Shown one piece after another: positions 1-64,000 of a stretch of 64,000 nucleotides of DNA; the stretch's first letter is position 1; every line of letters starts with the position of its first letter. The stretch lies in assembly GCA_965215605.1 (NCBI GenBank), contig OZ244070.1:3072001-3136000 (forward strand), read 5' to 3'. The notes below the pieces were generated by a model that saw nothing but the letters and a program-made list of their open reading frames with translations, was not told the origin of the DNA and did no database searches. The translations under genes and the position numbers were made by a program. Source of the stretch: an uncultured Candidatus Binatia bacterium. GTDB lineage: Bacteria > Desulfobacterota > Binatia > UBA9968 > JAJDTQ01.

Positions 1-873
1 GATCCAGCCGCCGCCGAACTCCCGCTCGATGGCGTTCACCAGCGGTGCGTCGATGGTGACCTCGGCGCCGCGGATACGGGTAATGACGCGGTCGAAGCGC
101 AGGTCGTACTTGCCGGCCTGCCACTGCCGGGTCACCCGTCCCGGCCGCGGCGGGATGCGGTCCATGCCGATGGCGCTGATCCAGCCGGCGGTGCTGGGCC
201 GGTGCACGATGATGCGGTCGCCGGCGGCGAGGCCCCGGGTCGACTCGATGTTGAATGTCCTTGCCCCCACCGGCACGTAGGCGTCGGTGATGGCCCGTCG
301 GGTGCCCGGCACCTTGCGCCATGCGTCGCCACGTCGGACTCGCACCGACCGGTGCTCTCGCAGGCGCATGAAAGCAGGGTTTACCTCGATGAGCGTGCGG
401 CGGCCGGTGCCGGTGGCCATGAGCACCGTGCCGTCACGCTCCCGTCCCTCTCCGCGCAGCACCACGCCGCCCGCCGATATCCGAAGCGTTCCGGCTATCT
501 GGTATTCGCCCTTCCGGAGCAGCACGGCGCCCCGGTGGCCGTCGGCGTCGGACTCCATCCGCGAAACCCGGTCGATGGCGGCCTGGATCCGTTCGCCGTC
601 GTCGCCGGGCCCCGGCTCCACCACCGCCTTGACCGGGACCCGTGGGATCGCCACGCCACCGCCGCCATAGCCGGCGTTGGAGAAGTCCGGAATGACGTTT
701 CCCTTGGCGTCGGGCACGTAGACCAGCTTCCCCGCGTCGTCGAGATAGACGAGGGGTCGCGCCTTCCCGGTTTCCACCGATGTCGCCGGCGCGCATGCGC
801 CAGCGACCAGCAGGAGCGCGGCGAGGCCCAGGGCCGCCGCGAGCCTGTCCAGGGAGGCCGAGCAGCTATTCAT
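1..873 (-). CDS. Lipoprotein with pectate lyase-like right-handed beta-helix; partial, runs off the window start
   Basis: Absent from the ORF track (no stop in window). Manual translation from ATG at 873: MNSCSASLDRLAAALGLAALLLVAGAC (lipobox-like)...GNVIPDFSNAGYGGG...DDGERIQAAID...GAVLLRKGEYQIAGTLRISAGGVVLRGEG, the N-terminal pattern of Pectate_lyase_3-like proteins. Confidence 0.7.
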   Translation of the reverse strand, partial: MNSCSASLDRLAAALGLAALLLVAGACAPATSVETGKARPLVYLDDAGKLVYVPDAKGNVIPDFSNAGYGGGGVAIPRVPVKAVVEPGPGDDGERIQAAIDRVSRMESDADGHRGAVLLRKGEYQIAGTLRISAGGVVLRGEGRERDGTVLMATGTGRRTLIEVNPAFMRLREHRSVRVRRGDAWRKVPGTRRAITDAYVPVGARTFNIESTRGLAAGDRIIVHRPSTAGWISAIGMDRIPPRPGRVTRQWQAGKYDLRFDRVITRIRGAEVTIDAPLVNAIEREFGGGWI

Positions 874-972
874 TATCCGTTTGAACCGCAATAGGGTGCC
901 TGTGGTATAGGGTAGAAGCCTTGACATGTTGTTTCTAACATCCTGTCGACCGCGACGACATTGGAGGACGCC

Positions 973-2010
973 ATGACCCGGAAATTCGTGTATTCGTCGT
1001 TGGCCCTTTTCGCGGCCCTTGTCATGGCCGCTTCAGCGGCGCATGCCGCCGACAACTTCTACGCCGGCAAGACCATCCGCATCATTGTCGCTTATTCGCC
1101 TGGCGGCGGGTTCGATGCCTATTCGCGGATGCTTGCGCGCCACATGCCCAGGCACATTCCAGGCAATCCCACGGTGGCGGTCCAGAACCGGCCCGGGGCC
1201 GGCGGCCTCATCACCGCCAACCATCTCTACAACAAGGCCAAACCCGACGGCCTCACCATCGGCAACTGGATCGGCGGGCTGATTCTGCAACAGCACCTGG
1301 GGAACAAGGGGGTGCGCTTCGACGCGGCCAAGTTCGGGTGGATCGGCGCGCCGGTGCGGATCACCAACGTGTGCATGACCCACAAGCGCAGCGGTATCGT
1401 CGACTTGGCAACATGGCGCGCAGCCAAGGAGCCGGTGAAGTTCGGCGGCAGCCAGCCCGGGTCCACTCTGTGGGACATCCCGCGGATACTGATCAGTCAC
1501 ACCGACCTTCCCATGAGGCTCATCGAGGGCTACGGCGGCACCGCGCCGGTAAGGCTGGCCGCGGAAAAGGGCGAGTTGGCCGGTGTATGCGCGAGTTGGG
1601 AAGGGCTCAAGAATCCTTGGGCGTCGGCGCTGGCCGCGGGTGACGTGCGCGTGCTGCTGCAGTTCGTGGACAAGCCCCACCCGGATCTCGCCGGGGTGCC
1701 TCTCACCGACGACGTCATGAAGACGGCCGAGGGACGGCAGGTGATGAAGGCCGTGATTCACGATATCGGCGGTTCCCTCAACCGGCCCTATTCGGTGCCG
1801 CCGGGGACGCCCAGGGACCGGGTGATGATCCTGCGCCGCGCCTTTGACGCCGCCATGAAGGACCCCGAGCTTTTGGCCGAGGCGAAGAAGGCCAGGTTCG
1901 CCATCAGCGCCGTCTCCGGCGAGGAAGTCGAAGGGCTCGTGGACGGGATCGGCAACCTGCCGCCGGAGTTGATGGACACCATCAAGAAGACCTTTGCGCC
2001 CAAGAAGTAG
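973..2010 (+). CDS. Tripartite tricarboxylate transporter substrate-binding protein (Bug/TctC family)
   Basis: Signal peptide; YSPGGGFD, NRPGAGG and PDGLT motifs; GGAGG at 963-967 before ATG 973. Confidence 0.9.
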   Translation: MTRKFVYSSLALFAALVMAASAAHAADNFYAGKTIRIIVAYSPGGGFDAYSRMLARHMPRHIPGNPTVAVQNRPGAGGLITANHLYNKAKPDGLTIGNWIGGLILQQHLGNKGVRFDAAKFGWIGAPVRITNVCMTHKRSGIVDLATWRAAKEPVKFGGSQPGSTLWDIPRILISHTDLPMRLIEGYGGTAPVRLAAEKGELAGVCASWEGLKNPWASALAAGDVRVLLQFVDKPHPDLAGVPLTDDVMKTAEGRQVMKAVIHDIGGSLNRPYSVPPGTPRDRVMILRRAFDAAMKDPELLAEAKKARFAISAVSGEEVEGLVDGIGNLPPELMDTIKKTFAPKK

Positions 2011-2060
2011 CGGACAAGTCGCGCCGGGAACGAGGGGAGGGGCCTCAGGGCATTAGGTAC

Positions 2061-2687
2061 ATGGCTCGCCCTTCGGGACTGGCATACAGCATTCACACGC
2101 CTCGTCTGATCCTCCGTTGCTGGCATCCGACGGATGCCAATCCGCTGCAACGGGCGATCAACGACAACCTGGACTACCTGCGCCCGTGGATCGACTGGGC
2201 GCGCCAGGAACCGGAATCACTGGAGATGAAGACGGAGCGGCTGCGGCGGTTCCGGGACGATTTCCTCTCGCGGCGGGACTACGTCTACGGCATCTTCGGC
2301 GCCGACGGCGTCCGGATCATCGGCGGCACCGGCCTGCATACACGGGAGAACAAGGACGCGCGGGAAATCGGCTATTGGATCGGAAAGCCCTTTGCCAACA
2401 AGGGGCTGGCCACGGAATCCACGGCGGCGCTGACGCGGGTGGCCTTCGAGATCAACGGGGTGGAGCGGGTGGAGATACGCTGCGACCCGCGCAACCAGGC
2501 CAGCGCCCGGGTGGCGGAGAAGCTCGGCTACACCCACCGTTCGACGCTTTACGGCAACAAGACCGACGCGGACGGGCTGGTGCGGGACACGCTGGTGTGG
2601 ACCCTGGACGCGGCGGAGTACCCGTCCAGTTGCGCGTCGGCCGCGTCGGTGGCCGTCTACAACCGATCCAAGGTCAAGATCCTGTAG
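2061..2687 (+). CDS. GNAT N-acetyltransferase, RimJ/RimL family
   Basis: TPRLILR, EIGYWI, KGLATE and N.AS.RVAEKLGY motifs. Confidence 0.88.
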   Translation: MARPSGLAYSIHTPRLILRCWHPTDANPLQRAINDNLDYLRPWIDWARQEPESLEMKTERLRRFRDDFLSRRDYVYGIFGADGVRIIGGTGLHTRENKDAREIGYWIGKPFANKGLATESTAALTRVAFEINGVERVEIRCDPRNQASARVAEKLGYTHRSTLYGNKTDADGLVRDTLVWTLDAAEYPSSCASAASVAVYNRSKVKIL

Positions 2688-2699
2688 CCGCCGCCCCGA

Positions 2700-2773
2700 C
2701 TCCGTCAGCCCCGCCTTCCTCTCCGTCAGCCCCGCGAAGCTTGTCCCCGACCCCGATCGGGGAGCGGGAATCC
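2700..2773. repeat. REP-like palindromic element with nested hairpin and a 15-bp direct repeat, between convergent genes
   Basis: CTCCGTCAGCCCCGC at 2700 and 2721; CCCGC...GCGGGAATCC outer arms enclosing TCCCCGA-ccccga-TCGGGGA (2744-2763). Confidence 0.6.
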
Positions 2774-2795
2774 AGGGGCGGGGAAGGGCGGGCCC

Positions 2796-3935
2796 CTACT
2801 GGATGTACTGGATGTTGTACAGCCGGGTCACGTTGTCCGCGGTGAGCCGCCTGCGCATCTTCTCGCTCAACCCGCCCATGGTCTGGGCGATGAACTCCTG
2901 GGAGTCGGGCCAGATCCCGTCCCGGTGGGGGTAGTCCGAGGCCCAGCAGAAGTTTTCCGGGGCGTATTCTTCCGCAAGCTGCGCGCCGACCTTGTCGTCC
3001 TGGAACGTGGCCCACATCTGGCGCCGGAAAAGCGCGCTGGGCGGCGTGCTGATCATGCCCTCGTACTCGCCTTCCCGGAACTTGTTGTCGAGCCGCTCCA
3101 GCACGTAGGGGATCCAGCCGATGTGGCTCTCGGCCATGACCACCTTGAGGGCGGGATGGCGCTCCAGGGCGCCGCACAGGATGATGGACACGAGGCATTC
3201 GTCGGCCTGCATCGCCACCACCGCTATGTGGGCTTCCTTGGAAACCTTCGGTGTACTCCCCCTGAGCTTTTCCTCCGCGGTCCGCGGCCCCACCGTGGTG
3301 GTGCCGTGGCCCGCGCCGATATGGAACGACAGCGCCACTTCCTCTTCTTCGGCGGCGGCCCACATGGGTTCCCACATCTCGTGCCAGATGGGGGCCGGGC
3401 CGTTGAAGAAGTCGAACAGCGCGCCCTTGAGCCCGAGGCCGTTCCTGCCGATGCGGCGAATCTCCGCGGCCGCGGCATCGGGGGAATGGGCGGGGATGTC
3501 GGCGATGCCGATGAAGCGGTTTCGGTCGTACTCGCAGAACTCGGCGATGAAGTCGTTATAGGCCCGGTAGGTTGCGGTGATCACGTCCGGGTCCTTGATG
3601 CTGTCTTCCACGAAGCGGATGCCGTAGATGACCTCGGCCGCGATGTCGTCGATGTCCAGGTCCTTGGCCCGCAGCTTGGGATCCGACGGGTGCGTGGGCT
3701 CCCATCCGGCCTCGCGCATTCGCCGGCCCCTGTGGTTGGTCATGGGCTGCCGGCCCATCCATGCCCGGTGCCCGCCCATCACCGCGCCGTCGCCGACCCA
3801 CGTGGGCTTGCCGTCCACCGTGCGCACGTTGGGCACCCGGTCCTTCAGGTTTGCGGGAGCGCGGGACCGGAACGTGTCTTCGTCGAGATAGAAGAGATCC
3901 ATGTGTCCGTCGGCAGAGATGATTCGGTCGCTCAT
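2796..3935 (-). CDS. Amidohydrolase family 2 protein
   Basis: ISADGHMD, SFHIG and WASDYPH.D metal motifs. Confidence 0.9.
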   Translation of the reverse strand: MSDRIISADGHMDLFYLDEDTFRSRAPANLKDRVPNVRTVDGKPTWVGDGAVMGGHRAWMGRQPMTNHRGRRMREAGWEPTHPSDPKLRAKDLDIDDIAAEVIYGIRFVEDSIKDPDVITATYRAYNDFIAEFCEYDRNRFIGIADIPAHSPDAAAAEIRRIGRNGLGLKGALFDFFNGPAPIWHEMWEPMWAAAEEEEVALSFHIGAGHGTTTVGPRTAEEKLRGSTPKVSKEAHIAVVAMQADECLVSIILCGALERHPALKVVMAESHIGWIPYVLERLDNKFREGEYEGMISTPPSALFRRQMWATFQDDKVGAQLAEEYAPENFCWASDYPHRDGIWPDSQEFIAQTMGGLSEKMRRRLTADNVTRLYNIQYIQ

Positions 3936-4062
3936 GATCGTTTCCTCCGGATTTCACTTCTCTCACAGTCTTCCAGACGGGGCAAGACCGCTCCCCCGCC
4001 TCCCTGATTGACTCGCTTCACCCGGCGTGCAACCATCCCCCAACCCGAGAGGAGGACCATCC

Positions 4063-5262
4063 ATGCCGACAACGGCCGACGATCTCCAGGGCGAGTGGCG
4101 GGACCGTTGCGCGATACCGGACCACGTCATTTGGGGCCCCGGGTCCCATGAGCGCCTGAGAGGACTGCTGGAAGAGATGGGCTGTGGCCGGGCGTTGCTG
4201 CTGGCCAGCGGTTCGCTGGCGAAACGCACGCCTTGGGTGGACCGGATCGTGGACGGACTGGGCGGCCTGGTGGCGGCGGTCCGCAGCGACAGCGCGGAGT
4301 TCACCCCCGACTGGCTGTGCTTCGACACGGCGCGGCAGGCGCGCGAGGTGGAGCCCGACGTCATCGTCACCGTGGGCGGCGGCAGCGTTGCCGACTGGGG
4401 CAAGGCGGTGGCCTTCATCCTGGCCCAGGGCCTTGAATCGGTGGAGGAACTGGACGGCTACGTGGCCTCGCCCGACAACCAGCGGCTGGCCGCGCTGCCC
4501 CGGCCGCCCATCCCCCAGGTGGCGCTCCCCACCACGCTGTCGGCGTCGGAGGCGACCTGGTCGGTGACCATCAACCGGCCCGAGCGCAAGTTCAAGGACC
4601 ACGTGCGGCACCCCGATCTCGTGCCCAGGGCGGTGATCCTGGACGCGGCCATCGCCTCTTCCACCCCGGCCGGCCTGTGGTGCGCCACCGGCCTCAAGGC
4701 CATGGAGCACGTGGTGGAGAAGCTCTACACCGTGGACCGCAATCCGGTGGTGGACAACATGTGCCTCGAGGCCGGGGCGCTGCTGTACCGATACCTGCCG
4801 CGTTGCAAGGACAACCCGGAGGACCTGGAGGCCTTCACCCGATGCCATGTGGCGCTGGTGGGCGTAGGTTTCCACGGCCGCGGCGTGCACAAGGGGCTGT
4901 CGCAGGTCATCGGCTGGCAACTCGGCGCCTACGGCGTCGCCCACGGCCACACCTCCTGCGTCATGCTGCCCCACGTGATGGAGTTCAACCGCTCCGTGAG
5001 CCTGTCCTCCCAGGCCGCCCTCGGCCGCGCCTTGGGGGGACACGGCGCCACGGACGAAGAGCTGGCCGAGGGCGCCCATGCGGCCGTGGCCAGCCTGGTC
5101 CGCGACATGGATCTGCCCTACCGGTTGCGGGACGTGGGCGTCCCCCGCGACGATCTTCCGGACATCGCGAAGAAGGTCATCGTGTCGCCGAACATCATCT
5201 ACAACCCGAGGCCGGTGACGGATCCCGGGGAGGTCCTGGCGGTGCTCGAAAGGGCGTGGTAG
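4063..5262 (+). CDS. Iron-containing alcohol dehydrogenase / maleylacetate reductase-like
   Basis: VGGGSVAD, LPTTLSASE and GVAHG motifs; GGAGG RBS before ATG 4063. Confidence 0.85.
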   Translation: MPTTADDLQGEWRDRCAIPDHVIWGPGSHERLRGLLEEMGCGRALLLASGSLAKRTPWVDRIVDGLGGLVAAVRSDSAEFTPDWLCFDTARQAREVEPDVIVTVGGGSVADWGKAVAFILAQGLESVEELDGYVASPDNQRLAALPRPPIPQVALPTTLSASEATWSVTINRPERKFKDHVRHPDLVPRAVILDAAIASSTPAGLWCATGLKAMEHVVEKLYTVDRNPVVDNMCLEAGALLYRYLPRCKDNPEDLEAFTRCHVALVGVGFHGRGVHKGLSQVIGWQLGAYGVAHGHTSCVMLPHVMEFNRSVSLSSQAALGRALGGHGATDEELAEGAHAAVASLVRDMDLPYRLRDVGVPRDDLPDIAKKVIVSPNIIYNPRPVTDPGEVLAVLERAW

Positions 5263-5274
5263 CAGGCTCCCGCC

Positions 5275-5735
5275 TTACGACGGGGCGACGGGATCTCCAC
5301 CGCGCCGTGCGCTCCCATCCCCCTCGGCCCATCTCATTGCAGCGAAGGCCCCTGCCGCGAAGACCGCGAAGGCGGCGATTTGGGCGTACATGGTCCCATC
5401 GAAGCCTTGGTCCATGAGCCCTCCCAGCGGCAACGCGATGAAGGTGGAGAGGGCCGGATCCCCTGTCCGACGGCCGGGGCGATAGCGGGGACGAGGATGA
5501 ACACGGCCATGGCGAATGACATGAGGCGGGCCATCTGGCGTCCTTCGTACTGATCGCGCACCAGGGCTACGGTTACGACGCGCGGTCCCGCCACTCCGAA
5601 GCCCAGCCCCAGGAACAGGGCGGTAACGACGAACTGGGCGTCATTCGGACGCGCCGCCCCCAGGTCGTGAGCGATGGCAGTCAGCGCCGGCAGGATGCCG
5701 ACCTTGCCGGGTCGCCTCCACAGGGCGGACTTCAT
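5275..5735 (-). pseudogene. Internally deleted, frameshifted Bcr/CflA-type MFS efflux gene remnant
   Basis: ILPAL..IAHDLG...AQFVVTALFLGLG (TM1-2) joined to GVAGPRVVTVALVRDQYEGRQMARLMSF...PAIAPAVGQ (TM4-5); C-terminal ALSTFIALPLGGLMDQGFDGT lies in another frame ending at 5275; about 150 codons versus about 400 expected. Confidence 0.75.
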
Positions 5736-7030
5736 ACGACTTCCACCCATGTCTTCATCCCGGATGCTTGGTGCGCGAGGGTATGGCAGTGCAGGAGCCA
5801 TTTGCCGGGATTGTCGAATACGCAGAGGATGTCGCGGCTCCGGCGCGGATCTACCAGCGTCGTGTCGCGGTAATCGCCGAGGGAACCGTCTTCGCGCAGC
5901 TCGTGGAAATGGTGGCCGTGCAGGTGGATGCCGTGCGGGAAGGCGGTGTCGTTGCGCAGGGTGATGCGGGCCGTCTGGCCGCGTGCGAACCGCCGCCACG
6001 GCGCATCGGGCATGCCGGAGCGGTGGTTGAAGGCCCATAGATCGCCGCCCCCGTGACGCCCGCTCATGGCCCCTCCCTGCATGGCAAGAGTCAGGCGGAT
6101 CGCCGCACTCCGGTCGGGGGCCGGCGTGCGGCGATCCGGGAGCGGGACGACCGCGCCCGCGGCAGGGGCGGGATTCGAGCCCTCCACGGCGATGGTGCCC
6201 AGTCCGTGGAGACCCTCGCGGGTCCGAAGGGCGAAGGACACCGGCGCCGCCACGTCGAGGATGACGTCGGTCCGCTGGGCCGGTGCGAGCAGCAGGTCTC
6301 GGAGCGGCGACGGCTCGGCGAGCGGCATCCCGTCATGGGCCACGACTTTGCCGGTTCCCCCGCCGACCCGCACCGCGAATATCCGCGCCGTGGCGGCATT
6401 GATGAGCCGCAGGCGGACGCGGTCGCCGCGCCGGACCGTGGCCGCCGAGAACAGGGCGCGGGCGACGTTACCCATCCGTCCGGCATGAGAGAAGTCGTGG
6501 CGGTTGCCGAAGCTCTCGTGCAGCGCGCCGTTGCGTTCCAGCCGCCAGTCGTCGAGGACGACGGTAATGTCGCGGTCGACGGGGGGCGGGTCCCGCTCTT
6601 CGACGATCAGCGGGCCGTAGAGCCCCCTTGCCACCTGTTCCCAGGAGCGGTGGTGGGCGTGGTACCAGTAGGTGCCGGCGTGGGGGACGTCGAACGCATA
6701 GCGGAAGGTCTCACCGGGTCGCACCGCCGCCTGCGTCAAATCCGGCACCCCGTCCATCGCGTTGTCGAGATGGATGCCGTGCCAGTGGATCGTGGAGGCC
6801 TGGCCCGCTCCGTTCTCGAAGGAAACGGAGAGCCGGTCCCCTTGGCGTACGCGGATGTCGGGGCCGGGGGTCGATCCGTTGAATCCGAGCATGGAGGTGG
6901 GGCGGTCGTCGTCGGGCAGGATCCGGGCGGTCACCGGCCCGGCCTTCAATCGCAAGGGCGCCGCCGACCAGCCGGTCGCCGGGAACAGGATCGAGGCGGC
7001 GGAGCAGGCAAGGAATTGCCGTCGATTCAT
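5732..7030 (-). CDS. Tat-exported multicopper oxidase
   Basis: MNRRQFL Tat signal; HWHG, WYHAH, HGIHLHGH and HCHTLAHQASGM copper motifs. Confidence 0.93.
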   Translation of the reverse strand: MNRRQFLACSAASILFPATGWSAAPLRLKAGPVTARILPDDDRPTSMLGFNGSTPGPDIRVRQGDRLSVSFENGAGQASTIHWHGIHLDNAMDGVPDLTQAAVRPGETFRYAFDVPHAGTYWYHAHHRSWEQVARGLYGPLIVEERDPPPVDRDITVVLDDWRLERNGALHESFGNRHDFSHAGRMGNVARALFSAATVRRGDRVRLRLINAATARIFAVRVGGGTGKVVAHDGMPLAEPSPLRDLLLAPAQRTDVILDVAAPVSFALRTREGLHGLGTIAVEGSNPAPAAGAVVPLPDRRTPAPDRSAAIRLTLAMQGGAMSGRHGGGDLWAFNHRSGMPDAPWRRFARGQTARITLRNDTAFPHGIHLHGHHFHELREDGSLGDYRDTTLVDPRRSRDILCVFDNPGKWLLHCHTLAHQASGMKTWVEVV

Positions 7031-7069
7031 GGACTGCTTCTGGATTTCCCAGGTTGATGGTGATCCGTC

Positions 7070-7594
7070 TCAGGCCTTGAGGATGCTGTTGGGATGCTGC
7101 TCATCCGGTTCCCCGCCCGGTCCCATGCGGAAAGTCCTGGCCTTGTCCACCACGAGCTGGCCGTCTTCCGCCACGGCGATCTCGAAGCGGTCCAACGGTC
7201 GGGGCGCCGGCCCCTCGAAGTTCAGGCCCGACTTGAAGAAGCCGCTGCCGTGGCAGGGGCACTTGAACTTGCTTTCGGCGGAGAGCCAGCGCGGCGTGCA
7301 CCCGAGATGCGTGCACACGGAGGAGAGGGCGTAGAAACCCGCCTCCTCACGTACGATCCACACGCGAAAATCCTTCTTGAACTTCTCGCTTACCTCGCCG
7401 ATGGCGTAGTCGGATGGAAAGCCGGCCTTGAACGTGGTGGGCGGCATGAAGAGCACCCGCGGAAACGCCGACCGCATGAAACCGAAGAGGGAGACCAGGG
7501 AGAATACCCCGAACCCCGACCAGCCGAGGCGGCCGAAGAAGTCCCGGCGGCTCCAGATGCCTCGCTTTATTTCCCGTTTCTCGTTGGTGGCCAT
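7070..7594 (-). CDS. Rieske [2Fe-2S] protein, cytochrome bc complex type
   Basis: SRRDF Tat motif plus TM helix; CTHLGC and CPCHGS; GPAPRPL; likely start ATG 7594. Confidence 0.9.
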   Translation of the reverse strand: MATNEKREIKRGIWSRRDFFGRLGWSGFGVFSLVSLFGFMRSAFPRVLFMPPTTFKAGFPSDYAIGEVSEKFKKDFRVWIVREEAGFYALSSVCTHLGCTPRWLSAESKFKCPCHGSGFFKSGLNFEGPAPRPLDRFEIAVAEDGQLVVDKARTFRMGPGGEPDEQHPNSILKA

Positions 7595-7699
7595 CGCATC
7601 TCTGCTGAACCAGCCTATCACCACCCGCCGACTATGCAAGCCCGAAGGTCCTACTATTTGACGTCCTCTTTCGAGGACCGCCAACGCGCTCGCTCGAGG

Positions 7700-8590
7700 T
7701 CACCAGTTGAGGGCGACGTTGAAGCGGAGGATGTGCTCGGGTTTTGTGTGGGCGGCCTCCCTTCGGGTGGTCTTGAGGCCGAGTTGGAGATCGGGGGCGT
7801 TCTTGCGGGCCAAGGGGTTGAAGCGCCAGCCCAGGCTGTAGTCGCGGGCGCCGGCGGCGAAGCCGAAGCCGACATGGGGGCTGGCGGCGAAGCGGCCGTC
7901 CAGGACCGGGAAGCCGTAGGCGGCCTCGGCCAGCCAGCGGCTCTCGGCGGTACCGCCCGCGCCGCCGCGGGTATCCAGCGGGTCGGGAGCGAACAGGGCG
8001 TCGATGCCGTCTTTGGCCTGTCCGCCCCAGTCCTGACGAAGTGTCAGGGAGGGGCCGAGAGTGGTTGCCGGGTCGGGGTTGTAGGCCAGGGAGGCGGCAA
8101 AGCCCCGGTCCTTCAGATCGTCGGACCGGTGGGCGAGCAGGGTGCGGCCCTCGACATCGAGGCGGAGGCCCAGGGCGGGGTCGCTCCAGGCAAAGCCGCC
8201 GCCGAGTTCGATGCCGGTGCCGGTCTCGGCATCGCCGCCGTCATGGCGCGCGCCCACTTCGAGCCTGGGCGTCAGATGGCCGTTTTGGTCCAGGGCGATC
8301 TTCCAGCTTCCCTCCAGACCCAGCCTGAGCCGGGTCACGTCGGAGTCCGAGGCCGCGAGGTCCCGGGTCTTGTCCGAAGAGGTCCGCGCCCAGAGCGCGT
8401 CCGACTCAAGCGCGAGCGCCGGCCCGGAGCGCTGCTCCTGCGGGGGCCACAGGTCTCCACGGAGTCCCAACGCCGCCATGGTCCAGGAAACGTCCGACTT
8501 GAACACGCCGCCGACCTCCGGCTTGAGCGTCACCGTGCCGGCGCCGTAGCCTGCCGCCCCCCAGAGCTTCAGCCGCTCGGTGGCCTGAAG
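7700..8590 (-). pseudogene. Autotransporter beta-barrel remnant (passenger domain and barrel N-terminus lost)
   Basis: ERLKLWGAAGYG, VTRLRLGLEGS, LTPRLEVGARHDGGDAETGTGIELGGG and terminal W; upstream in-frame sequence lacks a signal peptide and does not look homologous. Confidence 0.7.
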
Positions 8591-8927
8591 AGCCTTGCCG
8601 AGGATGTGCGCGTCCTGGACAAGGCCCCGACGCGCCAGAACTGGATAGGCCGGTGCGTCCTGTCCCGGTCCGAAAAAGTCCAAGGCCTCCGAGTCCTTGT
8701 AGCTGTCCGCCGCGGGCCTGGTGACACCGCACCCGGCCAAGTCGGTCTGAAGATCCGGCAGGAACGCCGCGACGGGAACGACGCGGCCGGGAAAATCCAC
8801 AACTGGTCCTGGCGTTGCGCGTCGGCTCACTTGGCACAAGACCGGCGCTCCGTACGCCGAAGGAGTTCGACAAGGGCTTGGAGATCAGAGTCGGCAAGCA
8901 TGAGTAGCCGAGTAACCGTTGGGAGTG

Positions 8928-9056
8928 ACAGGCGTAGCTGTCCGTCGCGCCGTCGTAGCGGAACCGGGACTTGGTGAAAAGCCCCTTTTTCTTCATCGGG
9001 GACCGATCCACCGGCTTGGGCACGTGCGGCGTGATCCCGCCCGCCTCGCAGGCTTC
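8928..9056 (-). mobile_element. IS1182-family transposase internal fragment
   Basis: EACEAGGITPHVPKP...KKKGLFTKSRFRYDGATDSYAC resembles the recalled IS1182 F.YD...D.Y.CP segment; no start codon or IRs seen. Confidence 0.6.
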
Positions 9057-9078
9057 TCACCAGCGCTCTCGTTCGCGC

Positions 9079-9396
9079 TCATGCGATCCGCGGTGCGGCG
9101 CTCTTTCCCGAAGTATCGGGCCTAGTCGGCAGATGGCGGATCTGGGCGCCCGTTTCCCTGTCCGCCTGAACCAGGTCGTACTGTGCCTGAAGGTTAAGCC
9201 AGAACTGAGGCTCGACACCGAACCAGTGGCCGAAGCGTAGTGCGGTGTCGCCGGTGACCGAACGTTTGCCTGCGAGGATCTGGCTCACCCGGTTGGCGGG
9301 CACCTCGATCTGCCGCGCCAACTCCGTTGGGGTGATTCCCAGTTCTTCCAGCTCGCCCTTCAGGACCTCACCGGGATGGACAGCTCTCATGAACAT
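9079..9396 (-). CDS. higA: HigA-family antitoxin (XRE HTH)
   Basis: HPGEVL...ELARQI.VPANRVSQI..GKRSVT.DTALR...FG..PQFWLNLQ..YDL; GGAGG RBS before ATG 9396. Confidence 0.92.
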   Translation of the reverse strand: MFMRAVHPGEVLKGELEELGITPTELARQIEVPANRVSQILAGKRSVTGDTALRFGHWFGVEPQFWLNLQAQYDLVQADRETGAQIRHLPTRPDTSGKSAAPRIA

Positions 9397-9412
9397 ACCG
9401 TCCTCCTCCTTC

Positions 9413-9700
9413 TCATCCGTGGTAGTCGACGATCTCAACGTTGTCCGGTCCCGCATGCCCGTCCGGCCACTCGAAACACAGTCTCCATTGCCGATTGATG
9501 CGAATGGAGTACTGGCCCTTCCTGTCACCCCGGAGGGCTTCGAGGTGGTTTCCCGGCAAGGAACGCAGGGTATCGAGCGAAGGCGCGGCGTTCAGGATGG
9601 CGAGCCGTCTTGCTGCTTGGTCGTCGAAGCTCCGGAACGCCCTGACTGACCGCCCTTCGGCAAACCCTCGTGTCTTTCTGTCTCGATAGCCGAGGATCAT
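9413..9700 (-). CDS. higB: HigB-family toxin (RelE/ParE superfamily)
   Basis: PGNHLEALRGDRKGQYSIRINRQWRLCFEW...VEIVDYH; toxin-first gene order. Confidence 0.93.
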   Translation of the reverse strand: MILGYRDRKTRGFAEGRSVRAFRSFDDQAARRLAILNAAPSLDTLRSLPGNHLEALRGDRKGQYSIRINRQWRLCFEWPDGHAGPDNVEIVDYHG

Positions 9701-9737
9701 CTCCTGTCAAGATGACAAGCTAGACGATGTACGTCAA
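9701..9737 (-). promoter_or_regulatory. Putative higBA promoter with overlapping operator palindromes
   Basis: Minus strand TTGACG-17 bp-CATCTT; palindromes TGTCA-aga-TGACA (9705-9717) and GACG-atgta-CGTC (9723-9735). Confidence 0.45.
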
Positions 9738-9739
9738 GG

Positions 9740-9880
9740 GTACACTGTCCATAGCGAGCCTATCTGCGGCGACTTCCTTGGCGAAGGAATCGTAGGGAAG
9801 CAAACACTCGGCGGCGAATACATCGCAAAGGATCTCTTCCTCGGGTCGCTGTCGATAGCGCAGAAGCTGAGGCAGTCGAT
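9740..9880 (-). pseudogene. ImmA/IrrE-family metallopeptidase C-terminal fragment
   Basis: RPEEEILCDVFAAECLLP resembles E..A..FAA.LL.P; the upstream HEXXH motif is missing. Confidence 0.5.
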
Positions 9881-10054
9881 CTACAGGGAAGGAGCATCGA
9901 AAGTTGCTGCGTTTCGGAGGACCTGCTAGACAGAGGCGCGCCTGGACGCGCACAAACTGTAATGAATCCGCTTACAGTATGCTTACGTCGAGGATTGTGC
10001 CCTTGGGCGATCCGCAGGTCAGATTCCTAAAAAATAACTATATATCAATTAGTT

Positions 10055-12172
10055 ATGAGTGATACCCAGGGTCGATACATGGTCGGTGTGGATATCGGCG
10101 GCACCTTTACCGACTGTGTCGCCATGGACGCCCGCGGCACGGTGACCGTGGGCAAGTCCCTTTCCACGCCAGACGACTACTCCATCGGCGCCCTGAACGC
10201 GGTGCGGAACGCCGCCGAGAGTCTGGGGCTGGCGGACGAGGCCGAGCTTCTCGGCTCCACCCGGCTGTTCTTCCACGCCTGCACCATCGGCGACAACGCC
10301 CTCATCACGGGGTCCGGGGCGGTGACCGGACTGATCACCACCAAGGGCTTCGCCGACACCCTTCGCATCATGCGCGGGCGGTTCACCGACGGCGTCCCGG
10401 AGTCGGAGATCTTCCATCTCGCCACCCTTGACAAGCCTGCGCCCATGGTGCCGCGAGCGCTCATCAAGGAGGTGGACGAGCGGGTGGACTATAAAGGCTC
10501 GGTCCTCGTCCGGCTCGATCCGGCGCAGGTGGGGAAGGCCGTGGCCGAGCTGGAATCGAGCGGCGTGGAAGCCATCGCCGTGAGCCTCATCTGGTCCGTG
10601 GCCGACGACCGGCACGAACGGGCCATCGCCGGGATGGTCGCGGAAAGGTACCCCGGGATATTCCTCAGCCTGTCCAGCGAAGTGGCGCCCTACCTGGGCG
10701 AGTACGAGCGCACCGCCACCACCGTGTTCAACGCCTCCATCGGGCCGAGGATCTCCACCTACGTCAAGCGCCTGGGAGGCCGGCTGCGGGAGACGGGCCT
10801 CGATGGCGAGCCGCTCATCATGCAGTCCTACGGCGGCGTCCTGGGGGTGGAGGCCACCGCCCGCAACGCCATCGGCACCATCGAGTCGGGACCTGCCGCC
10901 GGGGTCTCCGGCAGCGCCTGGCTCGGCCGCCTCATGGACTTGCCCGACATTCTGGCCACGGACATGGGCGGCACCACCTTCAAGGTCAGCGTGATCCGGG
11001 ACGGTGCCATCGAGATGGACTACAAGCCGGTGCTGCTGCGCCATCAGATCTACGCCACCAAGATCTGGGTGGAGTCCATCGGCGCCGGGGGCGGCAGCAT
11101 CGCCTGGACCGATCCCAAGACAGGGCTGCTCAAGGTGGGGCCGGAGGGGGCGGGGGCGCAGCCCGGACCCGCCTGCTACGGTCTGGGGGGCGCCGAGCCC
11201 ACGGTGTCCGACGCGGACCTTGTGCTGGGCTACCTCAATCCGGATTACTTCCTGGGCGGGCGCATGTCGCTGGATGCGGAACAGGCGCGCCGCGCCGTCG
11301 AGCAGAGGGTCGCCGTGCCCCTGGGCCTGTCCGTGGAAGCGGCGGCCGCCGGCATCTTCCGCATCATCAATGCGCACATGAGCGACCTCATCCGGCGCGC
11401 CACGGTGGAGCGCGGCTACGATCCCCGGGACTTCACCCTGTTCGCGTTCGGCGGCGCCGGGCCGGTGCACGCGGCCCGCTACGCGGCGGAGCTGGGCATC
11501 AAGCAGGTGGTGGTGCCGCTCACGGCGTCGGTGCACAGCGCCACTGGTCTGGTCAGCTCGGACATCGTCTACCAGTACGGCAAGTCGGACCGGTTGCTGG
11601 TGCCGGCGGACCGCGAGCGCGTCAACCGGAACTTCGACGAGCTGGCGCGGCGCGCCCGCGCGGACCTGGCGGCGGCCGGCTTCGAGGGCGACGGCGTCCG
11701 GGTCGAGCGAAGCCTCGACATGCGGTATCGGTACCAAGTGCACGAGTTGAACGTGGGCATGCCCGAAGGCGCGGAGCCGCTATCGGAGCAGGAGCTGGAG
11801 GGCGTGTACGAACGTTTCGACGGCCTGTACGAACGGACCTACGGCCCCGGCTCCGGCTACCGCGAGGCCGGCAAGGAGATCATGAACTTCCGGCTCACCG
11901 CCACCGGCATGCTCGACAAGCCCCGGCTGCAACGGTATCCGTTGTCGTCGGGCCACCCGGACGGCGCCGTCACGGGACGCCGGAAGGTCCACTTCGAAGA
12001 GTTCGCGGAGGCGCGCGAGACCCCGGTGTACGGCTTCGAATCCTTGCAACCCGGGAACGAGATCGCAGGTCCGGCCGTTATCGAGACGCCGGTGACCACC
12101 ATCCTGGTCAACCCCGGCGACCGGGCGGTCATGGACGAGTATCGGAATATCCGGCTGCTCATCGGGAGCTGA
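10055..12172 (+). CDS. Hydantoinase/oxoprolinase A subunit (ATP-binding)
   Basis: GVDIGGTFTD, ESGPAAG, DMGGTT, IGAGGGS, GPACYG.GG and FGGAGP motifs. Confidence 0.93.
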   Translation: MSDTQGRYMVGVDIGGTFTDCVAMDARGTVTVGKSLSTPDDYSIGALNAVRNAAESLGLADEAELLGSTRLFFHACTIGDNALITGSGAVTGLITTKGFADTLRIMRGRFTDGVPESEIFHLATLDKPAPMVPRALIKEVDERVDYKGSVLVRLDPAQVGKAVAELESSGVEAIAVSLIWSVADDRHERAIAGMVAERYPGIFLSLSSEVAPYLGEYERTATTVFNASIGPRISTYVKRLGGRLRETGLDGEPLIMQSYGGVLGVEATARNAIGTIESGPAAGVSGSAWLGRLMDLPDILATDMGGTTFKVSVIRDGAIEMDYKPVLLRHQIYATKIWVESIGAGGGSIAWTDPKTGLLKVGPEGAGAQPGPACYGLGGAEPTVSDADLVLGYLNPDYFLGGRMSLDAEQARRAVEQRVAVPLGLSVEAAAAGIFRIINAHMSDLIRRATVERGYDPRDFTLFAFGGAGPVHAARYAAELGIKQVVVPLTASVHSATGLVSSDIVYQYGKSDRLLVPADRERVNRNFDELARRARADLAAAGFEGDGVRVERSLDMRYRYQVHELNVGMPEGAEPLSEQELEGVYERFDGLYERTYGPGSGYREAGKEIMNFRLTATGMLDKPRLQRYPLSSGHPDGAVTGRRKVHFEEFAEARETPVYGFESLQPGNEIAGPAVIETPVTTILVNPGDRAVMDEYRNIRLLIGS

Positions 12173-12183
12173 GAAAGGGCGCC

Positions 12184-14232
12184 ATGGACACCCGAATCCG
12201 CGGCATCGATCCGGTGACCTTCGAGATCCTGTCGCACCGGCTGCACCAGGTGACCCGTGAGATGGGAATCACCCTGGAGCGCACCGGCGGCACCGTCAAC
12301 ACCACGCAGCAGCGGGACTACATGGCGTCTCTATACCGCCCGGACGGGGAGATCCTTTCCGCCGGCGCGACCCTCGGCCAGCACGTGGTCTGCGCCAGCT
12401 ACGCGGTGAAGCGGATCATCGAGCGTTTTCCGCCGGAGGATGTCTTCGAGGACGACGTCTTCCTCTTGAACGATCCCTACCTGGCCGCCATCCACCAGTC
12501 CGACGTCTACGTCATCGCGCCGGTCCACGACCGGGGGCGGCTGGTGGCATGGAGCGCGACCTTCGTCCACGTAAACGACGTCGGTGCCATGTCGCCGGGG
12601 GGAGACTCGCCGGACGCCACCGAGATCTTTCACGAGGGGTTGCGGGTCCCCGGCATCAAGCTGGTGGAGCGGGGCAGGCTGCGCCAGGACGTGTTCGACA
12701 CCCTGACCAACATGACCCGCCAGCCGGGCATGGTGGGCCTGGATTTCAAGTGTGAGATCGCCGCCAACAACGTGGCCAAGGCGCGGCTCGGCGAGATGTA
12801 TGACCACTACGGGCCGGAGCTTCTGGAATCGGTGGGCAACGAGATGGTCCGCTACACCGAGGCCATCCTCCGGGAACGGATCGCGTCGTTCGAGGACGGC
12901 GAGTGGACCGAAGAGCTCGCGCTGGAGGCCCAGGACACCTGGCGCATGAAGGTGACGTTGCGCAAGCGCGGCGACCGGCTCGTCTTCGACTTCACCGGCA
13001 CCGACCCCCAGGCATTGACCGGCGTCAACCTGCCGTTCCACGGCACCGCCGGCTTCTGCTTTGCCGCGGTGCTGACCACCCTCGTGTACGATCTCCCCAA
13101 GAACCACGGCGTGCTGCGGCCGCTGGAGGTCATCGCCCCCGAGGGGACGCTGGTGAACGTCAGGTACCCCGGTCCGGTGTCCATGAACACCACGTCCTGC
13201 GGCTTCGGCGTCGGCTTCCTGGCCAGCTCGGTGCTGATGCAGATGCTCGGCACCCACGAGAGCTGGAAGGACGAAATCGTCACCCCCAACGCCAGCCACC
13301 GGAACGGCAAGCACTCCGGGGTGAACCAGTACGGGCGCTACTGCGTGTTCAACCTCGCCCACGGCGCCATGGACGGCAACGGCGCCCGCGCCCACGCCGA
13401 CGGCATCGACTCCGGCGGCAACTACATGAACTGTCCCAACGCGGAATGGTTCGAGCTCAATTTCCCGGTGCTCTACCTGTTCCGCCGCCACGCGACGGAC
13501 TCCGCGGGTCCCGGGAAGTATCGCGGCGGGTTGGCGGTGGAGACCGCCCACACGCCCCACGACGTGCCCGAGGGAAGGTTGGGCGGCGTCGCCTACGGCG
13601 TGGCCGGGCTCCGCAACTCCGGCCACGGCATGTACGGCGGCTATCCCGGGGCTCCCAGCGTCATCGTGCTCAGGGAGGGCACCCGCGTCCGCGAGGTGAT
13701 GGCTCGGGACCGCAATGCGGTGGACCTCGACGAGGTGGGCGGGCGGGAGCGGGTGCTCCCGTATTGCAACTTCGGGTTCAACGAAGGGGACGTCCTCTAC
13801 ATGCGGGTGGCCAGCGGCGGCGGCTACGGAGATCCGTTGACCCGGGAGCCCGGCCGGGTGCGGGCGGACGTGGTGGACGGCGTGGTCTCCGCGGGTGCGG
13901 CAGGGGACCTCTACGGTGTGACGTTCAAGCCCGGGACCCGGGAGGTGGATCCCGATGCTACCGACGCGTTGCGTCGGCGCCTCGGAGGCGGAAAGGCCGA
14001 GTTTCGCGATACGCCGGACGAGGCGAATGGCGACCACGGGGCGTCCTGCCCCCGGTGTTCGTCCATGCCCGCGAACACGGAAGCAAAGGGCGCGGCCGAA
14101 GCGCGGGTCTTTCCGCCTACGGAAGCCGGGCCGCTCATGGTGGACCTGGAAGGGCGTTACCTGTTCGAGAAGGTCTACTGCGGCTCGTGCAACGCTCTGA
14201 TCAGGGCCCATATGGTGCCGGAAGAACGCTGA
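12184..14232 (+). CDS. Hydantoinase B/oxoprolinase subunit with C-terminal Zn-ribbon extension
   Basis: NDPY...HQSD, HVNDVG, EGLRVP, DSAGPGKYRGG and GGGYGDP; tail carries CPRC and YCGSC. Confidence 0.92.
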   Translation: MDTRIRGIDPVTFEILSHRLHQVTREMGITLERTGGTVNTTQQRDYMASLYRPDGEILSAGATLGQHVVCASYAVKRIIERFPPEDVFEDDVFLLNDPYLAAIHQSDVYVIAPVHDRGRLVAWSATFVHVNDVGAMSPGGDSPDATEIFHEGLRVPGIKLVERGRLRQDVFDTLTNMTRQPGMVGLDFKCEIAANNVAKARLGEMYDHYGPELLESVGNEMVRYTEAILRERIASFEDGEWTEELALEAQDTWRMKVTLRKRGDRLVFDFTGTDPQALTGVNLPFHGTAGFCFAAVLTTLVYDLPKNHGVLRPLEVIAPEGTLVNVRYPGPVSMNTTSCGFGVGFLASSVLMQMLGTHESWKDEIVTPNASHRNGKHSGVNQYGRYCVFNLAHGAMDGNGARAHADGIDSGGNYMNCPNAEWFELNFPVLYLFRRHATDSAGPGKYRGGLAVETAHTPHDVPEGRLGGVAYGVAGLRNSGHGMYGGYPGAPSVIVLREGTRVREVMARDRNAVDLDEVGGRERVLPYCNFGFNEGDVLYMRVASGGGYGDPLTREPGRVRADVVDGVVSAGAAGDLYGVTFKPGTREVDPDATDALRRRLGGGKAEFRDTPDEANGDHGASCPRCSSMPANTEAKGAAEARVFPPTEAGPLMVDLEGRYLFEKVYCGSCNALIRAHMVPEER

Positions 14233-14284
14233 CCTGTCCGACACCCGTCCCCGCCCCTGGACCCCGGGGCGGGGCGGGAGCGCC

Positions 14285-15400
14285 TCAGAACCCGAACTGC
14301 GCCATGTCGACTTCGGCGCCGCTCTTGCGGCACTCGTCCTCGAACACCCGATGGATCTCGGGGTCCTGGTCCTGGTACTCGATCTGCGCGCCGCCCTTCT
14401 TGACGTCCTCGCCGGTGTCTTTGAGCTCTTCCACCTTGTACTTGAAGCCCCAGGGCTTGAGCGCCAGGTAGCGGGCCGGCTCGGCGCCGTTGTTGAAGTG
14501 CTGGTGCCACCACTGGATGGGCGGCACGAACATGCTCATGCGCCCCCAGTCCACCCGTTTTCTTTGGGCGCCTTCCTCCCACAGGAAGGAATAGCCGGAC
14601 CCGGTCAGCATGATGATGTGGGCGCCCGCGCCGTGGCGGTGGGCCTTCTTGTACTTGCCCACCGGGAACTCCGAGAGGTGCGCGCTCATGGTGTTGTCCA
14701 CGAACTCGAACAGGGTGGTACGGTTGCCGCCGCCGCGCTCCTTGTAGTCCTTGGGCGAGAACTGCCACAGGTCGGCGATGAAATTGGACTCCCACACCCG
14801 GCCCTTCTTCACCCCCTCCAGGTAGCGGCCGGGCTGGCCCCAGTGGTTGGCGTCGCCCTGGTAGCGGTCGCCGAAGGTGAAGGGGTTGTTGAAGATGTAG
14901 TCCAGGTTCCGGTAGCGGTTGATGATGACGTTGGCGTCGGTCAGCGAGATCATCCGCACCGGCTCACGTCCCTGGGCATTGAAGTGTTGAAACCAGGTGT
15001 TGAGCGGGACCGAGAAAAGGCTGCCCTTCTGCCATTCCAGCGTGTGCTTTCGGCCGCCCTCGTTCCACAGGGTGGTGGCGCCCTGGCCGGACAGGATGAA
15101 CACCGCTTCCTCGAACAGGTGGCGCTGCGGCCGGAGCTCCCCTCCCGGCGCGATCTCCTGGATCACCGTGTCGCAGGTGCCGCCGGCGCCGTCGAGGTTG
15201 ACGAACGCCCCCTTGCCGCCGGTGCGCGTCCAGTCGCCGAGCTCCAGCTCCAGCAGGTCGTCGACGATGAATCCCTTGTACACGGGAATTCCTTCCCACT
15301 GCTGGTAGATCTCGTAGGGGCTGATGGGGGCGAAGGCCGAGGCTTCGTTGAGGTTCTGTTCCGATCCGTTGGCGGTGTTGGCAGTGGCTGGTTTGCTCAT
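14285..15400 (-). CDS. Bicupin protein (putative dioxygenase-like)
   Basis: RHLFEE/WFQHFN and KAHRHG/WWHQHFN cupin motifs. Confidence 0.85.
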   Translation of the reverse strand: MSKPATANTANGSEQNLNEASAFAPISPYEIYQQWEGIPVYKGFIVDDLLELELGDWTRTGGKGAFVNLDGAGGTCDTVIQEIAPGGELRPQRHLFEEAVFILSGQGATTLWNEGGRKHTLEWQKGSLFSVPLNTWFQHFNAQGREPVRMISLTDANVIINRYRNLDYIFNNPFTFGDRYQGDANHWGQPGRYLEGVKKGRVWESNFIADLWQFSPKDYKERGGGNRTTLFEFVDNTMSAHLSEFPVGKYKKAHRHGAGAHIIMLTGSGYSFLWEEGAQRKRVDWGRMSMFVPPIQWWHQHFNNGAEPARYLALKPWGFKYKVEELKDTGEDVKKGGAQIEYQDQDPEIHRVFEDECRKSGAEVDMAQFGF

Positions 15401-15431
15401 TTCAATTCCTTCCTGCGGGTCAAGGGCCTGG

Positions 15432-16463
15432 TCAGACAGGCTCCTGGCGCCGCTCCTCCCGGTAAAGCCCGAAGGCCTCCTTCACCGGGCGGTCGTTGAC
15501 CGAGAACAGGACGGCTTCGTCCTTGCGGCCGTTCTCGTGCTGGTGCCACGACCACAGCGGCACGGTGAAAAAGTCGCCCTGGCTCCATTCGATGCGCTGG
15601 TCGTCGACGATGGTGGCGCCGCTGCCGCGGAACACGTGATAGATGGTGGTGCTGGTGTGGCGGTGCGAGCGCGTCTTCTCGTCGGGCCGGATCATCTGGA
15701 TCTCGCAGCCGATGGTCCGCAGCGTGAACCCGCCGTTCCGCGGGTTGACGTAGCGCAGCAGCACCCCGTCGCACTCGTCGCCCGGTGTCGAGGCCAAGGC
15801 CTTCAGGGATTCGTAGGTGGTCTCCCACGGATAGCGGAAGGGCGGGTCCGGGAACTCCGAGAGCTGCTCCGGCGGCCGCGCCCAGCCAAACTGGTGCAGG
15901 CTGAAGTCGGGCACGGCTTCCACCGGCTGTTGCTTCTGGCTGAAGGGCTCCACCGCCATGACCTCCAGGGCCTTGAGCAGGGGGCCGTCGTGGCCGTCCA
16001 GCCAGACGATGTTCTCGCCGGTGCCGTTGTAATGGTCGTGCCACGTCCACTGGGGAGTCAGGATCAGGTCGCCGGGATTCATGGTGAAGCGTTCGCCCTC
16101 CACGGTGGTGAAGGCGCCGCCGCCCCTGAGGACGAAGCGCAGCGCGGTCAGGGTATGGCGGTGCGCCTTGGCGATCTCTCCGGGTTTGACCAGTTGGACG
16201 GAGGTGTGCACCGTGTTGGTGGCGCCGGTGACGCCCGGCACGCCGGGATTGAGGAGGCGGATGGTCCGCCGCTCGGACTGCTCCAGGCTGACCAGCTCGC
16301 CGGCTTCCAGCAACCCGTTGTAGATGTCGGTCCACTTCCACAGGTAGGGAACCACCGTGGTCCTGGGCTCGAGGACCTCCCCTTCGTTGCCGGTGATGTT
16401 GGAAGCCCAGAAACCCGCCAACTGCTTGGCAGCCAGATCCTTGTCGAGGTCTTCGAGGCTCAT
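15432..16463 (-). CDS. Gentisate 1,2-dioxygenase-like cupin
   Basis: ERRTIRLLNPG, AHRHT, GDLILTP.WTWHDH, WLDG.D.P, HRHT and W.WHQH; start ATG 16463. Confidence 0.88.
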   Translation of the reverse strand: MSLEDLDKDLAAKQLAGFWASNITGNEGEVLEPRTTVVPYLWKWTDIYNGLLEAGELVSLEQSERRTIRLLNPGVPGVTGATNTVHTSVQLVKPGEIAKAHRHTLTALRFVLRGGGAFTTVEGERFTMNPGDLILTPQWTWHDHYNGTGENIVWLDGHDGPLLKALEVMAVEPFSQKQQPVEAVPDFSLHQFGWARPPEQLSEFPDPPFRYPWETTYESLKALASTPGDECDGVLLRYVNPRNGGFTLRTIGCEIQMIRPDEKTRSHRHTSTTIYHVFRGSGATIVDDQRIEWSQGDFFTVPLWSWHQHENGRKDEAVLFSVNDRPVKEAFGLYREERRQEPV

Positions 16464-16516
16464 GGTCGTCTCCCTGCCGCTGCTTGAATGCGGGTGCTGC
16501 TCTGTTTTCCCGGATC

Positions 16517-17224
16517 TCAGCCCTCGATGCGCCGCATGGCGTAGGCCATCCCGCCGCGGTAGGCCCGGTCGATGGCCATGCACTGTCCGGCGGCGCGCAG
16601 CACCGTGTCATAGTCCTCTTGTGTGAGCACGTGCTTGTCGTAAACGCCGTCCATCATGTCCGAATGCTCGGTGTCCGCGGTGGCATGCACGTTCAGCGAT
16701 ATCATCCGCTTCAGGTTGATGCCCAACTCGTTCTCGAACTTCTTGCCGATGCGGTAGGACATTCCTCCGTCCGTGACGATGTCCGGGTTGTTGCGGCGCT
16801 CCAGCATCTGGGAGGAAGTGAACGCGGCCAGCCACGGGCCCTTCATGGCGATGTGGTGCCACGCCAGGAAGGCCGCCTGCGTGATGGGCGGCAGTTCCGC
16901 CTTCTCGAAGTCTTCCGGCTCCAGGCCGATGACCTCGCCCTGTTTGACCGTGAGGGTATAGTGATCCATGTCGCAGCGCGGGTCGTTGATCAGCTCGTCG
17001 CTTTCGTGCTGCCACACCAGCGCCTTGACGTCCAGCGGCGCCCCGCCTTGCACGTAGCCCCAGCAGTCCCGGCGGTTCTTGGTGTAGAGCGCGTTCTGCA
17101 CCACGTAGTAGCGTCCCCGCTCCAGGGTCCAGGGCAGCGACAGCAGATCCTGGAACTCGTCCGTCTCGAACTGGCGTCTGCACATCTCGTTCAGGGTGCT
17201 TTTGAGCTTCGCGATATCCGGCAT
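16517..17224 (-). CDS. Heme-oxygenase-like diiron enzyme (CADD/PqqC/TenA fold), paralog 1
   Basis: DE..DH..LE..HATADTEH ligand pattern (E,H,E,H,D,H). Confidence 0.75.
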   Translation of the reverse strand: MPDIAKLKSTLNEMCRRQFETDEFQDLLSLPWTLERGRYYVVQNALYTKNRRDCWGYVQGGAPLDVKALVWQHESDELINDPRCDMDHYTLTVKQGEVIGLEPEDFEKAELPPITQAAFLAWHHIAMKGPWLAAFTSSQMLERRNNPDIVTDGGMSYRIGKKFENELGINLKRMISLNVHATADTEHSDMMDGVYDKHVLTQEDYDTVLRAAGQCMAIDRAYRGGMAYAMRRIEG

Positions 17225-17270
17225 GGTCTCGGACTCCTGTCGGGCGTGTCCGCCGCGGGTGGTCCCCGCT

Positions 17271-17999
17271 TCAGTCGAGCGCCTCCATCATGTTGACAAG
17301 CTGCTCCCGGTAGGCGCGGTCGATCATGAGGCTTTCCCGGGCGCCCCGAAGCAGCGCCTGCTGCTGGTCGTCTGTTTGGCAATGTTCCCGCGCCACCTCC
17401 AGCAGGAGCTGGCCGTGCTCCACGTCGGCGGTGACGTGCTCGGCGTTGTTGATCTGCCGTTTCAACGGGATCCCCAGGTCGCGTTCCAGGTTCTTGCCCA
17501 CGCGGTACGATAGCGACCCGCCGTGCACCAGGTCGTCGGAGTTGCGCATCTCCAGCACCGCCGACGCCGCGATGGCCTCCCGCCACGGGCGGTCCTTGGC
17601 CAGGTGGACCCAGGCGTAGAAGCATGCCACCGCGCTGTCCAGCGGGCGCACGCGCTCGTAGTCCTCGGGAGACAGGCCGAAGACCCTGCCTTCCTGGACG
17701 GCCAGGGTGATGTGGTCGACCTTGCCCGCGGCCCTGTCGCCCATGAGCTCCTCGCCCTCGTGCTCCCAGACGAGCCGCTTGACGCTCAACGGCGCCGCGC
17801 CGGCCACAAACCCCCAGCAGTCCCGCCGGTTGGCGACGTAGTGCTTCATCTGGATGGAGAGGGCCTGGGCGCGCTCCTGGGAGAACCGGAGCTCCAGCAG
17901 CCGGCGGAAGGGCGGGGTCTCGAACTGCCGGTTCACCAGCTCTACGAGCTCCTGCCAGACGCTCTCCACGCCGTTCCGTTCCGCGGTGTGCGTTTCCAT
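17271..17999 (-). CDS. Heme-oxygenase-like diiron enzyme (CADD/PqqC/TenA fold), paralog 2
   Basis: EE..DH..LE..HVTADVEH; shares NRRDCWG, APL.VK.LVW.HE and IDRAYR with its neighbour; start ATG 17999. Confidence 0.75.
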   Translation of the reverse strand: METHTAERNGVESVWQELVELVNRQFETPPFRRLLELRFSQERAQALSIQMKHYVANRRDCWGFVAGAAPLSVKRLVWEHEGEELMGDRAAGKVDHITLAVQEGRVFGLSPEDYERVRPLDSAVACFYAWVHLAKDRPWREAIAASAVLEMRNSDDLVHGGSLSYRVGKNLERDLGIPLKRQINNAEHVTADVEHGQLLLEVAREHCQTDDQQQALLRGARESLMIDRAYREQLVNMMEALD

Positions 18000-18079
18000 G
18001 CTCTTTTCCCGGGAAGCGCTACTTTGCCCCGACCAACTGCTCCCCCCGGCGTTGGTCCACGCAATCCCCGTCGCCCGTG

Positions 18080-19528
18080 TTACAACCGGTCCGCCCATTT
18101 CGCCCGGACCTGGGCCTTGTATTCGGCGCTGACGCCGGAAATCGCCGGAAACGCGTCCTTCCAGCTATAGGGCCGGCAGGCGTCCACCACCATGCAGGAG
18201 GTGGTCAACTCCCGGCGTTGCTTGTCCTCGGGGGAAAGCCGCGGGTTGAGGATGCTGGCGGCCACGTCGAGGATCTCGGAGTCGGTCTTGGGGTCCCAGC
18301 GGGTGGACATGGCCCAGAGCACCTCGCCCATGTTGGTGATGTCCACATCCTCGTCCACCACGATGACCATGCGTACGTCCCGGCCGCCGTCGCGGGTGGC
18401 GAGGACGCCGTATCCCGCCTGCTTGGCGTGGCCCGAGTAACGCTGCCTGACCGCCACGGTCACCACGAAGCGTCCCTGTTTCGGGAACCACACGCCCTGC
18501 ACCTCCGGGATGCCGGCGCGCTCCATGGCCGACCAGATGTTGGCGGAGCGGATGTACTTGTGGGTCTCGCTGTTGAGGAAGGTCCTGAGCGGCGGATCGC
18601 CGGTGATGATGGGGTCGTCGCGGTGATAGACCGCCTCCACCTTCACCACCGGCGCCTGCCGCGACCCGGACGCGTAGTACCCGGGCCACTCGCCGAACGG
18701 CCCCTCCTCGTGGGTCTCCTGCTCGGGCGGTGGTATGCGACCCTCCAGGACGATGTCCGCGAAGGCGGGCACGGGCAGCCCGGTCTTCTGTCCCTTGATG
18801 ACCGGGACCGGGGTTTCCAGGAGTCCGCCCAGGAAGTCGTACTCGCTCATGTTCCAGGGGATCCCCACGGCGCTCGCGGTCATCATGCCCGGAGGGAGGC
18901 CGCAGATGACGGCCACCGGACAGCTCTCGCCCCGGGCCCAGTACTTCCGGGTGATGAGGTCGCCGTGCTTCCCCGGGATCATCCACACGCCCACGGTGTT
19001 CTCGTCGTGGACCTGGACGCGGTAGGTGCCGACGTTGACGTAGCCCGTATCGGGATCGCGGCACACCGTTGCGGTGAACGTGCCGATGTAGCGGCCGCCG
19101 TCGTCCGCGTGCCACTTGGGAGTGGGGAACTTGAGCAGGTTGACGTCGCCGTCGAAGGCGACATTCTCCAAAAGCGGCGATTCGCCGATCTCGGTCGGGG
19201 GAATGGGCTTCAGATCCTGGAGCCGCCTCTTGACGGCCTGGACCACTTCCAGGCCCCGGACGTCCGGCGGCATGCCCAAGGCCAGGGCGTCGGACTCGGG
19301 CGACCGGAGAACGTTGCTGAGAACGCGGTAGCCTTCCGGGTGATCCGGTACGGCGTCGAAGAGCAGCGCGGAGCCCTCGCCGGATTCGGCCGCGATCTCG
19401 GTGAGCGCCCCGATTTCCAGGTCCCAATGGGCGTCGCGGATCTCCTTGAGCTTTCCCGCCCGCCTGAGCCGGTCGATGAAAGTCCGCAGGTTCAGGGCCG
19501 CTTCAACGTCCCGTGGCTCGCTCGTCAT
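18080..19528 (-). CDS. UbiD-family prFMN-dependent (de)carboxylase
   Basis: DGGRYIGT, NVGTYR, EEGPFGEWPGYY, VIVVDEDVD and WAMSTR.DP motifs. Confidence 0.93.
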   Translation of the reverse strand: MTSEPRDVEAALNLRTFIDRLRRAGKLKEIRDAHWDLEIGALTEIAAESGEGSALLFDAVPDHPEGYRVLSNVLRSPESDALALGMPPDVRGLEVVQAVKRRLQDLKPIPPTEIGESPLLENVAFDGDVNLLKFPTPKWHADDGGRYIGTFTATVCRDPDTGYVNVGTYRVQVHDENTVGVWMIPGKHGDLITRKYWARGESCPVAVICGLPPGMMTASAVGIPWNMSEYDFLGGLLETPVPVIKGQKTGLPVPAFADIVLEGRIPPPEQETHEEGPFGEWPGYYASGSRQAPVVKVEAVYHRDDPIITGDPPLRTFLNSETHKYIRSANIWSAMERAGIPEVQGVWFPKQGRFVVTVAVRQRYSGHAKQAGYGVLATRDGGRDVRMVIVVDEDVDITNMGEVLWAMSTRWDPKTDSEILDVAASILNPRLSPEDKQRRELTTSCMVVDACRPYSWKDAFPAISGVSAEYKAQVRAKWADRL

Positions 19529-19645
19529 GCATCCATCTCCATGTGGCGGCGGACCCGAGGGTCGATCCGTGACTATCCATAGGCCCTATAGGCCCAGCGC
19601 CGGCGGCTGTCAACCTGGACATCCGCGCCCATTTTGTCTAAGCGT

Positions 19646-19670
19646 GTAGGGGCCGGTTTCAAAACCGCCC
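19646..19670. repeat. GTAG-type REP-like palindrome
   Basis: GTAGGGGCCGGTTTCAAAACCGCCC; related hairpins at 35265-35287 and 62925-62945. Confidence 0.5.
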
Positions 19671-19745
19671 GCGCCCGGTCACGACCGAAACCGCCGCCGG
19701 ACAGGGCTCAGACACAGCCACTCCAGAGGAGGTCACCAGGCAGTC

Positions 19746-20342
19746 ATGGCACAGATCACCGACCCGTTGCGGCAACACGATTGGAACTCAGAGGAATACG
19801 TCGAGGACTGGGCTCAGCGCCAGCGGCGCAACGAGACCCTGCGCGCCCGGCAGTTCGCGCTCATGGCGAGCCTGGCGCCTTTCGAGAACGAGGCCGCCTT
19901 CCGGTTCATGGACGTGGGGTGCGGCTACGGGGCGCTGAGCAAGTACCTGCTGGAGACCTTTCCCGGCGCCACCGCCGTGTGCCATGACGGCTCGGCGGCC
20001 ATGGCGAAGCTGGGCAGCGAGCGCATGAAGGATCTCGGAGGACGGTTCGAGTACGTGATCTCCGACTTCAGCAAGAAGGACTGGAGCCGGGTGGCCGGCG
20101 GCGAGTTCGATCTCGTGGTCTCGTGCAACGCCATCCACAACGTCCGGGCCGGCGAGATCATCCAGGCCGTCTACGAGGAGATCTTCGGGCGCGTGCGGTC
20201 CGGCGGCCGGTTCTTCAACCTCGACCGCGGCTCGGCCTCGATGGAGGACCAGCTAGCCTGGTTCAAGGGTGCCGGGTTCCAGGACGTGACCTGCCACCAG
20301 AAGAGCTCGGGACTCTCGCTCTACGGCGGTTCCAAGCCCTGA
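19746..20342 (+). CDS. Class I SAM-dependent methyltransferase
   Basis: MDVGCGYG, FDLVVS.NAIH and GGRFFNLD; GGAGG RBS. Confidence 0.9.
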   Translation: MAQITDPLRQHDWNSEEYVEDWAQRQRRNETLRARQFALMASLAPFENEAAFRFMDVGCGYGALSKYLLETFPGATAVCHDGSAAMAKLGSERMKDLGGRFEYVISDFSKKDWSRVAGGEFDLVVSCNAIHNVRAGEIIQAVYEEIFGRVRSGGRFFNLDRGSASMEDQLAWFKGAGFQDVTCHQKSSGLSLYGGSKP

Positions 20343-20388
20343 TCCTTCCGGCCCTAGTGTCCTGCGCAGGACACTAAGGTCCTCCTCG

Positions 20389-21579
20389 ATGACGGGTCCA
20401 CGGGCCGGCAGCCTCGCACTGCTATACAGCACGGTCCTGCTCATGAGCTTGGGGCAGGGCATGGTGTTTCCCACCATTCCGCTGCTGGCGTCGTCCTTCG
20501 CGGTCTCCGCCGGGCTCGCCGTGCAGGTGGTTACCGCCCATGCCTTGGGCCGCACCATCATCCTGATCCCGGCGGGCCTGCTCCTCGACCGGTCCGGAGC
20601 CAAGACCACCATGCTGGTGGGAAGCGCCCTGGTCCTGTGCGGCGCTTTCGTGACCGCCGTCACCCCTTACTTCCTGTTGTTTTTTGTCGGGCAGTTCCTC
20701 GCCGGCGTCGGCGACAGCGTTTGGACCATGGGCCGGGAGGTTTCCGGCGTCGAGATGGTGCCGCAGCACCAGCGGGGCCGCCTGCTGAGCGGTTTCATGG
20801 GGGTCAAGTCGGCCGGCATGGCCATCGGCCCGGTGGTGGGCGGGATCATCACCCAGTGGGTAGGGTTTCGGATGGTGTTTACGGTTTACGCGGCCGTGGC
20901 CCTGGTCGTGTTCGTGACCGCGCTGCTGGCCCGAAAGGACGCGGTCCGGGCCAGAGTCGGCAGGGTCGCCTGGTGGGGAAAGGTCTCGGACGTCCTCCCG
21001 CACCTCCGTGCCACCTTCGTGGCGCTCGTGTTCGCGACCTTCAGCATGCAGATGTACCGCACCGCCCTGCAAGGCATGCTGCCGCTGTATGCCGGGGTGG
21101 AGTTGGGCTACTCCGCGGCGCATGTGGGCGGCCTTTTCGGCGTGTCCGGCGTGTTCGTCCTGCTCATGATCCTGCCCGCCGGCTTCATCACCGACCGCGT
21201 CGGGCGCAAGTACGCCAGCGTCCCCAGCACCGCGCTGCCGGGCATCGCGTTCCTGGCCTTCCCGTTCGCCTCGACGATGCCGCAACTCGTGGCGATCATG
21301 CTGGTGATCGGCCTCGCCCAGGGCATGTCCCTGGGCGCCCTGGCGGTGTCCACCTACGACGTGATCCCGGCGGAGTCCCGGGGACGCCTTCAGGGGCTCC
21401 GCCGTACCGTGGGCGAGTCCGGGGCGGTGATGGGTCCGCTGCTGGGCGGCTGGCTCGTTGATCTGGTCAGCGCCGGCCGGACGTTCCTCTTCTATGCCCC
21501 CATCCTGCTGGCCGCCGCCGCCGGATTGGCGTTCGTGGCGAAAGAAACCCTGGTGAAGACGAAAGGCAACCCCGTTTGA
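20389..21579 (+). CDS. MFS transporter
   Basis: About 12 hydrophobic segments; GLLLDRSG and GFITDRVGRK motif A repeats. Confidence 0.9.
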   Translation: MTGPRAGSLALLYSTVLLMSLGQGMVFPTIPLLASSFAVSAGLAVQVVTAHALGRTIILIPAGLLLDRSGAKTTMLVGSALVLCGAFVTAVTPYFLLFFVGQFLAGVGDSVWTMGREVSGVEMVPQHQRGRLLSGFMGVKSAGMAIGPVVGGIITQWVGFRMVFTVYAAVALVVFVTALLARKDAVRARVGRVAWWGKVSDVLPHLRATFVALVFATFSMQMYRTALQGMLPLYAGVELGYSAAHVGGLFGVSGVFVLLMILPAGFITDRVGRKYASVPSTALPGIAFLAFPFASTMPQLVAIMLVIGLAQGMSLGALAVSTYDVIPAESRGRLQGLRRTVGESGAVMGPLLGGWLVDLVSAGRTFLFYAPILLAAAAGLAFVAKETLVKTKGNPV

Positions 21580-21676
21580 CAAGAACTCGGCCAAGGCTCC
21601 ATCATGAACCCCCGCGAGCGGTGAACGCGGGAACGGGTGGAGACATGCATGATGGGTTCGAACATGGGAGGCTTGA

Positions 21677-22561
21677 ATGCGCAAGGATACGATCGATCCG
21701 AAGGTTTTCGATCTCTACGACGAGTATTGCCACAGCATGATGGACCGCCGTGAGTTTCTCCGGCGCGCCAGCGCCCTGGCCGTCGTCGGCGGGTCCGGGC
21801 TGCTGATGGCGCGTGCGCTGCTGCCGGATTACGCCGCGGCGCAGATGATTTCGTTCACCGACAAGCGCATCAAGGCGCGCTATGTCGAGTACGATTCGCC
21901 CGGCGGCAACTCCGGCAGGATGCGGGGTTATCTGGTGCAGCCGGCCGGCGCGGGACCGTTTCCGGCGGTTCTGGTCATTCACGAGAACCGCGGCCTCAAT
22001 CCCCATATCGAGGATGTCGCGCGGCGCGCCGCGGTCGCGGGGTTCCTCGCCCTGGCCCCCGACGGTCTCTCGCCCATCGGCGGCTATCCCGGCAATGACG
22101 ACGACGGCAAGAAGATGCAGCGGAGCCTCGATCGAGGCAAACTGCGCACGGACCTTCTCAACAGCGCCAGGTATGTCAAAACCCACTCGCTGTCCAACGG
22201 AAAGCTGGGGGCCACCGGCTTCTGCTTCGGCGGCGGGGTGGTCAACTTCCTCGCGGTCCGGATGGGAAGCGATCTGAACGCCGGCGTGCCGTTCTACGGC
22301 TCCGCCCCGAAAGACGCGGCCGACGTCGCCAAGATCAAGGCGCCGCTGCTGATCCACTACGCCGAGAACGACCCGCGCATCAACAAGCAGGCTCCCGGCT
22401 ATGCGGCCGGCCTGACGGCCAACGGCGTATCCCACGAGGCGCATACCTATCCCGGAACGCGCCACGGCTTTCACAACAACTCGACGCCGCGCTACGATGA
22501 AGCCGCCGCGAAGCTTGCGTGGGAGCGGACGGTGGCCTTCTTCAAGAAGCATCTGTCGTAA
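21677..22561 (+). CDS. Dienelactone hydrolase-family protein (YghX-like, Tat motif)
   Basis: FDLYDEYCH..MDRREFL; HENRGLNPHIEDVARR; GFCFGG; HGFHN. Confidence 0.92.
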   Translation: MRKDTIDPKVFDLYDEYCHSMMDRREFLRRASALAVVGGSGLLMARALLPDYAAAQMISFTDKRIKARYVEYDSPGGNSGRMRGYLVQPAGAGPFPAVLVIHENRGLNPHIEDVARRAAVAGFLALAPDGLSPIGGYPGNDDDGKKMQRSLDRGKLRTDLLNSARYVKTHSLSNGKLGATGFCFGGGVVNFLAVRMGSDLNAGVPFYGSAPKDAADVAKIKAPLLIHYAENDPRINKQAPGYAAGLTANGVSHEAHTYPGTRHGFHNNSTPRYDEAAAKLAWERTVAFFKKHLS

Positions 22562-22634
22562 ACGATCAGCCGCCATACCAACCGCGTGAAACCGGCGGCC
22601 CTGTGGCCGCCGGCACCGGGTGCATTGAGGTGCG

Positions 22635-23063
22635 ATGACCGAACCATGGCAATACCAGCTACGCCTCACTCTGGCGGATGCATTCGCCGAGGCAGCCCGG
22701 CGCGGCGGCGGCAATCCGGCTATGGAGCCACTCACCGAGTTGCTGGGCCGGCACGACGCAACGCTGAAGTGCCAGTACGATGCCTTCGCCGGCTATTGCG
22801 CCGAAGCCGAGCAACGGGGCGTCGACAGATACCCCCTCTACGCCTGGACCAGGGCCACCATCGAAGATCCCGCCAAGAAGGCCAGGTACATCAGGTCCTT
22901 CACCATCTACGTGGACGGAGACGAGGTCTACTCCAAGGCCAAGGCCGATGCGTTGGAGGCGGAGTTGCAGCCCTTGGTCGGCGGCGCCGTGGTGACCGCC
23001 ATGGCCAGACACGACACCAATCCCGCCAACAACCCGCAGCCGCCGAAACGTTACCGGTCGTGA
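22635..23063 (+). CDS. Conserved hypothetical protein
   Basis: GAGG RBS, coding-like composition; CQYDAFAGY..EAE..G...YPLY.WT and DTNPANNPQPP look conserved. Confidence 0.7.
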   Translation: MTEPWQYQLRLTLADAFAEAARRGGGNPAMEPLTELLGRHDATLKCQYDAFAGYCAEAEQRGVDRYPLYAWTRATIEDPAKKARYIRSFTIYVDGDEVYSKAKADALEAELQPLVGGAVVTAMARHDTNPANNPQPPKRYRS

Positions 23064-23304
23064 ACGTCATAATCGACTCTGTACGAGAACGGGGAGTTCT
23101 AAGCGTTTTCGTGGATGAGTAATCGATTCTGTACGTACAGTCTCGATGATAGTGACCTCAGCGCCTCCTTCCCGTTTCTTTGATTGGTTCAGTGGTACAA
23201 GGAACAGGCGCTGTATTGCGGTATTGGTTGTAATCGTTTTTAAATAGAATTAGCCTGATCTAATTCTTATTGCACGGTTGTAACCACATCTGGATGAAAA
23301 AAAC

Positions 23305-24804
23305 GTGAGTAACGAGGAAAAGGCTCCCATCGGCCAGGCTTGGCTCAGGCGAGAGATGGCTTTGGCGGTGCCGCCCCCGGCAACGGAGAGCTATGTCGTC
23401 GCCAGTGCCCGGCGAACCGAGGTGCACGGCCCGCGGACCATCGAGTTGTATCCCCGATCCTATGCCACGGAGAGGACCTTGGCGGCTCACCTCCGATTTG
23501 CACTGCGTCATGAGCCACTGGACCTCGGCGTTCTGGTCGCGGCTCTCAAGGCCATCAAGCCCTCCGAGTTGGAAGCCTGGGTGCGGGCAGAGCCTACCGG
23601 CGCCTTCAGCCGCCGGGCGTGGTTTTTCTACGAGTCCTTTACAGGGAGAACGCTGGATGTAGAGGACGTCCGCACCGGCAATTACGTGGCGGCTCTCAAT
23701 CCCGACAAGCATATCGTTGCCGAAAGACGCAATTCTCCGCGCCACCGCGTAGCCGACAACCTGCTTGGCGGCCCCGCTTTCAGCCCGACCGTGCGGCGCA
23801 CACCGCGACTCATGGAGCAGATGGGCGCGCGGCTGGACCAGGAAGCGCGGACGCTCCTCGATAGCTATGACCCGCTGCTCCTCGTCCGCGCGGTGAACTA
23901 TCTCTACACGAAAGAGACGCGCTCCTCATTCGCCATCGAGGGCGAGACACCGAGCGCGAAGCGCACCGAGCGGTTTGTCGCTGCCCTGAGAGCGGCGCCG
24001 GATTTTGATCCGAGCGACAAGATGGCATTGGTCCGCCTGCAGGGAGACATTGTCGATCCGCGCTACGCGGCCGCGGATTGGCGCGATTTCCAGAACTTCG
24101 TCGGCGCCATTGTCCAAGGGTACCGCGAAGAGGTCCATTTCATATGCCCGCGGCCTGAAGATGTGCCCAGCCTGATGGCTGCCTGGATGGCGTCGACGCA
24201 GCGTATCCTGGACGGCAGAGTCGAGCCCGTCGTCGCGGCGGCGGTCTGTGCCTTCGCCTTCGTCTTCATCCACCCCTTCGAGGACGGCAACGGACGCATC
24301 CACCGTTTCCTGGTACACCACGTCCTTGCAAAATGCGCCTATAGTCCGCCCGACGTTGTCTTTCCCGTCTCGGCGGCCATATTGCGCGACCGCCGTCGTT
24401 ACGACGAGGTGCTCGAAGGCTTTTCGCGGCCGATTTCCGAATTTGTCCAATGGCGATGGACGGGAGAGCGAGGGATTGTCGTCGAGAACGACACCAGTGA
24501 CCTTTACCGTTACTTCGACGCGACGGCGTTCGTCGAATACCTCTATGATCGCGTGGCCGAGACGGTTCGCCGTGACCTCAAGGAAGAACTCGGGTTCATT
24601 GCCACCTTCGACAGGGCGTTTGAAGCGGCTCGCGCCATTGTCGATATGCCGGATCGCCGGGCATCGCTGCTTGTGCGACTGTGCATGCAGAATGGCGGAC
24701 GCCTCTCGGCTACCAAGCGCGGCCAATTCAAGGAACTGGATGACTCCGAGATCGCTGCAATGGAAGCGGCGGTCCAGGACGCCATCCGCTCGGATGTCTG
24801 GTAG
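23305..24804 (+). CDS. Fic-domain protein (putative AMPylase)
   Basis: HPFEDGNGRIHR catalytic motif; SFAIEG inhibitory-helix motif. Confidence 0.92.
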   Translation: MSNEEKAPIGQAWLRREMALAVPPPATESYVVASARRTEVHGPRTIELYPRSYATERTLAAHLRFALRHEPLDLGVLVAALKAIKPSELEAWVRAEPTGAFSRRAWFFYESFTGRTLDVEDVRTGNYVAALNPDKHIVAERRNSPRHRVADNLLGGPAFSPTVRRTPRLMEQMGARLDQEARTLLDSYDPLLLVRAVNYLYTKETRSSFAIEGETPSAKRTERFVAALRAAPDFDPSDKMALVRLQGDIVDPRYAAADWRDFQNFVGAIVQGYREEVHFICPRPEDVPSLMAAWMASTQRILDGRVEPVVAAAVCAFAFVFIHPFEDGNGRIHRFLVHHVLAKCAYSPPDVVFPVSAAILRDRRRYDEVLEGFSRPISEFVQWRWTGERGIVVENDTSDLYRYFDATAFVEYLYDRVAETVRRDLKEELGFIATFDRAFEAARAIVDMPDRRASLLVRLCMQNGGRLSATKRGQFKELDDSEIAAMEAAVQDAIRSDVW

Positions 24805-24998
24805 GGCAGGGCCGGTTCGCTACCGCGCCTGAGAACGGCCATCGAGTCCACACAAGGACCTCCGCCCCATCGCGTCGAAACTGATGCCTCGGATCATCGA
24901 TGAGGCCAAGACCGGCCGGCCCGGCCGGTGGGTGGCGCCGCGACCTTGCGCATTGCCCGGTGAACCCGGTAGAAGATTCAGTTTTGGAGGCATGGGCC

Positions 24999-25565
24999 GT
25001 GTCTGGAAATGAAACTCGAAGGCGCAGGGAAGGAATCCTTTTTCTCGTCGGGTTCGGGTTGTGCATCCCGGCCGCCAACTGGCTCATCGGCAACGTGGGA
25101 ACGGTTTGTCCGCCGGACGCACCGTGCCTGATCCCGGTGGCGCCGGGGGTCATGGCGCCCAGCGGGGTGGTGACCATCGGGCTGGCGTTCGTTCTGCGCG
25201 ATCTGGTGCAGCGGCGGATCGGGGTCCGGTGGGCGGCGGTTGCCGTGGTCCTGGGCGCCGGCCTGTCCGCGTTTTCCGCCCCGCCGGCGCTGGTGGCGGC
25301 GTCCGGTACGGCCTACCTGTTCTCCGAGACCGCCGACCTCGCCGTCTACACGCCGTTGCAACGGCGCCGCCTGCTGCTCGCGGTGTTCGCCAGCAGCATC
25401 GTGGGTCTTGTGGTCGACAGCATCCTGTTCCTGTATCTGGCGTTCGGGAGCATCGAGTTCCTGGCGGGACAGGTCATCGGGAAAACCTGGATGGTCGTCC
25501 TTGCTTTGCCTTTCATCGTCCTGTTGCGCCGGCGCGACGAACGCCTGGGCTTGACGGCGGCTTGA
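24999..25565 (+). CDS. VUT family membrane protein (queuosine-precursor transporter YhhQ-like)
   Basis: IG.AFVLRDLVQ, SETADLAVYTPL, S..VG..VDS..FL..AFG and GQ..GK; GGAGG before GTG 24999. Confidence 0.82.
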   Translation: MSGNETRRRREGILFLVGFGLCIPAANWLIGNVGTVCPPDAPCLIPVAPGVMAPSGVVTIGLAFVLRDLVQRRIGVRWAAVAVVLGAGLSAFSAPPALVAASGTAYLFSETADLAVYTPLQRRRLLLAVFASSIVGLVVDSILFLYLAFGSIEFLAGQVIGKTWMVVLALPFIVLLRRRDERLGLTAA

Positions 25566-25591
25566 ATTTCGCCAAAGGCTCGGAAATGGAG

Positions 25592-27343
25592 TTACGACAC
25601 CATCCCCGCCTTTGGGGCGGGGAAACGGCGCGGCTGTCCGCTGCCACCCATGGCATTCATGGTCATGATCTCGATGATGTCGCTGCTGGTGACCGCGCCC
25701 AAGAACTCTTCCGAATCCCTTTCCATGACCGGCATGACGGAAAGAGAACTCTCTGACATGCGGTGCAGCACATCTTCGACTTGCTCATCAGGCCAGGCCG
25801 ATGGGGTTTGGCGGCGTACCACGGCGTCGAGCGGGGTCTTGTCCCAAGCGTCCTTGGGCAGGTAGCGGAGCATCTCCAGGGATACGATCCCGACCAGCGC
25901 TCCCTTATCTGCCACGACGTAGTGGAACTGGTGCGGAACGACCCACTGCTCCGTGAAATCACGCACTGTGATCGAAGACGCGGGATGCAGCTGCGAGCGG
26001 TCCAGAATGTCATCAATCGTGATGTCTTCCAGCGCGAAGCGGACTATTCCCACCGGAATGTCGTCAAGTTGCGCCGGCAGGTCGGTCCTGCGGCTGGCCC
26101 GGCTCACGGCGAAGCTGATCACCGCCGGCATGAACAGGATGTAGCAGAACATGACCAGCACCAAGAACGAGAAAATCACCTCGTCAATGATCCCAGAGTC
26201 CCACATAACCAGCAGCAGCGCGATTTCAGCCACTCCCTTACCCATCAGCCCGGTGGCCACGGCGTAGGGAACGGTGAGGCGGGACACGTAAGCGCCGATG
26301 AAGGCGCCGATGAAGTTGCCGAGCAATGGGATCAGCGCCAACCCCGCCATGGCCTCCAGCGGCAAGTTGACGAAGGTAAAGCTGAAGCTCAATCCGGCGG
26401 AAGCGAAGAAGAGGGGTACGAAAAACCCCTCGGCCACGCTGCGAATCCCCGGGACGATCTCCCGCTGCACTTGGTAAGGAAGGTTCGACAGCGACGCCCC
26501 GAACAGTAAAGCACCCAGTGAGCCGTGGAGTCCTACTGCTTCCGCGCCGTACACTGTCAGGAAGAGCATGCCAAGCAGCAAACCCAAGGAAAGTTGCGGC
26601 ACCTGGAACACCCGCTGCAACAGCGCCACCAACGGTGGCAGCACCCGCGACGACGAGACCCAGGTCACCACCACAAAACCGGCCACTTTGCCCAGCAAAA
26701 TCAGTATGCCGCCAACCGAAACCTGGTGGGCCTGTTCGCCGATGCTGAAGCCGATCAGCAGCAGGGCAATCAACTCGGCGATGATCACCACCGTGAAAAT
26801 TTGCAGTCCGATCGGCTGTTTCAGGTGTCCGCCTTCCGTCAGCACTTTGGCCACGATGCCCAGACTGGTCATCGACAGCACGCCGGCCAACGCCAGCGAC
26901 TCGGTGAAATTCAGTTTCAGTCCGAAATCGAAAACCAAGTCGGTGGTGACCAGCATCGAAATGCCCAGTGACACGATCACCGACAGCACGGCCGCGAGGA
27001 AATAATGGCCCTTGAGGGACGCCATGAAACTGGAAATATCCACTTCGTCCAGGCCGATCAGGAAAAAGAATATGAACACACCCAGCGCCAAAACCAGTTC
27101 GAGGTGCAGCGAAGACTCGATCCACCAGACGCCGGTCAGTTCCATGGTCGGCCCAAGCAACATTCCGGTCGCCGCATAGGCTACGATGGAGCTCAAGCGC
27201 AGCCTGTGAAAAACGCCCTCGGCCAACTTGGCAACGATGACGAGCATCCCGAGAGTCAACAGCGCTTGTTGCAGTTCATGCGGGTGCTCGTTGAAACTGA
27301 ACAGCTCCAACAAGTCTTTGAGCGAGAGGCCTGCAATGGACAT
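25592..27343 (-). CDS. Cation:proton antiporter (CPA2-like) with C-terminal CBS pair
   Basis: Many TM helices; FLIGLDE, TSLGIVAKVL, FVPLFFAS.G and KGVAE; GIVS and GAVT..DI CBS motifs. Confidence 0.85.
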   Translation of the reverse strand: MSIAGLSLKDLLELFSFNEHPHELQQALLTLGMLVIVAKLAEGVFHRLRLSSIVAYAATGMLLGPTMELTGVWWIESSLHLELVLALGVFIFFFLIGLDEVDISSFMASLKGHYFLAAVLSVIVSLGISMLVTTDLVFDFGLKLNFTESLALAGVLSMTSLGIVAKVLTEGGHLKQPIGLQIFTVVIIAELIALLLIGFSIGEQAHQVSVGGILILLGKVAGFVVVTWVSSSRVLPPLVALLQRVFQVPQLSLGLLLGMLFLTVYGAEAVGLHGSLGALLFGASLSNLPYQVQREIVPGIRSVAEGFFVPLFFASAGLSFSFTFVNLPLEAMAGLALIPLLGNFIGAFIGAYVSRLTVPYAVATGLMGKGVAEIALLLVMWDSGIIDEVIFSFLVLVMFCYILFMPAVISFAVSRASRRTDLPAQLDDIPVGIVRFALEDITIDDILDRSQLHPASSITVRDFTEQWVVPHQFHYVVADKGALVGIVSLEMLRYLPKDAWDKTPLDAVVRRQTPSAWPDEQVEDVLHRMSESSLSVMPVMERDSEEFLGAVTSSDIIEIMTMNAMGGSGQPRRFPAPKAGMVS

Positions 27344-27381
27344 CCTGAGGTTCTCCGTGGGCGCCGTTTGGGGGGTCTTCG

Positions 27382-28656
27382 TTACGGGCGTGTCAGTTTT
27401 TCGACCCGGTGGTACTTGCCGTCCGTCCCAAGAACGGTCAGGAACACGGCATCGGATCCCTGATTGTCGTCCGGTCCGTATTTGAGTTGCATGCCGTCAA
27501 TTTCCATGGCTCCGGCATCTCGCACCGCGTGGAGAAGACACTCTCGACTCAGGTCGGGGCCGCAGGCTTTGAGACCGACGACGGCCAGGCGTCCGGCCAG
27601 ATAACCTTCCAACGAAACGAACCCGGGTTCCGCCTGGGGGTCGTACTCGGAGAGGGCGGCGTGGTATCGAGCCACCAAGGGGATGGTCTTGTCATGGGGG
27701 AGAGGAACGACTTGCGTAACGTACACGCCGGCCCCGTCGGGCCCCAACTCTTTCGCCAAAGCGTTGCTCCCCACAAAGGAGACCGTCATGAATACCGGGT
27801 CCAGCTCCCGCCGCACCAACTCCAGGGTCCTCACCACCGGCTTGTAGGAGCCAATCAGGATCACCGCCTCCGGATTGGCAGCGGCGATCTTGTTCGCGGC
27901 TCCCTTCACGGCGCCGGTATTGCGTTGATAGTGCGAGGCAACGACCGGCTGCAGGCCCCGGCGCTCCAGTGCCAATCGCGTGCCCTCCAGCCCATTCAAC
28001 CCGAAGGAATCCTCCTGATACAGGACGGCGACGCGGGTGATCCCCAAATCCTCGGTGAGCCGCGTGACCATCTCCTCGGTTTCCTGGTAATACGATGCCC
28101 GGACGTTGAGCACATTGTCCAACTCCTGGTCGCGCAAGAACTCGGCCCCCGTGAACGGAGCCAGGAAGGGCACTCCGGCAGCCTTGGCCAGCGGCAGTGC
28201 AGCGCGGGACGTGGGTGTGCCTACCGCTCCGATCAGTGCGAATACCCTTTGATTCTCAATCAACCGTAGTGTGTTGGAAGCGGCAATGTCGGTTTCATAG
28301 GCGTCATCCAACGCCTTGAGCCTCAGTTCGCGGCGGTGGACGCCTCCTTCCCGATTGGCCTCGTGGAAGGCCGCCTCAATTCCCAGGCGCATCGCCTTGC
28401 CCAGTTCCTTGTTGGGCCCGGTGAACGCGGCGGATTGACCAAAAAGGACGTGGTCGCCGGACACCCCGGGGACCTCGCGGCCTTTTTCCCGCGCCGTTGC
28501 CGGGCGCGGCGTATTCATTCCCTTTCGGCCGTCAATTGGCTCGGAGGCCGCCTGCCCGTCCGGATACGCCACGCCAAGGGTCGCCAGCAGGACCCCTGCA
28601 ATTATCACGAGGAGGGGGGGTGTCAAGTGAGAATCCAAACACCGTGCGAGCTTCAT
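27382..28656 (-). CDS. Type I periplasmic binding protein (LivJ-like), orphan
   Basis: GQSAAFTGP, N..GGV..REL.L..LDD.Y, VGTPT, RASY..E and EGYLAG. Confidence 0.85.
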   Translation of the reverse strand: MKLARCLDSHLTPPLLVIIAGVLLATLGVAYPDGQAASEPIDGRKGMNTPRPATAREKGREVPGVSGDHVLFGQSAAFTGPNKELGKAMRLGIEAAFHEANREGGVHRRELRLKALDDAYETDIAASNTLRLIENQRVFALIGAVGTPTSRAALPLAKAAGVPFLAPFTGAEFLRDQELDNVLNVRASYYQETEEMVTRLTEDLGITRVAVLYQEDSFGLNGLEGTRLALERRGLQPVVASHYQRNTGAVKGAANKIAAANPEAVILIGSYKPVVRTLELVRRELDPVFMTVSFVGSNALAKELGPDGAGVYVTQVVPLPHDKTIPLVARYHAALSEYDPQAEPGFVSLEGYLAGRLAVVGLKACGPDLSRECLLHAVRDAGAMEIDGMQLKYGPDDNQGSDAVFLTVLGTDGKYHRVEKLTRP

Positions 28657-28999
28657 CCTGTGGCTTCCTCACTGGCAGGTTGTGGAAGAGTCGTGCGCAT
28701 TGCCAATACCGCCAATAGCAAGGACGGGACTGGCTCATTTGGCTCTGCAATCGAGGCGGTCCCGGTTAGCGGGGTAGCCTGGCGATTCGTTCAAGGGCAA
28801 CTCTGATTGATTCCGCCGTGTCATGCATGACACCATAAAATGGTCCGCCTTTCAATAAACGGGAGGTCCGGTTACGGTGGCGGGCACGAGGGTGCGTTCA
28901 GTGGAAGCACCGAAGGCACATTTCTCGGCCAACGCGGGGATCATGGGTGCTTCCGTCATTATCATTCATGGGGTATCATACAGACGGAAGGACAGAGCC

Positions 29000-29542
29000 A
29001 TGAAAGAACCCTTCAAGACGGACCTTGAGGCGATCCAGAAGCGTGCTCGCGAAAAGATGGAGCAGGGCGCCGTCACCGGCGCCTATTTGGCTGATCGCGA
29101 CCAGGTGCTTTCGGTACTGAACGAGGTTCTGGCGACCGAGATCGTGTGCATCCTGCGCTACAAGAACCACTACTTCATGGCCAGCGGGATCAACGCCGGG
29201 CCGGTGGCGGCGGAGTTCCTGCAGCACGCCAACGAGGAGCAGATGCACGCCGACTGGGTGGCCCAGCGTATCACCCAGCTCGGCGGCTCGCCCAATTTCA
29301 GCCCCGAAGGGCTGGCGACCCGCTCCCACGCCGACTACAAGGAGGGCGAAACCCTGGAGGCGATGATCAAGGAGGACCTGGTGGCCGAGCGCGTCGCCAT
29401 CGAGACCTACTCCGAGATCATACGCTGGCTCGCCAACGACGACCCCACCACCCGCAAGATTATCGAGGACATCCTCAAGATGGAAGAAGAGCACGCCGAC
29501 GACCTGGCGAGCCTGCTGGTGACGCTGGGGAAGAGTGGGTGA
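29000..29542 (+). CDS. Bacterioferritin-related ferritin-like protein
   Basis: LATE..C..RY..H, EEQMHAD, EDLVAERVAI..Y, DPTTR and EEEHADD ferroxidase motifs. Confidence 0.88.
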   Translation: MKEPFKTDLEAIQKRAREKMEQGAVTGAYLADRDQVLSVLNEVLATEIVCILRYKNHYFMASGINAGPVAAEFLQHANEEQMHADWVAQRITQLGGSPNFSPEGLATRSHADYKEGETLEAMIKEDLVAERVAIETYSEIIRWLANDDPTTRKIIEDILKMEEEHADDLASLLVTLGKSG

Positions 29543-29943
29543 AGCTCGTCATCGGCGCGGCGGCGGCGGCGGTCGTCGCCATGGCGGCATGGGCGCTGTG
29601 GCCGCGTGACCACGGAAGGCATCGCTCCGGCGGTGAACCGCGGCCCCCGGTGGCGGCGTCTTCGGCCGCCGGCATGCCCGGTGAAGCGCTGTTCAATCAG
29701 AAGTGCGCAATATGCCACGGCCAGCAAGCGGCCGGCTCTCCCCAGGGGCCGCCCCTGGTCCACCGGTACTATGAACCCGGTCATCATTCGGACATGTCGT
29801 TCGTGCTGGCGGTGAGAAGGGGCGTCCGGGCCCACCATTGGCGCTACGGCAACATGCCGCCGGTTCCGGGCGTCTCGGACGCCGACATCCAGGCCATCGT
29901 AGCCTATGTGCGCGCGTTGCAGCGGGCCAAGGGGATCTTCTGA
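29539..29943 (+). CDS. Membrane-anchored class I cytochrome c
   Basis: N-terminal TM, CAICH, GPPLVH..YEPGHH and HHW..GNMP; GTG overlaps the upstream TGA. Confidence 0.85.
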   Translation: MKLVIGAAAAAVVAMAAWALWPRDHGRHRSGGEPRPPVAASSAAGMPGEALFNQKCAICHGQQAAGSPQGPPLVHRYYEPGHHSDMSFVLAVRRGVRAHHWRYGNMPPVPGVSDADIQAIVAYVRALQRAKGIF

Positions 29944-29964
29944 GCAGCGTGGGAGCAACGACCC

Positions 29965-30585
29965 ATGTCCGGTAAATCACTGGTAGCGGTGACAGCCCTG
30001 GCGCTGCTGCTGGCCTCCGCGGCTTTGGCGCACCGCGGCGCCACCGGCATCGTCAAGGAACGCATGGATGCCATGACCTCCATCGGCAGCGCCATGAAGG
30101 GGTTGACGGCGATGTTGCGCGGAAAGCAGGCCTACGACCCCGACCGCGTCAAGGCGTCCGCGAAGATCATCGCCGGGCACGGCGGCGAAAGCATGACCAG
30201 CCTGTTCCCGGAGGGAAGCCTGAAACATCCTTCGCGGGCGAAGCCTGCCATATGGGCCGATTGGGAACGCTTCTCCGCGCTGGCAAGGGAACTCGCCGCA
30301 TACGCCGGCGCGCTGACCTCGGCGGCGGCCAACCAACGGCTGCCCGGGCGGGGCGGCACCAAGGGTGGAGGAACGGCTGCGCGCGCGATATCAGCGGACC
30401 CCACGCCGGAAGAACTCTCAACCATGGCGCCGGACGTGGTCTTCGAGCGGTTGAGACGGACCTGTTCAGACTGTCACCGGACTTTCCGAAGAAAGAGTGA
30501 GTCGCCGCCACGGCCTGCGGAGCGGTTGGGCCGCCTCGCGCGGCTCCCGGCCGTCAGGCCAGCTTCGACCGCAGCAAATCGTTGA
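29965..30585 (+). CDS. Cytochrome c'/c556-type four-helix cytochrome
   Basis: Signal peptide, ER...M..IG, LFPEGS..AKPAIW.DWERF and C-terminal CSDCH. Confidence 0.85.
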
Positions 30586-32899
30586 CGAGGCGGGGGTCGG
30601 CCTTGCCGCTGGTGGACTTCATCACCTGGCCCACGAAAAAACCGAGCAGATTGGTCTTGCCGTCCCGATAGAGGGCGACGTTCTCCGGGTTGGCGGCGAT
30701 GACGGCGTCGACGACGGGCTCGAGCCGGTCCGCGTCGTCTACCTGCTGGAGTCCCAGCCGTTTGACGATGACGGCGGGCTTGCCGCCGTCCTCCAGCATG
30801 GCGGCAAAGACCTGCTTGGCGGCCTTGCCGGAAATGGTCCGGCCGTCGATGAGCGCCACCAGTTCCGCCAGCGCCGCCGGGGTCAGCGGCAACGACTCCA
30901 GAGGCTGGTCCTTCAGCGCCGGACGCAGCTCGTTGATGATCCAGTTGGCCACGGCCTTGGGGTTGTCGTGGTTTTGCACCGCATCCTCGAAGAACCGGGT
31001 GAGGCCTTCGTCCGAGGCCAGCAGGAGCGCGTCGCCGGCCGCGAGCCCGAGCCGGCCGCGGTAGTCCTCCATTCTGGCCCCTTGGGCCGGCGGCAGTTCC
31101 GCGGGGGAGGGGATCGTTCTCGCCGCCGGCGCCGCGCCCGCGGTCTTCGAAGCGGCCGGACGCCGTCGCGGCCGCCTGGGCTCGCCGGCGCCGTCCCCGC
31201 GTGTCACGATCTTCATCCAGGAGTCCCGGAGCATCACGATGCGATTGAAGACGAGCGCATCCGCACGGGCGTCCGGGTCCACGCAGAAGTATCCCCGCCG
31301 CTCGAACTGGAACCGGTCGCCGGGTCGCGCGCCGGCGACGCTCGGTTCCACGCGGCCCTTGACGGTCTCCAGGGACCTGGGGTTCAGCAGCTCCCGGTAG
31401 TCCCGCTCTGCGTCGCCCTGGGGGGCCGCCACCGAGAACAGCCGGTCGTAGAGCCGAAGCTCGGCTTCGAGGGCATGGGCGGCGGACACCCACTGAATCG
31501 TCCCCCGGACCTTCTTGCCGCTGGTGTCGGAACCGCTCCGGCTGTCGGCGTCGTAGGAACAGCGCAGCTCCGTCACCGCGCCGGTGGCGGGGTCCTTCAC
31601 CACCTTGTCGCACCGGATGATGTAGGCATGGCGCAGCCGTACCTCCCGGCCCGGCGCCAGCCGGTGGTAACCCTTGGGAGGGTTTTCGACAAAGTCCTCC
31701 CGCTCGATGTAGATCTCCCGGGAAAAGGGCAGTGCGCGCGACCCTTCCCGGGGTACGTCGTGGGGATAGTAGGGCGCCTCCAACTCCTCCACCCGGCCCT
31801 CCGGATAGTTGGTGATGATCGCTTTGAGCGGATGTTCCACCGCCAGCACCCGGGGAGCCTTCATGTTCAGGTCGTCGCGGATGAAGTATTCGAGCTGGCC
31901 CATCTCCACGGTGTTGTCGCTCTTGGCGATGCCCACGCTGTGGCAGAAGTTGCGGATGGCCTCGGGCGTGTAGCCGCGCCGCCTCAGCCCCGCCAGGGTG
32001 GGCATGCGCGGGTCGTCCCATCCCGCCACGTGCTTCTCCTCCACCAACTCCAGCAGCCGGCGCTTGCTCATGACGGTGTAGTCGAGGTTCAGCCGCGCGA
32101 ACTCGATCTGCCGGGGCTGGGAGGGAACGTCCACCTGGCCGAGAATCCAGTCGTAGAACTCGCGGTTGTTCTCGAACTCCAGGGTGCAGAGCGAGTGGGT
32201 CACCCCTTCCAGCGCGTCCGACAGCGGATGGGCGAAGTCGTACATGGGGTAGATGGGCCAAGCGTCGCCGGTGTGGTGGTGGGTGACGTGACGGATGCGG
32301 TAGATCACCGGGTCGCGCATCTTCATGTTGGGCGAGGCCATGTCGATCCTGGCGCGCAGCACGTGGGCGCCGTCGGGGAACTCGCCGTTGCGCATGCGCG
32401 TGAAGAGATCGAGGTTTTCATCCACCGAGCGGTTGCGGCAGGGGCTCTCCTGGCCCGGCTCCGTGACCGTGCCCCGGGTCTTGCGGATGTCGAGTTCGCT
32501 CAGGCTGCACACGTAGGCGCCGCCGCGCTCGATGAGCTGGACGGCGAAGCGGTAGAGTTTCTCGAAGTAGTCGGAGGCGTTGTAGAGTCCCTCGCCCCAG
32601 TCGAACCCCAGCCAGCGGATGTTGTCCTTGATGGCCTCGACGTAGAGCGTATCTTCCTTGGCCGGATCGGTGTCGTCGAAGCGCAGGTTGCAGCGGCCGC
32701 CGAACTCGCCGGCGGCGCCGAAGTTGAGGCAGATGGACTTGGCATGCCCGATGTGGAGAAAGCCGTTGGGCTCGGGCGGGAAACGCGTCACCACCCCCGA
32801 ATGCCTGCCGTTGGCCAGATCGTCCCGGATGATGGCGCGAATGAAGTCCAGGGGCGGCTCGCGCCGGGCGGTGCTGTCGGTCTTTTCCGTCGTGCTCAT
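30554..32899 (-). CDS. glnS: Glutaminyl-tRNA synthetase with C-terminal YqeY/GatB domain
   Basis: [28 protein letters not shown] and tail GFFVGQVMK...GKADP; start ATG 32899. Confidence 0.96.
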
Positions 32900-33046
32900 G
32901 AGTCTGATCGGGGCCTGGAATGCAAACGATCCAGATGGGACACCAGTGTACCTGATCCCACGCCGCTCATGAAGCCGTTGCGTCTCTCCATGTCCTTCGC
33001 TTCGTCTTCGGGGTATAGACTGGCTTATCTGACAAGGAGGTGCGCG

Positions 33047-33442
33047 ATGCCGCTGCTCGACCACGTGGGGGTCAAGGTCACCGACCTCGACCGTTCCATC
33101 CGTTTTTACAGCGATCTCTTCGGTTTCGAGATGGTGGACCGCCGCATGCTCGGAAACAGCAACGTCGAGGCGGCGGCGATGCAGGTAGGCGGGAGCATCA
33201 TCTTTTTGCTGCACACGGCGTCGTTCCAGGCACACGGCCCGGAGGAGCACGGCGGCGTGGACCATTTCTGCCTGACCTTCACCGACCCGGAGTTCCAGGA
33301 GATCCTCGACCGCATCAAGGCAATGGGCGTGAAGCTCGAAGGCGGGGTGGTTCCCCGTACCGGCGCCACCGGACGCAGTGACTCACAGTACATCCTCGAT
33401 CCGGACGGCAACCAGATCGAGGTCAAGACAGGTTTGACCTGA
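33047..33442 (+). CDS. VOC/glyoxalase family protein
   Basis: [20 protein letters not shown] and DPDGNQIE; AGGAGG RBS. Confidence 0.9.
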
Positions 33443-33505
33443 CCCGCGATCCGAGAAACCTCCGGCGCTGCTGACGGTGAGGGGCTGCGGGCCGTCCGTG
33501 TCCGC

Positions 33506-34363
33506 TTACGCCTGCAGCCGGTCCTTGCCGGCCACGGTCGTGCGGCGCAAGAGCCGGCGCTCGGTGTCCGGGTAGAACGTGCGGGCGTGGATGGAGCAGA
33601 AGTTGTCCCACATCAGCAGGTCTCCCACCTCCCAGATGTGCTCGTACCGGACGCTCGGGTCCTCGGTGATATCGAACAGCTCGCCGAGGATCGCGTCGCT
33701 CTCCGCCCGCTCCATTCCCTCGATGCGCACCGACATCATGCGGTTTACGTAGAGCGCCCTGCGGCCTGTCACCGGGTGGGTGATGAAGATGGGCTGCACG
33801 TAGTAGCGGGCGCCGCTGAGGTCGATGTCGGCGTCCACCGTGTGCCGCTGGTAGTCGTAGACCTGCAGCACCTGGCATCCCTCCAGCTTCGCCTTGAGGT
33901 CCGCCGGGACATTGTCGTAGGCGGCGCACTGGTTCGTTACCATGGTATGGCCGCCCTGGGTCGCCACCTCGATGCCGTACAGGATGGTGACGTGGTCCGG
34001 TATCTCGTGGAACGCGGTGTCCTGGTGGAATCCCATCTCCCTGTCGCCGTTGGCGGAGGCGCCCGCGAGCGGCTTGCCGTCCTCCTTGATGTTGCTTACC
34101 ACCATCACCGGCGTCGTGTAGATGTCGTCGGCGGACTTCCGCAGCCGCGGCCCCACCGTGCGCTTGCCGATGTCGCCGAAGGTGGTGGTGAAGCGGTTCT
34201 GCTGCTCCACCGTCATGTTCTGCCCGCGGAAGAGCAGCGCGACGTGCTGGTAGAACTCGGCGAGAATTTCGTCCCGCACCTTCCCGTCCAGGGGCTCGCT
34301 CACGTCCAGTCCGAGAATTTCCACCCCCAGGGCCGGCGAAAGCGGTCTTGTCGTCAGGCTCAT
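33506..34363 (-). CDS. TauD/TfdA 2-oxoglutarate-dependent dioxygenase
   Basis: HQD, HPVTGRRALYVN and WDN...HAR. Confidence 0.92.
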   Translation of the reverse strand: MSLTTRPLSPALGVEILGLDVSEPLDGKVRDEILAEFYQHVALLFRGQNMTVEQQNRFTTTFGDIGKRTVGPRLRKSADDIYTTPVMVVSNIKEDGKPLAGASANGDREMGFHQDTAFHEIPDHVTILYGIEVATQGGHTMVTNQCAAYDNVPADLKAKLEGCQVLQVYDYQRHTVDADIDLSGARYYVQPIFITHPVTGRRALYVNRMMSVRIEGMERAESDAILGELFDITEDPSVRYEHIWEVGDLLMWDNFCSIHARTFYPDTERRLLRRTTVAGKDRLQA

Positions 34364-34394
34364 GGTCTTCTCCTTGTTTCCGAAACTCCCGTCC

Positions 34395-35249
34395 TCAAGC
34401 GTGGACCGGTTCCTTCCCCGCCACGGTGCAGCGTCTCAGGATGCGGCTTTCCTCGGGCGGGAAGTCCGTGCGCGCGTGGGTGGAGCAACGGTTGTCCCAC
34501 ATCAGGAGATCGCCCACGCGCCACTCGTGGTCGTAGACGAGGCGGTCGTCCTCCGCGATGTCGAACAACTGGTCGAGGATGGCATCGCTCTCGGCCTGGT
34601 CCATCCCTTCGATGCGCGCGGTCATGGTGCGGTTCACGTAAAGTGCCTTCTTGCCTGTCACCGGATGGGTGATGAAGATGGGCTGCGCGTGGCTCCGGGC
34701 GCCCGCCATGTCCACGTTGGGGTCGATGCGGTAGCGGTTGTAGTCGTACACCTGGAGGACGGTGCGGCCCTCCAGCCGGTCGCGAAGCTCCCGGGGGATA
34801 TTGTCGTAGGCCCGGTACATGTTCGAAACCCGCGTCAGCCCCCCTTCGCTGGTGACCTCGATGCCGTAGAGCATGGTGACGATGTTGGGGACCGGGTAGA
34901 AGCAGGTGTCGTGGTGGAACCACATCTCGCCGTCGCCGAAGGAGGCCGTGTTGCCCGTGGGTCCGTCGTCGCTGCGGTTGGTGACCATCATGATCGGGCT
35001 GGCGTAGGTATCCTTCGGGGATTTTACGAAACGGGCCCCCACGGTGCGTTTGCCCAACTCGCCGAAGGTCAAGGCGAAGGCCGTCTGCTCCAGCTCCGTC
35101 AGGTCCTGGCCCCGAAACAGCAGGAGGACATGCTCGTGAAACGCGTCCAGGATGGCCTCGCGGGTCTTGCCGTCCAGCGGCTCCCGCAGGTCCAGGCCCT
35201 CTATCTCCGCGCCGATGGCGGGACTGACGGGTTTGATGGTCAGGCTCAT
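34395..35249 (-). CDS. TauD/TfdA dioxygenase, tandem paralog
   Basis: HHD, HPVTGKKALYVN and WDNRCSTHAR; start ATG 35249. Confidence 0.92.
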   Translation of the reverse strand: MSLTIKPVSPAIGAEIEGLDLREPLDGKTREAILDAFHEHVLLLFRGQDLTELEQTAFALTFGELGKRTVGARFVKSPKDTYASPIMMVTNRSDDGPTGNTASFGDGEMWFHHDTCFYPVPNIVTMLYGIEVTSEGGLTRVSNMYRAYDNIPRELRDRLEGRTVLQVYDYNRYRIDPNVDMAGARSHAQPIFITHPVTGKKALYVNRTMTARIEGMDQAESDAILDQLFDIAEDDRLVYDHEWRVGDLLMWDNRCSTHARTDFPPEESRILRRCTVAGKEPVHA

Positions 35250-35340
35250 GCGCAATTCCCTCCTGTAACGGCGGGTTTGAACCCCGCGGGCGGTCACACC
35301 GGGCCGTCGGCCCACAGAGACTCTTCTGTGCTTCAGCCGG

Positions 35341-36378
35341 TCATCGCAGCTCTTCGGGGATGATCTTGCCGTCGTCGACGATCATCTCCCCGTCGAGATG
35401 GAATACGGCCCGGCGCAGGATCAGGTCCTCGTGGGCCAGCGTGGTGTTCTTCCCGCCCAGGGCGTAGTTGGCGCCGAAGGCGATCTGTACGTTGCCGTAG
35501 GTCGAGCGGGCGTCCCGGGCTCCTTCTTCGGTGCCGCGTTGAGCCACCTCCACCCAACGGGCGCGGGCGTCCGTGCCCCAGCCGATGTGCGAGATGATGA
35601 AGGCCTCGGAATCCCCCGACTGCTCCAGGTGCTCCTTGAGCAGGATGGCGTCCACGCCGCCCTCGACGCCGGTGATGAGTCCTTCCTTCACTTCGATGCG
35701 CACGGGCTCCTGTACGTAGCGGCCGAGCATCACCAGCAGATCACCGGGATCCAGCATCAGCGTGCCGTTGGCGCTGTCCTCCAGCGGCGCGCAGTAGAGG
35801 AAACCCGAGGGCCAACTGTCCCAGCGTCCGGGCACGTCGCTGATGCCGTACTGGGTGACGCCGCGCCGGCCGTCCTTGCGCATGGAGAGGTCGGTGCCGG
35901 TGCCGGTGGTAACGCGTATTTCCCCGGCCTGCTCCAGTTTCCGGGCGCCGTTCAGGGTCCGTTGCCGCACCGCATCGTCCGGGAAGCAGCGCCTGAGCTG
36001 GTCCTCGGTGCCCCGGACCTGGAGCACCCGGGTGCCGCCGGACAGCACGTCGGCGAGACGCTTGCTGTAGAGGTACAGCACGCCGCCGGTGGTGAGGTCC
36101 ACCACGAGCTGTGCCGTCTTGAGGATCTCCACCACCGGCGTCACGTCGGTGTCGCCCCCCGCGGTGTCGGGCAGCAGCGGGATCTTGATTTCGAACGCGC
36201 TGCCGGCCACTTCCTTGGCGGCGGCCAGGAACGCCGCGGCGTAGTTGGTGTTGGTCCGGGTGTCGGTGAAGATCACCACGGTCTCCTCGGACGTGGTCTT
36301 GCACAGCGTAAGCTCGCGCAACACCATGCCGTAGAGATCGCCCGCGATGGCGCCGGTGATGGGAAATCGTACCGTCAT
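35341..36378 (-). CDS. 2,5-dihydroxypyridine 5,6-dioxygenase (NicX)-like / M29 peptidase-fold protein
   Basis: PGRWD.WPSGF, SHIGWG...ARW, R..YGN....G.N and H.D metal ligands. Confidence 0.75.
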   Translation of the reverse strand: MTVRFPITGAIAGDLYGMVLRELTLCKTTSEETVVIFTDTRTNTNYAAAFLAAAKEVAGSAFEIKIPLLPDTAGGDTDVTPVVEILKTAQLVVDLTTGGVLYLYSKRLADVLSGGTRVLQVRGTEDQLRRCFPDDAVRQRTLNGARKLEQAGEIRVTTGTGTDLSMRKDGRRGVTQYGISDVPGRWDSWPSGFLYCAPLEDSANGTLMLDPGDLLVMLGRYVQEPVRIEVKEGLITGVEGGVDAILLKEHLEQSGDSEAFIISHIGWGTDARARWVEVAQRGTEEGARDARSTYGNVQIAFGANYALGGKNTTLAHEDLILRRAVFHLDGEMIVDDGKIIPEELR

Positions 36379-36448
36379 GAAGAATCAGCCATTCGGGTCG
36401 GACCGGTTGCGGGGGTCGGGAATTCTGGCGCCGTCCGCCTCCGCGTGT

Positions 36449-36470
36449 TTCCCGCGCGAGCGGGAATCCA
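36449..36470. repeat. REP-like hairpin
   Basis: TTCCCGC-GCGA-GCGGGAA-TCCA, same outer arm as the element at 2725-2773. Confidence 0.55.
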
Positions 36471-36619
36471 TGACCGCGACTCTATCCCCGCGTCCTGGCG
36501 AGTGTCAAGTTTCCGCGCTTCCCGCCGGCGTTCGCATTCTGCCGCGCTCTACCCTAAAAGGGGTGCAAGGGCCGGGCGCAACCGCGCTCCGCATCAATCG
36601 CCGGGAGGAGGAGAAGTCC

Positions 36620-37417
36620 ATGCAATGGCTTGAGAACGAAGTGGCGGTCGTGACCGGGGCCGGGTCGGGGATCGGCAAGGCCGTGGTGGCGCGTTTCGTC
36701 GAAGAAGGCGCCAAGGTGGTGGCCTTCGACCTTTCCGGAGAACGGCTGGCCGCGCTCAAGGGTGAGGTGGGCGACGGCGTGGCCGTGGTTTCCGGCGACG
36801 TGCGCAGCCTGGAGGACAACCGGCGGGCGGTGGCCGCGGCGGTGTCGGAGTTCGGCCGGCTGACCGTGTTCGTGGGCAACGCCGGCATCCACGACGCCCG
36901 GCGTCCCCTGGCGGAGCTCTCGGACGAAGAGCTGGAGCAGGGCTACGACGAGGTGCTCGGGGTCAACGTCAAGGGCTACTTCCTGGGCGCCAAGGCGGCG
37001 ATACCCGAGTTGATGAAGACCCGGGGCAACATGGTATTTACGTTGTCCACGTCGTCCTACTACGTGAGCGGCGGGACCCTCTACGTTGCCTCCAAGCACG
37101 CCGCCTTGGGCATGGTGCGCCAGTTGGCCAACGAGCTGGCGCCCACGGTCCGGGTCAACGGCGTGGCGCCGTCCGGCACCGCCACCGGCCTGCGGGCGGC
37201 GCCGTCTCTTGCCGCCGGCGCCGGCGGGGACGACGTCTTCGGCGCCCCCCGGCCGCCCGCGGGGCTCGGCAAGAACCTCCTCGAGGTCGCCGTCGTCCCC
37301 GAGGACCACGCCGCCGCCTACGTGATGCTGGCCTCGTCCCAGTCCCGCATCATGACCGGCGAGGTGATCCACACCGACGCCGGCCGCGGGGTCACGTCGG
37401 TCCTCACGCCCGCGTAG
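36620..37417 (+). CDS. SDR, cis-dihydrodiol dehydrogenase (BphB/HcaB)-like
   Basis: TGAGSGIG, VGNAGI.D, VNVKGY, YVASKHA and ELAP.VRVNGVAP; RBS before ATG 36620. Confidence 0.85.
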   Translation: MQWLENEVAVVTGAGSGIGKAVVARFVEEGAKVVAFDLSGERLAALKGEVGDGVAVVSGDVRSLEDNRRAVAAAVSEFGRLTVFVGNAGIHDARRPLAELSDEELEQGYDEVLGVNVKGYFLGAKAAIPELMKTRGNMVFTLSTSSYYVSGGTLYVASKHAALGMVRQLANELAPTVRVNGVAPSGTATGLRAAPSLAAGAGGDDVFGAPRPPAGLGKNLLEVAVVPEDHAAAYVMLASSQSRIMTGEVIHTDAGRGVTSVLTPA

Positions 37418-37420
37418 CGT

Positions 37421-37909
37421 TCACGGCTCAAAGAGTGCCGCCAGGAACGGCTCGGGCCAGGGCACGTGGAGGATGTGCTCGAACACGCCGTAGACGAAGG
37501 CCCAGGCCACGGCGGCCAGGAGGCAGGCGAGGAACCAGCTTGCGCCGTAGGTCTTGGCGTAGCTGATGACGAACAGCGGCACGGCGGTGGGGAACCCGAT
37601 GATCCGGATGGCCGCATAGAAGCCCAGGATCCAGCCCCAGATTTCGAAGTTGCCCCAGCGGCTTCCCGACTGCAAGGACGGGGCGTCGAAGTGAATACCC
37701 TCCGCTTGCGGTCCGCCGGGGCGTGAGCGCAGGTCCATGACGATCTGGACCGCGGCCAGACAGACGCCGATGCCGCCCAGGAGGAAGATGATGATGGAAG
37801 CCCGCAACTCGTCCCAGCCGTGGGCCACGCGGAGCGCCCACAGCAGCACCAGCCCGATGACCACCGCAAAGAGCGCGCCCTCGTAGTGTAACCGCCGGTC
37901 CCTGTTCAT
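37421..37909 (-). CDS. tctB: Tripartite tricarboxylate transporter small membrane subunit (TctB-like)
   Basis: 4-5 TM helices, VFEHILHVPWP; start overlaps the tctA stop. Confidence 0.8.
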   Translation of the reverse strand: MNRDRRLHYEGALFAVVIGLVLLWALRVAHGWDELRASIIIFLLGGIGVCLAAVQIVMDLRSRPGGPQAEGIHFDAPSLQSGSRWGNFEIWGWILGFYAAIRIIGFPTAVPLFVISYAKTYGASWFLACLLAAVAWAFVYGVFEHILHVPWPEPFLAALFEP

Positions 37910-39408
37910 GTCTGGCTCCCGCCGGGTCCGGCGGCGCGCTGTTGGCGCTCCTGCCGTGCCTTGAGCATGGGGTAGCAGAGTGACGCCGCCACCAGGATCA
38001 GCAGGATGATCACCGCCGGGCGCAGCAGCCATTCGAATCCGTAGCGGGTGTAGGAAAGCCACAGGTAGGTCTCCATCTTGGTGCCCAGCACCACCCCCAG
38101 CAGCAGCGGCGGCCGCGGCCAGCCGTGCCGCCGCATCATGAAGCCCAGCAGCGAGAACACCAGCAGCGCCCGCAGGTCGTTGACGCTGAAGTTGGCGGCG
38201 AAGGCGCCGATGAAGACGAACACCGCCACGAGCGGGACGATGCTGTGGAAGGGCATGAAGCATGCCCGTGCCATGGGCTTGGCGAGGAGCCCGCACAGCG
38301 CCACGGCGATGACGTTGCCGATGACCAGCGTCCAGATCACCGCGAAGGTGAGGTCGAGCTGAGTGGTCAGCATGTCCGGTCCGGGCTTGATGCCGACGGC
38401 GACGAAGGCGGTGAGGATCAATGCGGTGGAGGTGCTGCCCGGGATGCCGAAGGCCAGGGTGGGGATGTAGCCGCCGCCTTCCTTGGCGTTGTTGGACGCC
38501 TCCGGGGCGATCACTCCGCGGATGTCGCCCTTGCCGAAGCTCTCGGTGTTCCTTTCCGTCTGCACCGCGTGGGCATAGGCGAACCAGTCCGCCACCGAGC
38601 TCCCCAGGCCAGGCAGGAACCCCACCCACGCGCCGATGGCGGAGGACCGCACCATCAGCCACCAGTGGCGGAACACGTCCTTGATGCCCTCCAGAAAGCC
38701 GCTCCCCAACTCCTCATGCTCGGCGATGCTGGTCTTGCGGCTCGCCAGGTCGATGATCTCGGGTATGCCGAACAGGCCCAGGGCGACGATGATGAGGCTG
38801 ATGCCGTCCCAGAGATAGTCGTAGTCGAAGTCGAAGCGCGGCATGCCCGACTTGACGTCCATGCCGATGGTGGCGACGAGCACCCCGATGATGCCGGCGA
38901 TGATGCCCTTGACGGGGGCGTTGCCGCTCAGCACCGCCACCATGGTCAGGCCCCACAGCGTCAGCACGAAGAACTCCGGCGAGCCGAAGGTGAGCACCAG
39001 GGGCCGCAGCACCGGCAGGGAGGCCACCAGCACGAATGCCCCCACGAAGCCCCCCAGCAGCGAGGCCGCGAAGGATGCGCTCAACGCCCGGGCGGCCTGA
39101 CCCTGCTTGGCCAAGGGATAGCCGTCGAGGATGGTGGCCTGGGAGCCGGAACTGCCGGGTATGGAGATGAGGATGGAGGGGAAGGCGCTGGCGGTGTTGC
39201 CCACGGCGTCCAGGCCCACCAGCAGCGCGATGACCGGATAGGGATCCTTCATGGTCATCACGAACGGGAGCATGATGGCCAGGGTGGTGGGGCCGCCGAT
39301 CCCCGGCAGGAACCCCACCAGGCTTCCGATCAGCACTCCCAGGGCCATCATGCCCAGGGAGTGCAGAGTCAGAATGCCGAGCAGGCCGTCAACGGCGGCT
39401 TCAAGCAT
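37906..39408 (-). CDS. tctA: Tripartite tricarboxylate transporter permease
   Basis: GFLPGIG, DGYPLAKQG, APEASNNA, PTLAFGIPG and WPRPPLLLG. Confidence 0.93.
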   Translation of the reverse strand: MLEAAVDGLLGILTLHSLGMMALGVLIGSLVGFLPGIGGPTTLAIMLPFVMTMKDPYPVIALLVGLDAVGNTASAFPSILISIPGSSGSQATILDGYPLAKQGQAARALSASFAASLLGGFVGAFVLVASLPVLRPLVLTFGSPEFFVLTLWGLTMVAVLSGNAPVKGIIAGIIGVLVATIGMDVKSGMPRFDFDYDYLWDGISLIIVALGLFGIPEIIDLASRKTSIAEHEELGSGFLEGIKDVFRHWWLMVRSSAIGAWVGFLPGLGSSVADWFAYAHAVQTERNTESFGKGDIRGVIAPEASNNAKEGGGYIPTLAFGIPGSTSTALILTAFVAVGIKPGPDMLTTQLDLTFAVIWTLVIGNVIAVALCGLLAKPMARACFMPFHSIVPLVAVFVFIGAFAANFSVNDLRALLVFSLLGFMMRRHGWPRPPLLLGVVLGTKMETYLWLSYTRYGFEWLLRPAVIILLILVAASLCYPMLKARQERQQRAAGPGGSQT

Positions 39409-39414
39409 CCACTA

Positions 39415-40473
39415 CTACTTTTTCTTCTTGCCCGTGGGCAGGCCGTGCTCCTTGCGGATGTTGAAGAGGAAGTCCTTCACTTCCTGGGAAGCGTTGGTGA
39501 CTTCCAGCACCAGCTTGGCCGTGGCCGGGCCGTCTCGTGTCCTCCAGGCCTCGCCGAAGAACTTGGTGGCCTCCGTCTGGAACGCGGCGTCCTTCACCAT
39601 ATTGGCCCAGGCCCCGTGCAGCGTCTTCATGACGCTTGCCGGCGTCCCCTTGGGGGCGTGCAGAAACTTGTCCACGTCCGAGGGTCCGGCCCACACCTTG
39701 AAGGCCTGCCACGCCACGCCCGAGGGCTTCTTGTCGCCGAGCGTTTCCTCGAAGGTGGGTATGTCGGGGAAGTCCCTGCGGCGCTTGTCCGTCAGAAGCA
39801 CGAGGGGGTCCACCACGCCGTCCCTCTGGAGGTCCCGGATGAGCTTGGCGTTGCCGGTGCCCCACATCTCGATCTCGCCTTGCCGCAAGGCCAGCACCAT
39901 CTCGCCGGTGCCCGCGTAGCCGAAGATCCAGCGGTTGTTCCAGTCGAGGTACTTGGCCCCCCACACGGTCATGGCTACCCAGGTGCGGATGCCGTCCGAA
40001 TCGCCCACCACCACCGGCTTGGCCTTGGGATCGGTGAGGCGCTTGCGCGCGTCCCTGCGCACCATGAGGATGCTGCCGCCCCGCATGATGGAGCCGATGT
40101 ACGAGTACTCCCTGGGATTGAACTTGACCCGCTTGCCGCCGCGCACGTAGGTGCTGAGGGCTGACGAGGAGTCCTGCAGCAGGGTCAATCCGTCCGGCTT
40201 GGCCCGGCGCGTGTAGTAGTTGTTGACCACGGTGCCGCCGCCGCCCGGCATGTTCTGCACGATGGTCTTGGGGTTGCCGGGTATGAACTTCGGCAAGAAG
40301 CGCGAAACGAGCCGCGCGGTGGCGTCGGTGCCGCCGCCGGGACTGGAGGAGACCAGGACCGTGACGGTCTTGCCCGCGTAGTAATCGTCCGCCGCCATTG
40401 CGCCGGCGGCGCACAGCACGACTCCGGCAAGCACGGATGCGAGAACGGTCGCGCGATATCTGAAGCTGCTCAT
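39415..40473 (-). CDS. tctC: TctC/Bug-family substrate-binding protein
   Basis: Signal peptide, SPGGGTD, QNMPGGGG and PDGLT; upstream of tctA. Confidence 0.88.
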   Translation of the reverse strand: MSSFRYRATVLASVLAGVVLCAAGAMAADDYYAGKTVTVLVSSSPGGGTDATARLVSRFLPKFIPGNPKTIVQNMPGGGGTVVNNYYTRRAKPDGLTLLQDSSSALSTYVRGGKRVKFNPREYSYIGSIMRGGSILMVRRDARKRLTDPKAKPVVVGDSDGIRTWVAMTVWGAKYLDWNNRWIFGYAGTGEMVLALRQGEIEMWGTGNAKLIRDLQRDGVVDPLVLLTDKRRRDFPDIPTFEETLGDKKPSGVAWQAFKVWAGPSDVDKFLHAPKGTPASVMKTLHGAWANMVKDAAFQTEATKFFGEAWRTRDGPATAKLVLEVTNASQEVKDFLFNIRKEHGLPTGKKKK

Positions 40474-40545
40474 GGTTGTATTTCTCCTTTGCTGGCTCGC
40501 CCTGAATATTATGGTTGGTCGCGCACTGTCAAATCGGCGGAGCCG

Positions 40546-41598
40546 TCACATGCCCGCGCCGGATTGCTCCATGCCCTCCTGGCGGTGCAGCCCGAAGGCT
40601 TCCAGCACCGGGATATCGTGCATGGAAAAGAGCAGCGCCTCCTCGCCGGTCGAGCGGTTGGCGTGCTCGTGCCAGCTCCACAGCGGCACGATGAAGGTGT
40701 CTCCCTGGCTCCACTCCAGGGTCTCGCCGTTGATCACGGTGGCGCCGCTGCCCCGGAACGCGTGGTAGATGCTGGTGCTGTTGTGGCGGTGAGCGCGGGT
40801 GCGTTCGCCTGGGCGCAGCATCTGCGCCCAGCACGACAGGGTCGGCAGCGTCCTGCCGCCGGTGAGCGGGTTGACGTATTCGAGGGCGACGCCGTCGTAG
40901 GGGTCGGCCGGCGTCTCGGCCAGCGCCCGGAGCGCGCGGTAGGTGTCTTGCCAGCGGTAGTGGAGCGGCATCGGCGCCGGCTGCTCGCCGGAGCGCACCG
41001 GGCGGGTCATGCCGAAATGGGATGCTTCCTGCACGCTCGCATGGGTGGCCTGTTTCTCCTCCGAACAGGGCTCGTACGAGATCACCTGCAACGACTGGAT
41101 CAGCGGCACGTCCAGCCCGTCGAGCCAGACCATGGGCTCGCTCCCCTCGTGGCCGTGGTCGTGCCAAGTCCACTGAGGCGTGAGAATCAGGTCGCCTTCG
41201 GTCATCGGGAGCTTCTCGCCGTTGACCACGGTATAGGCGCCTTGGCCCTGGACGATGAAGCGGATGGCGGCCATGGTGTGGCGGTGGGCCGGGGCCACCT
41301 CGCCGGGCTGGATCAACTGGCAGGCCAGCAGCATGGTGTGGCTGGTCATCTCGATGTGCCGCATCCCGGGGTTGACGAGGCGGATGGTGCGGCGCTCGGT
41401 GCGGCCCTTTTCGATGCCGATGCGGTCACGGGTCCGGAGAAGGCTGTCGTAGACGTCGTTCCATTTCCAAAGATGGGGCACCACTTTCGTCTTGGGGTCC
41501 GGCGTGCGCTCGTGCCGGTCGAGCTTCCACAGCCCCGAGAGCCAGCGGTCGGCCAGCAAGCTGTCCAGATCCGTCAAGTCTTGCGTTTCGGTCTTCAT
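40546..41598 (-). CDS. Gentisate 1,2-dioxygenase-like cupin (paralog of 15432-16463)
   Basis: ERRTIRLVNPG, AHRHT, WTWHDH and WLDGLD.P. Confidence 0.88.
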   Translation of the reverse strand: MKTETQDLTDLDSLLADRWLSGLWKLDRHERTPDPKTKVVPHLWKWNDVYDSLLRTRDRIGIEKGRTERRTIRLVNPGMRHIEMTSHTMLLACQLIQPGEVAPAHRHTMAAIRFIVQGQGAYTVVNGEKLPMTEGDLILTPQWTWHDHGHEGSEPMVWLDGLDVPLIQSLQVISYEPCSEEKQATHASVQEASHFGMTRPVRSGEQPAPMPLHYRWQDTYRALRALAETPADPYDGVALEYVNPLTGGRTLPTLSCWAQMLRPGERTRAHRHNSTSIYHAFRGSGATVINGETLEWSQGDTFIVPLWSWHEHANRSTGEEALLFSMHDIPVLEAFGLHRQEGMEQSGAGM

Positions 41599-41667
41599 AG
41601 GCCGGGCGATATCAGCACGCCCCGGCCGAGGCTGTCAAGCGCGACGCCCGGATGCGGCCGGTGAGGA

Positions 41668-42048
41668 TCATTCCTTCCGAGGCAGTCGATCCCGTTTTAC
41701 CACGACCCGCTGGTGGCGACCTTCACCGATCTTCTCCCGTTCGTTGTACGCCTCCACGGTGAAGGTGAGCCGGCGCCCTTCGACCTCCACGAGTCGGGCC
41801 GAGGTGCGGACGGTCTCGCCGATCCGGGTCCCGGCGATGTGGGAGATTTCAACGCGGACCCCCAGCGACACCTCGTCGTCGTCGAGGAACGGAGCGACGG
41901 CCTCCACGCAGGCGCGCTCCATGTGCCCCACCATGGCCGGCGTCGAATACACCACGAAGCCCTCGTCGGCGATGTGGGCCGCCGCCATTTCCTGGGTCGT
42001 TTCGATGATCCACTGGCCTTCGAGCCCTTCCTTGAGTTCGTCTTTCAC
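41668..42048 (-). CDS. Hotdog thioesterase, FlK-like
   Basis: STPAMV..ME.AC, G....ISH...T..GE and IGEG.HQR. Confidence 0.88.
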   Translation of the reverse strand: MKDELKEGLEGQWIIETTQEMAAAHIADEGFVVYSTPAMVGHMERACVEAVAPFLDDDEVSLGVRVEISHIAGTRIGETVRTSARLVEVEGRRLTFTVEAYNEREKIGEGRHQRVVVKRDRLPRKE

Positions 42049-42148
42049 CCTACCTCCCGGACTATGGTCCTCGTGCTGTCTGATTGCCTGTTCCCCGTTC
42101 CCTACTATTGGCGATATCGTCTATACTGTGAACCGGTCACGATCCATC

Positions 42149-42340
42149 ATGGAAAAGGTCGTTCGAAAATTCGCATCCTTCGCCGAGGAAGAAGAAGCGG
42201 AGTACTCTTACTACCGCCGGCTCTCTGGTGCCGAAAAATTGCAAATCCTGCTTGACCTGATCATGCCCGAGAATCCCGATGCGGGAACTATCGACCGATC
42301 TGCGCGAGTTCATCCACTTGCTGAACACGAGCCGTGTTAA
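42149..42340 (+). CDS. Small hypothetical protein upstream of a nucleotidyltransferase
   Basis: 63 aa MEKVVRKFASFAEEEEAEYSYYRRLSGAEKLQILLDL; TATACT at 42122 upstream. Confidence 0.6.
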   Translation: MEKVVRKFASFAEEEEAEYSYYRRLSGAEKLQILLDLIMPENPDAGTIDRSARVHPLAEHEPC

Positions 42341-42734
42341 GTACATGCTCGTAGGTGCATGGGCACTGGCTCTTCATGCCCGGCCTCGCTATACGGCCGA
42401 TGTGGACGTGTTTGTGGAGCGAAGCCCGGAGAACGCCGGGAGACTGATGGAAGTTATCGAAAAGTTCGGGTTTGGCGGCATCGGGATTGAAGCGGCGGAT
42501 TTCCTGCAGGTCGACTGCGTGATCCAGCTCGGCAGGGCGCCGAACCGAGTCGATCTTCTCACGGGTATCAGTGGAGTCGGCTTCGATGAAGCCTGGGAAG
42601 ATCGGGTCACGGCGACCCTGTCCGGTGTCGAGGTGGCCGTCATCGGCCGAGAGCATCTGATCCGGAACAAGCGGGCTGTGAACCGCGCGAAGGATCGCGC
42701 CGATATCGAGTGGTTGGAGCGCACCGGTCGGTAG
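42279..42734 (+). CDS. Minimal nucleotidyltransferase (pol-beta superfamily)
   Basis: VGAWALALHARPRYTADVD, RVDLLT.I.GV.F and LI.NK.A..R.KD..D. Confidence 0.8.
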   Translation: MRELSTDLREFIHLLNTSRVKYMLVGAWALALHARPRYTADVDVFVERSPENAGRLMEVIEKFGFGGIGIEAADFLQVDCVIQLGRAPNRVDLLTGISGVGFDEAWEDRVTATLSGVEVAVIGREHLIRNKRAVNRAKDRADIEWLERTGR

Positions 42735-42770
42735 CCTTGACGGGCTCGTGAAAGGAAGGTGTCCTGAATC

Positions 42771-43952
42771 ATGAACGCGGCATTGCAGGGGACCATGGCG
42801 CTGGATCTGAGCGGCCACGTGGCCGGGCCCTTTTGCGGGAGCCTGCTGGGAGACCTCGGGTGCGACGTGATCAAGGTGGAATTGCCGGACGGAGGTGACA
42901 CCCACCGTGGCCGGAATCCCTTGTACGAGGGCTACGGGCCGAGCTTCCGGGCGCTCAACCGCAACAAGCGGAGCCTGACCCTGGACCTCCGGAAGCCCCA
43001 GGGCAAGGAGATCCTGCTCAAGCTGCTGGAGAAGGCGGATGTCCTGCTGGAAAACTTCCGTCCCGAGACGCGGGTGAAGCTGGGGCTCGACTACGGGCGC
43101 CTGTCGGAGCTCAACCCGAGGCTGGTCCATTGTTCCATCACCGGCTACGGGCAGGAGGGCCCCTACCGCGACAAGCCCGGGTTCGACACCATCGGCCAAG
43201 CCCTGAGCGGCATGCTGAGCCTGATGACCGACTTCGACAAGCCCAAGGTGGTGGGGGTGTCGGTCACCGACCATTCCACCGGAGTGTTCGCCGCCTACGG
43301 TATCCTGGCCGCGCTGATGGCGCGCCACCACACTGGCCGGGGCCAGTTCGTGGACGCCTCGCTCCTGCGCATCAGCCTGGCGTTCATCGAGTCCCACATG
43401 GCCGACTACCTGAACGGCGGCGAGGCCATCACCCGTGAGAACTTCCCCCGGGGGCGGATCTATTGTTTCGTTCCCAGCGACAAGAAAGCCCTGGTGATCC
43501 ACCTCTCCGGACACCAGAAGGCCTGGGAAGGGCTGGTGACCGCGGTGGAGCGCCGGGATCTGCTGGACGACCCGCGCTTCGCCACCCGCAACGACCGCTG
43601 GCACCATCACTACGACATCGTCCCGATCCTGCAGGCGGAGTTCGAGAAAAAGCCGCGGGACCACTGGCTCGCGGCGCTGGACGCCGTCAGCGTGCCCAAC
43701 GCGCCCATCTACAAGATTGAAGAGGTGCTGGACGACCCGCAGGTGAAGGAGCTGGGACTGCCGCAGGAGATCCGCCATCCGACGATGGGGGCCAGCAACC
43801 TCATCGGTAACGCCATCCAGCTTTCCGACACTCCCATGCAGTTCCATCGTGCCGCGCCCCTGTTGGGCGAGAACACCGAAGAGATCCTGCGCGGTCTGGG
43901 CTATGACGATGCGGCGCTGGCGGAGTTGCGCGAAGACGGGGTCACTTCATAA
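42771..43952 (+). CDS. Family III CoA-transferase (CaiB/BaiF)
   Basis: AGPFC..LLGDLG.DVIKVE, NRNKRSL.LDL, ENFRP and PGFD. Confidence 0.93.
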   Translation: MNAALQGTMALDLSGHVAGPFCGSLLGDLGCDVIKVELPDGGDTHRGRNPLYEGYGPSFRALNRNKRSLTLDLRKPQGKEILLKLLEKADVLLENFRPETRVKLGLDYGRLSELNPRLVHCSITGYGQEGPYRDKPGFDTIGQALSGMLSLMTDFDKPKVVGVSVTDHSTGVFAAYGILAALMARHHTGRGQFVDASLLRISLAFIESHMADYLNGGEAITRENFPRGRIYCFVPSDKKALVIHLSGHQKAWEGLVTAVERRDLLDDPRFATRNDRWHHHYDIVPILQAEFEKKPRDHWLAALDAVSVPNAPIYKIEEVLDDPQVKELGLPQEIRHPTMGASNLIGNAIQLSDTPMQFHRAAPLLGENTEEILRGLGYDDAALAELREDGVTS

Positions 43953-43964
43953 CGGGGGCAGTCC

Positions 43965-44612
43965 ATGACCAGCAAGGAGTTCGTTCAGGAGTTGCGGGAC
44001 AAGGTCAAGACCTTCTGCGCCACGTTGGACGACCGCCCGCCCGCCTACAGCTACGTTCCTCTCACCACCGACGAGGAGCGCGTCCGGGTGATGAAGAGCC
44101 GGCTGTGGAACGAACTCCGCGCCGCCGATCTCTTCGGCGGCTGGCTCAAGACCACCCCGGAAATCGAGGTCAAGACCATGATGGCGCGGTCCGCCCACGA
44201 GGAGATGGTGCACGCCGGGCTCCTGTCGGCGCGCATCCGGGATCTCGGCGCGGACCCCTTCGACTACCGTCCGCTGCCGGCGCAGATGTCCATGTTCAAC
44301 GCCATGGAGGGACTCCCGGACAGTTGCCAGCGGCTGGCCGGCTTCTCGATGGGCGGCGAGGGGATAGCCAACTACCTCATCGAGAAGTGCCTGGCCGCGC
44401 CCTCGGTCCCGGACTGGATCAAGGCCCCATACAAGCGCATCCTCGCCGACGAGGAGGGCCACGGCAGCGGCCCCGAGGAGATCCTGGAGCGTTATGCCAC
44501 AACCCCGGAGGTCCAGGACGCCGTGCGCCGGGCGGTGGCCATGCGCCTCATCTTGATGCGCGAGTACCTCGGCAGCCTGGACCGCTGGGCCATGAAAGAG
44601 GCGGAATGGTAG
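43965..44612 (+). CDS. Ferritin-like diiron-carboxylate protein
   Basis: NE...EEMVH...GE...DEEGH pattern. Confidence 0.78.
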   Translation: MTSKEFVQELRDKVKTFCATLDDRPPAYSYVPLTTDEERVRVMKSRLWNELRAADLFGGWLKTTPEIEVKTMMARSAHEEMVHAGLLSARIRDLGADPFDYRPLPAQMSMFNAMEGLPDSCQRLAGFSMGGEGIANYLIEKCLAAPSVPDWIKAPYKRILADEEGHGSGPEEILERYATTPEVQDAVRRAVAMRLILMREYLGSLDRWAMKEAEW

Positions 44613-44731
44613 GAGGTCGGAACCCGCGCAGGGCGAATTTCGCACGGACGCGAATCTTGACGGCTCAAGACCGGTAATGCTAGTGTCAAGTGCGCGAAAA
44701 TCTATGAAACGTTCACAAGGGGGTAGATCAA

Positions 44732-45793
44732 ATGGCCGATAACGGAACACTGCCGGGCTGTGAAGTCATTGTCTCGTCGGATTCCCACGTCATGGAGCCG
44801 TCGGAAATCCTGGTGGAAAGGGCTCCCAAGGGTTTCAAGGATCAGGTGCCGCGCTTTCCCCAGTTGAAGTTGGGGGAGAGCTTTCAGACCCAGCCGGGTG
44901 GATCGGATCCGGACAAGCGCATCGCCGAGATGGAGACCGACGGCGTGAGCGCGGAGGTGCTCTTCCCGACCTACCTGCTGCCGCACTTCGCCATGGACGA
45001 CGCCAAGCTGCAACAGGTGTCGTTCCACGCATACAACGACTGGGTGATGGACTATTGCTCGGTGGCGCCCAACCGTCTGGTGGGGGTCGGCGCCATCTCC
45101 ATGTACGACATCGACGAGGCGGTCAAGGAGTTGGAGCGTTGCGCCAAGATGGGCCTCAAGGGCTCGCTCATCTGGCAGGCGCCGCACGCGGACCTGCCGT
45201 TCCACTCCGACCACTACGAGCGGTTCTGGGCCGCTTCCGCGGATCTCAAGATGCCGGTGCACCTGCACATTCTCACCGGCCACGGCTACCACAAGCAGAC
45301 GGTGTTCGGTAACAAGCGCATCGGCGTCGAGCCGTACCGCGGCAGCGTCAACCTGAAGCTCCAGGAGATCATCAACGCGGTCTTCGATTTCATCTTCTAC
45401 GGCATCATGCATCGCCATCCCGACCTCAAGTTCGTGTGCGTCGAGAACGAGATCGGCTGGATGCCGTTCATGCTGCAGCAGTGGGACTACTACTGGAACC
45501 GGTTCAAGGGCGAGAACCCGATCTCCATCGACAAGAACCCCAGCGAGTACTTCAACGGGCAGTTCTACGGCACGTTCTTCCGCGACACGGTCGCCGGGCA
45601 CAACTTCGAGTGGTGGGGCCAGGACAATTGCATGTGGTCCAACGACTACCCGCATGCCAACTCCACTTGGCCGGACTCCAAGAAGTACATCGACCGCGAC
45701 CTGGGGCACCTGCCGACGGACATACGGAAGAAGCTGGTCTACACCAACGTCAGGAACCTCTACCAGCTCGACATTCCGGACCCGGTTCAATAG
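44732..45793 (+). CDS. Amidohydrolase family 2 protein
   Basis: SSDSHVMEP, HLHI and WSNDYPH. Confidence 0.9.
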   Translation: MADNGTLPGCEVIVSSDSHVMEPSEILVERAPKGFKDQVPRFPQLKLGESFQTQPGGSDPDKRIAEMETDGVSAEVLFPTYLLPHFAMDDAKLQQVSFHAYNDWVMDYCSVAPNRLVGVGAISMYDIDEAVKELERCAKMGLKGSLIWQAPHADLPFHSDHYERFWAASADLKMPVHLHILTGHGYHKQTVFGNKRIGVEPYRGSVNLKLQEIINAVFDFIFYGIMHRHPDLKFVCVENEIGWMPFMLQQWDYYWNRFKGENPISIDKNPSEYFNGQFYGTFFRDTVAGHNFEWWGQDNCMWSNDYPHANSTWPDSKKYIDRDLGHLPTDIRKKLVYTNVRNLYQLDIPDPVQ

Positions 45794-45804
45794 TCCAATG
45801 GTTC

Positions 45805-45838
45805 GAAAGCCGCCCGCCTCCGGGCGGCTTTCCTTTTT
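45805..45838 (+). terminator. Intrinsic terminator
   Basis: 12-bp stem GAAAGCCGCCCG-cctc-CGGGCGGCTTTC followed by CTTTTT. Confidence 0.75.
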
Positions 45839-45913
45839 CCGCGGGGATGCGCGACGGAGGCCAACAGGCTCATCGCGGTGCCCGCAAAGTGCCTTGGGGA
45901 AAGGGGCAAGCTC

Positions 45914-47032
45914 ATGGGCAGGAACGGTTTCAAAGTATTCGACAGCGACATGCACATCATGGAACCCCCGGATCTGTGGCTTCGGTATCTGGCGCCGGAG
46001 TTTCAGGCACAGGCTCCGTTGGGGCGCACGTCCGAGAACGTTCGGGACCTGGGGCTGAGCTTCCCCGACAAGGCGGCTGAGGCGCGCCGCACCGGCACGG
46101 AGGAGCATCGTGGCCGCAATTACGAACAGAAACAGAAAGTCTTCCGTGACCACTCCGAAAGGGGCTGGACCGGCGAGGTGCAGCTCGAGGCCATGGAAGT
46201 GGAGGGCATCGACGCCGCGGTGCTGTTTCCGACCCGGGGCCTCCATGTGCTCACCTTTCCGGGACACACGCCGCACTTCGCCGCGGCTCTGGCGCGGGCC
46301 TACAACGACTGGCTCCACGACTTTTGCCGCGCTGACCCGAACCGGCTGTTCGGCGCCGGCATGATTTCGGTCTACGACATCAACGACGCGGTGGAGGAGA
46401 CGCACCGGGTGGTGGGCGAGTACGGCTTCCGCACGGTCTTTCTGAGGTCCAACCTCGTCAACGGCAAGCCCCTGCACGACCCGTACTACGAGCCCCTGTG
46501 GAATACCCTGGAGGAGTTGGCCCTTCCCATCGGCTTCCACGAAGCCACCACTTCCCGCGCGGCCCAGGCCGGCGAGCAGTTCGAGCCCAACTTCGGCCTG
46601 AGGCGCGTCTATTCCCAGCCCCTGGAGCAGATGATGGGGCTCGGGAGCTTTGTTGGCGGCGGCGTGCTCGCGCGTCATCCCAAGCTCCGAGTGGCATTCC
46701 TGGAAGCCAACTGCTCGTGGCTGCCGTGGCTCCTCTGGCGCTTCGACGAGGGTTACGAGCGGGAGGGCGACGTCTACATGCCCGATCTGGACCGGAAACC
46801 CAGCGACTACTTCAAGGACCAATGCTGGATTTCCATCGAGCCGGACGAGACCCCGGCGCGGTTCACCATCGAGGAGTTCGGCTGCGACCAGTTGGTCTTT
46901 TCCACCGACTATCCCCACGGCGACTCCAAGTATCCCCACGCCGTGGAGGGATTCCTGGAACTTGATCTGTCCGATGAGGCAAAGCGCAAGATCCTGTGGG
47001 ACAACTGTGCGCGGTTTTATGGTTTTGACTAG
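45914..47032 (+). CDS. Amidohydrolase family 2 protein
   Basis: FDSDMHIMEP, GFHE and FSTDYPHGD; start ATG 45914. Confidence 0.9.
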   Translation: MGRNGFKVFDSDMHIMEPPDLWLRYLAPEFQAQAPLGRTSENVRDLGLSFPDKAAEARRTGTEEHRGRNYEQKQKVFRDHSERGWTGEVQLEAMEVEGIDAAVLFPTRGLHVLTFPGHTPHFAAALARAYNDWLHDFCRADPNRLFGAGMISVYDINDAVEETHRVVGEYGFRTVFLRSNLVNGKPLHDPYYEPLWNTLEELALPIGFHEATTSRAAQAGEQFEPNFGLRRVYSQPLEQMMGLGSFVGGGVLARHPKLRVAFLEANCSWLPWLLWRFDEGYEREGDVYMPDLDRKPSDYFKDQCWISIEPDETPARFTIEEFGCDQLVFSTDYPHGDSKYPHAVEGFLELDLSDEAKRKILWDNCARFYGFD

Positions 47033-47071
47033 TGTCCGGTCCCACATTTATCCGACCCGAAGGAGGGCGCG

Positions 47072-47905
47072 ATGGCGAAACCCCAAGAGGCGGCACAACC
47101 GGAATACATCCAGGGCGTGGTCAATTACCTCGAAAGAGAAACCGAGGCCCCCGCGAGCTATGGCGGCATGAGCCAGAAGGAGGCCGACCGCAAGCGCCGG
47201 GGCAACTACGAGAGCCACGCGGTCACGATCCACAACGCGCGGCTCCTGGCCGATGAGCTTTCGCTGGAGCGCCAGGGTTTCGTGCTGGTGCGGCACGACA
47301 CCCGGATGAAGGACTTCTATGACGACGAAGAGGTACGCACGGTCTACTACAAAGAGACCGAGGAGTTGGTGAAGCGTACTTCGGGGGCGAAGCGCGTGGT
47401 GGTGTTCGATCACACGCTGCGCTCGGGCGACGAGGCCACGCGGGAGGCGAAGCAGGTGGGCGGCCCGGTACGCGGCGCCCACAACGACTACACGGACTGG
47501 TCGGGGCCGCAGCGGGTGCGCGACATCCTGCCGGACGAGGCCGAGGAGCTGCTCAAGGGCCGGTTCGGCGTGATACAGACCTGGCGGCCCATCAACCGCC
47601 CGGTGATACGGGACCCCCTGGCCATCTGCGACGCGCTCAGCACCGGCATGGAAGGCGCCATCCCCACCGCGCGCATCTACCCGGACCGGCGCGGCGAGAC
47701 GCTGCACTACACCTTCAATCCGAAACATTACTGGTACTACTTCCCGCACATGGAACGTCACGAGGCGGTGGTGTTCAAGACCTTCGAGTCCGAGAAGGAC
47801 GGACGTGCCCGGTGGACCCTGCACTGCGCCTTTGACGATCCCGACACGCCTGCCGATGCGCCGGCCCGGGAGAGCATCGAGATGCGCACGCTGGCTTTCT
47901 TTTAG
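47072..47905 (+). CDS. CmcJ/NvfI/AsaB-family Fe(II)/2OG-type oxidoreductase
   Basis: FDHTLR, AHNDYT, WRP, PLAICDA, HCAF and RESIEMR. Confidence 0.85.
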   Translation: MAKPQEAAQPEYIQGVVNYLERETEAPASYGGMSQKEADRKRRGNYESHAVTIHNARLLADELSLERQGFVLVRHDTRMKDFYDDEEVRTVYYKETEELVKRTSGAKRVVVFDHTLRSGDEATREAKQVGGPVRGAHNDYTDWSGPQRVRDILPDEAEELLKGRFGVIQTWRPINRPVIRDPLAICDALSTGMEGAIPTARIYPDRRGETLHYTFNPKHYWYYFPHMERHEAVVFKTFESEKDGRARWTLHCAFDDPDTPADAPARESIEMRTLAFF

Positions 47906-47943
47906 GAACATCTCTCACGTCCGGAGCCCTTGACTTGGCGTCT

Positions 47944-48022
47944 TTCGACTTCGCTACGCTACGCTCAGGACGAACGGCTTGGTTGTCTCAGGACCGTTCG
48001 TCCTGAGCGTAGCGTAGTCGAA
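47944..48022. repeat. Long palindromic (REP/RIP-like) intergenic element
   Basis: Perfect 24-bp arms CTACGCTACGCTCAGGACGAACGG (47954-47977) and its reverse complement (47994-48017). Confidence 0.8.
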
Positions 48023-48058
48023 GGATGACAAATTCCGACAGACTCCCAGGAGGCATCC

Positions 48059-49534
48059 ATGAGCAACTTCGACGTGGTCGACACCACGATAGACGCGGTC
48101 CACAAGGCGTATGAATCGGGGCAGCTTACCCCCAGGGAGCTGGTGCAGGCGTACATCGACCGGATCGAGGCCTACGACAAGAAGGGTCCGGCCCTCAACT
48201 GCATCATCACGGTCAATCCCGATGCGCTGGAGGAAGCCGGCCGGGTCGGCGCCTCGCCCCTGACGGGACCGCTTCACGGCATCCCCGTCATTTTCAAGGA
48301 CCAGGGCGACGCCAAGGGGATGCCCACCACCCTGGGGAGCGTGCTGTTCAAGGACTACTACCCTGACCGCGACTGTTTCGTGGTGGAGCAGCTCAAGAAG
48401 GCCGGCGCCATCATCCTGGCCAAGGCCACTCTCGGGGAGTTGGGCGGAGGCGACACCCACGGCTCGCTGTTCGGCTCCAGCCGCAACCCCTACGATGTCG
48501 AGCGCACGGTGGGCGGCTCCTCCGGCGGCTCCGGCGGCGCCGTGGCCGCCAACTTCGCCACCGTGGCGGTGGGGCAGGAAGGCTACGCTTCCATCCGCCG
48601 TCCCTCGACCTGGAACTGCGTCGCCGGCATGCGCCCCACGCCAGGACTGGTGAGCCGCGGCGGCGTATACGACGGCTGGCCCGACATGACCGGCTCGCTG
48701 GGCCCCATGTGCCGCACGGTGGGGGATATGGCCCGGCTGCTGGACTCCATGGTCGGCTACGACCCCGAGGATCCGGTGACCGCCCGCGGCGTCGGCCACG
48801 TACCCCCGAGCTACACCGACTTCCTGGACGCAGGCGGGCTCGAGGGCGCGCGTCTGGGCATCCTGCGCGAGCCCATGGGCTTCATGTCGGAACCGGACAC
48901 CGACGACTTCCGGCAGATCACCGAAGTGTTCGACAAGGCGGTGGCGGACCTCCAGGCCGCCGGCGCCGAGGTGGTGGATCCGGTGGAGATACCACAACTG
49001 AACGAGCTGTTGGCCAAGCGGTCGTGGAACCCCACCAACGGCGACCAGGCCTTCAAGCTGTACTACGGCCGGAGCGCCAGGCGGCCGTTCGAGTCGCGCC
49101 AGGAAGCCATGGCGTCGCCGGACTTCGCCAAGGTCCACTACAACGCCCAGAACCGCTGGAAGGCGCCCCTGGACGCGGACAAGCATTACGAGTACCTGCT
49201 GGCCCGCGAGACGCTCACGGGCAACCTGTTGAAGGTCATGGCCGACCACCGGCTCGACGCCATCGTGCACAAGTCGGTGGAGCACCAGCCGACGCTCATT
49301 ACCGAGGGCATCAAGCCGCCGTGGGTCAACATGAGGGGGGTGCCCCACATCAACACGTTCCTGATCTTCGTTTCGTCGGTGGTGGTGCCCGGGGGCTTCA
49401 CCCGGGACGACCTCCCGGCCGGGATCACCTTTCTCGGACGGCCCTACGACGACGGCCGCATGATCAAGTTCGCCTACGCCTACGAGCAGGCCACGCACCA
49501 CCGCAAGCCGCCGGCCACCACGCCGGCGCTGTGA
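48059..49534 (+). CDS. Amidase signature family enzyme
   Basis: PLHGIPVIFKD, GGSSGGS and SIRRP. Confidence 0.92.
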   Translation: MSNFDVVDTTIDAVHKAYESGQLTPRELVQAYIDRIEAYDKKGPALNCIITVNPDALEEAGRVGASPLTGPLHGIPVIFKDQGDAKGMPTTLGSVLFKDYYPDRDCFVVEQLKKAGAIILAKATLGELGGGDTHGSLFGSSRNPYDVERTVGGSSGGSGGAVAANFATVAVGQEGYASIRRPSTWNCVAGMRPTPGLVSRGGVYDGWPDMTGSLGPMCRTVGDMARLLDSMVGYDPEDPVTARGVGHVPPSYTDFLDAGGLEGARLGILREPMGFMSEPDTDDFRQITEVFDKAVADLQAAGAEVVDPVEIPQLNELLAKRSWNPTNGDQAFKLYYGRSARRPFESRQEAMASPDFAKVHYNAQNRWKAPLDADKHYEYLLARETLTGNLLKVMADHRLDAIVHKSVEHQPTLITEGIKPPWVNMRGVPHINTFLIFVSSVVVPGGFTRDDLPAGITFLGRPYDDGRMIKFAYAYEQATHHRKPPATTPAL

Positions 49535-49578
49535 GACCATGCGCTGGCTCGATTCCGTGTGAAGGGAAGGAATTGAGA

Positions 49579-50133
49579 ATGCCCCGCATACCGGAGCTCA
49601 CCGAACGGGAGGCCATTCCCGAGGATCAGCGGCACCACTACGACGCCATCATGGCCAGCCGGAAGCGCATCGGCGCGCCCTACGCCAACCTGCTCCACTG
49701 CCCGGACCTGGCCGCCCGCACCGCGCACTTGGTGGGATACTCGCTGCACACCTCGGACTTTCCGCTGAAGGAGAAGGAGCTGGTCATCTGCACGGTGGCC
49801 AGGGAGATGGACTGCGTCTACGAGTGGGCCGCCCACTCGGGCCACGCCCTGGAGGCGGGGGTGCCGGAGGCGACCGTGGCGGCCATCCGTGACGGCATCG
49901 CTCCCGAGGGGCTCGACGAGGACGAGGCGCCTTTCGTGAAGTACGTGCAGGAGCTTCTGCGTCCGCCCCATCGTGTCACCGAAACGACCTTTCAGGCGCT
50001 GCGAAGGCGCCTGGGCGATCACCGGCTGGCCGAGCTTACCGGCATCGTCGGGGGTTACGCCGGCCTTGCCTGTTCCCTCAACGCGTTCGGGATCGGCGCG
50101 CCCGAAGGCATGCCGGTCCTTCCCACGGGGTGA
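49579..50133 (+). CDS. Carboxymuconolactone decarboxylase-family protein
   Basis: PY..LLH.P, ELVI..VAR...C.YEW..H and ELT..VG.Y; start ATG 49579. Confidence 0.82.
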   Translation: MPRIPELTEREAIPEDQRHHYDAIMASRKRIGAPYANLLHCPDLAARTAHLVGYSLHTSDFPLKEKELVICTVAREMDCVYEWAAHSGHALEAGVPEATVAAIRDGIAPEGLDEDEAPFVKYVQELLRPPHRVTETTFQALRRRLGDHRLAELTGIVGGYAGLACSLNAFGIGAPEGMPVLPTG

Positions 50134-51194
50134 GCGGGGTGTTCATGGACTGCCGGGAGCCAGAGATCGACGCCGCAATGCAGAGCGGCATCCCCGTGCT
50201 GAGAGTCGGCGACTTTCTTGCCGGCGTTCCCGGCGCCCGGGAACGGCTGGCGGCCGAGTTGCGCCACGCCCTCGAGCGCGTGGGTTTCTACTACATCCAC
50301 GGCCACGACGTGCCCCAGGCGCTCATCGACGGCGTCTTTGCCGAGTGCGTCCGCTTCCACGCCCGGCCGCTGGCCGAGAAGATGGCGGTCCGCGGCAACG
50401 AGCACAACGTGGGATACATGCCGGTGAACGGGTACGTGTCCCGGAGCTCCCGTGTGGAGAAGGCCACCCGTCCGAACTTCGTCGAGGCGTACTTCCTGAA
50501 GCGGGACCTGCCCGCGGACCATCCGGACGTGGCGGCGAACGTGCGCTACCGTTGCGCCAACCCGTGGCCGGACCCTCGCGTCCTGCCGGGGTTCCGGGAG
50601 ACGGTGGTGGCCTATCTGGACGTCATGGAACGGCTCTGCAGGCGCATGTTGCCGCTCTACGCCACGGCGCTGGAGCTGGCGCCGGACTACTTCGACGAGG
50701 CTTTCGCGGAACCCCAGTACACCTTGAGGATGTCGCACTACCCGCCGGCCGAGCACGGCGACGCCGAGCAGTACGGGCTGGCGCCGCACACGGATTCGAG
50801 TTTCCTCACCATGCTGCCGCAGTCCGAGTTGCCCGGTCTGGCCATCCGCATGCCCTCGGGCGAGTGGAGCGATGCGCCGGCGGCGCCCGGCACCTTTCTG
50901 GTCAACTCCGGCGACATGCTGCGCCGGTGGACCAATCACCGCTTCCTCTCCACCCCGCACCGGGTGGTGAACTGCAACGCCGGCCGGGACCGCTACGCCA
51001 TCCCGTTCTTCTTCGATGCGACCCACGATTTCGTCATGGAATGCCTGCCCACGTGTCAGGGGCCGGACAACCCGGTGCGCTACGAGCCCATCACCTACGG
51101 CGAATACATGCGCTGGTTCGCGCGGCAGTATGACCACGTGCGGGACCATGACCGTCATGAGCCCGAAGCCCCGGGCGTGCCCACGGTCGGATAG
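50130..51194 (+). CDS. IPNS-like Fe(II)/2OG oxygenase
   Basis: GFYYI.GH.V, APHTD, N.GD...RWTN..F.STPHRV and RYAIPFF; exact start uncertain. Confidence 0.9.
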   Translation: MSGVFMDCREPEIDAAMQSGIPVLRVGDFLAGVPGARERLAAELRHALERVGFYYIHGHDVPQALIDGVFAECVRFHARPLAEKMAVRGNEHNVGYMPVNGYVSRSSRVEKATRPNFVEAYFLKRDLPADHPDVAANVRYRCANPWPDPRVLPGFRETVVAYLDVMERLCRRMLPLYATALELAPDYFDEAFAEPQYTLRMSHYPPAEHGDAEQYGLAPHTDSSFLTMLPQSELPGLAIRMPSGEWSDAPAAPGTFLVNSGDMLRRWTNHRFLSTPHRVVNCNAGRDRYAIPFFFDATHDFVMECLPTCQGPDNPVRYEPITYGEYMRWFARQYDHVRDHDRHEPEAPGVPTVG

Positions 51195-51467
51195 GTCGCG
51201 GACGGGATACCCGTGCGTCAATGTCAAGACACGACGTCAATTTGGTAACAGGTTCTGTGGAAAAACCCTGTGCATATCTCCTGAACGCGAGCCAAATGCC
51301 CCTGTTCATCCGGGATTCAGCGGATTGCATCATTTTTGCGCACTGATTTTTGGTGGAAAACCGAATAGTTGCGAAGATTGGGTTCAACGGACCTCGCGTA
51401 TGCGGCGCCTGCCCACTCTGCGCGGCCAGGGCCGGTTTGCCGCTAAGTTACTGATTCCCAACAGACT

Positions 51468-53588
51468 ATGAGCCCGAACGCCAACATGCGCGCTTTACTT
51501 CGGCCCGACTCGGTCGCCGTGGTCGGCGCATCTCCCAAAGCCAGCACCGGTGGACGGCTGTTGGATAGCCTCCTTTCCTCCGGTTTCCGGGGGGCCGTCT
51601 ATCCCGTCAATCCGAATTACACCGAGATGAGGGGCAAGCCCTGTTATCCGTCGCTCAAGGCGCTCCCCGAGGTGCCGGATTGCGTGGTGGTGGCATTGCC
51701 TGTCACCAGCGTGCTGCCCGTGATCGAGGAAGCCGCGGCCGCCGGCGTGCCCTCGGGGGTGGTGGTCGCCGAGGGTTTTGCGGACGGCGATACCGCGGAA
51801 GGCCGCCGCCGGCAACTCGAGCTCCAGCGCCTTGCGGACGCCAACGGGATGGCCATCACCGGGCCGTGCTGCATGGGCCTTGCCAGCCTCCAGTACGGTT
51901 TCGCCAACTCCTACTTCGCCATCCCCGACGACGCCGTCCCGGGCGGAGTCTCCCTGATTTGTCAGAGCGGCGGCTTGACCAGCGCCGTCACCGAGCTCGG
52001 CGCCAGCCGCAACGTCGGTTTCAACTACATTGTTTCGAGCGGCAACGAGGCCGTGGTGGAGATGGGCGACTATATCGAGTATTTCGCCGACGATCCCGAG
52101 ACCCGGGTCATCGCCTGCATCATGGAAGGGGCCAAGGACGGGGCGAAGCTGCGCCGGGTCTTGGCATCCACCACCCGGAAGAAACCCGTGGTGGTGCTGA
52201 AGCTGGGCCGCACCGAGTCGGGGAGGAGGGCCACCGTAGCCCATACCGGCACGCTGGCCGGGCAGCAGGAGGCCTACGCGGCGTTGTTTCACGAGACCGG
52301 CGTGTCGCTGGTGGACAGCATCGACGAGCTGGTGGAGACCGCGGGACTCTTCATCCACGCGCCTCGTCCCGCCGGCGGGAACGTCGTGTTTCTTACCATC
52401 TCCGGCGGGGCCACGGCACTCATCAGCGACGTGAACGGGACCGTGGGGCTCCAGTGCCGGACCTTGAGCGCGGCGACGAACTCGAGGCTCCAGGAGATCC
52501 TGGAGGTGGACCGGCCCTTCGGCAATCCCATCGATACGGTGGGGATGCCGCGCGCCGCGCGGGGAACGAATCTTACGGCGGTGCTCGATACGCTCCTGGA
52601 CGACGACGAAGTCGACCTCGTGGGACTGGCCCTCAGCATGAAGCGCGAGACCGGGCCGGGTCAGCAGCACCTTCTGGATCAACTGGCGGCGCGCTCCCGG
52701 ACCACGCCGAAGCCCATCTTCGTGCTGTCGTTGGCCTCCAACAGCCTCACCCATGATTACCGGGCGTTTTCGGAGCAGACGGGCGTCCCTCTCTTGGAGG
52801 ATGTGGCCCGGGGGATGAAGGCGGTGCGCAAGCTCGTCGACTACGCGACGTTCCGCCGCAGGGATAAGCCGGCCCGTAAACCGGCGCCGTCCGTGGATTT
52901 CCGTCCGCCGGACGGCGCGGGCGCCCTTACGGAATACGACAGCAAGAGAATACTGGCGCGTGCAGGCATCACCATGACGCGGGAACAGCTCGCCGAAACT
53001 CCCGAGCAGGCCGTCGAGATCGCGGAGAGCCTCGGCCATCCGGTGGCCCTGAAGGCCCAGTCGCCCGACGTGCCTCACAAGTCGGATGCTGGCGGGGTCT
53101 ATCTCGGAGCCGCCACCGCCGAGGAAGTCGAGACGGCGTATCTCCGCGTCATCAGGCGCGTCAAGGCGGTCCACCCGGACGCCCGCATCGACGGCGTGCT
53201 GGTGCAGGAAATGGTCTCCGACGGGTTGGAGGTCATCATCGGTATGGTGCACGACCCGCAGTTCGGCCCGCTGGTGATGCTGGGGCTGGGGGGCATCTAC
53301 GTGGAAGTGCTCAAGGACGCCGCCTTCCGGCTGCCGCCGCTGGACGAGGAAGACGTGCGCGAGATGCTGGCGGAGTTGAGGGGCGGCGCGCTGCTGAGCG
53401 GTCTGCGGGGCCGGGAGCGCCGGGACGTGGACGCCCTGGTCGGGTGCGTGGTCCGATTCGGCGACTTCGTGACCCACAACGCCGGCCGCTTCACCTCGGT
53501 GGAGATGAACCCGGTGATGGTGCGTCCCGAGGGCCGCGGGGTGGTGGTGGCGGACGCCCTGATCACGGTGTCCGCCGAGCCGGGGTAG
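51468..53588 (+). CDS. ADP-forming acyl-CoA synthetase (ACD alpha-beta fusion)
   Basis: VAVVGAS, QSGG, SGNE, AHTG phospho-His, HKSDAGGV and DPQFGP..GLGG. Confidence 0.92.
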   Translation: MSPNANMRALLRPDSVAVVGASPKASTGGRLLDSLLSSGFRGAVYPVNPNYTEMRGKPCYPSLKALPEVPDCVVVALPVTSVLPVIEEAAAAGVPSGVVVAEGFADGDTAEGRRRQLELQRLADANGMAITGPCCMGLASLQYGFANSYFAIPDDAVPGGVSLICQSGGLTSAVTELGASRNVGFNYIVSSGNEAVVEMGDYIEYFADDPETRVIACIMEGAKDGAKLRRVLASTTRKKPVVVLKLGRTESGRRATVAHTGTLAGQQEAYAALFHETGVSLVDSIDELVETAGLFIHAPRPAGGNVVFLTISGGATALISDVNGTVGLQCRTLSAATNSRLQEILEVDRPFGNPIDTVGMPRAARGTNLTAVLDTLLDDDEVDLVGLALSMKRETGPGQQHLLDQLAARSRTTPKPIFVLSLASNSLTHDYRAFSEQTGVPLLEDVARGMKAVRKLVDYATFRRRDKPARKPAPSVDFRPPDGAGALTEYDSKRILARAGITMTREQLAETPEQAVEIAESLGHPVALKAQSPDVPHKSDAGGVYLGAATAEEVETAYLRVIRRVKAVHPDARIDGVLVQEMVSDGLEVIIGMVHDPQFGPLVMLGLGGIYVEVLKDAAFRLPPLDEEDVREMLAELRGGALLSGLRGRERRDVDALVGCVVRFGDFVTHNAGRFTSVEMNPVMVRPEGRGVVVADALITVSAEPG

Positions 53589-53657
53589 GCAGGGGGCCTT
53601 CTCGCCGGCAAGGTGCAACCCCCGGCCGCCGTCCGTAACGGTACACAAGGAGCTTCG

Positions 53658-54458
53658 ATGAGCTACGACAACATCCTCTATGAAGTGACCGACCATGTGG
53701 CCACCATCACCCTCAACCGGCCGGAGTCGATGAACGCCATCAACTACAAGACCCGCGACGAGTTGCACGCCGCGTGCGGACAGGTCTCCACGGACCCCGA
53801 CGTCTGGGTATGCATCATCACCGGCGCCGGAGAACGGGCTTTTTGCACCGGGCTCGACCTGAAGGAGCGGGCGCGGGAAGTGGACGATTCAACGTTTTTC
53901 GAGAAGCGACGGGTACGCAACCGGTCAAGCATGCACGGCCAGAACCTGCCGGTGGCGACTATGGAAAAACCCACTATCGCGGCCATCAGGGGCTACGCCG
54001 TGGGCGGCGGTCTGGAGCTGGCGCTGGCCTGCGACATCCGGGTGGCCGCGGAGGACGCCAAGCTCGGCATGTTCGAGGTCCGGCGCGGCCGTCTGGGGGG
54101 CGGCGGCGGCACCCAGCGCCTGCCGCGGCTCATCGGCATGGCCAGGGCGCTGGAGCTGAGCCTGACGGGCGAGGCCGTGGGCGCCGAGGAGGCCCTGCGC
54201 ATCGGTCTCGTGAACAAGGTGGCGCCGGTGGACGGCTACATGGACGTGGCGCGGGAGATCGCCGCCAAGATCTGTCTCGGCGCGCCGTTGTCGGTCATCG
54301 CCATCAAGGAAGCCATCACGAAGGGGATCCAGCTTCCCCTGGAACAGGGCCTGAAGCTCGAGAGCGACCTGGGCCTGGCGCTGTCCACCACCGAGGACCA
54401 GAAGGAAGGCTCCCGCGCCTTCGCCGAGAAGCGTCCGGCGGTGTGGAAGGCCCGTTAG
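53658..54458 (+). CDS. Enoyl-CoA hydratase/isomerase
   Basis: ITLNRP, AFCTGLDL, GGGLELALACD and FEV; start ATG 53658. Confidence 0.93.
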   Translation: MSYDNILYEVTDHVATITLNRPESMNAINYKTRDELHAACGQVSTDPDVWVCIITGAGERAFCTGLDLKERAREVDDSTFFEKRRVRNRSSMHGQNLPVATMEKPTIAAIRGYAVGGGLELALACDIRVAAEDAKLGMFEVRRGRLGGGGGTQRLPRLIGMARALELSLTGEAVGAEEALRIGLVNKVAPVDGYMDVAREIAAKICLGAPLSVIAIKEAITKGIQLPLEQGLKLESDLGLALSTTEDQKEGSRAFAEKRPAVWKAR

Positions 54459-54482
54459 GCCATCGAATACACAGGAGGAACC

Positions 54483-55655
54483 ATGAGCACCAATCTGAGC
54501 GGAAAATACGCCATCGCCGGCGTGGGACAGAGCCCCTTGGGCAAGGTGCCCGAGCTCGGCCCCATCGGACTCTTCGCGGTGGCGGCCAAGAACGCCATCG
54601 AGGATGCCGGCCTGAAGAAGGAGGACGTGGACGGCCTTATCACCCGCGGACCGGACGACGTCTACTGCCACCACCAGCGCGTGGGAGAAGCGTTGGGACT
54701 GAACGTCACCTTCAGCACCTCCACCGCCAACGGCGGCGCGAGCCAGACCATGGCCGTGGCGATGGCGTGCATGGCCATCGAGGCCGGCGTTTGCAACACC
54801 GTGGTGGTGGGTTACGGCCGCGACACTTGGTCGCGGACCCATCGCAACGCCGAGGCCAAGCAGGCGGTGGCTTCCAGCCCGCGGACGTACTCGGAGTTCG
54901 GTTCCGAGTTCGGCCGGTTCGGCGCGCCGGTGAACTACGCGGTTTCGGCCCGGCGCCACATGGAGCGTTTCGGCACTACCAAGGCACAGCTCGGCGCCAT
55001 CGCCGTGGCGTTCCGAAACCACGCCGGCAAGAACCCTCACGCCTTCATGAAGAAGCCCCTGACCCTGGACGAGTACCTGGGCGCGCGGCTCATCGTGGAC
55101 CCGCTCTGTCTTTTCGATTGCAGCGTGTTCATCGACGGCGCCGGGGCGGTGGTGGTGACCAGCGCGGAGCGCGCCCGGGATCTCCGGCAGCCGCCCGCCT
55201 ATGTCCGCGGCTTCGGTTTCGGCAACCGCCTGAGCGGGTGGTACAACGACGACAACATGATCAACACCGGCGCCAAGGAAGCGGGGGAGGCGGCCTACAA
55301 GATGGCGGGCATCGGCCCCCGGGACGTGGACACCGCCCAGATCTACGACTGCTTCACCCACATGGTGCTGCTGCAGCTCGAGGACTACGGCTTCTGCGCC
55401 AAGGGCGAGGGCGGGCCTTTCGTCGGCTCCGGGGCGTTGGAATTCGACGGCGTCCTGCCCACCAACACCTCCGGCGGCCAGCTCTCGGAAGGGCACATCG
55501 AGGGCATGCTCCAGGTGCTGGAAGGCGCCCGTCAGGTCCGCCGCGAGCACACCCCCGACCGCCAGGTGAAGGACTGCAATATCGCCTTCGTGTCCGGTCA
55601 CGGCGGCAACACGGTGTGCCAGTCGGCGTTGATCCTGGGGAGGGAGGCGGGATGA
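54483..55655 (+). CDS. Thiolase-fold protein, SCP2/Ltp2 aldolase-like
   Basis: GGAS in place of the catalytic Cys; IYDCFT and NTSGGQLSEGH. Confidence 0.88.
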   Translation: MSTNLSGKYAIAGVGQSPLGKVPELGPIGLFAVAAKNAIEDAGLKKEDVDGLITRGPDDVYCHHQRVGEALGLNVTFSTSTANGGASQTMAVAMACMAIEAGVCNTVVVGYGRDTWSRTHRNAEAKQAVASSPRTYSEFGSEFGRFGAPVNYAVSARRHMERFGTTKAQLGAIAVAFRNHAGKNPHAFMKKPLTLDEYLGARLIVDPLCLFDCSVFIDGAGAVVVTSAERARDLRQPPAYVRGFGFGNRLSGWYNDDNMINTGAKEAGEAAYKMAGIGPRDVDTAQIYDCFTHMVLLQLEDYGFCAKGEGGPFVGSGALEFDGVLPTNTSGGQLSEGHIEGMLQVLEGARQVRREHTPDRQVKDCNIAFVSGHGGNTVCQSALILGREAG

Positions 55656-56077
55656 GCGAGTACAACAAGCCGCTGCCGCCGCCGACCGTGGAATCCGAGC
55701 CCTTCTGGGACGGGTGCAAGCGCCACGAACTGGTGGTGCCCCGCTGCGACGCCTGCTCGAACCACTGGTTCCCTCCCACCGCCACCTGCCCCGAGTGCTG
55801 GAGCACCGAGTGGACATGGACCCGGGTGAGCGGCAAGGGAAAGGTCTATTCGTTCGGCGTCTACCACCGGGCCTACCACAAGGGGTTCGCCGACGAGCTG
55901 CCTTACGCCCTGGTGGTGGTGGAACTGGAAGAGGGTCCGCGGCTCACCACCAACGTGGTGGGCTGCAAGCCCGACGAGTTGAGCTGCGACATGCCGGTGG
56001 AGGTGGTGTTCGAGGAAGTCACCGACGACCGGACCCTGTACAAGTTCAAACCCGTGAACGATAGTTGGCGGAGGTAA
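55652..56077 (+). CDS. DUF35 Zn-ribbon/OB-fold protein (ChsH2-like)
   Basis: PFW.G, CDAC...PP...CPEC and VELEEGPRL; ATGA overlap with the thiolase. Confidence 0.92.
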   Translation: MSEYNKPLPPPTVESEPFWDGCKRHELVVPRCDACSNHWFPPTATCPECWSTEWTWTRVSGKGKVYSFGVYHRAYHKGFADELPYALVVVELEEGPRLTTNVVGCKPDELSCDMPVEVVFEEVTDDRTLYKFKPVNDSWRR

Positions 56078-56079
56078 TC

Positions 56080-57249
56080 ATGCTGCACAGCACCGAACGC
56101 ATTCTTGTGACCCATACCGGCAGCCTGCCGCGCCCGCGACAGCTCATCGACATGATGCTGGCCGAAAACGAGGGCAGCCCCGTCGATCCGGCGGAGTACG
56201 AGGACAAGCTCCGGGGCGCGGTCCACGACATCGTGCGCCGGCAGATGGACCTGGGCGTCGACATCGTCGACGACGGCGAGCTCAGCAAGCGCGGGTTCGC
56301 GGTCTATGCCCACCAGCGGCTCGACGGCCTCAGCCCCACCGGCCGGGTGCGGGTGTCGCCCTGGGACAACTCCCGGGAATCCCAGGCGTTCCCGGAGCAC
56401 TACGGGTACTACAGCCCGGTGCCCGGAGCCAAGCCCAACCCCAGCAACATGCAGATGGCCTGCACCGGCCCCATCGCCTACAAGGCCCAGGAGCGCGTGA
56501 CGCAGGACCTGGCGAACCTGAAGGCCGCGGTGGAGGAAGCCGGAGCCGCGGAGGCCTTCGTGCCGGCCATCTCCCCCTGCGACGTGGCCGGTAACCAGGA
56601 GAACGAGTACTACAAGAGCGACGAGGAGTTCCTGTTCGCCATCGCCGAAGCCCTCAGCGTGGAATACCGGGCCATCGTCGACGCCGGCTTCCTGCTCCAG
56701 ATCGACGACCCGCTGCTCATCAACTACTACGTCAAGAACCCGGAACTGAGCATGGCCCAGTGCCGCGCCTGGGCCGAAGGTCAGATCGAGGCCATCAACC
56801 ACGCGCTGCGTGACATCCCCGAGGACCGGGTGCGCTACCACACCTGCTACGGCATCAACATGGGTCCCCGGGTCCACGACATGGAGATGAAGGACTACAT
56901 CGACATCGTGCTCAAGATCCGCGCCGGCGCCTTCTCCTTCGAGGCCTCCAACCCGCGCCACGAGCACGAGTGGACCATCTGGAAGGACATCAAGCTGCCC
57001 GACGGTAAACTCATCATCCCAGGCGTCATCACCCAGTCGTCGGTGGTGGTGGAGCACCCCGAGCTCATCGCCCAGCGCCTCGAACGCTTTGCCAGCGTGG
57101 TGGGCCGTGAGAACGTCATCGCCGGCAGTGACTGCGGCTTCGGCACCCAGGCTCTGGAGGTCCCGGAAATCCACCCCGCTATCGTCTGGGCCAAGTTCCA
57201 GGCCATGTCGGAGGGGGCAAGGCTGGCGAGCGAGCGGCTGTGGGGGTGA
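56080..57249 (+). CDS. Cobalamin-independent methionine synthase II family (MetE C-terminal-like) Zn enzyme
   Basis: THTGSLPRP, DGE..K, HTCYG, EASNPRHEHE and DCGF. Confidence 0.9.
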   Translation: MLHSTERILVTHTGSLPRPRQLIDMMLAENEGSPVDPAEYEDKLRGAVHDIVRRQMDLGVDIVDDGELSKRGFAVYAHQRLDGLSPTGRVRVSPWDNSRESQAFPEHYGYYSPVPGAKPNPSNMQMACTGPIAYKAQERVTQDLANLKAAVEEAGAAEAFVPAISPCDVAGNQENEYYKSDEEFLFAIAEALSVEYRAIVDAGFLLQIDDPLLINYYVKNPELSMAQCRAWAEGQIEAINHALRDIPEDRVRYHTCYGINMGPRVHDMEMKDYIDIVLKIRAGAFSFEASNPRHEHEWTIWKDIKLPDGKLIIPGVITQSSVVVEHPELIAQRLERFASVVGRENVIAGSDCGFGTQALEVPEIHPAIVWAKFQAMSEGARLASERLWG

Positions 57250-57355
57250 GGATGGCAGCTTAATCGGATAGAAATCTCGAATTCCGCCGCCCGGAGCCGC
57301 TGATCCGCATTCTGGACTACGCGCAAAATGGACCGCGGCCGTCGACTGGCGTTCC

Positions 57356-57419
57356 GACCAAAATACGATATATCGTAGAATTATCTTGACCAAAATACGA
57401 TGGTGTGCATAATGGTCAG
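57356..57419 (+). promoter_or_regulatory. Promoter/operator region of the AAA ATPase gene
   Basis: TTGACC (57386)-16 bp-CATAAT (57408) ending 8 nt before the ATG; 14-bp direct repeat GACCAAAATACGAT (57356, 57388); 14-bp palindrome TACGATATATCGTA (57364-57377). Confidence 0.55.
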
Positions 57420-57421
57420 GC

Positions 57422-58630
57422 ATGGATGCGGAATCGCGCGTCTACGATGCGTTACTGGCCGAGCATTTGGCTGCCAACCGGCAGATGGCGTTCGTCAGCG
57501 GGCCACGGCAGGTAGGCAAGACTACGACGTGCCGGCGTCACGCCGACAACTACTGCAACTGGGACAATCTCGATGACCGGGAACTGGTGCTGGCGGGTCC
57601 GGCCGACCTTGCCGTCGCCATGGGGGCGAACCGGCTCTCCAGCGCAACGCCGGTGGCGCTCTTCAATGAGCTTCACAAGTTCCCTTCCTGGAAGCCGTTC
57701 CTGAAAGGGTTGTTCGACACCTACGGAGACGGGCTTCGCGTCATCGTCACCGGCAGCAGGCGACTGGACGTCTACCGCCGGGGCGGTGACAGCCTGATGG
57801 GGCGGTACTTCGCCTATCGGATGCATCCGTTCTCCGTGGCCGAGGTGGTAAGCAGGGAGCTTCCCGACGCGGAGCGGATCGTCCGGGCTCCGGGCCGGAT
57901 CGACGCGGCCGATTTCGAAGCGCTGTGGCGTCACGGAGGATATCCGGAGCCGTTCCTCAAGCGCGACATGCGTTTCAGCCGCAGGTGGCGTTCGCTGCGC
58001 CTCGCGCAACTGGTCCGGGAAGACATCCGCGACCTCACCCAGGTTCAGCAGATCGACCAGTTGGAGGTGCTGGTCCAACGATTGAGCCGGCAGTCCGGGC
58101 GTCAGCTCGTGTACGGCAACCTCGCCAGGGAGGTACGCGTGTCAGCGGATACGATCCGCCGGTGGGTGGCCGCCTTGTGTGATTTCCACCTGGGCTTTCT
58201 GGTCAGGCCGTGGTTCCGGAACGTCTCGCGATCGTTGCGCAAGGAGCCCAAGTGGTACCTGAGAGACTGGGCGGACATCGCGGATGCTGGGCAGAAGGCG
58301 GAGACTTTCGTCGCGTGTCACCTCCTCAAGGCAGTCGACGGCTGGAACGACATGGGCCTCGGCCGGTTCGAGCTCGGCTATCTGCGTGACCGGGAGAAGC
58401 GGGAAGTGGATTTTCTTGTTACCCGCGAGGGGAAGCCTTGGTTCCTCGTCGAGGTCAAGCACCGCGACGAGTCCATGAGCCGGACGCTCAAGTACTACCA
58501 GGAACATCTCGGCGCACCGTTTGCGTTCCAGGTGGTCGTCGATGCCGACTATGTCGACGCCGACTGTTTCGCAAGGCCGGGGCCGCCGCTCGTCGTGCCG
58601 GCCAAGACCTTCCTGTCCCAGCTCCTGTAA
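57422..58630 (+). CDS. AAA_14 ATPase with DUF4143 domain
   Basis: GPRQVGKTT, GDSLMGR, GGYPEP, K.PKWY..D and EVDF...VEVK. Confidence 0.9.
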   Translation: MDAESRVYDALLAEHLAANRQMAFVSGPRQVGKTTTCRRHADNYCNWDNLDDRELVLAGPADLAVAMGANRLSSATPVALFNELHKFPSWKPFLKGLFDTYGDGLRVIVTGSRRLDVYRRGGDSLMGRYFAYRMHPFSVAEVVSRELPDAERIVRAPGRIDAADFEALWRHGGYPEPFLKRDMRFSRRWRSLRLAQLVREDIRDLTQVQQIDQLEVLVQRLSRQSGRQLVYGNLAREVRVSADTIRRWVAALCDFHLGFLVRPWFRNVSRSLRKEPKWYLRDWADIADAGQKAETFVACHLLKAVDGWNDMGLGRFELGYLRDREKREVDFLVTREGKPWFLVEVKHRDESMSRTLKYYQEHLGAPFAFQVVVDADYVDADCFARPGPPLVVPAKTFLSQLL

Positions 58631-58632
58631 CT

Positions 58633-58674
58633 TTGTCAACGCCGTTGACAACACGAATGCCCCTTCGGTAATGT
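58633..58674 (+). promoter_or_regulatory. Putative sigma70 promoter with operator palindrome upstream of the selenoprotein gene
   Basis: TTGTCAAC-gcc-GTTGACAA (58633-58651) contains TTGACA; TAATGT lies 18 bp downstream. Confidence 0.5.
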
Positions 58675-58709
58675 CTCGCAGATAGCTCACGCGTGCGATG
58701 GAGGGCCTC

Positions 58710-59300
58710 ATGGGAAAGCTGGAGATGCTCGATCCGCGGGCCGATGTTCTCCTGGAGAACCATCCGCCCGTTCCGGGTTTGGATGATTTGACGGGGAAAG
58801 TGGTTGGGATCATCGATAACGGCCAAGCCAACTCGAGCCCGATGTTCGAGGAGTTGGCGCGGCTCATCGAGGAACAGACGGGCGCCGCGGAGGTGCTGCT
58901 GCGGAAGAAGCCGAGCCACATGAATGCGGCGCCGGGGGAACTGATCGAGGAGATGCTGAGCCGGTGCGACGCGGTCGTCACCGGCCTCGGTGCTTGAGGG
59001 TCCTGCACGTCGTGGAGTGTCCACGACGCCATCGAGATCCAGAAGCGCGGCACCCCTACGGTGACCCTGTGCCAGACCATCTTCATGGAGCTGGGCCGGA
59101 AGGAAGCGGTGTTCTTCGGCATGCCGCAACTGCCGCTGGTGCAGATCCCGCACCATCCGAGCGGCGGCGCCCGGCCGGGTGAGCACGCCGAGGATGCGAG
59201 AATCGCCATCGGTCCGGTGCGCGAGACCCTGACGGACGCCGATGCGGCCGAGTCTGAGCCGGCCGGCGCCGCGGGAGTTGAAGCCCAAGCGGCCAAATAG
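58710..59300 (+). CDS. UGSC-motif selenoprotein (Sec96 encoded by TGA 58995-58997), 196 aa
   Basis: Track ORFs 58698-58997 and 59061-59300 are in the same frame; read-through gives DAVVTGLGA-U-GSCTSWSVHDAIEIQKRGTPTVTL; SECIS-like hairpin follows; GGAGGG RBS before ATG 58710. Confidence 0.85.
59008..59028 (+). ncRNA. Bacterial SECIS-like cis element
   Basis: Perfect 9-bp stem CGTCGTGGA-GTG-TCCACGACG starting 11 nt after the UGA, with G first in the apical loop. Confidence 0.75.
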
Positions 59301-59340
59301 TGCATCGGCGGACATCCGACACCACGCGCACCCTTCACGC

Positions 59341-60432
59341 ATGGCTACCGATACCCCACAGGTGAAGCTCGTTTCCGAAGTCATCGAGGTAGAGGACTCG
59401 CTGGAGGCGGTCAACGACTGGTTCTGCGACCGCCAGCTAAGCGACGGCCTGCCCATCGTTCCGCCCACCCGGGAACGGGTGGAGCGGATGCTCACGGGCA
59501 CCCGCCGCGATCCCCAGGAGATCATCGGGCAGGTGCCGCCCAAGTGGGCGCCGGCCACCGTGGAGAAGATCGCCGTCAGCAGCGTGATGGCCGGGTGCCT
59601 GCCGGAGTACCTGCCGGTGGTCATCGCCGCGGTGGAGGGGATCATGGAGCCCCGCTTCAACCTCTACGGCGTCCAGGCCACTACCGGTTACGCAGGTCCG
59701 GCGCTGCTGGTGAACGGTCCGGTCCGCAACGAGCTGGGCATCAACTGCGACGCCGGGGTGTTCGGCCCGGGCCATCGCGCCAACGCCACCATCGGCCGCG
59801 CCATCCGTCTGATCCTCATCACCGTCGGCGGCGGCTATCCCGGCGATACCGACCGCGCCACCTTCGGCTGGCCTGGCAAGTACAGCTTCTGCTTCGGCGA
59901 GAACGAGGAGAAGAGTCCCTGGGAGCCCTACCACGTGAGCCGGGGCTACAAGCCCGAGCAGAGCACGGTCACCGTGTGCGGCATCAACGGCTTCATCCCC
60001 ATGCACACCGCCGGGAGTACGGGCCAGGAGGCGCTGTCGTCGCTGGCCGAGGTCATCGCCATGCATCACGGCGGCAGCCACCTGGACGTGGGCAGCTTCG
60101 GCGGCGGCACGCCGCTGGTGGCCCTGTGCACCGAGGACGCGGAGATCATAGCGCGGGACGGCATCACCCGGGCCGACATCCGCGAGTACCTCTGGGAGCA
60201 TTCCACAATCACCTTCGCCAGCATCCCGGACCGCCGCAAGGGCACCAAGAACGACGAGGAACTGCTGCGGGAGTCGCCCAACGTCACCCCCGACGGCATC
60301 GTGCACCTGGCCACCCGGCCCGACGACATCATGGTGATCGTGACCGGCGGCAAGCACCGGCACTGCGTGCTGTTGCCGATGTGGACGGGTCGGAACACGC
60401 TGGCCGTCACCAAGCCCATACGGACGGCATGA
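59341..60432 (+). CDS. Conserved uncharacterised protein typically associated with UGSC proteins
   Basis: SDGLPIVPPT.ERV..ML, TVEKIA..VMAGC.PEY.PV, NGP...LG.N, RANATIGRA and ENEE.SPW motifs; start uncertain (no clear RBS). Confidence 0.8.
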   Translation: MATDTPQVKLVSEVIEVEDSLEAVNDWFCDRQLSDGLPIVPPTRERVERMLTGTRRDPQEIIGQVPPKWAPATVEKIAVSSVMAGCLPEYLPVVIAAVEGIMEPRFNLYGVQATTGYAGPALLVNGPVRNELGINCDAGVFGPGHRANATIGRAIRLILITVGGGYPGDTDRATFGWPGKYSFCFGENEEKSPWEPYHVSRGYKPEQSTVTVCGINGFIPMHTAGSTGQEALSSLAEVIAMHHGGSHLDVGSFGGGTPLVALCTEDAEIIARDGITRADIREYLWEHSTITFASIPDRRKGTKNDEELLRESPNVTPDGIVHLATRPDDIMVIVTGGKHRHCVLLPMWTGRNTLAVTKPIRTA

Positions 60433-60498
60433 CGATCCCGCCTCTCGTTATCCTCACTACGATTTCAGGAAGGTCGCGTTAGCGAACAAGGAGCGTCC

Positions 60499-61713
60499 AT
60501 GGATTTCAATCTGCAAGAAGACTCGCCGGAGATGACCGAATTCCGCAAGGAAGTCCGGGCCTGGATGGAAGAGAACATGAAGGGCTCGGAGCACCTGAGG
60601 TGGTCGGCGTCGTGGTCCACCCGGGAGGACGAGGAGGAGTACGGCTTCCGCCGCGGCCTGGGCGAGAAGCTGGGCAAGAAGGGCTGGCTGTTCCCGATGT
60701 ATCCGGAGGAGTACGGCGGCGCCGGCCTCACCGTGGACCACCAATTCGTGCTGGAGACCGAGCTGGCGCGTTACGGCCTCAACCTCACCCACATCTTCTA
60801 CACTCTGGCGCGCATCGTCGCGCCGGTGCTGCTCCACTGGGGCAGCGAGGAACAGAAGCGCGAGTTCCTGCCGCCCATCGCCCGGGGCGAGATCGTGGTG
60901 TGGCAGGTGCTGACCGAGCCCCAGAGCGGCAGCGACGTGGCCAACTGCCAGACCCGCGCCATCCGCGACGGCGACGACTACATCGTCACCGGCCAGAAGG
61001 TGATGGTGGGGCACCACCTGCCGCCGGACGTCCTGTGGACGCTGGTGTGCACCGACCCCGACGGCAAGCGCCACGAGAACCTGGGCTGGCTGCACATCCC
61101 GGCCAACCTGCCGGGGATCACGATTCAGCACATGCACCTGATGATGGGCATCAAGAACGCGGTGTTCTTCGACGGCGTGCGGGTGCCCGCCAAGTACCTT
61201 GTCGGCGGCGAGAACAACGGCTGGAAGGTGGCCCACACACACCTGGAGCTGGAGCACGGCGGCGACGGCCGAGTGGGCACTGACCCGGTGGTGGACCGGG
61301 TGGTGGAGTACTGCCGGAACCACGAGGTGGGCGGCAAGCCGCTCATCGAAGACCCCCACGTGCGCGACACCATCGCGGACATGATCCTGGAGATCAACAC
61401 GGTCAACCGCATGAACCGGCGCATCTTCTGGCACCGTTTCGTCAAGGAGCCGCACGCCTACGGCGGCGCCCAGTTCCGCTACTACCAGCGCATGGCCCGG
61501 CTCAGGAACGGCGAGCGGCTGCAGAAGATCATGGGCGCGGACGCGCTGATCCCGGACCACAGCGTGCACGAGGTGCTGGACTTCGAGTACGTCATCCGCA
61601 GCGGCCCGGGCCAGCTTCACGGCGGCGGCACCCTCGACACCGACCGGCTCATCTTCGCCCGTCGCGCCGGCATCGGCCGCCAGACCAGGGAGAAGGCGCC
61701 GGATACGGTGTAG
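60499..61713 (+). CDS. Acyl-CoA dehydrogenase (FadE26-like alpha subunit)
   Basis: PEEYGG.G, LTEPQSGSD, GQK, VFFDGVRVP...VG.EN.GW and GGT. Confidence 0.92.
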   Translation: MDFNLQEDSPEMTEFRKEVRAWMEENMKGSEHLRWSASWSTREDEEEYGFRRGLGEKLGKKGWLFPMYPEEYGGAGLTVDHQFVLETELARYGLNLTHIFYTLARIVAPVLLHWGSEEQKREFLPPIARGEIVVWQVLTEPQSGSDVANCQTRAIRDGDDYIVTGQKVMVGHHLPPDVLWTLVCTDPDGKRHENLGWLHIPANLPGITIQHMHLMMGIKNAVFFDGVRVPAKYLVGGENNGWKVAHTHLELEHGGDGRVGTDPVVDRVVEYCRNHEVGGKPLIEDPHVRDTIADMILEINTVNRMNRRIFWHRFVKEPHAYGGAQFRYYQRMARLRNGERLQKIMGADALIPDHSVHEVLDFEYVIRSGPGQLHGGGTLDTDRLIFARRAGIGRQTREKAPDTV

Positions 61714-61793
61714 GGACGCCGGCATTGTCAGAGGTAGGATTAATTTCAGAGCATAACTAAGCGAATTCTATAAGAAGCGGATTTGGTGGAATT

Positions 61794-62915
61794 ATGGATT
61801 TGAGACTCAACGAAGACCAGGAGATGTTCAGGAAGGTGGCCGCGGACTTCGTCCAGGCGGAGGCGCCGACCACCATGCTGACACAGCAGTTCCTCAAGAA
61901 GGAGACCTTCCTGCCGGACCTGTACGCCAAGATCGCCGGGCTGGGCTGGCTCGGCATGCTCATGCCGGAGCAGTACGGCGGCGCCGGGCTGTCCTACCTG
62001 GACAGCGGCGTGGTCTTCGAGGAACTGGGGCGGGCGCCGGTGCCCGGGCCGGTCTTCTCGTCCGGCGTGCTGGCGGCCCAGATCGTCCATGACGGCGGCT
62101 CCGACGCCCAGAAGCAGGAACTGCTGCCGGCCATCTGCGGCGGCGAGGCCATCGTGATCCCGGCCATCGGCGACCACGGCGCCCACTGGGGACCGGAGAC
62201 GGTGGCCACCACGTGTTCGCAATCCGGCGACAGCCTGACCCTCCAGGGCACCAAGCGCCACGTCTACGACGCCGAGGGCGCCACGGCGTTCCTGTGCGCG
62301 GTCCGCGGCGGCGACGGTGGGGTGTCGGTGGTGCTGGTGGACCGCAACGCCTCGGGCGTGACGGTGAAGCCGCACAACGGTTTCATGGTGTCGGTGAGCG
62401 AGGTCGCCTTCGACGGCGTCCAGGTGCCGGCCGCCAACCTCATCGGCGCCGCGGGCGCGGGGTGGGAGATGCTGGACAAGGCCGCGGAAAAGGCCATTCC
62501 GATCCTGTGCGCCTACAAGGTGGGGGCGTGTCAGGAGATCTACGAGTTCACCGTCCGGTACACCAACGAGCGCCGCGCCTTCGGCCAGCTCATCGGCCGT
62601 TTCCAGCGGGTCCAGGACCACTGCGTGGAGCTTTCGATCCACATGGACCGGGCGCGGATGGCCACCTACGAGACCCTGTGGGAGCTCGACCAGGGAATGC
62701 CCGCGGAAGCCGGCATCCACGAGTCCAAGGCCGCGGCCAGCGAGGGCTACCACCAGGCGTGCAGTTACTCGCACATGGTGCACGCCGGTCCGGGCACCGA
62801 CTACCTGCACCCGCTCATGGTGCACAGCGTGCTGGCGCACACGCTGTACCAGTATCTGGGCACGCCGGACTATCACAAGCGCCGCATGGTCGACGCGCTC
62901 TATCCGAGCGCGTAA
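61794..62915 (+). CDS. Acyl-CoA dehydrogenase (FadE27-like beta subunit)
   Basis: PEQYGGAG, EELGR and R.AFGQLIG.FQ.VQ; lacks the TEP..GSD FAD motif. Confidence 0.88.
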   Translation: MDLRLNEDQEMFRKVAADFVQAEAPTTMLTQQFLKKETFLPDLYAKIAGLGWLGMLMPEQYGGAGLSYLDSGVVFEELGRAPVPGPVFSSGVLAAQIVHDGGSDAQKQELLPAICGGEAIVIPAIGDHGAHWGPETVATTCSQSGDSLTLQGTKRHVYDAEGATAFLCAVRGGDGGVSVVLVDRNASGVTVKPHNGFMVSVSEVAFDGVQVPAANLIGAAGAGWEMLDKAAEKAIPILCAYKVGACQEIYEFTVRYTNERRAFGQLIGRFQRVQDHCVELSIHMDRARMATYETLWELDQGMPAEAGIHESKAAASEGYHQACSYSHMVHAGPGTDYLHPLMVHSVLAHTLYQYLGTPDYHKRRMVDALYPSA

Positions 62916-63032
62916 GGTGTTTGGGGGCGGGTCTCGGACCCGCCCGGGTTGAGCAACGGGAAGAAGCAGGTGAATATCGGGTTCATTGGTATCGGGTCAA
63001 TCCGTGAGACGCACGGAGAAAGGGAATCCGCC

Positions 63033-64000
63033 ATGAGACAGATACGCTTTGCCATCGCCGTCTTGTTCGTCCTCTTGCTTGCCGGTCAGGCGGCCGCGCA
63101 GGACGTGAACTTCAAGGGCAAGACCGTCAACCTGGTCGTCGGCACCGGCGCCGGCGGCGGTTACGACATTATCGCCCGCCTGTTCGCCAAGGTGGCCCCC
63201 AAGCACTTGCCGGGCAGTCCCCGGTTCATCGTACGCAATGTTCCCGGCGGCGCCGGCCTCAAGGGGACCCAGTACATCAACCGCAGAAAGCCGGACGGCC
63301 TCACGGTCGGGCCGCACTTCACCAGCCTGGTCATGAAGGAGCTGGCAGGGGTGGACGTGCCGGGCTTCGACGTCAAGGAACTCATCATCCTGGGAGCGCC
63401 CACGCTGGTGGACGACAGCTACACCATCTGCGCCGACCGGAAGGTCGTCAAGTCCTGGGAAGACATGCTCAAGATGGGCCGGCCCCTGCGCATGGCGTCG
63501 CAACGGCCCGGCATCGGCCGGGTCCCCATGGGCGGCGAGTTCGTGCAACTCGTGGGCGGTCCCATGAAGCTCATCTACGGCTACAAGTCCACCGCCGAGG
63601 AGTTGGCGGCCTTTGCCCGCGGCGAGACCGAGGTGGTGACCTGCCTCGAGCGCCGCTTGCCGCGCCTGTATCCGGAGCTGGTGGAGAAGAAGCGGCTGCT
63701 GCCGATCTTCTGGTGGAACGCTCCGCCGAGCGAGGGGTGGATGAAGCGGCTGGAAGCCGAGGTGCCGCGCAACATCCTCAAGCTGCCCGGTCTCAAGATC
63801 AGCGAGTCCCAGAAGTTGGCGTTCAACACGGCCGTGAACATTCACCAGTCCCTGAGGGCCTTCATGCTTCCGCCGAAGACGCCCCAGCCCATCGTGGATG
63901 TCTGGCGCAAGGCGTTCAAGGCCACCATCGAGGACCCGGAGTTCGTGAAGATCGCCACGGTCGCCGGCTACGACGTGGGCTACGGCTCTCCGGAGCATTA
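63033..64000 (+). CDS. TctC/Bug-family substrate-binding protein, partial (runs off the window end)
   Basis: Absent from the track on this strand. Manual translation: MRQIRFAIAVLFVLLLAGQAAAQDVNFKGKTVNLVVGTGAGGGYDIIAR...NVPGGAG...KPDGLT. Confidence 0.88.
   Translation, partial: MRQIRFAIAVLFVLLLAGQAAAQDVNFKGKTVNLVVGTGAGGGYDIIARLFAKVAPKHLPGSPRFIVRNVPGGAGLKGTQYINRRKPDGLTVGPHFTSLVMKELAGVDVPGFDVKELIILGAPTLVDDSYTICADRKVVKSWEDMLKMGRPLRMASQRPGIGRVPMGGEFVQLVGGPMKLIYGYKSTAEELAAFARGETEVVTCLERRLPRLYPELVEKKRLLPIFWWNAPPSEGWMKRLEAEVPRNILKLPGLKISESQKLAFNTAVNIHQSLRAFMLPPKTPQPIVDVWRKAFKATIEDPEFVKIATVAGYDVGYGSPEH

Follow-up and report, generated by a model that had tools for sequence, protein, structure and literature searches.

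A Binatia gene cluster combining a UbiD decarboxylase, two heme-oxygenase-like proteins and two bicupins, and its possible role in aromatic-acid breakdown

Organization of the gene cluster

In the window analyzed here, a 64,000-nucleotide stretch of the genome of an uncultured Binatia bacterium, five co-oriented genes lie together on the minus strand. The first gene of the operon encodes a PhdA-like UbiD-family decarboxylase of 482 aa (18080..19528), and it is followed by HOa, a heme-oxygenase-like protein of the HDO type (17271..17999; 242 aa), and by the HOa paralog HOb (16517..17224; 235 aa). The last two genes encode a bicupin of the gentisate 1,2-dioxygenase family (GDO-like; 15432..16463; 343 aa) and a divergent bicupin, Cup2 (14285..15400; 371 aa). 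The intergenic gaps are 80, 46, 53, and 31 bp, so that the arrangement with gaps of 31–80 bp described in an earlier, sequence-only reading of this DNA was borne out. A purine-rich, Shine-Dalgarno-like stretch is present upstream of each of the five starts. HOa starts with the ATG at 17999; residue numbers in the alignments are higher by one, since the reference (17271-18002) has one extra residue.

The likely end of the operon is a convergent intergenic region of 52 bp (14233..14284), where a GC-rich inverted repeat fills the space between the stops of Cup2 and the HydB gene. A terminator scan of this region found nothing because it has no T-run. On the other side, the divergent intergenic region of 217 bp between UbiD and a methyltransferase gene (19529..19745) is the likely promoter region, in which neither a sigma-70-like site nor an Rfam match at E ≤ 1 was found. 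The divergent neighbors on the plus strand (19746..22561), assigned by Pfam, NCBIfam, and synteny, encode a SAM methyltransferase (19746-20342), an MFS transporter (20389-21579), and a YghX/dienelactone-hydrolase-family protein (21677-22561). Their synteny is kept in close relatives only, and it is uncertain whether they are part of the system. Parts of all five genes are covered by metatranscriptome contigs from four runs, mostly 90–95% alike, and the flank bin 14021-14241 is empty in all four. These are contigs of relatives in which DNA carry-over is possible, and are thus weak evidence for expression. Some of the RNA libraries with 90–95% alike contigs are labeled as sponge metagenome.

The UbiD-family decarboxylase

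The UbiD protein has the Pfam domains UbiD_N, UbiD, and UbiD_C (E 8e-61) and exceeds the cut-off of TIGR00148 (279.1 bits against 244.85), and the three-domain UbiD architecture is present. Among solved structures, its closest relative is 7pda (E 3.6e-124, 418 bits; the runner-up has 177 bits), which the cited part of PMC10850782 describes as the phenazine-1-carboxylate decarboxylase PhdA of M. fortuitum. The window UbiD aligns with PhdA over its full length (residues 13-479), and the EGPFGEW and GTYR motifs are common to both. However, identical residues occupy no more than about half of this alignment, and seven UbiD paralogs of the same genome are 37–45% identical to the window UbiD; therefore the substrate of PhdA is not transferable to it. 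The genome has a single gene above the cut-off for the UbiX prenyltransferase (TIGR00421, 235.7 bits), located at G000:C1:3056958-3057503 and thus some 33 kb away from the cluster, and prFMN cofactor supply for UbiD is predicted to be available.

The two bicupins

The GDO-like protein matches Cupin_2 in two stretches and PDB 3bu7 with E 1.8e-73, and the fourth gene is thereby a clear member of the GDO family. It scores 319.5 bits against MabB (NF049978; cut-off 650) and 297.8 bits against gentisate_1_2 (TIGR02272; cut-off 442.1). Being below both curated cut-offs, it was rejected as an equivalog of either gentisate 1,2-dioxygenase or the 5-aminosalicylate dioxygenase MabB.

Cup2 also matches Cupin_2 in two stretches, and 3bu7 with E 8.6e-7. 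Whereas the GDO-like bicupin is a clear relative of the gentisate, salicylate, and 5-aminosalicylate 1,2-dioxygenases, Cup2 is a remote one, and it too is under the NCBIfam equivalog cut-offs. H254, H256, H299, and H301 of Cup2 are invariant and H261 is at least 90% conserved, which makes a metal site in the C-terminal cupin probable. Unlike in GDO-type dioxygenases, this conserved His cluster is C-terminal, and in the N-terminal cupin H..E takes the place of HxH. In a VIA comparison, the AF2 model of Cup2 (pLDDT 87.9) matches salicylate and gentisate dioxygenases with Z 21, a value that other bicupins equal. At loci with HOa and HOb identities of just 57–67%, Cup2, the constant partner of the HO pair, keeps 76–81% identity.

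HOa and HOb

Both HO proteins match PF14518 (Haem_oxygenas_2; HOa E 1.3e-13, HOb E 7.3e-9). They are 45% identical over 221 residues (BLASTP E 1e-66), and HOb forms a separate clade in the tree (support 100/99). The NRRDCWG motif, which the sequence-only reading had found common to the two paralogs, was recovered in both and is invariant or at least 90% conserved among 36 HOa and 36 HOb orthologs. According to a 2026 review, the young HDO superfamily comprises more than 10,000 sequences, of which about a dozen are characterized, all in natural-product or cofactor biosynthesis and mostly acting on amino or fatty acids; the part of the review cited here mentions no catabolic or aromatic role (PMC13108848). 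No NCBIfam family matches the HOa/HOb subfamily, and no characterized member of the NRRDCWG subfamily or paper on it was found in the literature. The closest solved sequence relative is a structural-genomics entry, SSO2700 of Sulfolobus solfataricus (4lqx), a TENA/THI-4-domain protein (profile E 1.3e-15 over residues 71-219; TM 0.77). SSO2700 has no known function; its 322 aa include an additional N-terminal portion, and it aligns with HOa only over the C-terminal two thirds. In line with the earlier suggestion, a catabolic role of this fold appears to be undescribed.

HDO enzymes are defined by three His and three carboxylate ligands on core helices (PMC13108848, in the part cited). Invariant residues are H81, E82, E85, H97, E151, H189, D193, and H196 among the HOa orthologs (n = 36), and H73, E74, E77, H88, E142, H180, D184, and H187 among those of HOb (n = 36). 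In a profile alignment with CADD (1rcw), H97, E151, H189, D193, and H196 of HOa align with residues 88, 142, 174, 178, and 181, and across 51 diverse members of the family this His/Glu/Asp set shows little or no variation. The HO position opposite CADD residue 81, in contrast, varies. E82 (invariant) and E85 (at least 90% conserved) lie on one helix of the model (residues 72-87), and one of them is probably the first carboxylate ligand, shifted relative to CADD. Of the CADD-type ligand set claimed earlier, five of the six positions, including HxxxDxxH, are confirmed by alignment, and the first carboxylate probably holds, in shifted form.

The AF2 model of HOa (pLDDT 92.1, pTM 0.89) is a seven-helix heme-oxygenase-like bundle, and the top Foldseek match is CADD (8va9, TM 0.74/0.83), with further matches to 4lqx, PqqC, BesC, HrmI, FlcD, and UndA. 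The fold is common to CADD/CT610 and NePabS (1rcw, 8va9, 9pj4; profile E about 1e-5), but identity to CADD is only 14–15%, and CADD lacks counterparts of NRRDCWG and of the invariant Arg, Lys, and Trp residues of the HO family. Since the nearest characterized relatives are CADD-type p-aminobenzoate synthases, and Foldseek also matched structures of PqqC and TenA, HOa and HOb might not activate O2 at a metal at all, being either metal-free TenA/PqqC-type proteins or self-sacrificing CADD-type synthases. The matches to PF03070 (TENA_THI-4; cut-off 22) are partial and weak, 23.5 bits over HOa residues 90-152 and 19.6 bits, below the cut-off, for HOb, and the PqqC profile matches HOa with E 1e-3 over about 60 residues. 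Against this explanation, the predicted metal-ligand set is conserved in the 51 members and both ortholog sets, up to seven HO-like paralogs occur per genome, and no folate genes were found near the cluster in the window; HO genes lie in catabolic-looking, not folate, contexts. CADD residue 152, which we take to be the amine-donor Lys, corresponds to Leu172 in HOa, at a position that is not conserved, and the HO proteins have no match to TIGR04305 at E ≤ 0.01; HOa was thus rejected as a CADD-type self-sacrificing synthase. The sacrificial Tyr27 of CADD (PMC9522330, in the part cited) precedes the start of the HOa-CADD alignment at CADD residue 33. On balance, it is very improbable that HOa and HOb lack metal-dependent O2 activation.

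Gene linkage in related loci

Eighty related genome loci were compared, comprising 18 from close relatives, 36 from mid-distance Binatia, and 26 distant ones from Alphaproteobacteria, Chloroflexota, and one MAG labeled Gemmatimonas. The HOa match is directly followed by the HOb match in 45 of the 80, and the conserved core across them is HOa-HOb-Cup2, without UbiD. The full cluster was found only in the close relatives, which are not independent of each other. Their loci have UbiD within 1.5 kb (17/18, absent from L027), the GDO-like gene within 400 bp (14/18), and Cup2 within 9 kb (16/18), and a TctC-like gene lies between UbiD and HOa in 16/18. At the mid-distance loci, Cup2 is within 400 bp in 26/36 (15/18 among those with full flanks), the GDO-like gene is present in 2/36, and UbiD is in none. 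In Alphaproteobacteria and other MAGs, where HOa-type genes stand singly, UbiD (within 9 kb in 12/26 distant loci), GDO-like (within 400 bp in 10/26), and Cup2-like genes (within 9 kb in 11/26) recur around them in different arrangements: GDO-HO-UbiD in L070, UbiD-HO-UbiD in L075, and GDO-HO-Cup2 in L071 and L072. The linkage of homologs to UbiD and cupins, whose absence would have refuted the first interpretation, therefore stands for the cupins at both mid-distance and distant loci but fails for UbiD at the mid-distance ones. HOb-type genes without HOa occur in L080, L084, and L085. HOa and HOb may form a heterodimer, but such unpaired HOa-type and HOb-type genes argue against an obligate one.

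The genome itself holds 32 UbiD, 8 GDO-like, and 10 Cup2-like paralogs. Some adjacency by chance is thus expected, and UbiD adjacency alone is weak evidence. Still, a GDO-like gene lies within 80 bp of two of the four HO-like loci in this genome (chance estimate 2.8e-4). One paralogous locus consists of HO-like, GDO-like, UbiD, UbiD, and GST genes and then one for a pyridine-nucleotide-disulfide oxidoreductase.

These data bear on a possible though rather unlikely alternative, in which HOa-HOb-Cup2, as a portable module, acts on a nitrogen-containing substrate that is not aromatic, such as an amino-acid-derived or N-heterocyclic acid. It would carry out N-oxygenation or C–C cleavage like known HDOs, and UbiD and the GDO-like gene would have come to lie beside it recently, and only in this lineage, in a genome crowded with genes of their kinds, as the number of UbiD paralogs might suggest. 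The mid-distance trio, free of UbiD throughout and of GDO-like genes in 34 of 36 loci, sits behind genes for a DAO amine oxidase, a third CADD/TenA-like protein, and a DHDPS-family aldolase, with SsuA/NMT1-like binding proteins and an EutA-like ATPase also ahead of it, a context that does not look aromatic. The fact that known HDOs mostly use amino or fatty acids points the same way, as does the coupling of an HDO domain with a cupin domain in SznF. In SznF and split SznF-like systems, an HDO-type oxygenase acts together with a cupin metalloenzyme. Here, in contrast, HDO and cupin are separate proteins, the cupin is a GDO-like bicupin, and the genes do not lie in a natural-product cluster; no HDO-cupin fusion was found among proteins of 425–2000 aa with E ≤ 1e-10 to HOa, although this is weak evidence. 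The SznF site is 3His/4carboxylate (PMC13108848, in the part cited). What speaks against a portable module of this kind is that HOa-type genes adjoin GDO-like genes near UbiD in independent arrangements, both in other phyla and at the second locus of the same genome, and that Cup2 itself is a GDO-related bicupin.

Other neighbors at related loci are TctC/TctA, IclR, protocatechuate 3,4-dioxygenase, and CoA transferase genes, as well as those for a LigXa-like Rieske oxygenase and Amidohydro_2. Together with the 32 UbiD paralogs, the TctC, IclR, and protocatechuate dioxygenase genes point to a context of aromatic-acid catabolism. They also weigh against the idea that the cluster makes a quinone-like or pigment-like aromatic metabolite by decarboxylation, hydroxylation, methylation, and MFS export. 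Such a product is suggested by the methyltransferase and efflux-type MFS genes beside UbiD, since the set of UbiD, hydroxylase, and methyltransferase resembles that of quinone biosynthesis, and by the biosynthetic role of every characterized HDO. However, the operon includes two ring-cleavage-type bicupins, NRPS, PKS, and prenyltransferase genes are all absent from the window, and every component is multi-copy, which is typical of catabolic versatility. Biosynthesis is thus improbable.

A possible role in aromatic-acid breakdown

The reading we favor, with a probability of roughly 0.55, is that the operon serves to break down, aerobically, an aromatic or hetero-aromatic compound that carries a carboxyl group. 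The HDO pair in such an operon suggests a new role of the fold in breakdown. The oldest and most conserved part would be the three-gene oxidative module HOa-HOb-Cup2, joined in this lineage by a PhdA-like, prFMN-dependent UbiD and a GDO-type ring-cleaving bicupin; most close relatives also have a TctC-type carboxylate-binding protein. UbiD may decarboxylate a peripheral substrate and thereby feed the module. In the HDO enzymes, a diiron or Fe/Mn site would activate O2 for oxygenation of the aromatic acid, which the conserved R59, R60, K75, R167, and Trp residues may hold, and the adjacent bicupin dioxygenases would take either the HDO product or the substrate. An order of decarboxylation, hydroxylation, and ring cleavage is purely conjectural. 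GDO-type enzymes normally require the ring carboxylate, so that decarboxylation of a mono-acid before the GDO step fits poorly. Set against breakdown are the exclusively biosynthetic roles of characterized HDOs, the mid-distance loci without UbiD, and the cluster in the window, in which no reductase gene was found.

A broader proposal is tentative. The NRRDCWG subfamily could be the first HDO-fold oxygenase in catabolism and on aromatics, forming with GDO-related bicupins the central ring-processing module of an unrecognized funnel pathway. PhdA-like UbiDs, often each with its own TctC, would trim diverse (poly)carboxylated (hetero-)aromatic acids to a common intermediate, and HOa and HOb would be a duplication within Binatia, maybe acting as a heterodimer.

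If this is true, an HDO subfamily would occur in aromatic-acid catabolic gene sets of several phyla, and the fold would be extended to degradation and to aromatic substrates. A small module of three to five genes would then represent a new type of oxygenase beside the flavin, Rieske, P450, and soluble diiron enzymes that prepare rings for cleavage. The sponge-labeled RNA libraries with similar contigs point to turnover of carboxyl-rich aromatic matter. Such a pathway would also help to explain why UbiD decarboxylases, bicupins, and TctC binding proteins have expanded so strikingly in Binatia.

Organization of the gene cluster

The cluster consists of five genes in a row on the minus strand (14285-19528). 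The first encodes a UbiD protein of 482 aa (18080-19528), which has all three UbiD domains and scores 279.1 bits against TIGR00148 (cut-off, 244.85). It is followed by two heme-oxygenase-like paralogs, HOa (17271-17999; 242 aa) and HOb (16517-17224; 235 aa), which match PF14518 with E-values of 1.3e-13 and 7.3e-9, respectively. The last two genes encode bicupins, a gentisate dioxygenase (GDO)-like protein of 343 aa (15432-16463) and Cup2 of 371 aa (14285-15400), each with two Cupin_2 stretches. The sequence-only reading described five co-oriented genes with gaps of 31-80 bp, and this is borne out: the gaps measure 80, 46, 53, and 31 bp when HOa starts from the ATG at 17999. A Shine-Dalgarno-like stretch precedes all five starts, and the 52 bp between Cup2 and a convergent hydantoinase-B-family gene form a GC-rich inverted repeat. 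A site scan of 13800-20000 found no promoter-like sites and, on the operon strand, no terminator-like sites, and an Rfam scan of 13800-23500 at E<=1 returned nothing beyond two chance-level matches.

In four metatranscriptome runs, from as many studies, contigs cover parts of each of the five genes. Since they are mostly 90-95% alike to the cluster, they derive from relatives. All four runs leave the bin 14021-14241, inside the convergent neighbor, empty, and the most that any contig spans is the HOb/GDO junction (X17, record 12). As these are contigs and not reads, and DNA carry-over is possible, natural transcription of the cluster is no more than hinted at. Some runs with related sequence (X8, X20, and X21) are labeled sponge metagenome; over the length of the cluster, most contigs of X20 and X21 are 90-95% alike, and relatives of the operon are therefore present in such libraries.

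The convergent hydantoinase A/B pair (10055-14232, plus strand) is syntenic in close relatives, and its top NCBIfam matches, caprolactamase alpha/beta and acetophenone carboxylase subunits, are all below cut-off. Elsewhere in the window, three adjacent genes at 5732-8884 (minus strand) encode a multicopper oxidase, a small Rieske protein, and a product of 394 aa that has no Pfam match. G+C falls to 0.60-0.63 at 22000-29000, against about 0.66, and this stretch holds genes for a Fic-domain protein (23305-24804), a Vut_1 transporter, and a Na/H exchanger with a CBS domain. The gene at 30554-33382 (minus strand) codes for a class-I Glu/Gln-tRNA synthetase of 942 aa, which is extended by ~195 aa at its N-terminus and ends in a GatB/YqeY domain.

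The heme-oxygenase-like pair

HOa and HOb are 45% identical and do share the NRRDCWG motif first noticed in the sequence. No NCBIfam family matched either protein, and the protein atlas gave 'iron-containing redox enzyme' clusters only. When a profile built from 14 family members was searched against solved proteins, the best relative was SSO2700 (PDB 4lqx), a protein of unknown function (E 1.3e-15), followed by the p-aminobenzoate synthases CADD and 9pj4 (~1e-5) and then PqqC (1e-3). The AlphaFold2 model of HOa is confident (pLDDT 92.1); it draws on 51 sequences, with one stop-containing relative (L079:3083-3772) left out of the alignment. Its top Foldseek matches are CADD (TM 0.74/0.83), 4lqx, PqqC, and BesC, with HrmI, FlcD, and UndA next.

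Both paralogs had been proposed to keep the CADD-type ligand set. This holds for five positions: the invariant H97, E151, H189, D193, and H196 align to CADD residues 88, 142, 174, 178, and 181, the ligand positions of CADD. The first carboxylate is probably shifted: the position aligned to CADD residue 81 is variable, but the same helix has an HE pair (81-82) that is invariant, as well as the conserved E85. All these ligand-type residues are kept in 36 HOa and 36 HOb orthologs. Heme-oxygenase-like diiron oxidases (HDOs) are defined, in the available text of a 2026 review, by a 3-His/3-carboxylate set (PMC13108848), and the conservation in HOa and HOb fits this definition. Further invariants peculiar to the family, R59, R60, W63, K75, W140, and R167, would suit an acidic aromatic ligand. 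No protein of 425-2000 aa that fuses an HO to other domains was found at E<=1e-10 with HOa, which is weak evidence.

A metal-free or CADD-like role of HOa and HOb, for which the rank of CADD among the fold matches might be cited, is highly improbable beside the kept ligand-type residues. Where CADD has residue 152, HOa has Leu, and the position is not conserved in the HO family, which speaks against a CADD-like function. The sacrificial residue of CADD is given as Tyr27 in the accessible part of its report (PMC9522330); the CADD-HO alignment does not reach this region.

UbiD and the bicupins

The UbiD protein matches PDB 7pda over its full length with 418 bits, whereas every other solved UbiD scores 177 bits or less. 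The available text on 7pda describes it as the phenazine-1-carboxylate decarboxylase PhdA (PMC10850782). The fourth gene encodes a clear GDO-family bicupin (3bu7, E 1.8e-73), which scores under the equivalog cut-offs of both gentisate and 5-aminosalicylate dioxygenase, and therefore no substrate is assigned from the family. A second catabolic-looking set in the window (37906-42120, minus strand) comprises TctA, TctC, an FlK-type thioesterase, and a GDO-like bicupin 52% identical to that of the operon.

Cup2 is a remote GDO relative (3bu7, E 8.6e-7) with an invariant His cluster, H254, H256, H299, and H301, in its C-terminal cupin. Its model is a confident bicupin. Foldseek returned generic bicupins (TM ~0.5), and the leading VIA matches were salicylate and gentisate dioxygenases (Z 21), from which MncA, oxalate decarboxylase, and seed globulins differed by less than 1 Z unit, a tie. 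These searches do not separate dioxygenases from other bicupins, and the function of Cup2 is not fixed by its fold. At E<=1e-20 the large Cup2 family comprises 1873 proteins, and its source names are inconsistent. In one NCBI record a homolog is called 'ethanolamine ammonia lyase-activating protein'; no NCBIfam model backs this name for the Cup2 of the window.

Paralogs in the same genome

These families are greatly expanded in the genome (4.06 Mb), which contains 7 HO-like, 32 UbiD, 8 GDO-like, and 10 Cup2-like genes. The TctC-like binding protein has 27 tblastn matches (E<=1e-20), against a single UbiX gene above cut-off, ~33 kb from the operon. One paralogous locus has the order HO-like, GDO-like, UbiD, UbiD, GST, and pyridine-nucleotide-disulfide oxidoreductase, in which the GST is maleylacetoacetate-isomerase-like, below cut-off. 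Another combines a tandem HO pair, a gamma-glutamyltranspeptidase, a third HO-like gene, and a TctC gene. Two of the four HO loci have a GDO-like gene at most 0.5 kb away, for which the copy numbers give a rough chance probability of 2.8e-4; for UbiD, at most 2 kb from two of the four, the value is 0.016; the link of HO to the bicupin is therefore stronger than that to UbiD. The paralogous island L009 (G000:C1:313000-331000) also encodes a CmcJ/NvfI-family oxidoreductase, a RidA-like protein, and an Amidohydro_2 protein, with more GDO-like genes at C1:326721, 328786, and 341094.

Conservation in related genomes

The proteins of the window were placed by tblastn in 80 loci of species genomes with an HOa relative, classed by HOa identity as close (at least 80%), mid-distance Binatia (55-70%), and distant (<55%). 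Among the 18 close loci, UbiD lies within 1.5 kb in 17, the GDO-like gene within 400 bp in 14, and Cup2 within 9 kb in 16, and 17 have two HO-like hits. They vary: L027 is without UbiD and Cup2, and L020 and L026 are without the GDO-like gene. In 16 of the 18, UbiD and HOa are separated by a gene for a TctC-like periplasmic binding protein, whose N-terminus resembles a signal peptide (L011:7895-8932, and the same place in 15 others); it is missing in the window and L025. It has no Pfam match at 1e-5, and is 27% identical to the TctC-family protein of the window (E 2e-30).

That homologs are linked to UbiD and cupins alike was only partly upheld. In the 36 mid-distance loci the bicupin link stands, with Cup2 within 400 bp in 26 (15/18 with full flanks) and two HO-like hits in 30, but UbiD is found in none; the GDO-like gene lies within 400 bp in 2. 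Cup2 of this class is 76-81% identical to that of the window, HOa and HOb merely 57-67%. A conserved gene set precedes the HOa-HOb-Cup2 trio there (L039, L046, L053, and L034), encoding a DAO-family amine oxidase, a third CADD/TenA-like protein, and a DHDPS-family aldolase. The same set has two or three SsuA/NMT1-like binding proteins with no visible permease genes and an EutA-like ATPase; an SDR gene lies opposite. This context, together with all HDO precedents, suggests a nitrogenous non-aromatic substrate of the trio, with UbiD and GDO as late additions. This is the main rival to an aromatic catabolic role, and the less likely of the two.

The 26 distant loci, mostly from Alphaproteobacteria and Chloroflexota with one MAG labeled Gemmatimonas, have UbiD within 9 kb in 12 (7/12 with full flanks), the GDO-like gene within 400 bp in 10, and a Cup2-like gene within 9 kb in 11. 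Their HO-like gene is usually single (two hits in 3), and the gene arrangements are unlike that of the window. Neighbors include several TctC/TctA, IclR, protocatechuate 3,4-dioxygenase, CoA transferase, LigXa-like Rieske oxygenase, and Amidohydro_2 genes. L071 (labeled Alphaproteobacteria) and L072 (labeled Gemmatimonas) have near-identical HO-like proteins (branch lengths 0.03-0.04) and agree in gene order, suggesting recent transfer, or a binning or labeling problem; L072 has four or more UbiD and seven TctC-like genes.

In a maximum-likelihood tree, the distant single HO genes group with the HOa clade (support 100/97), and HOb forms a separate clade (100/99) found only in Binatia-type MAGs. 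HOb is found without HOa in L080, L084, and L085, and in L074 the first position is taken by a different paralog. With regard to the proposed HOa-HOb heterodimer, it is evident from this distribution in the tree that either type of paralog can be present by itself.

Possible role of the cluster

The conserved functional unit is a predicted HDO-type oxidase, duplicated in Binatia, with a GDO-related bicupin. In the lineage of the window, and independently elsewhere, it is joined with PhdA-like UbiD decarboxylases, a true GDO-family enzyme, and TctC uptake proteins. Such a combination resembles aromatic-acid catabolism, and therefore a catabolic operon is favored, with a probability of roughly 0.55. 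The HDO would oxygenate a carboxylated (hetero)aromatic compound, with the bicupins acting in concert. We infer the exact reaction, the step order (the sequence-only reading had decarboxylation, hydroxylation, and ring cleavage), and the electron supply.

A catabolic role of this fold is not known to have been described, and our search of open-access main texts agrees with this: no paper was found in which HDOs are connected with UbiD, with gentisate, or with the catabolism of aromatics. Among the papers listed, titles and abstracts on PF14518 or 'iron-containing redox enzyme' and on HDOs mention no catabolic member. In the available text of the 2026 review (PMC13108848), 'aromatic', 'degradation', and 'heterodimer' do not occur, and the sole 'catabol' concerns heme. 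A biosynthetic role of the cluster is improbable. The NRRDCWG proteins form an HDO subfamily that is uncharacterised and probably catabolic.
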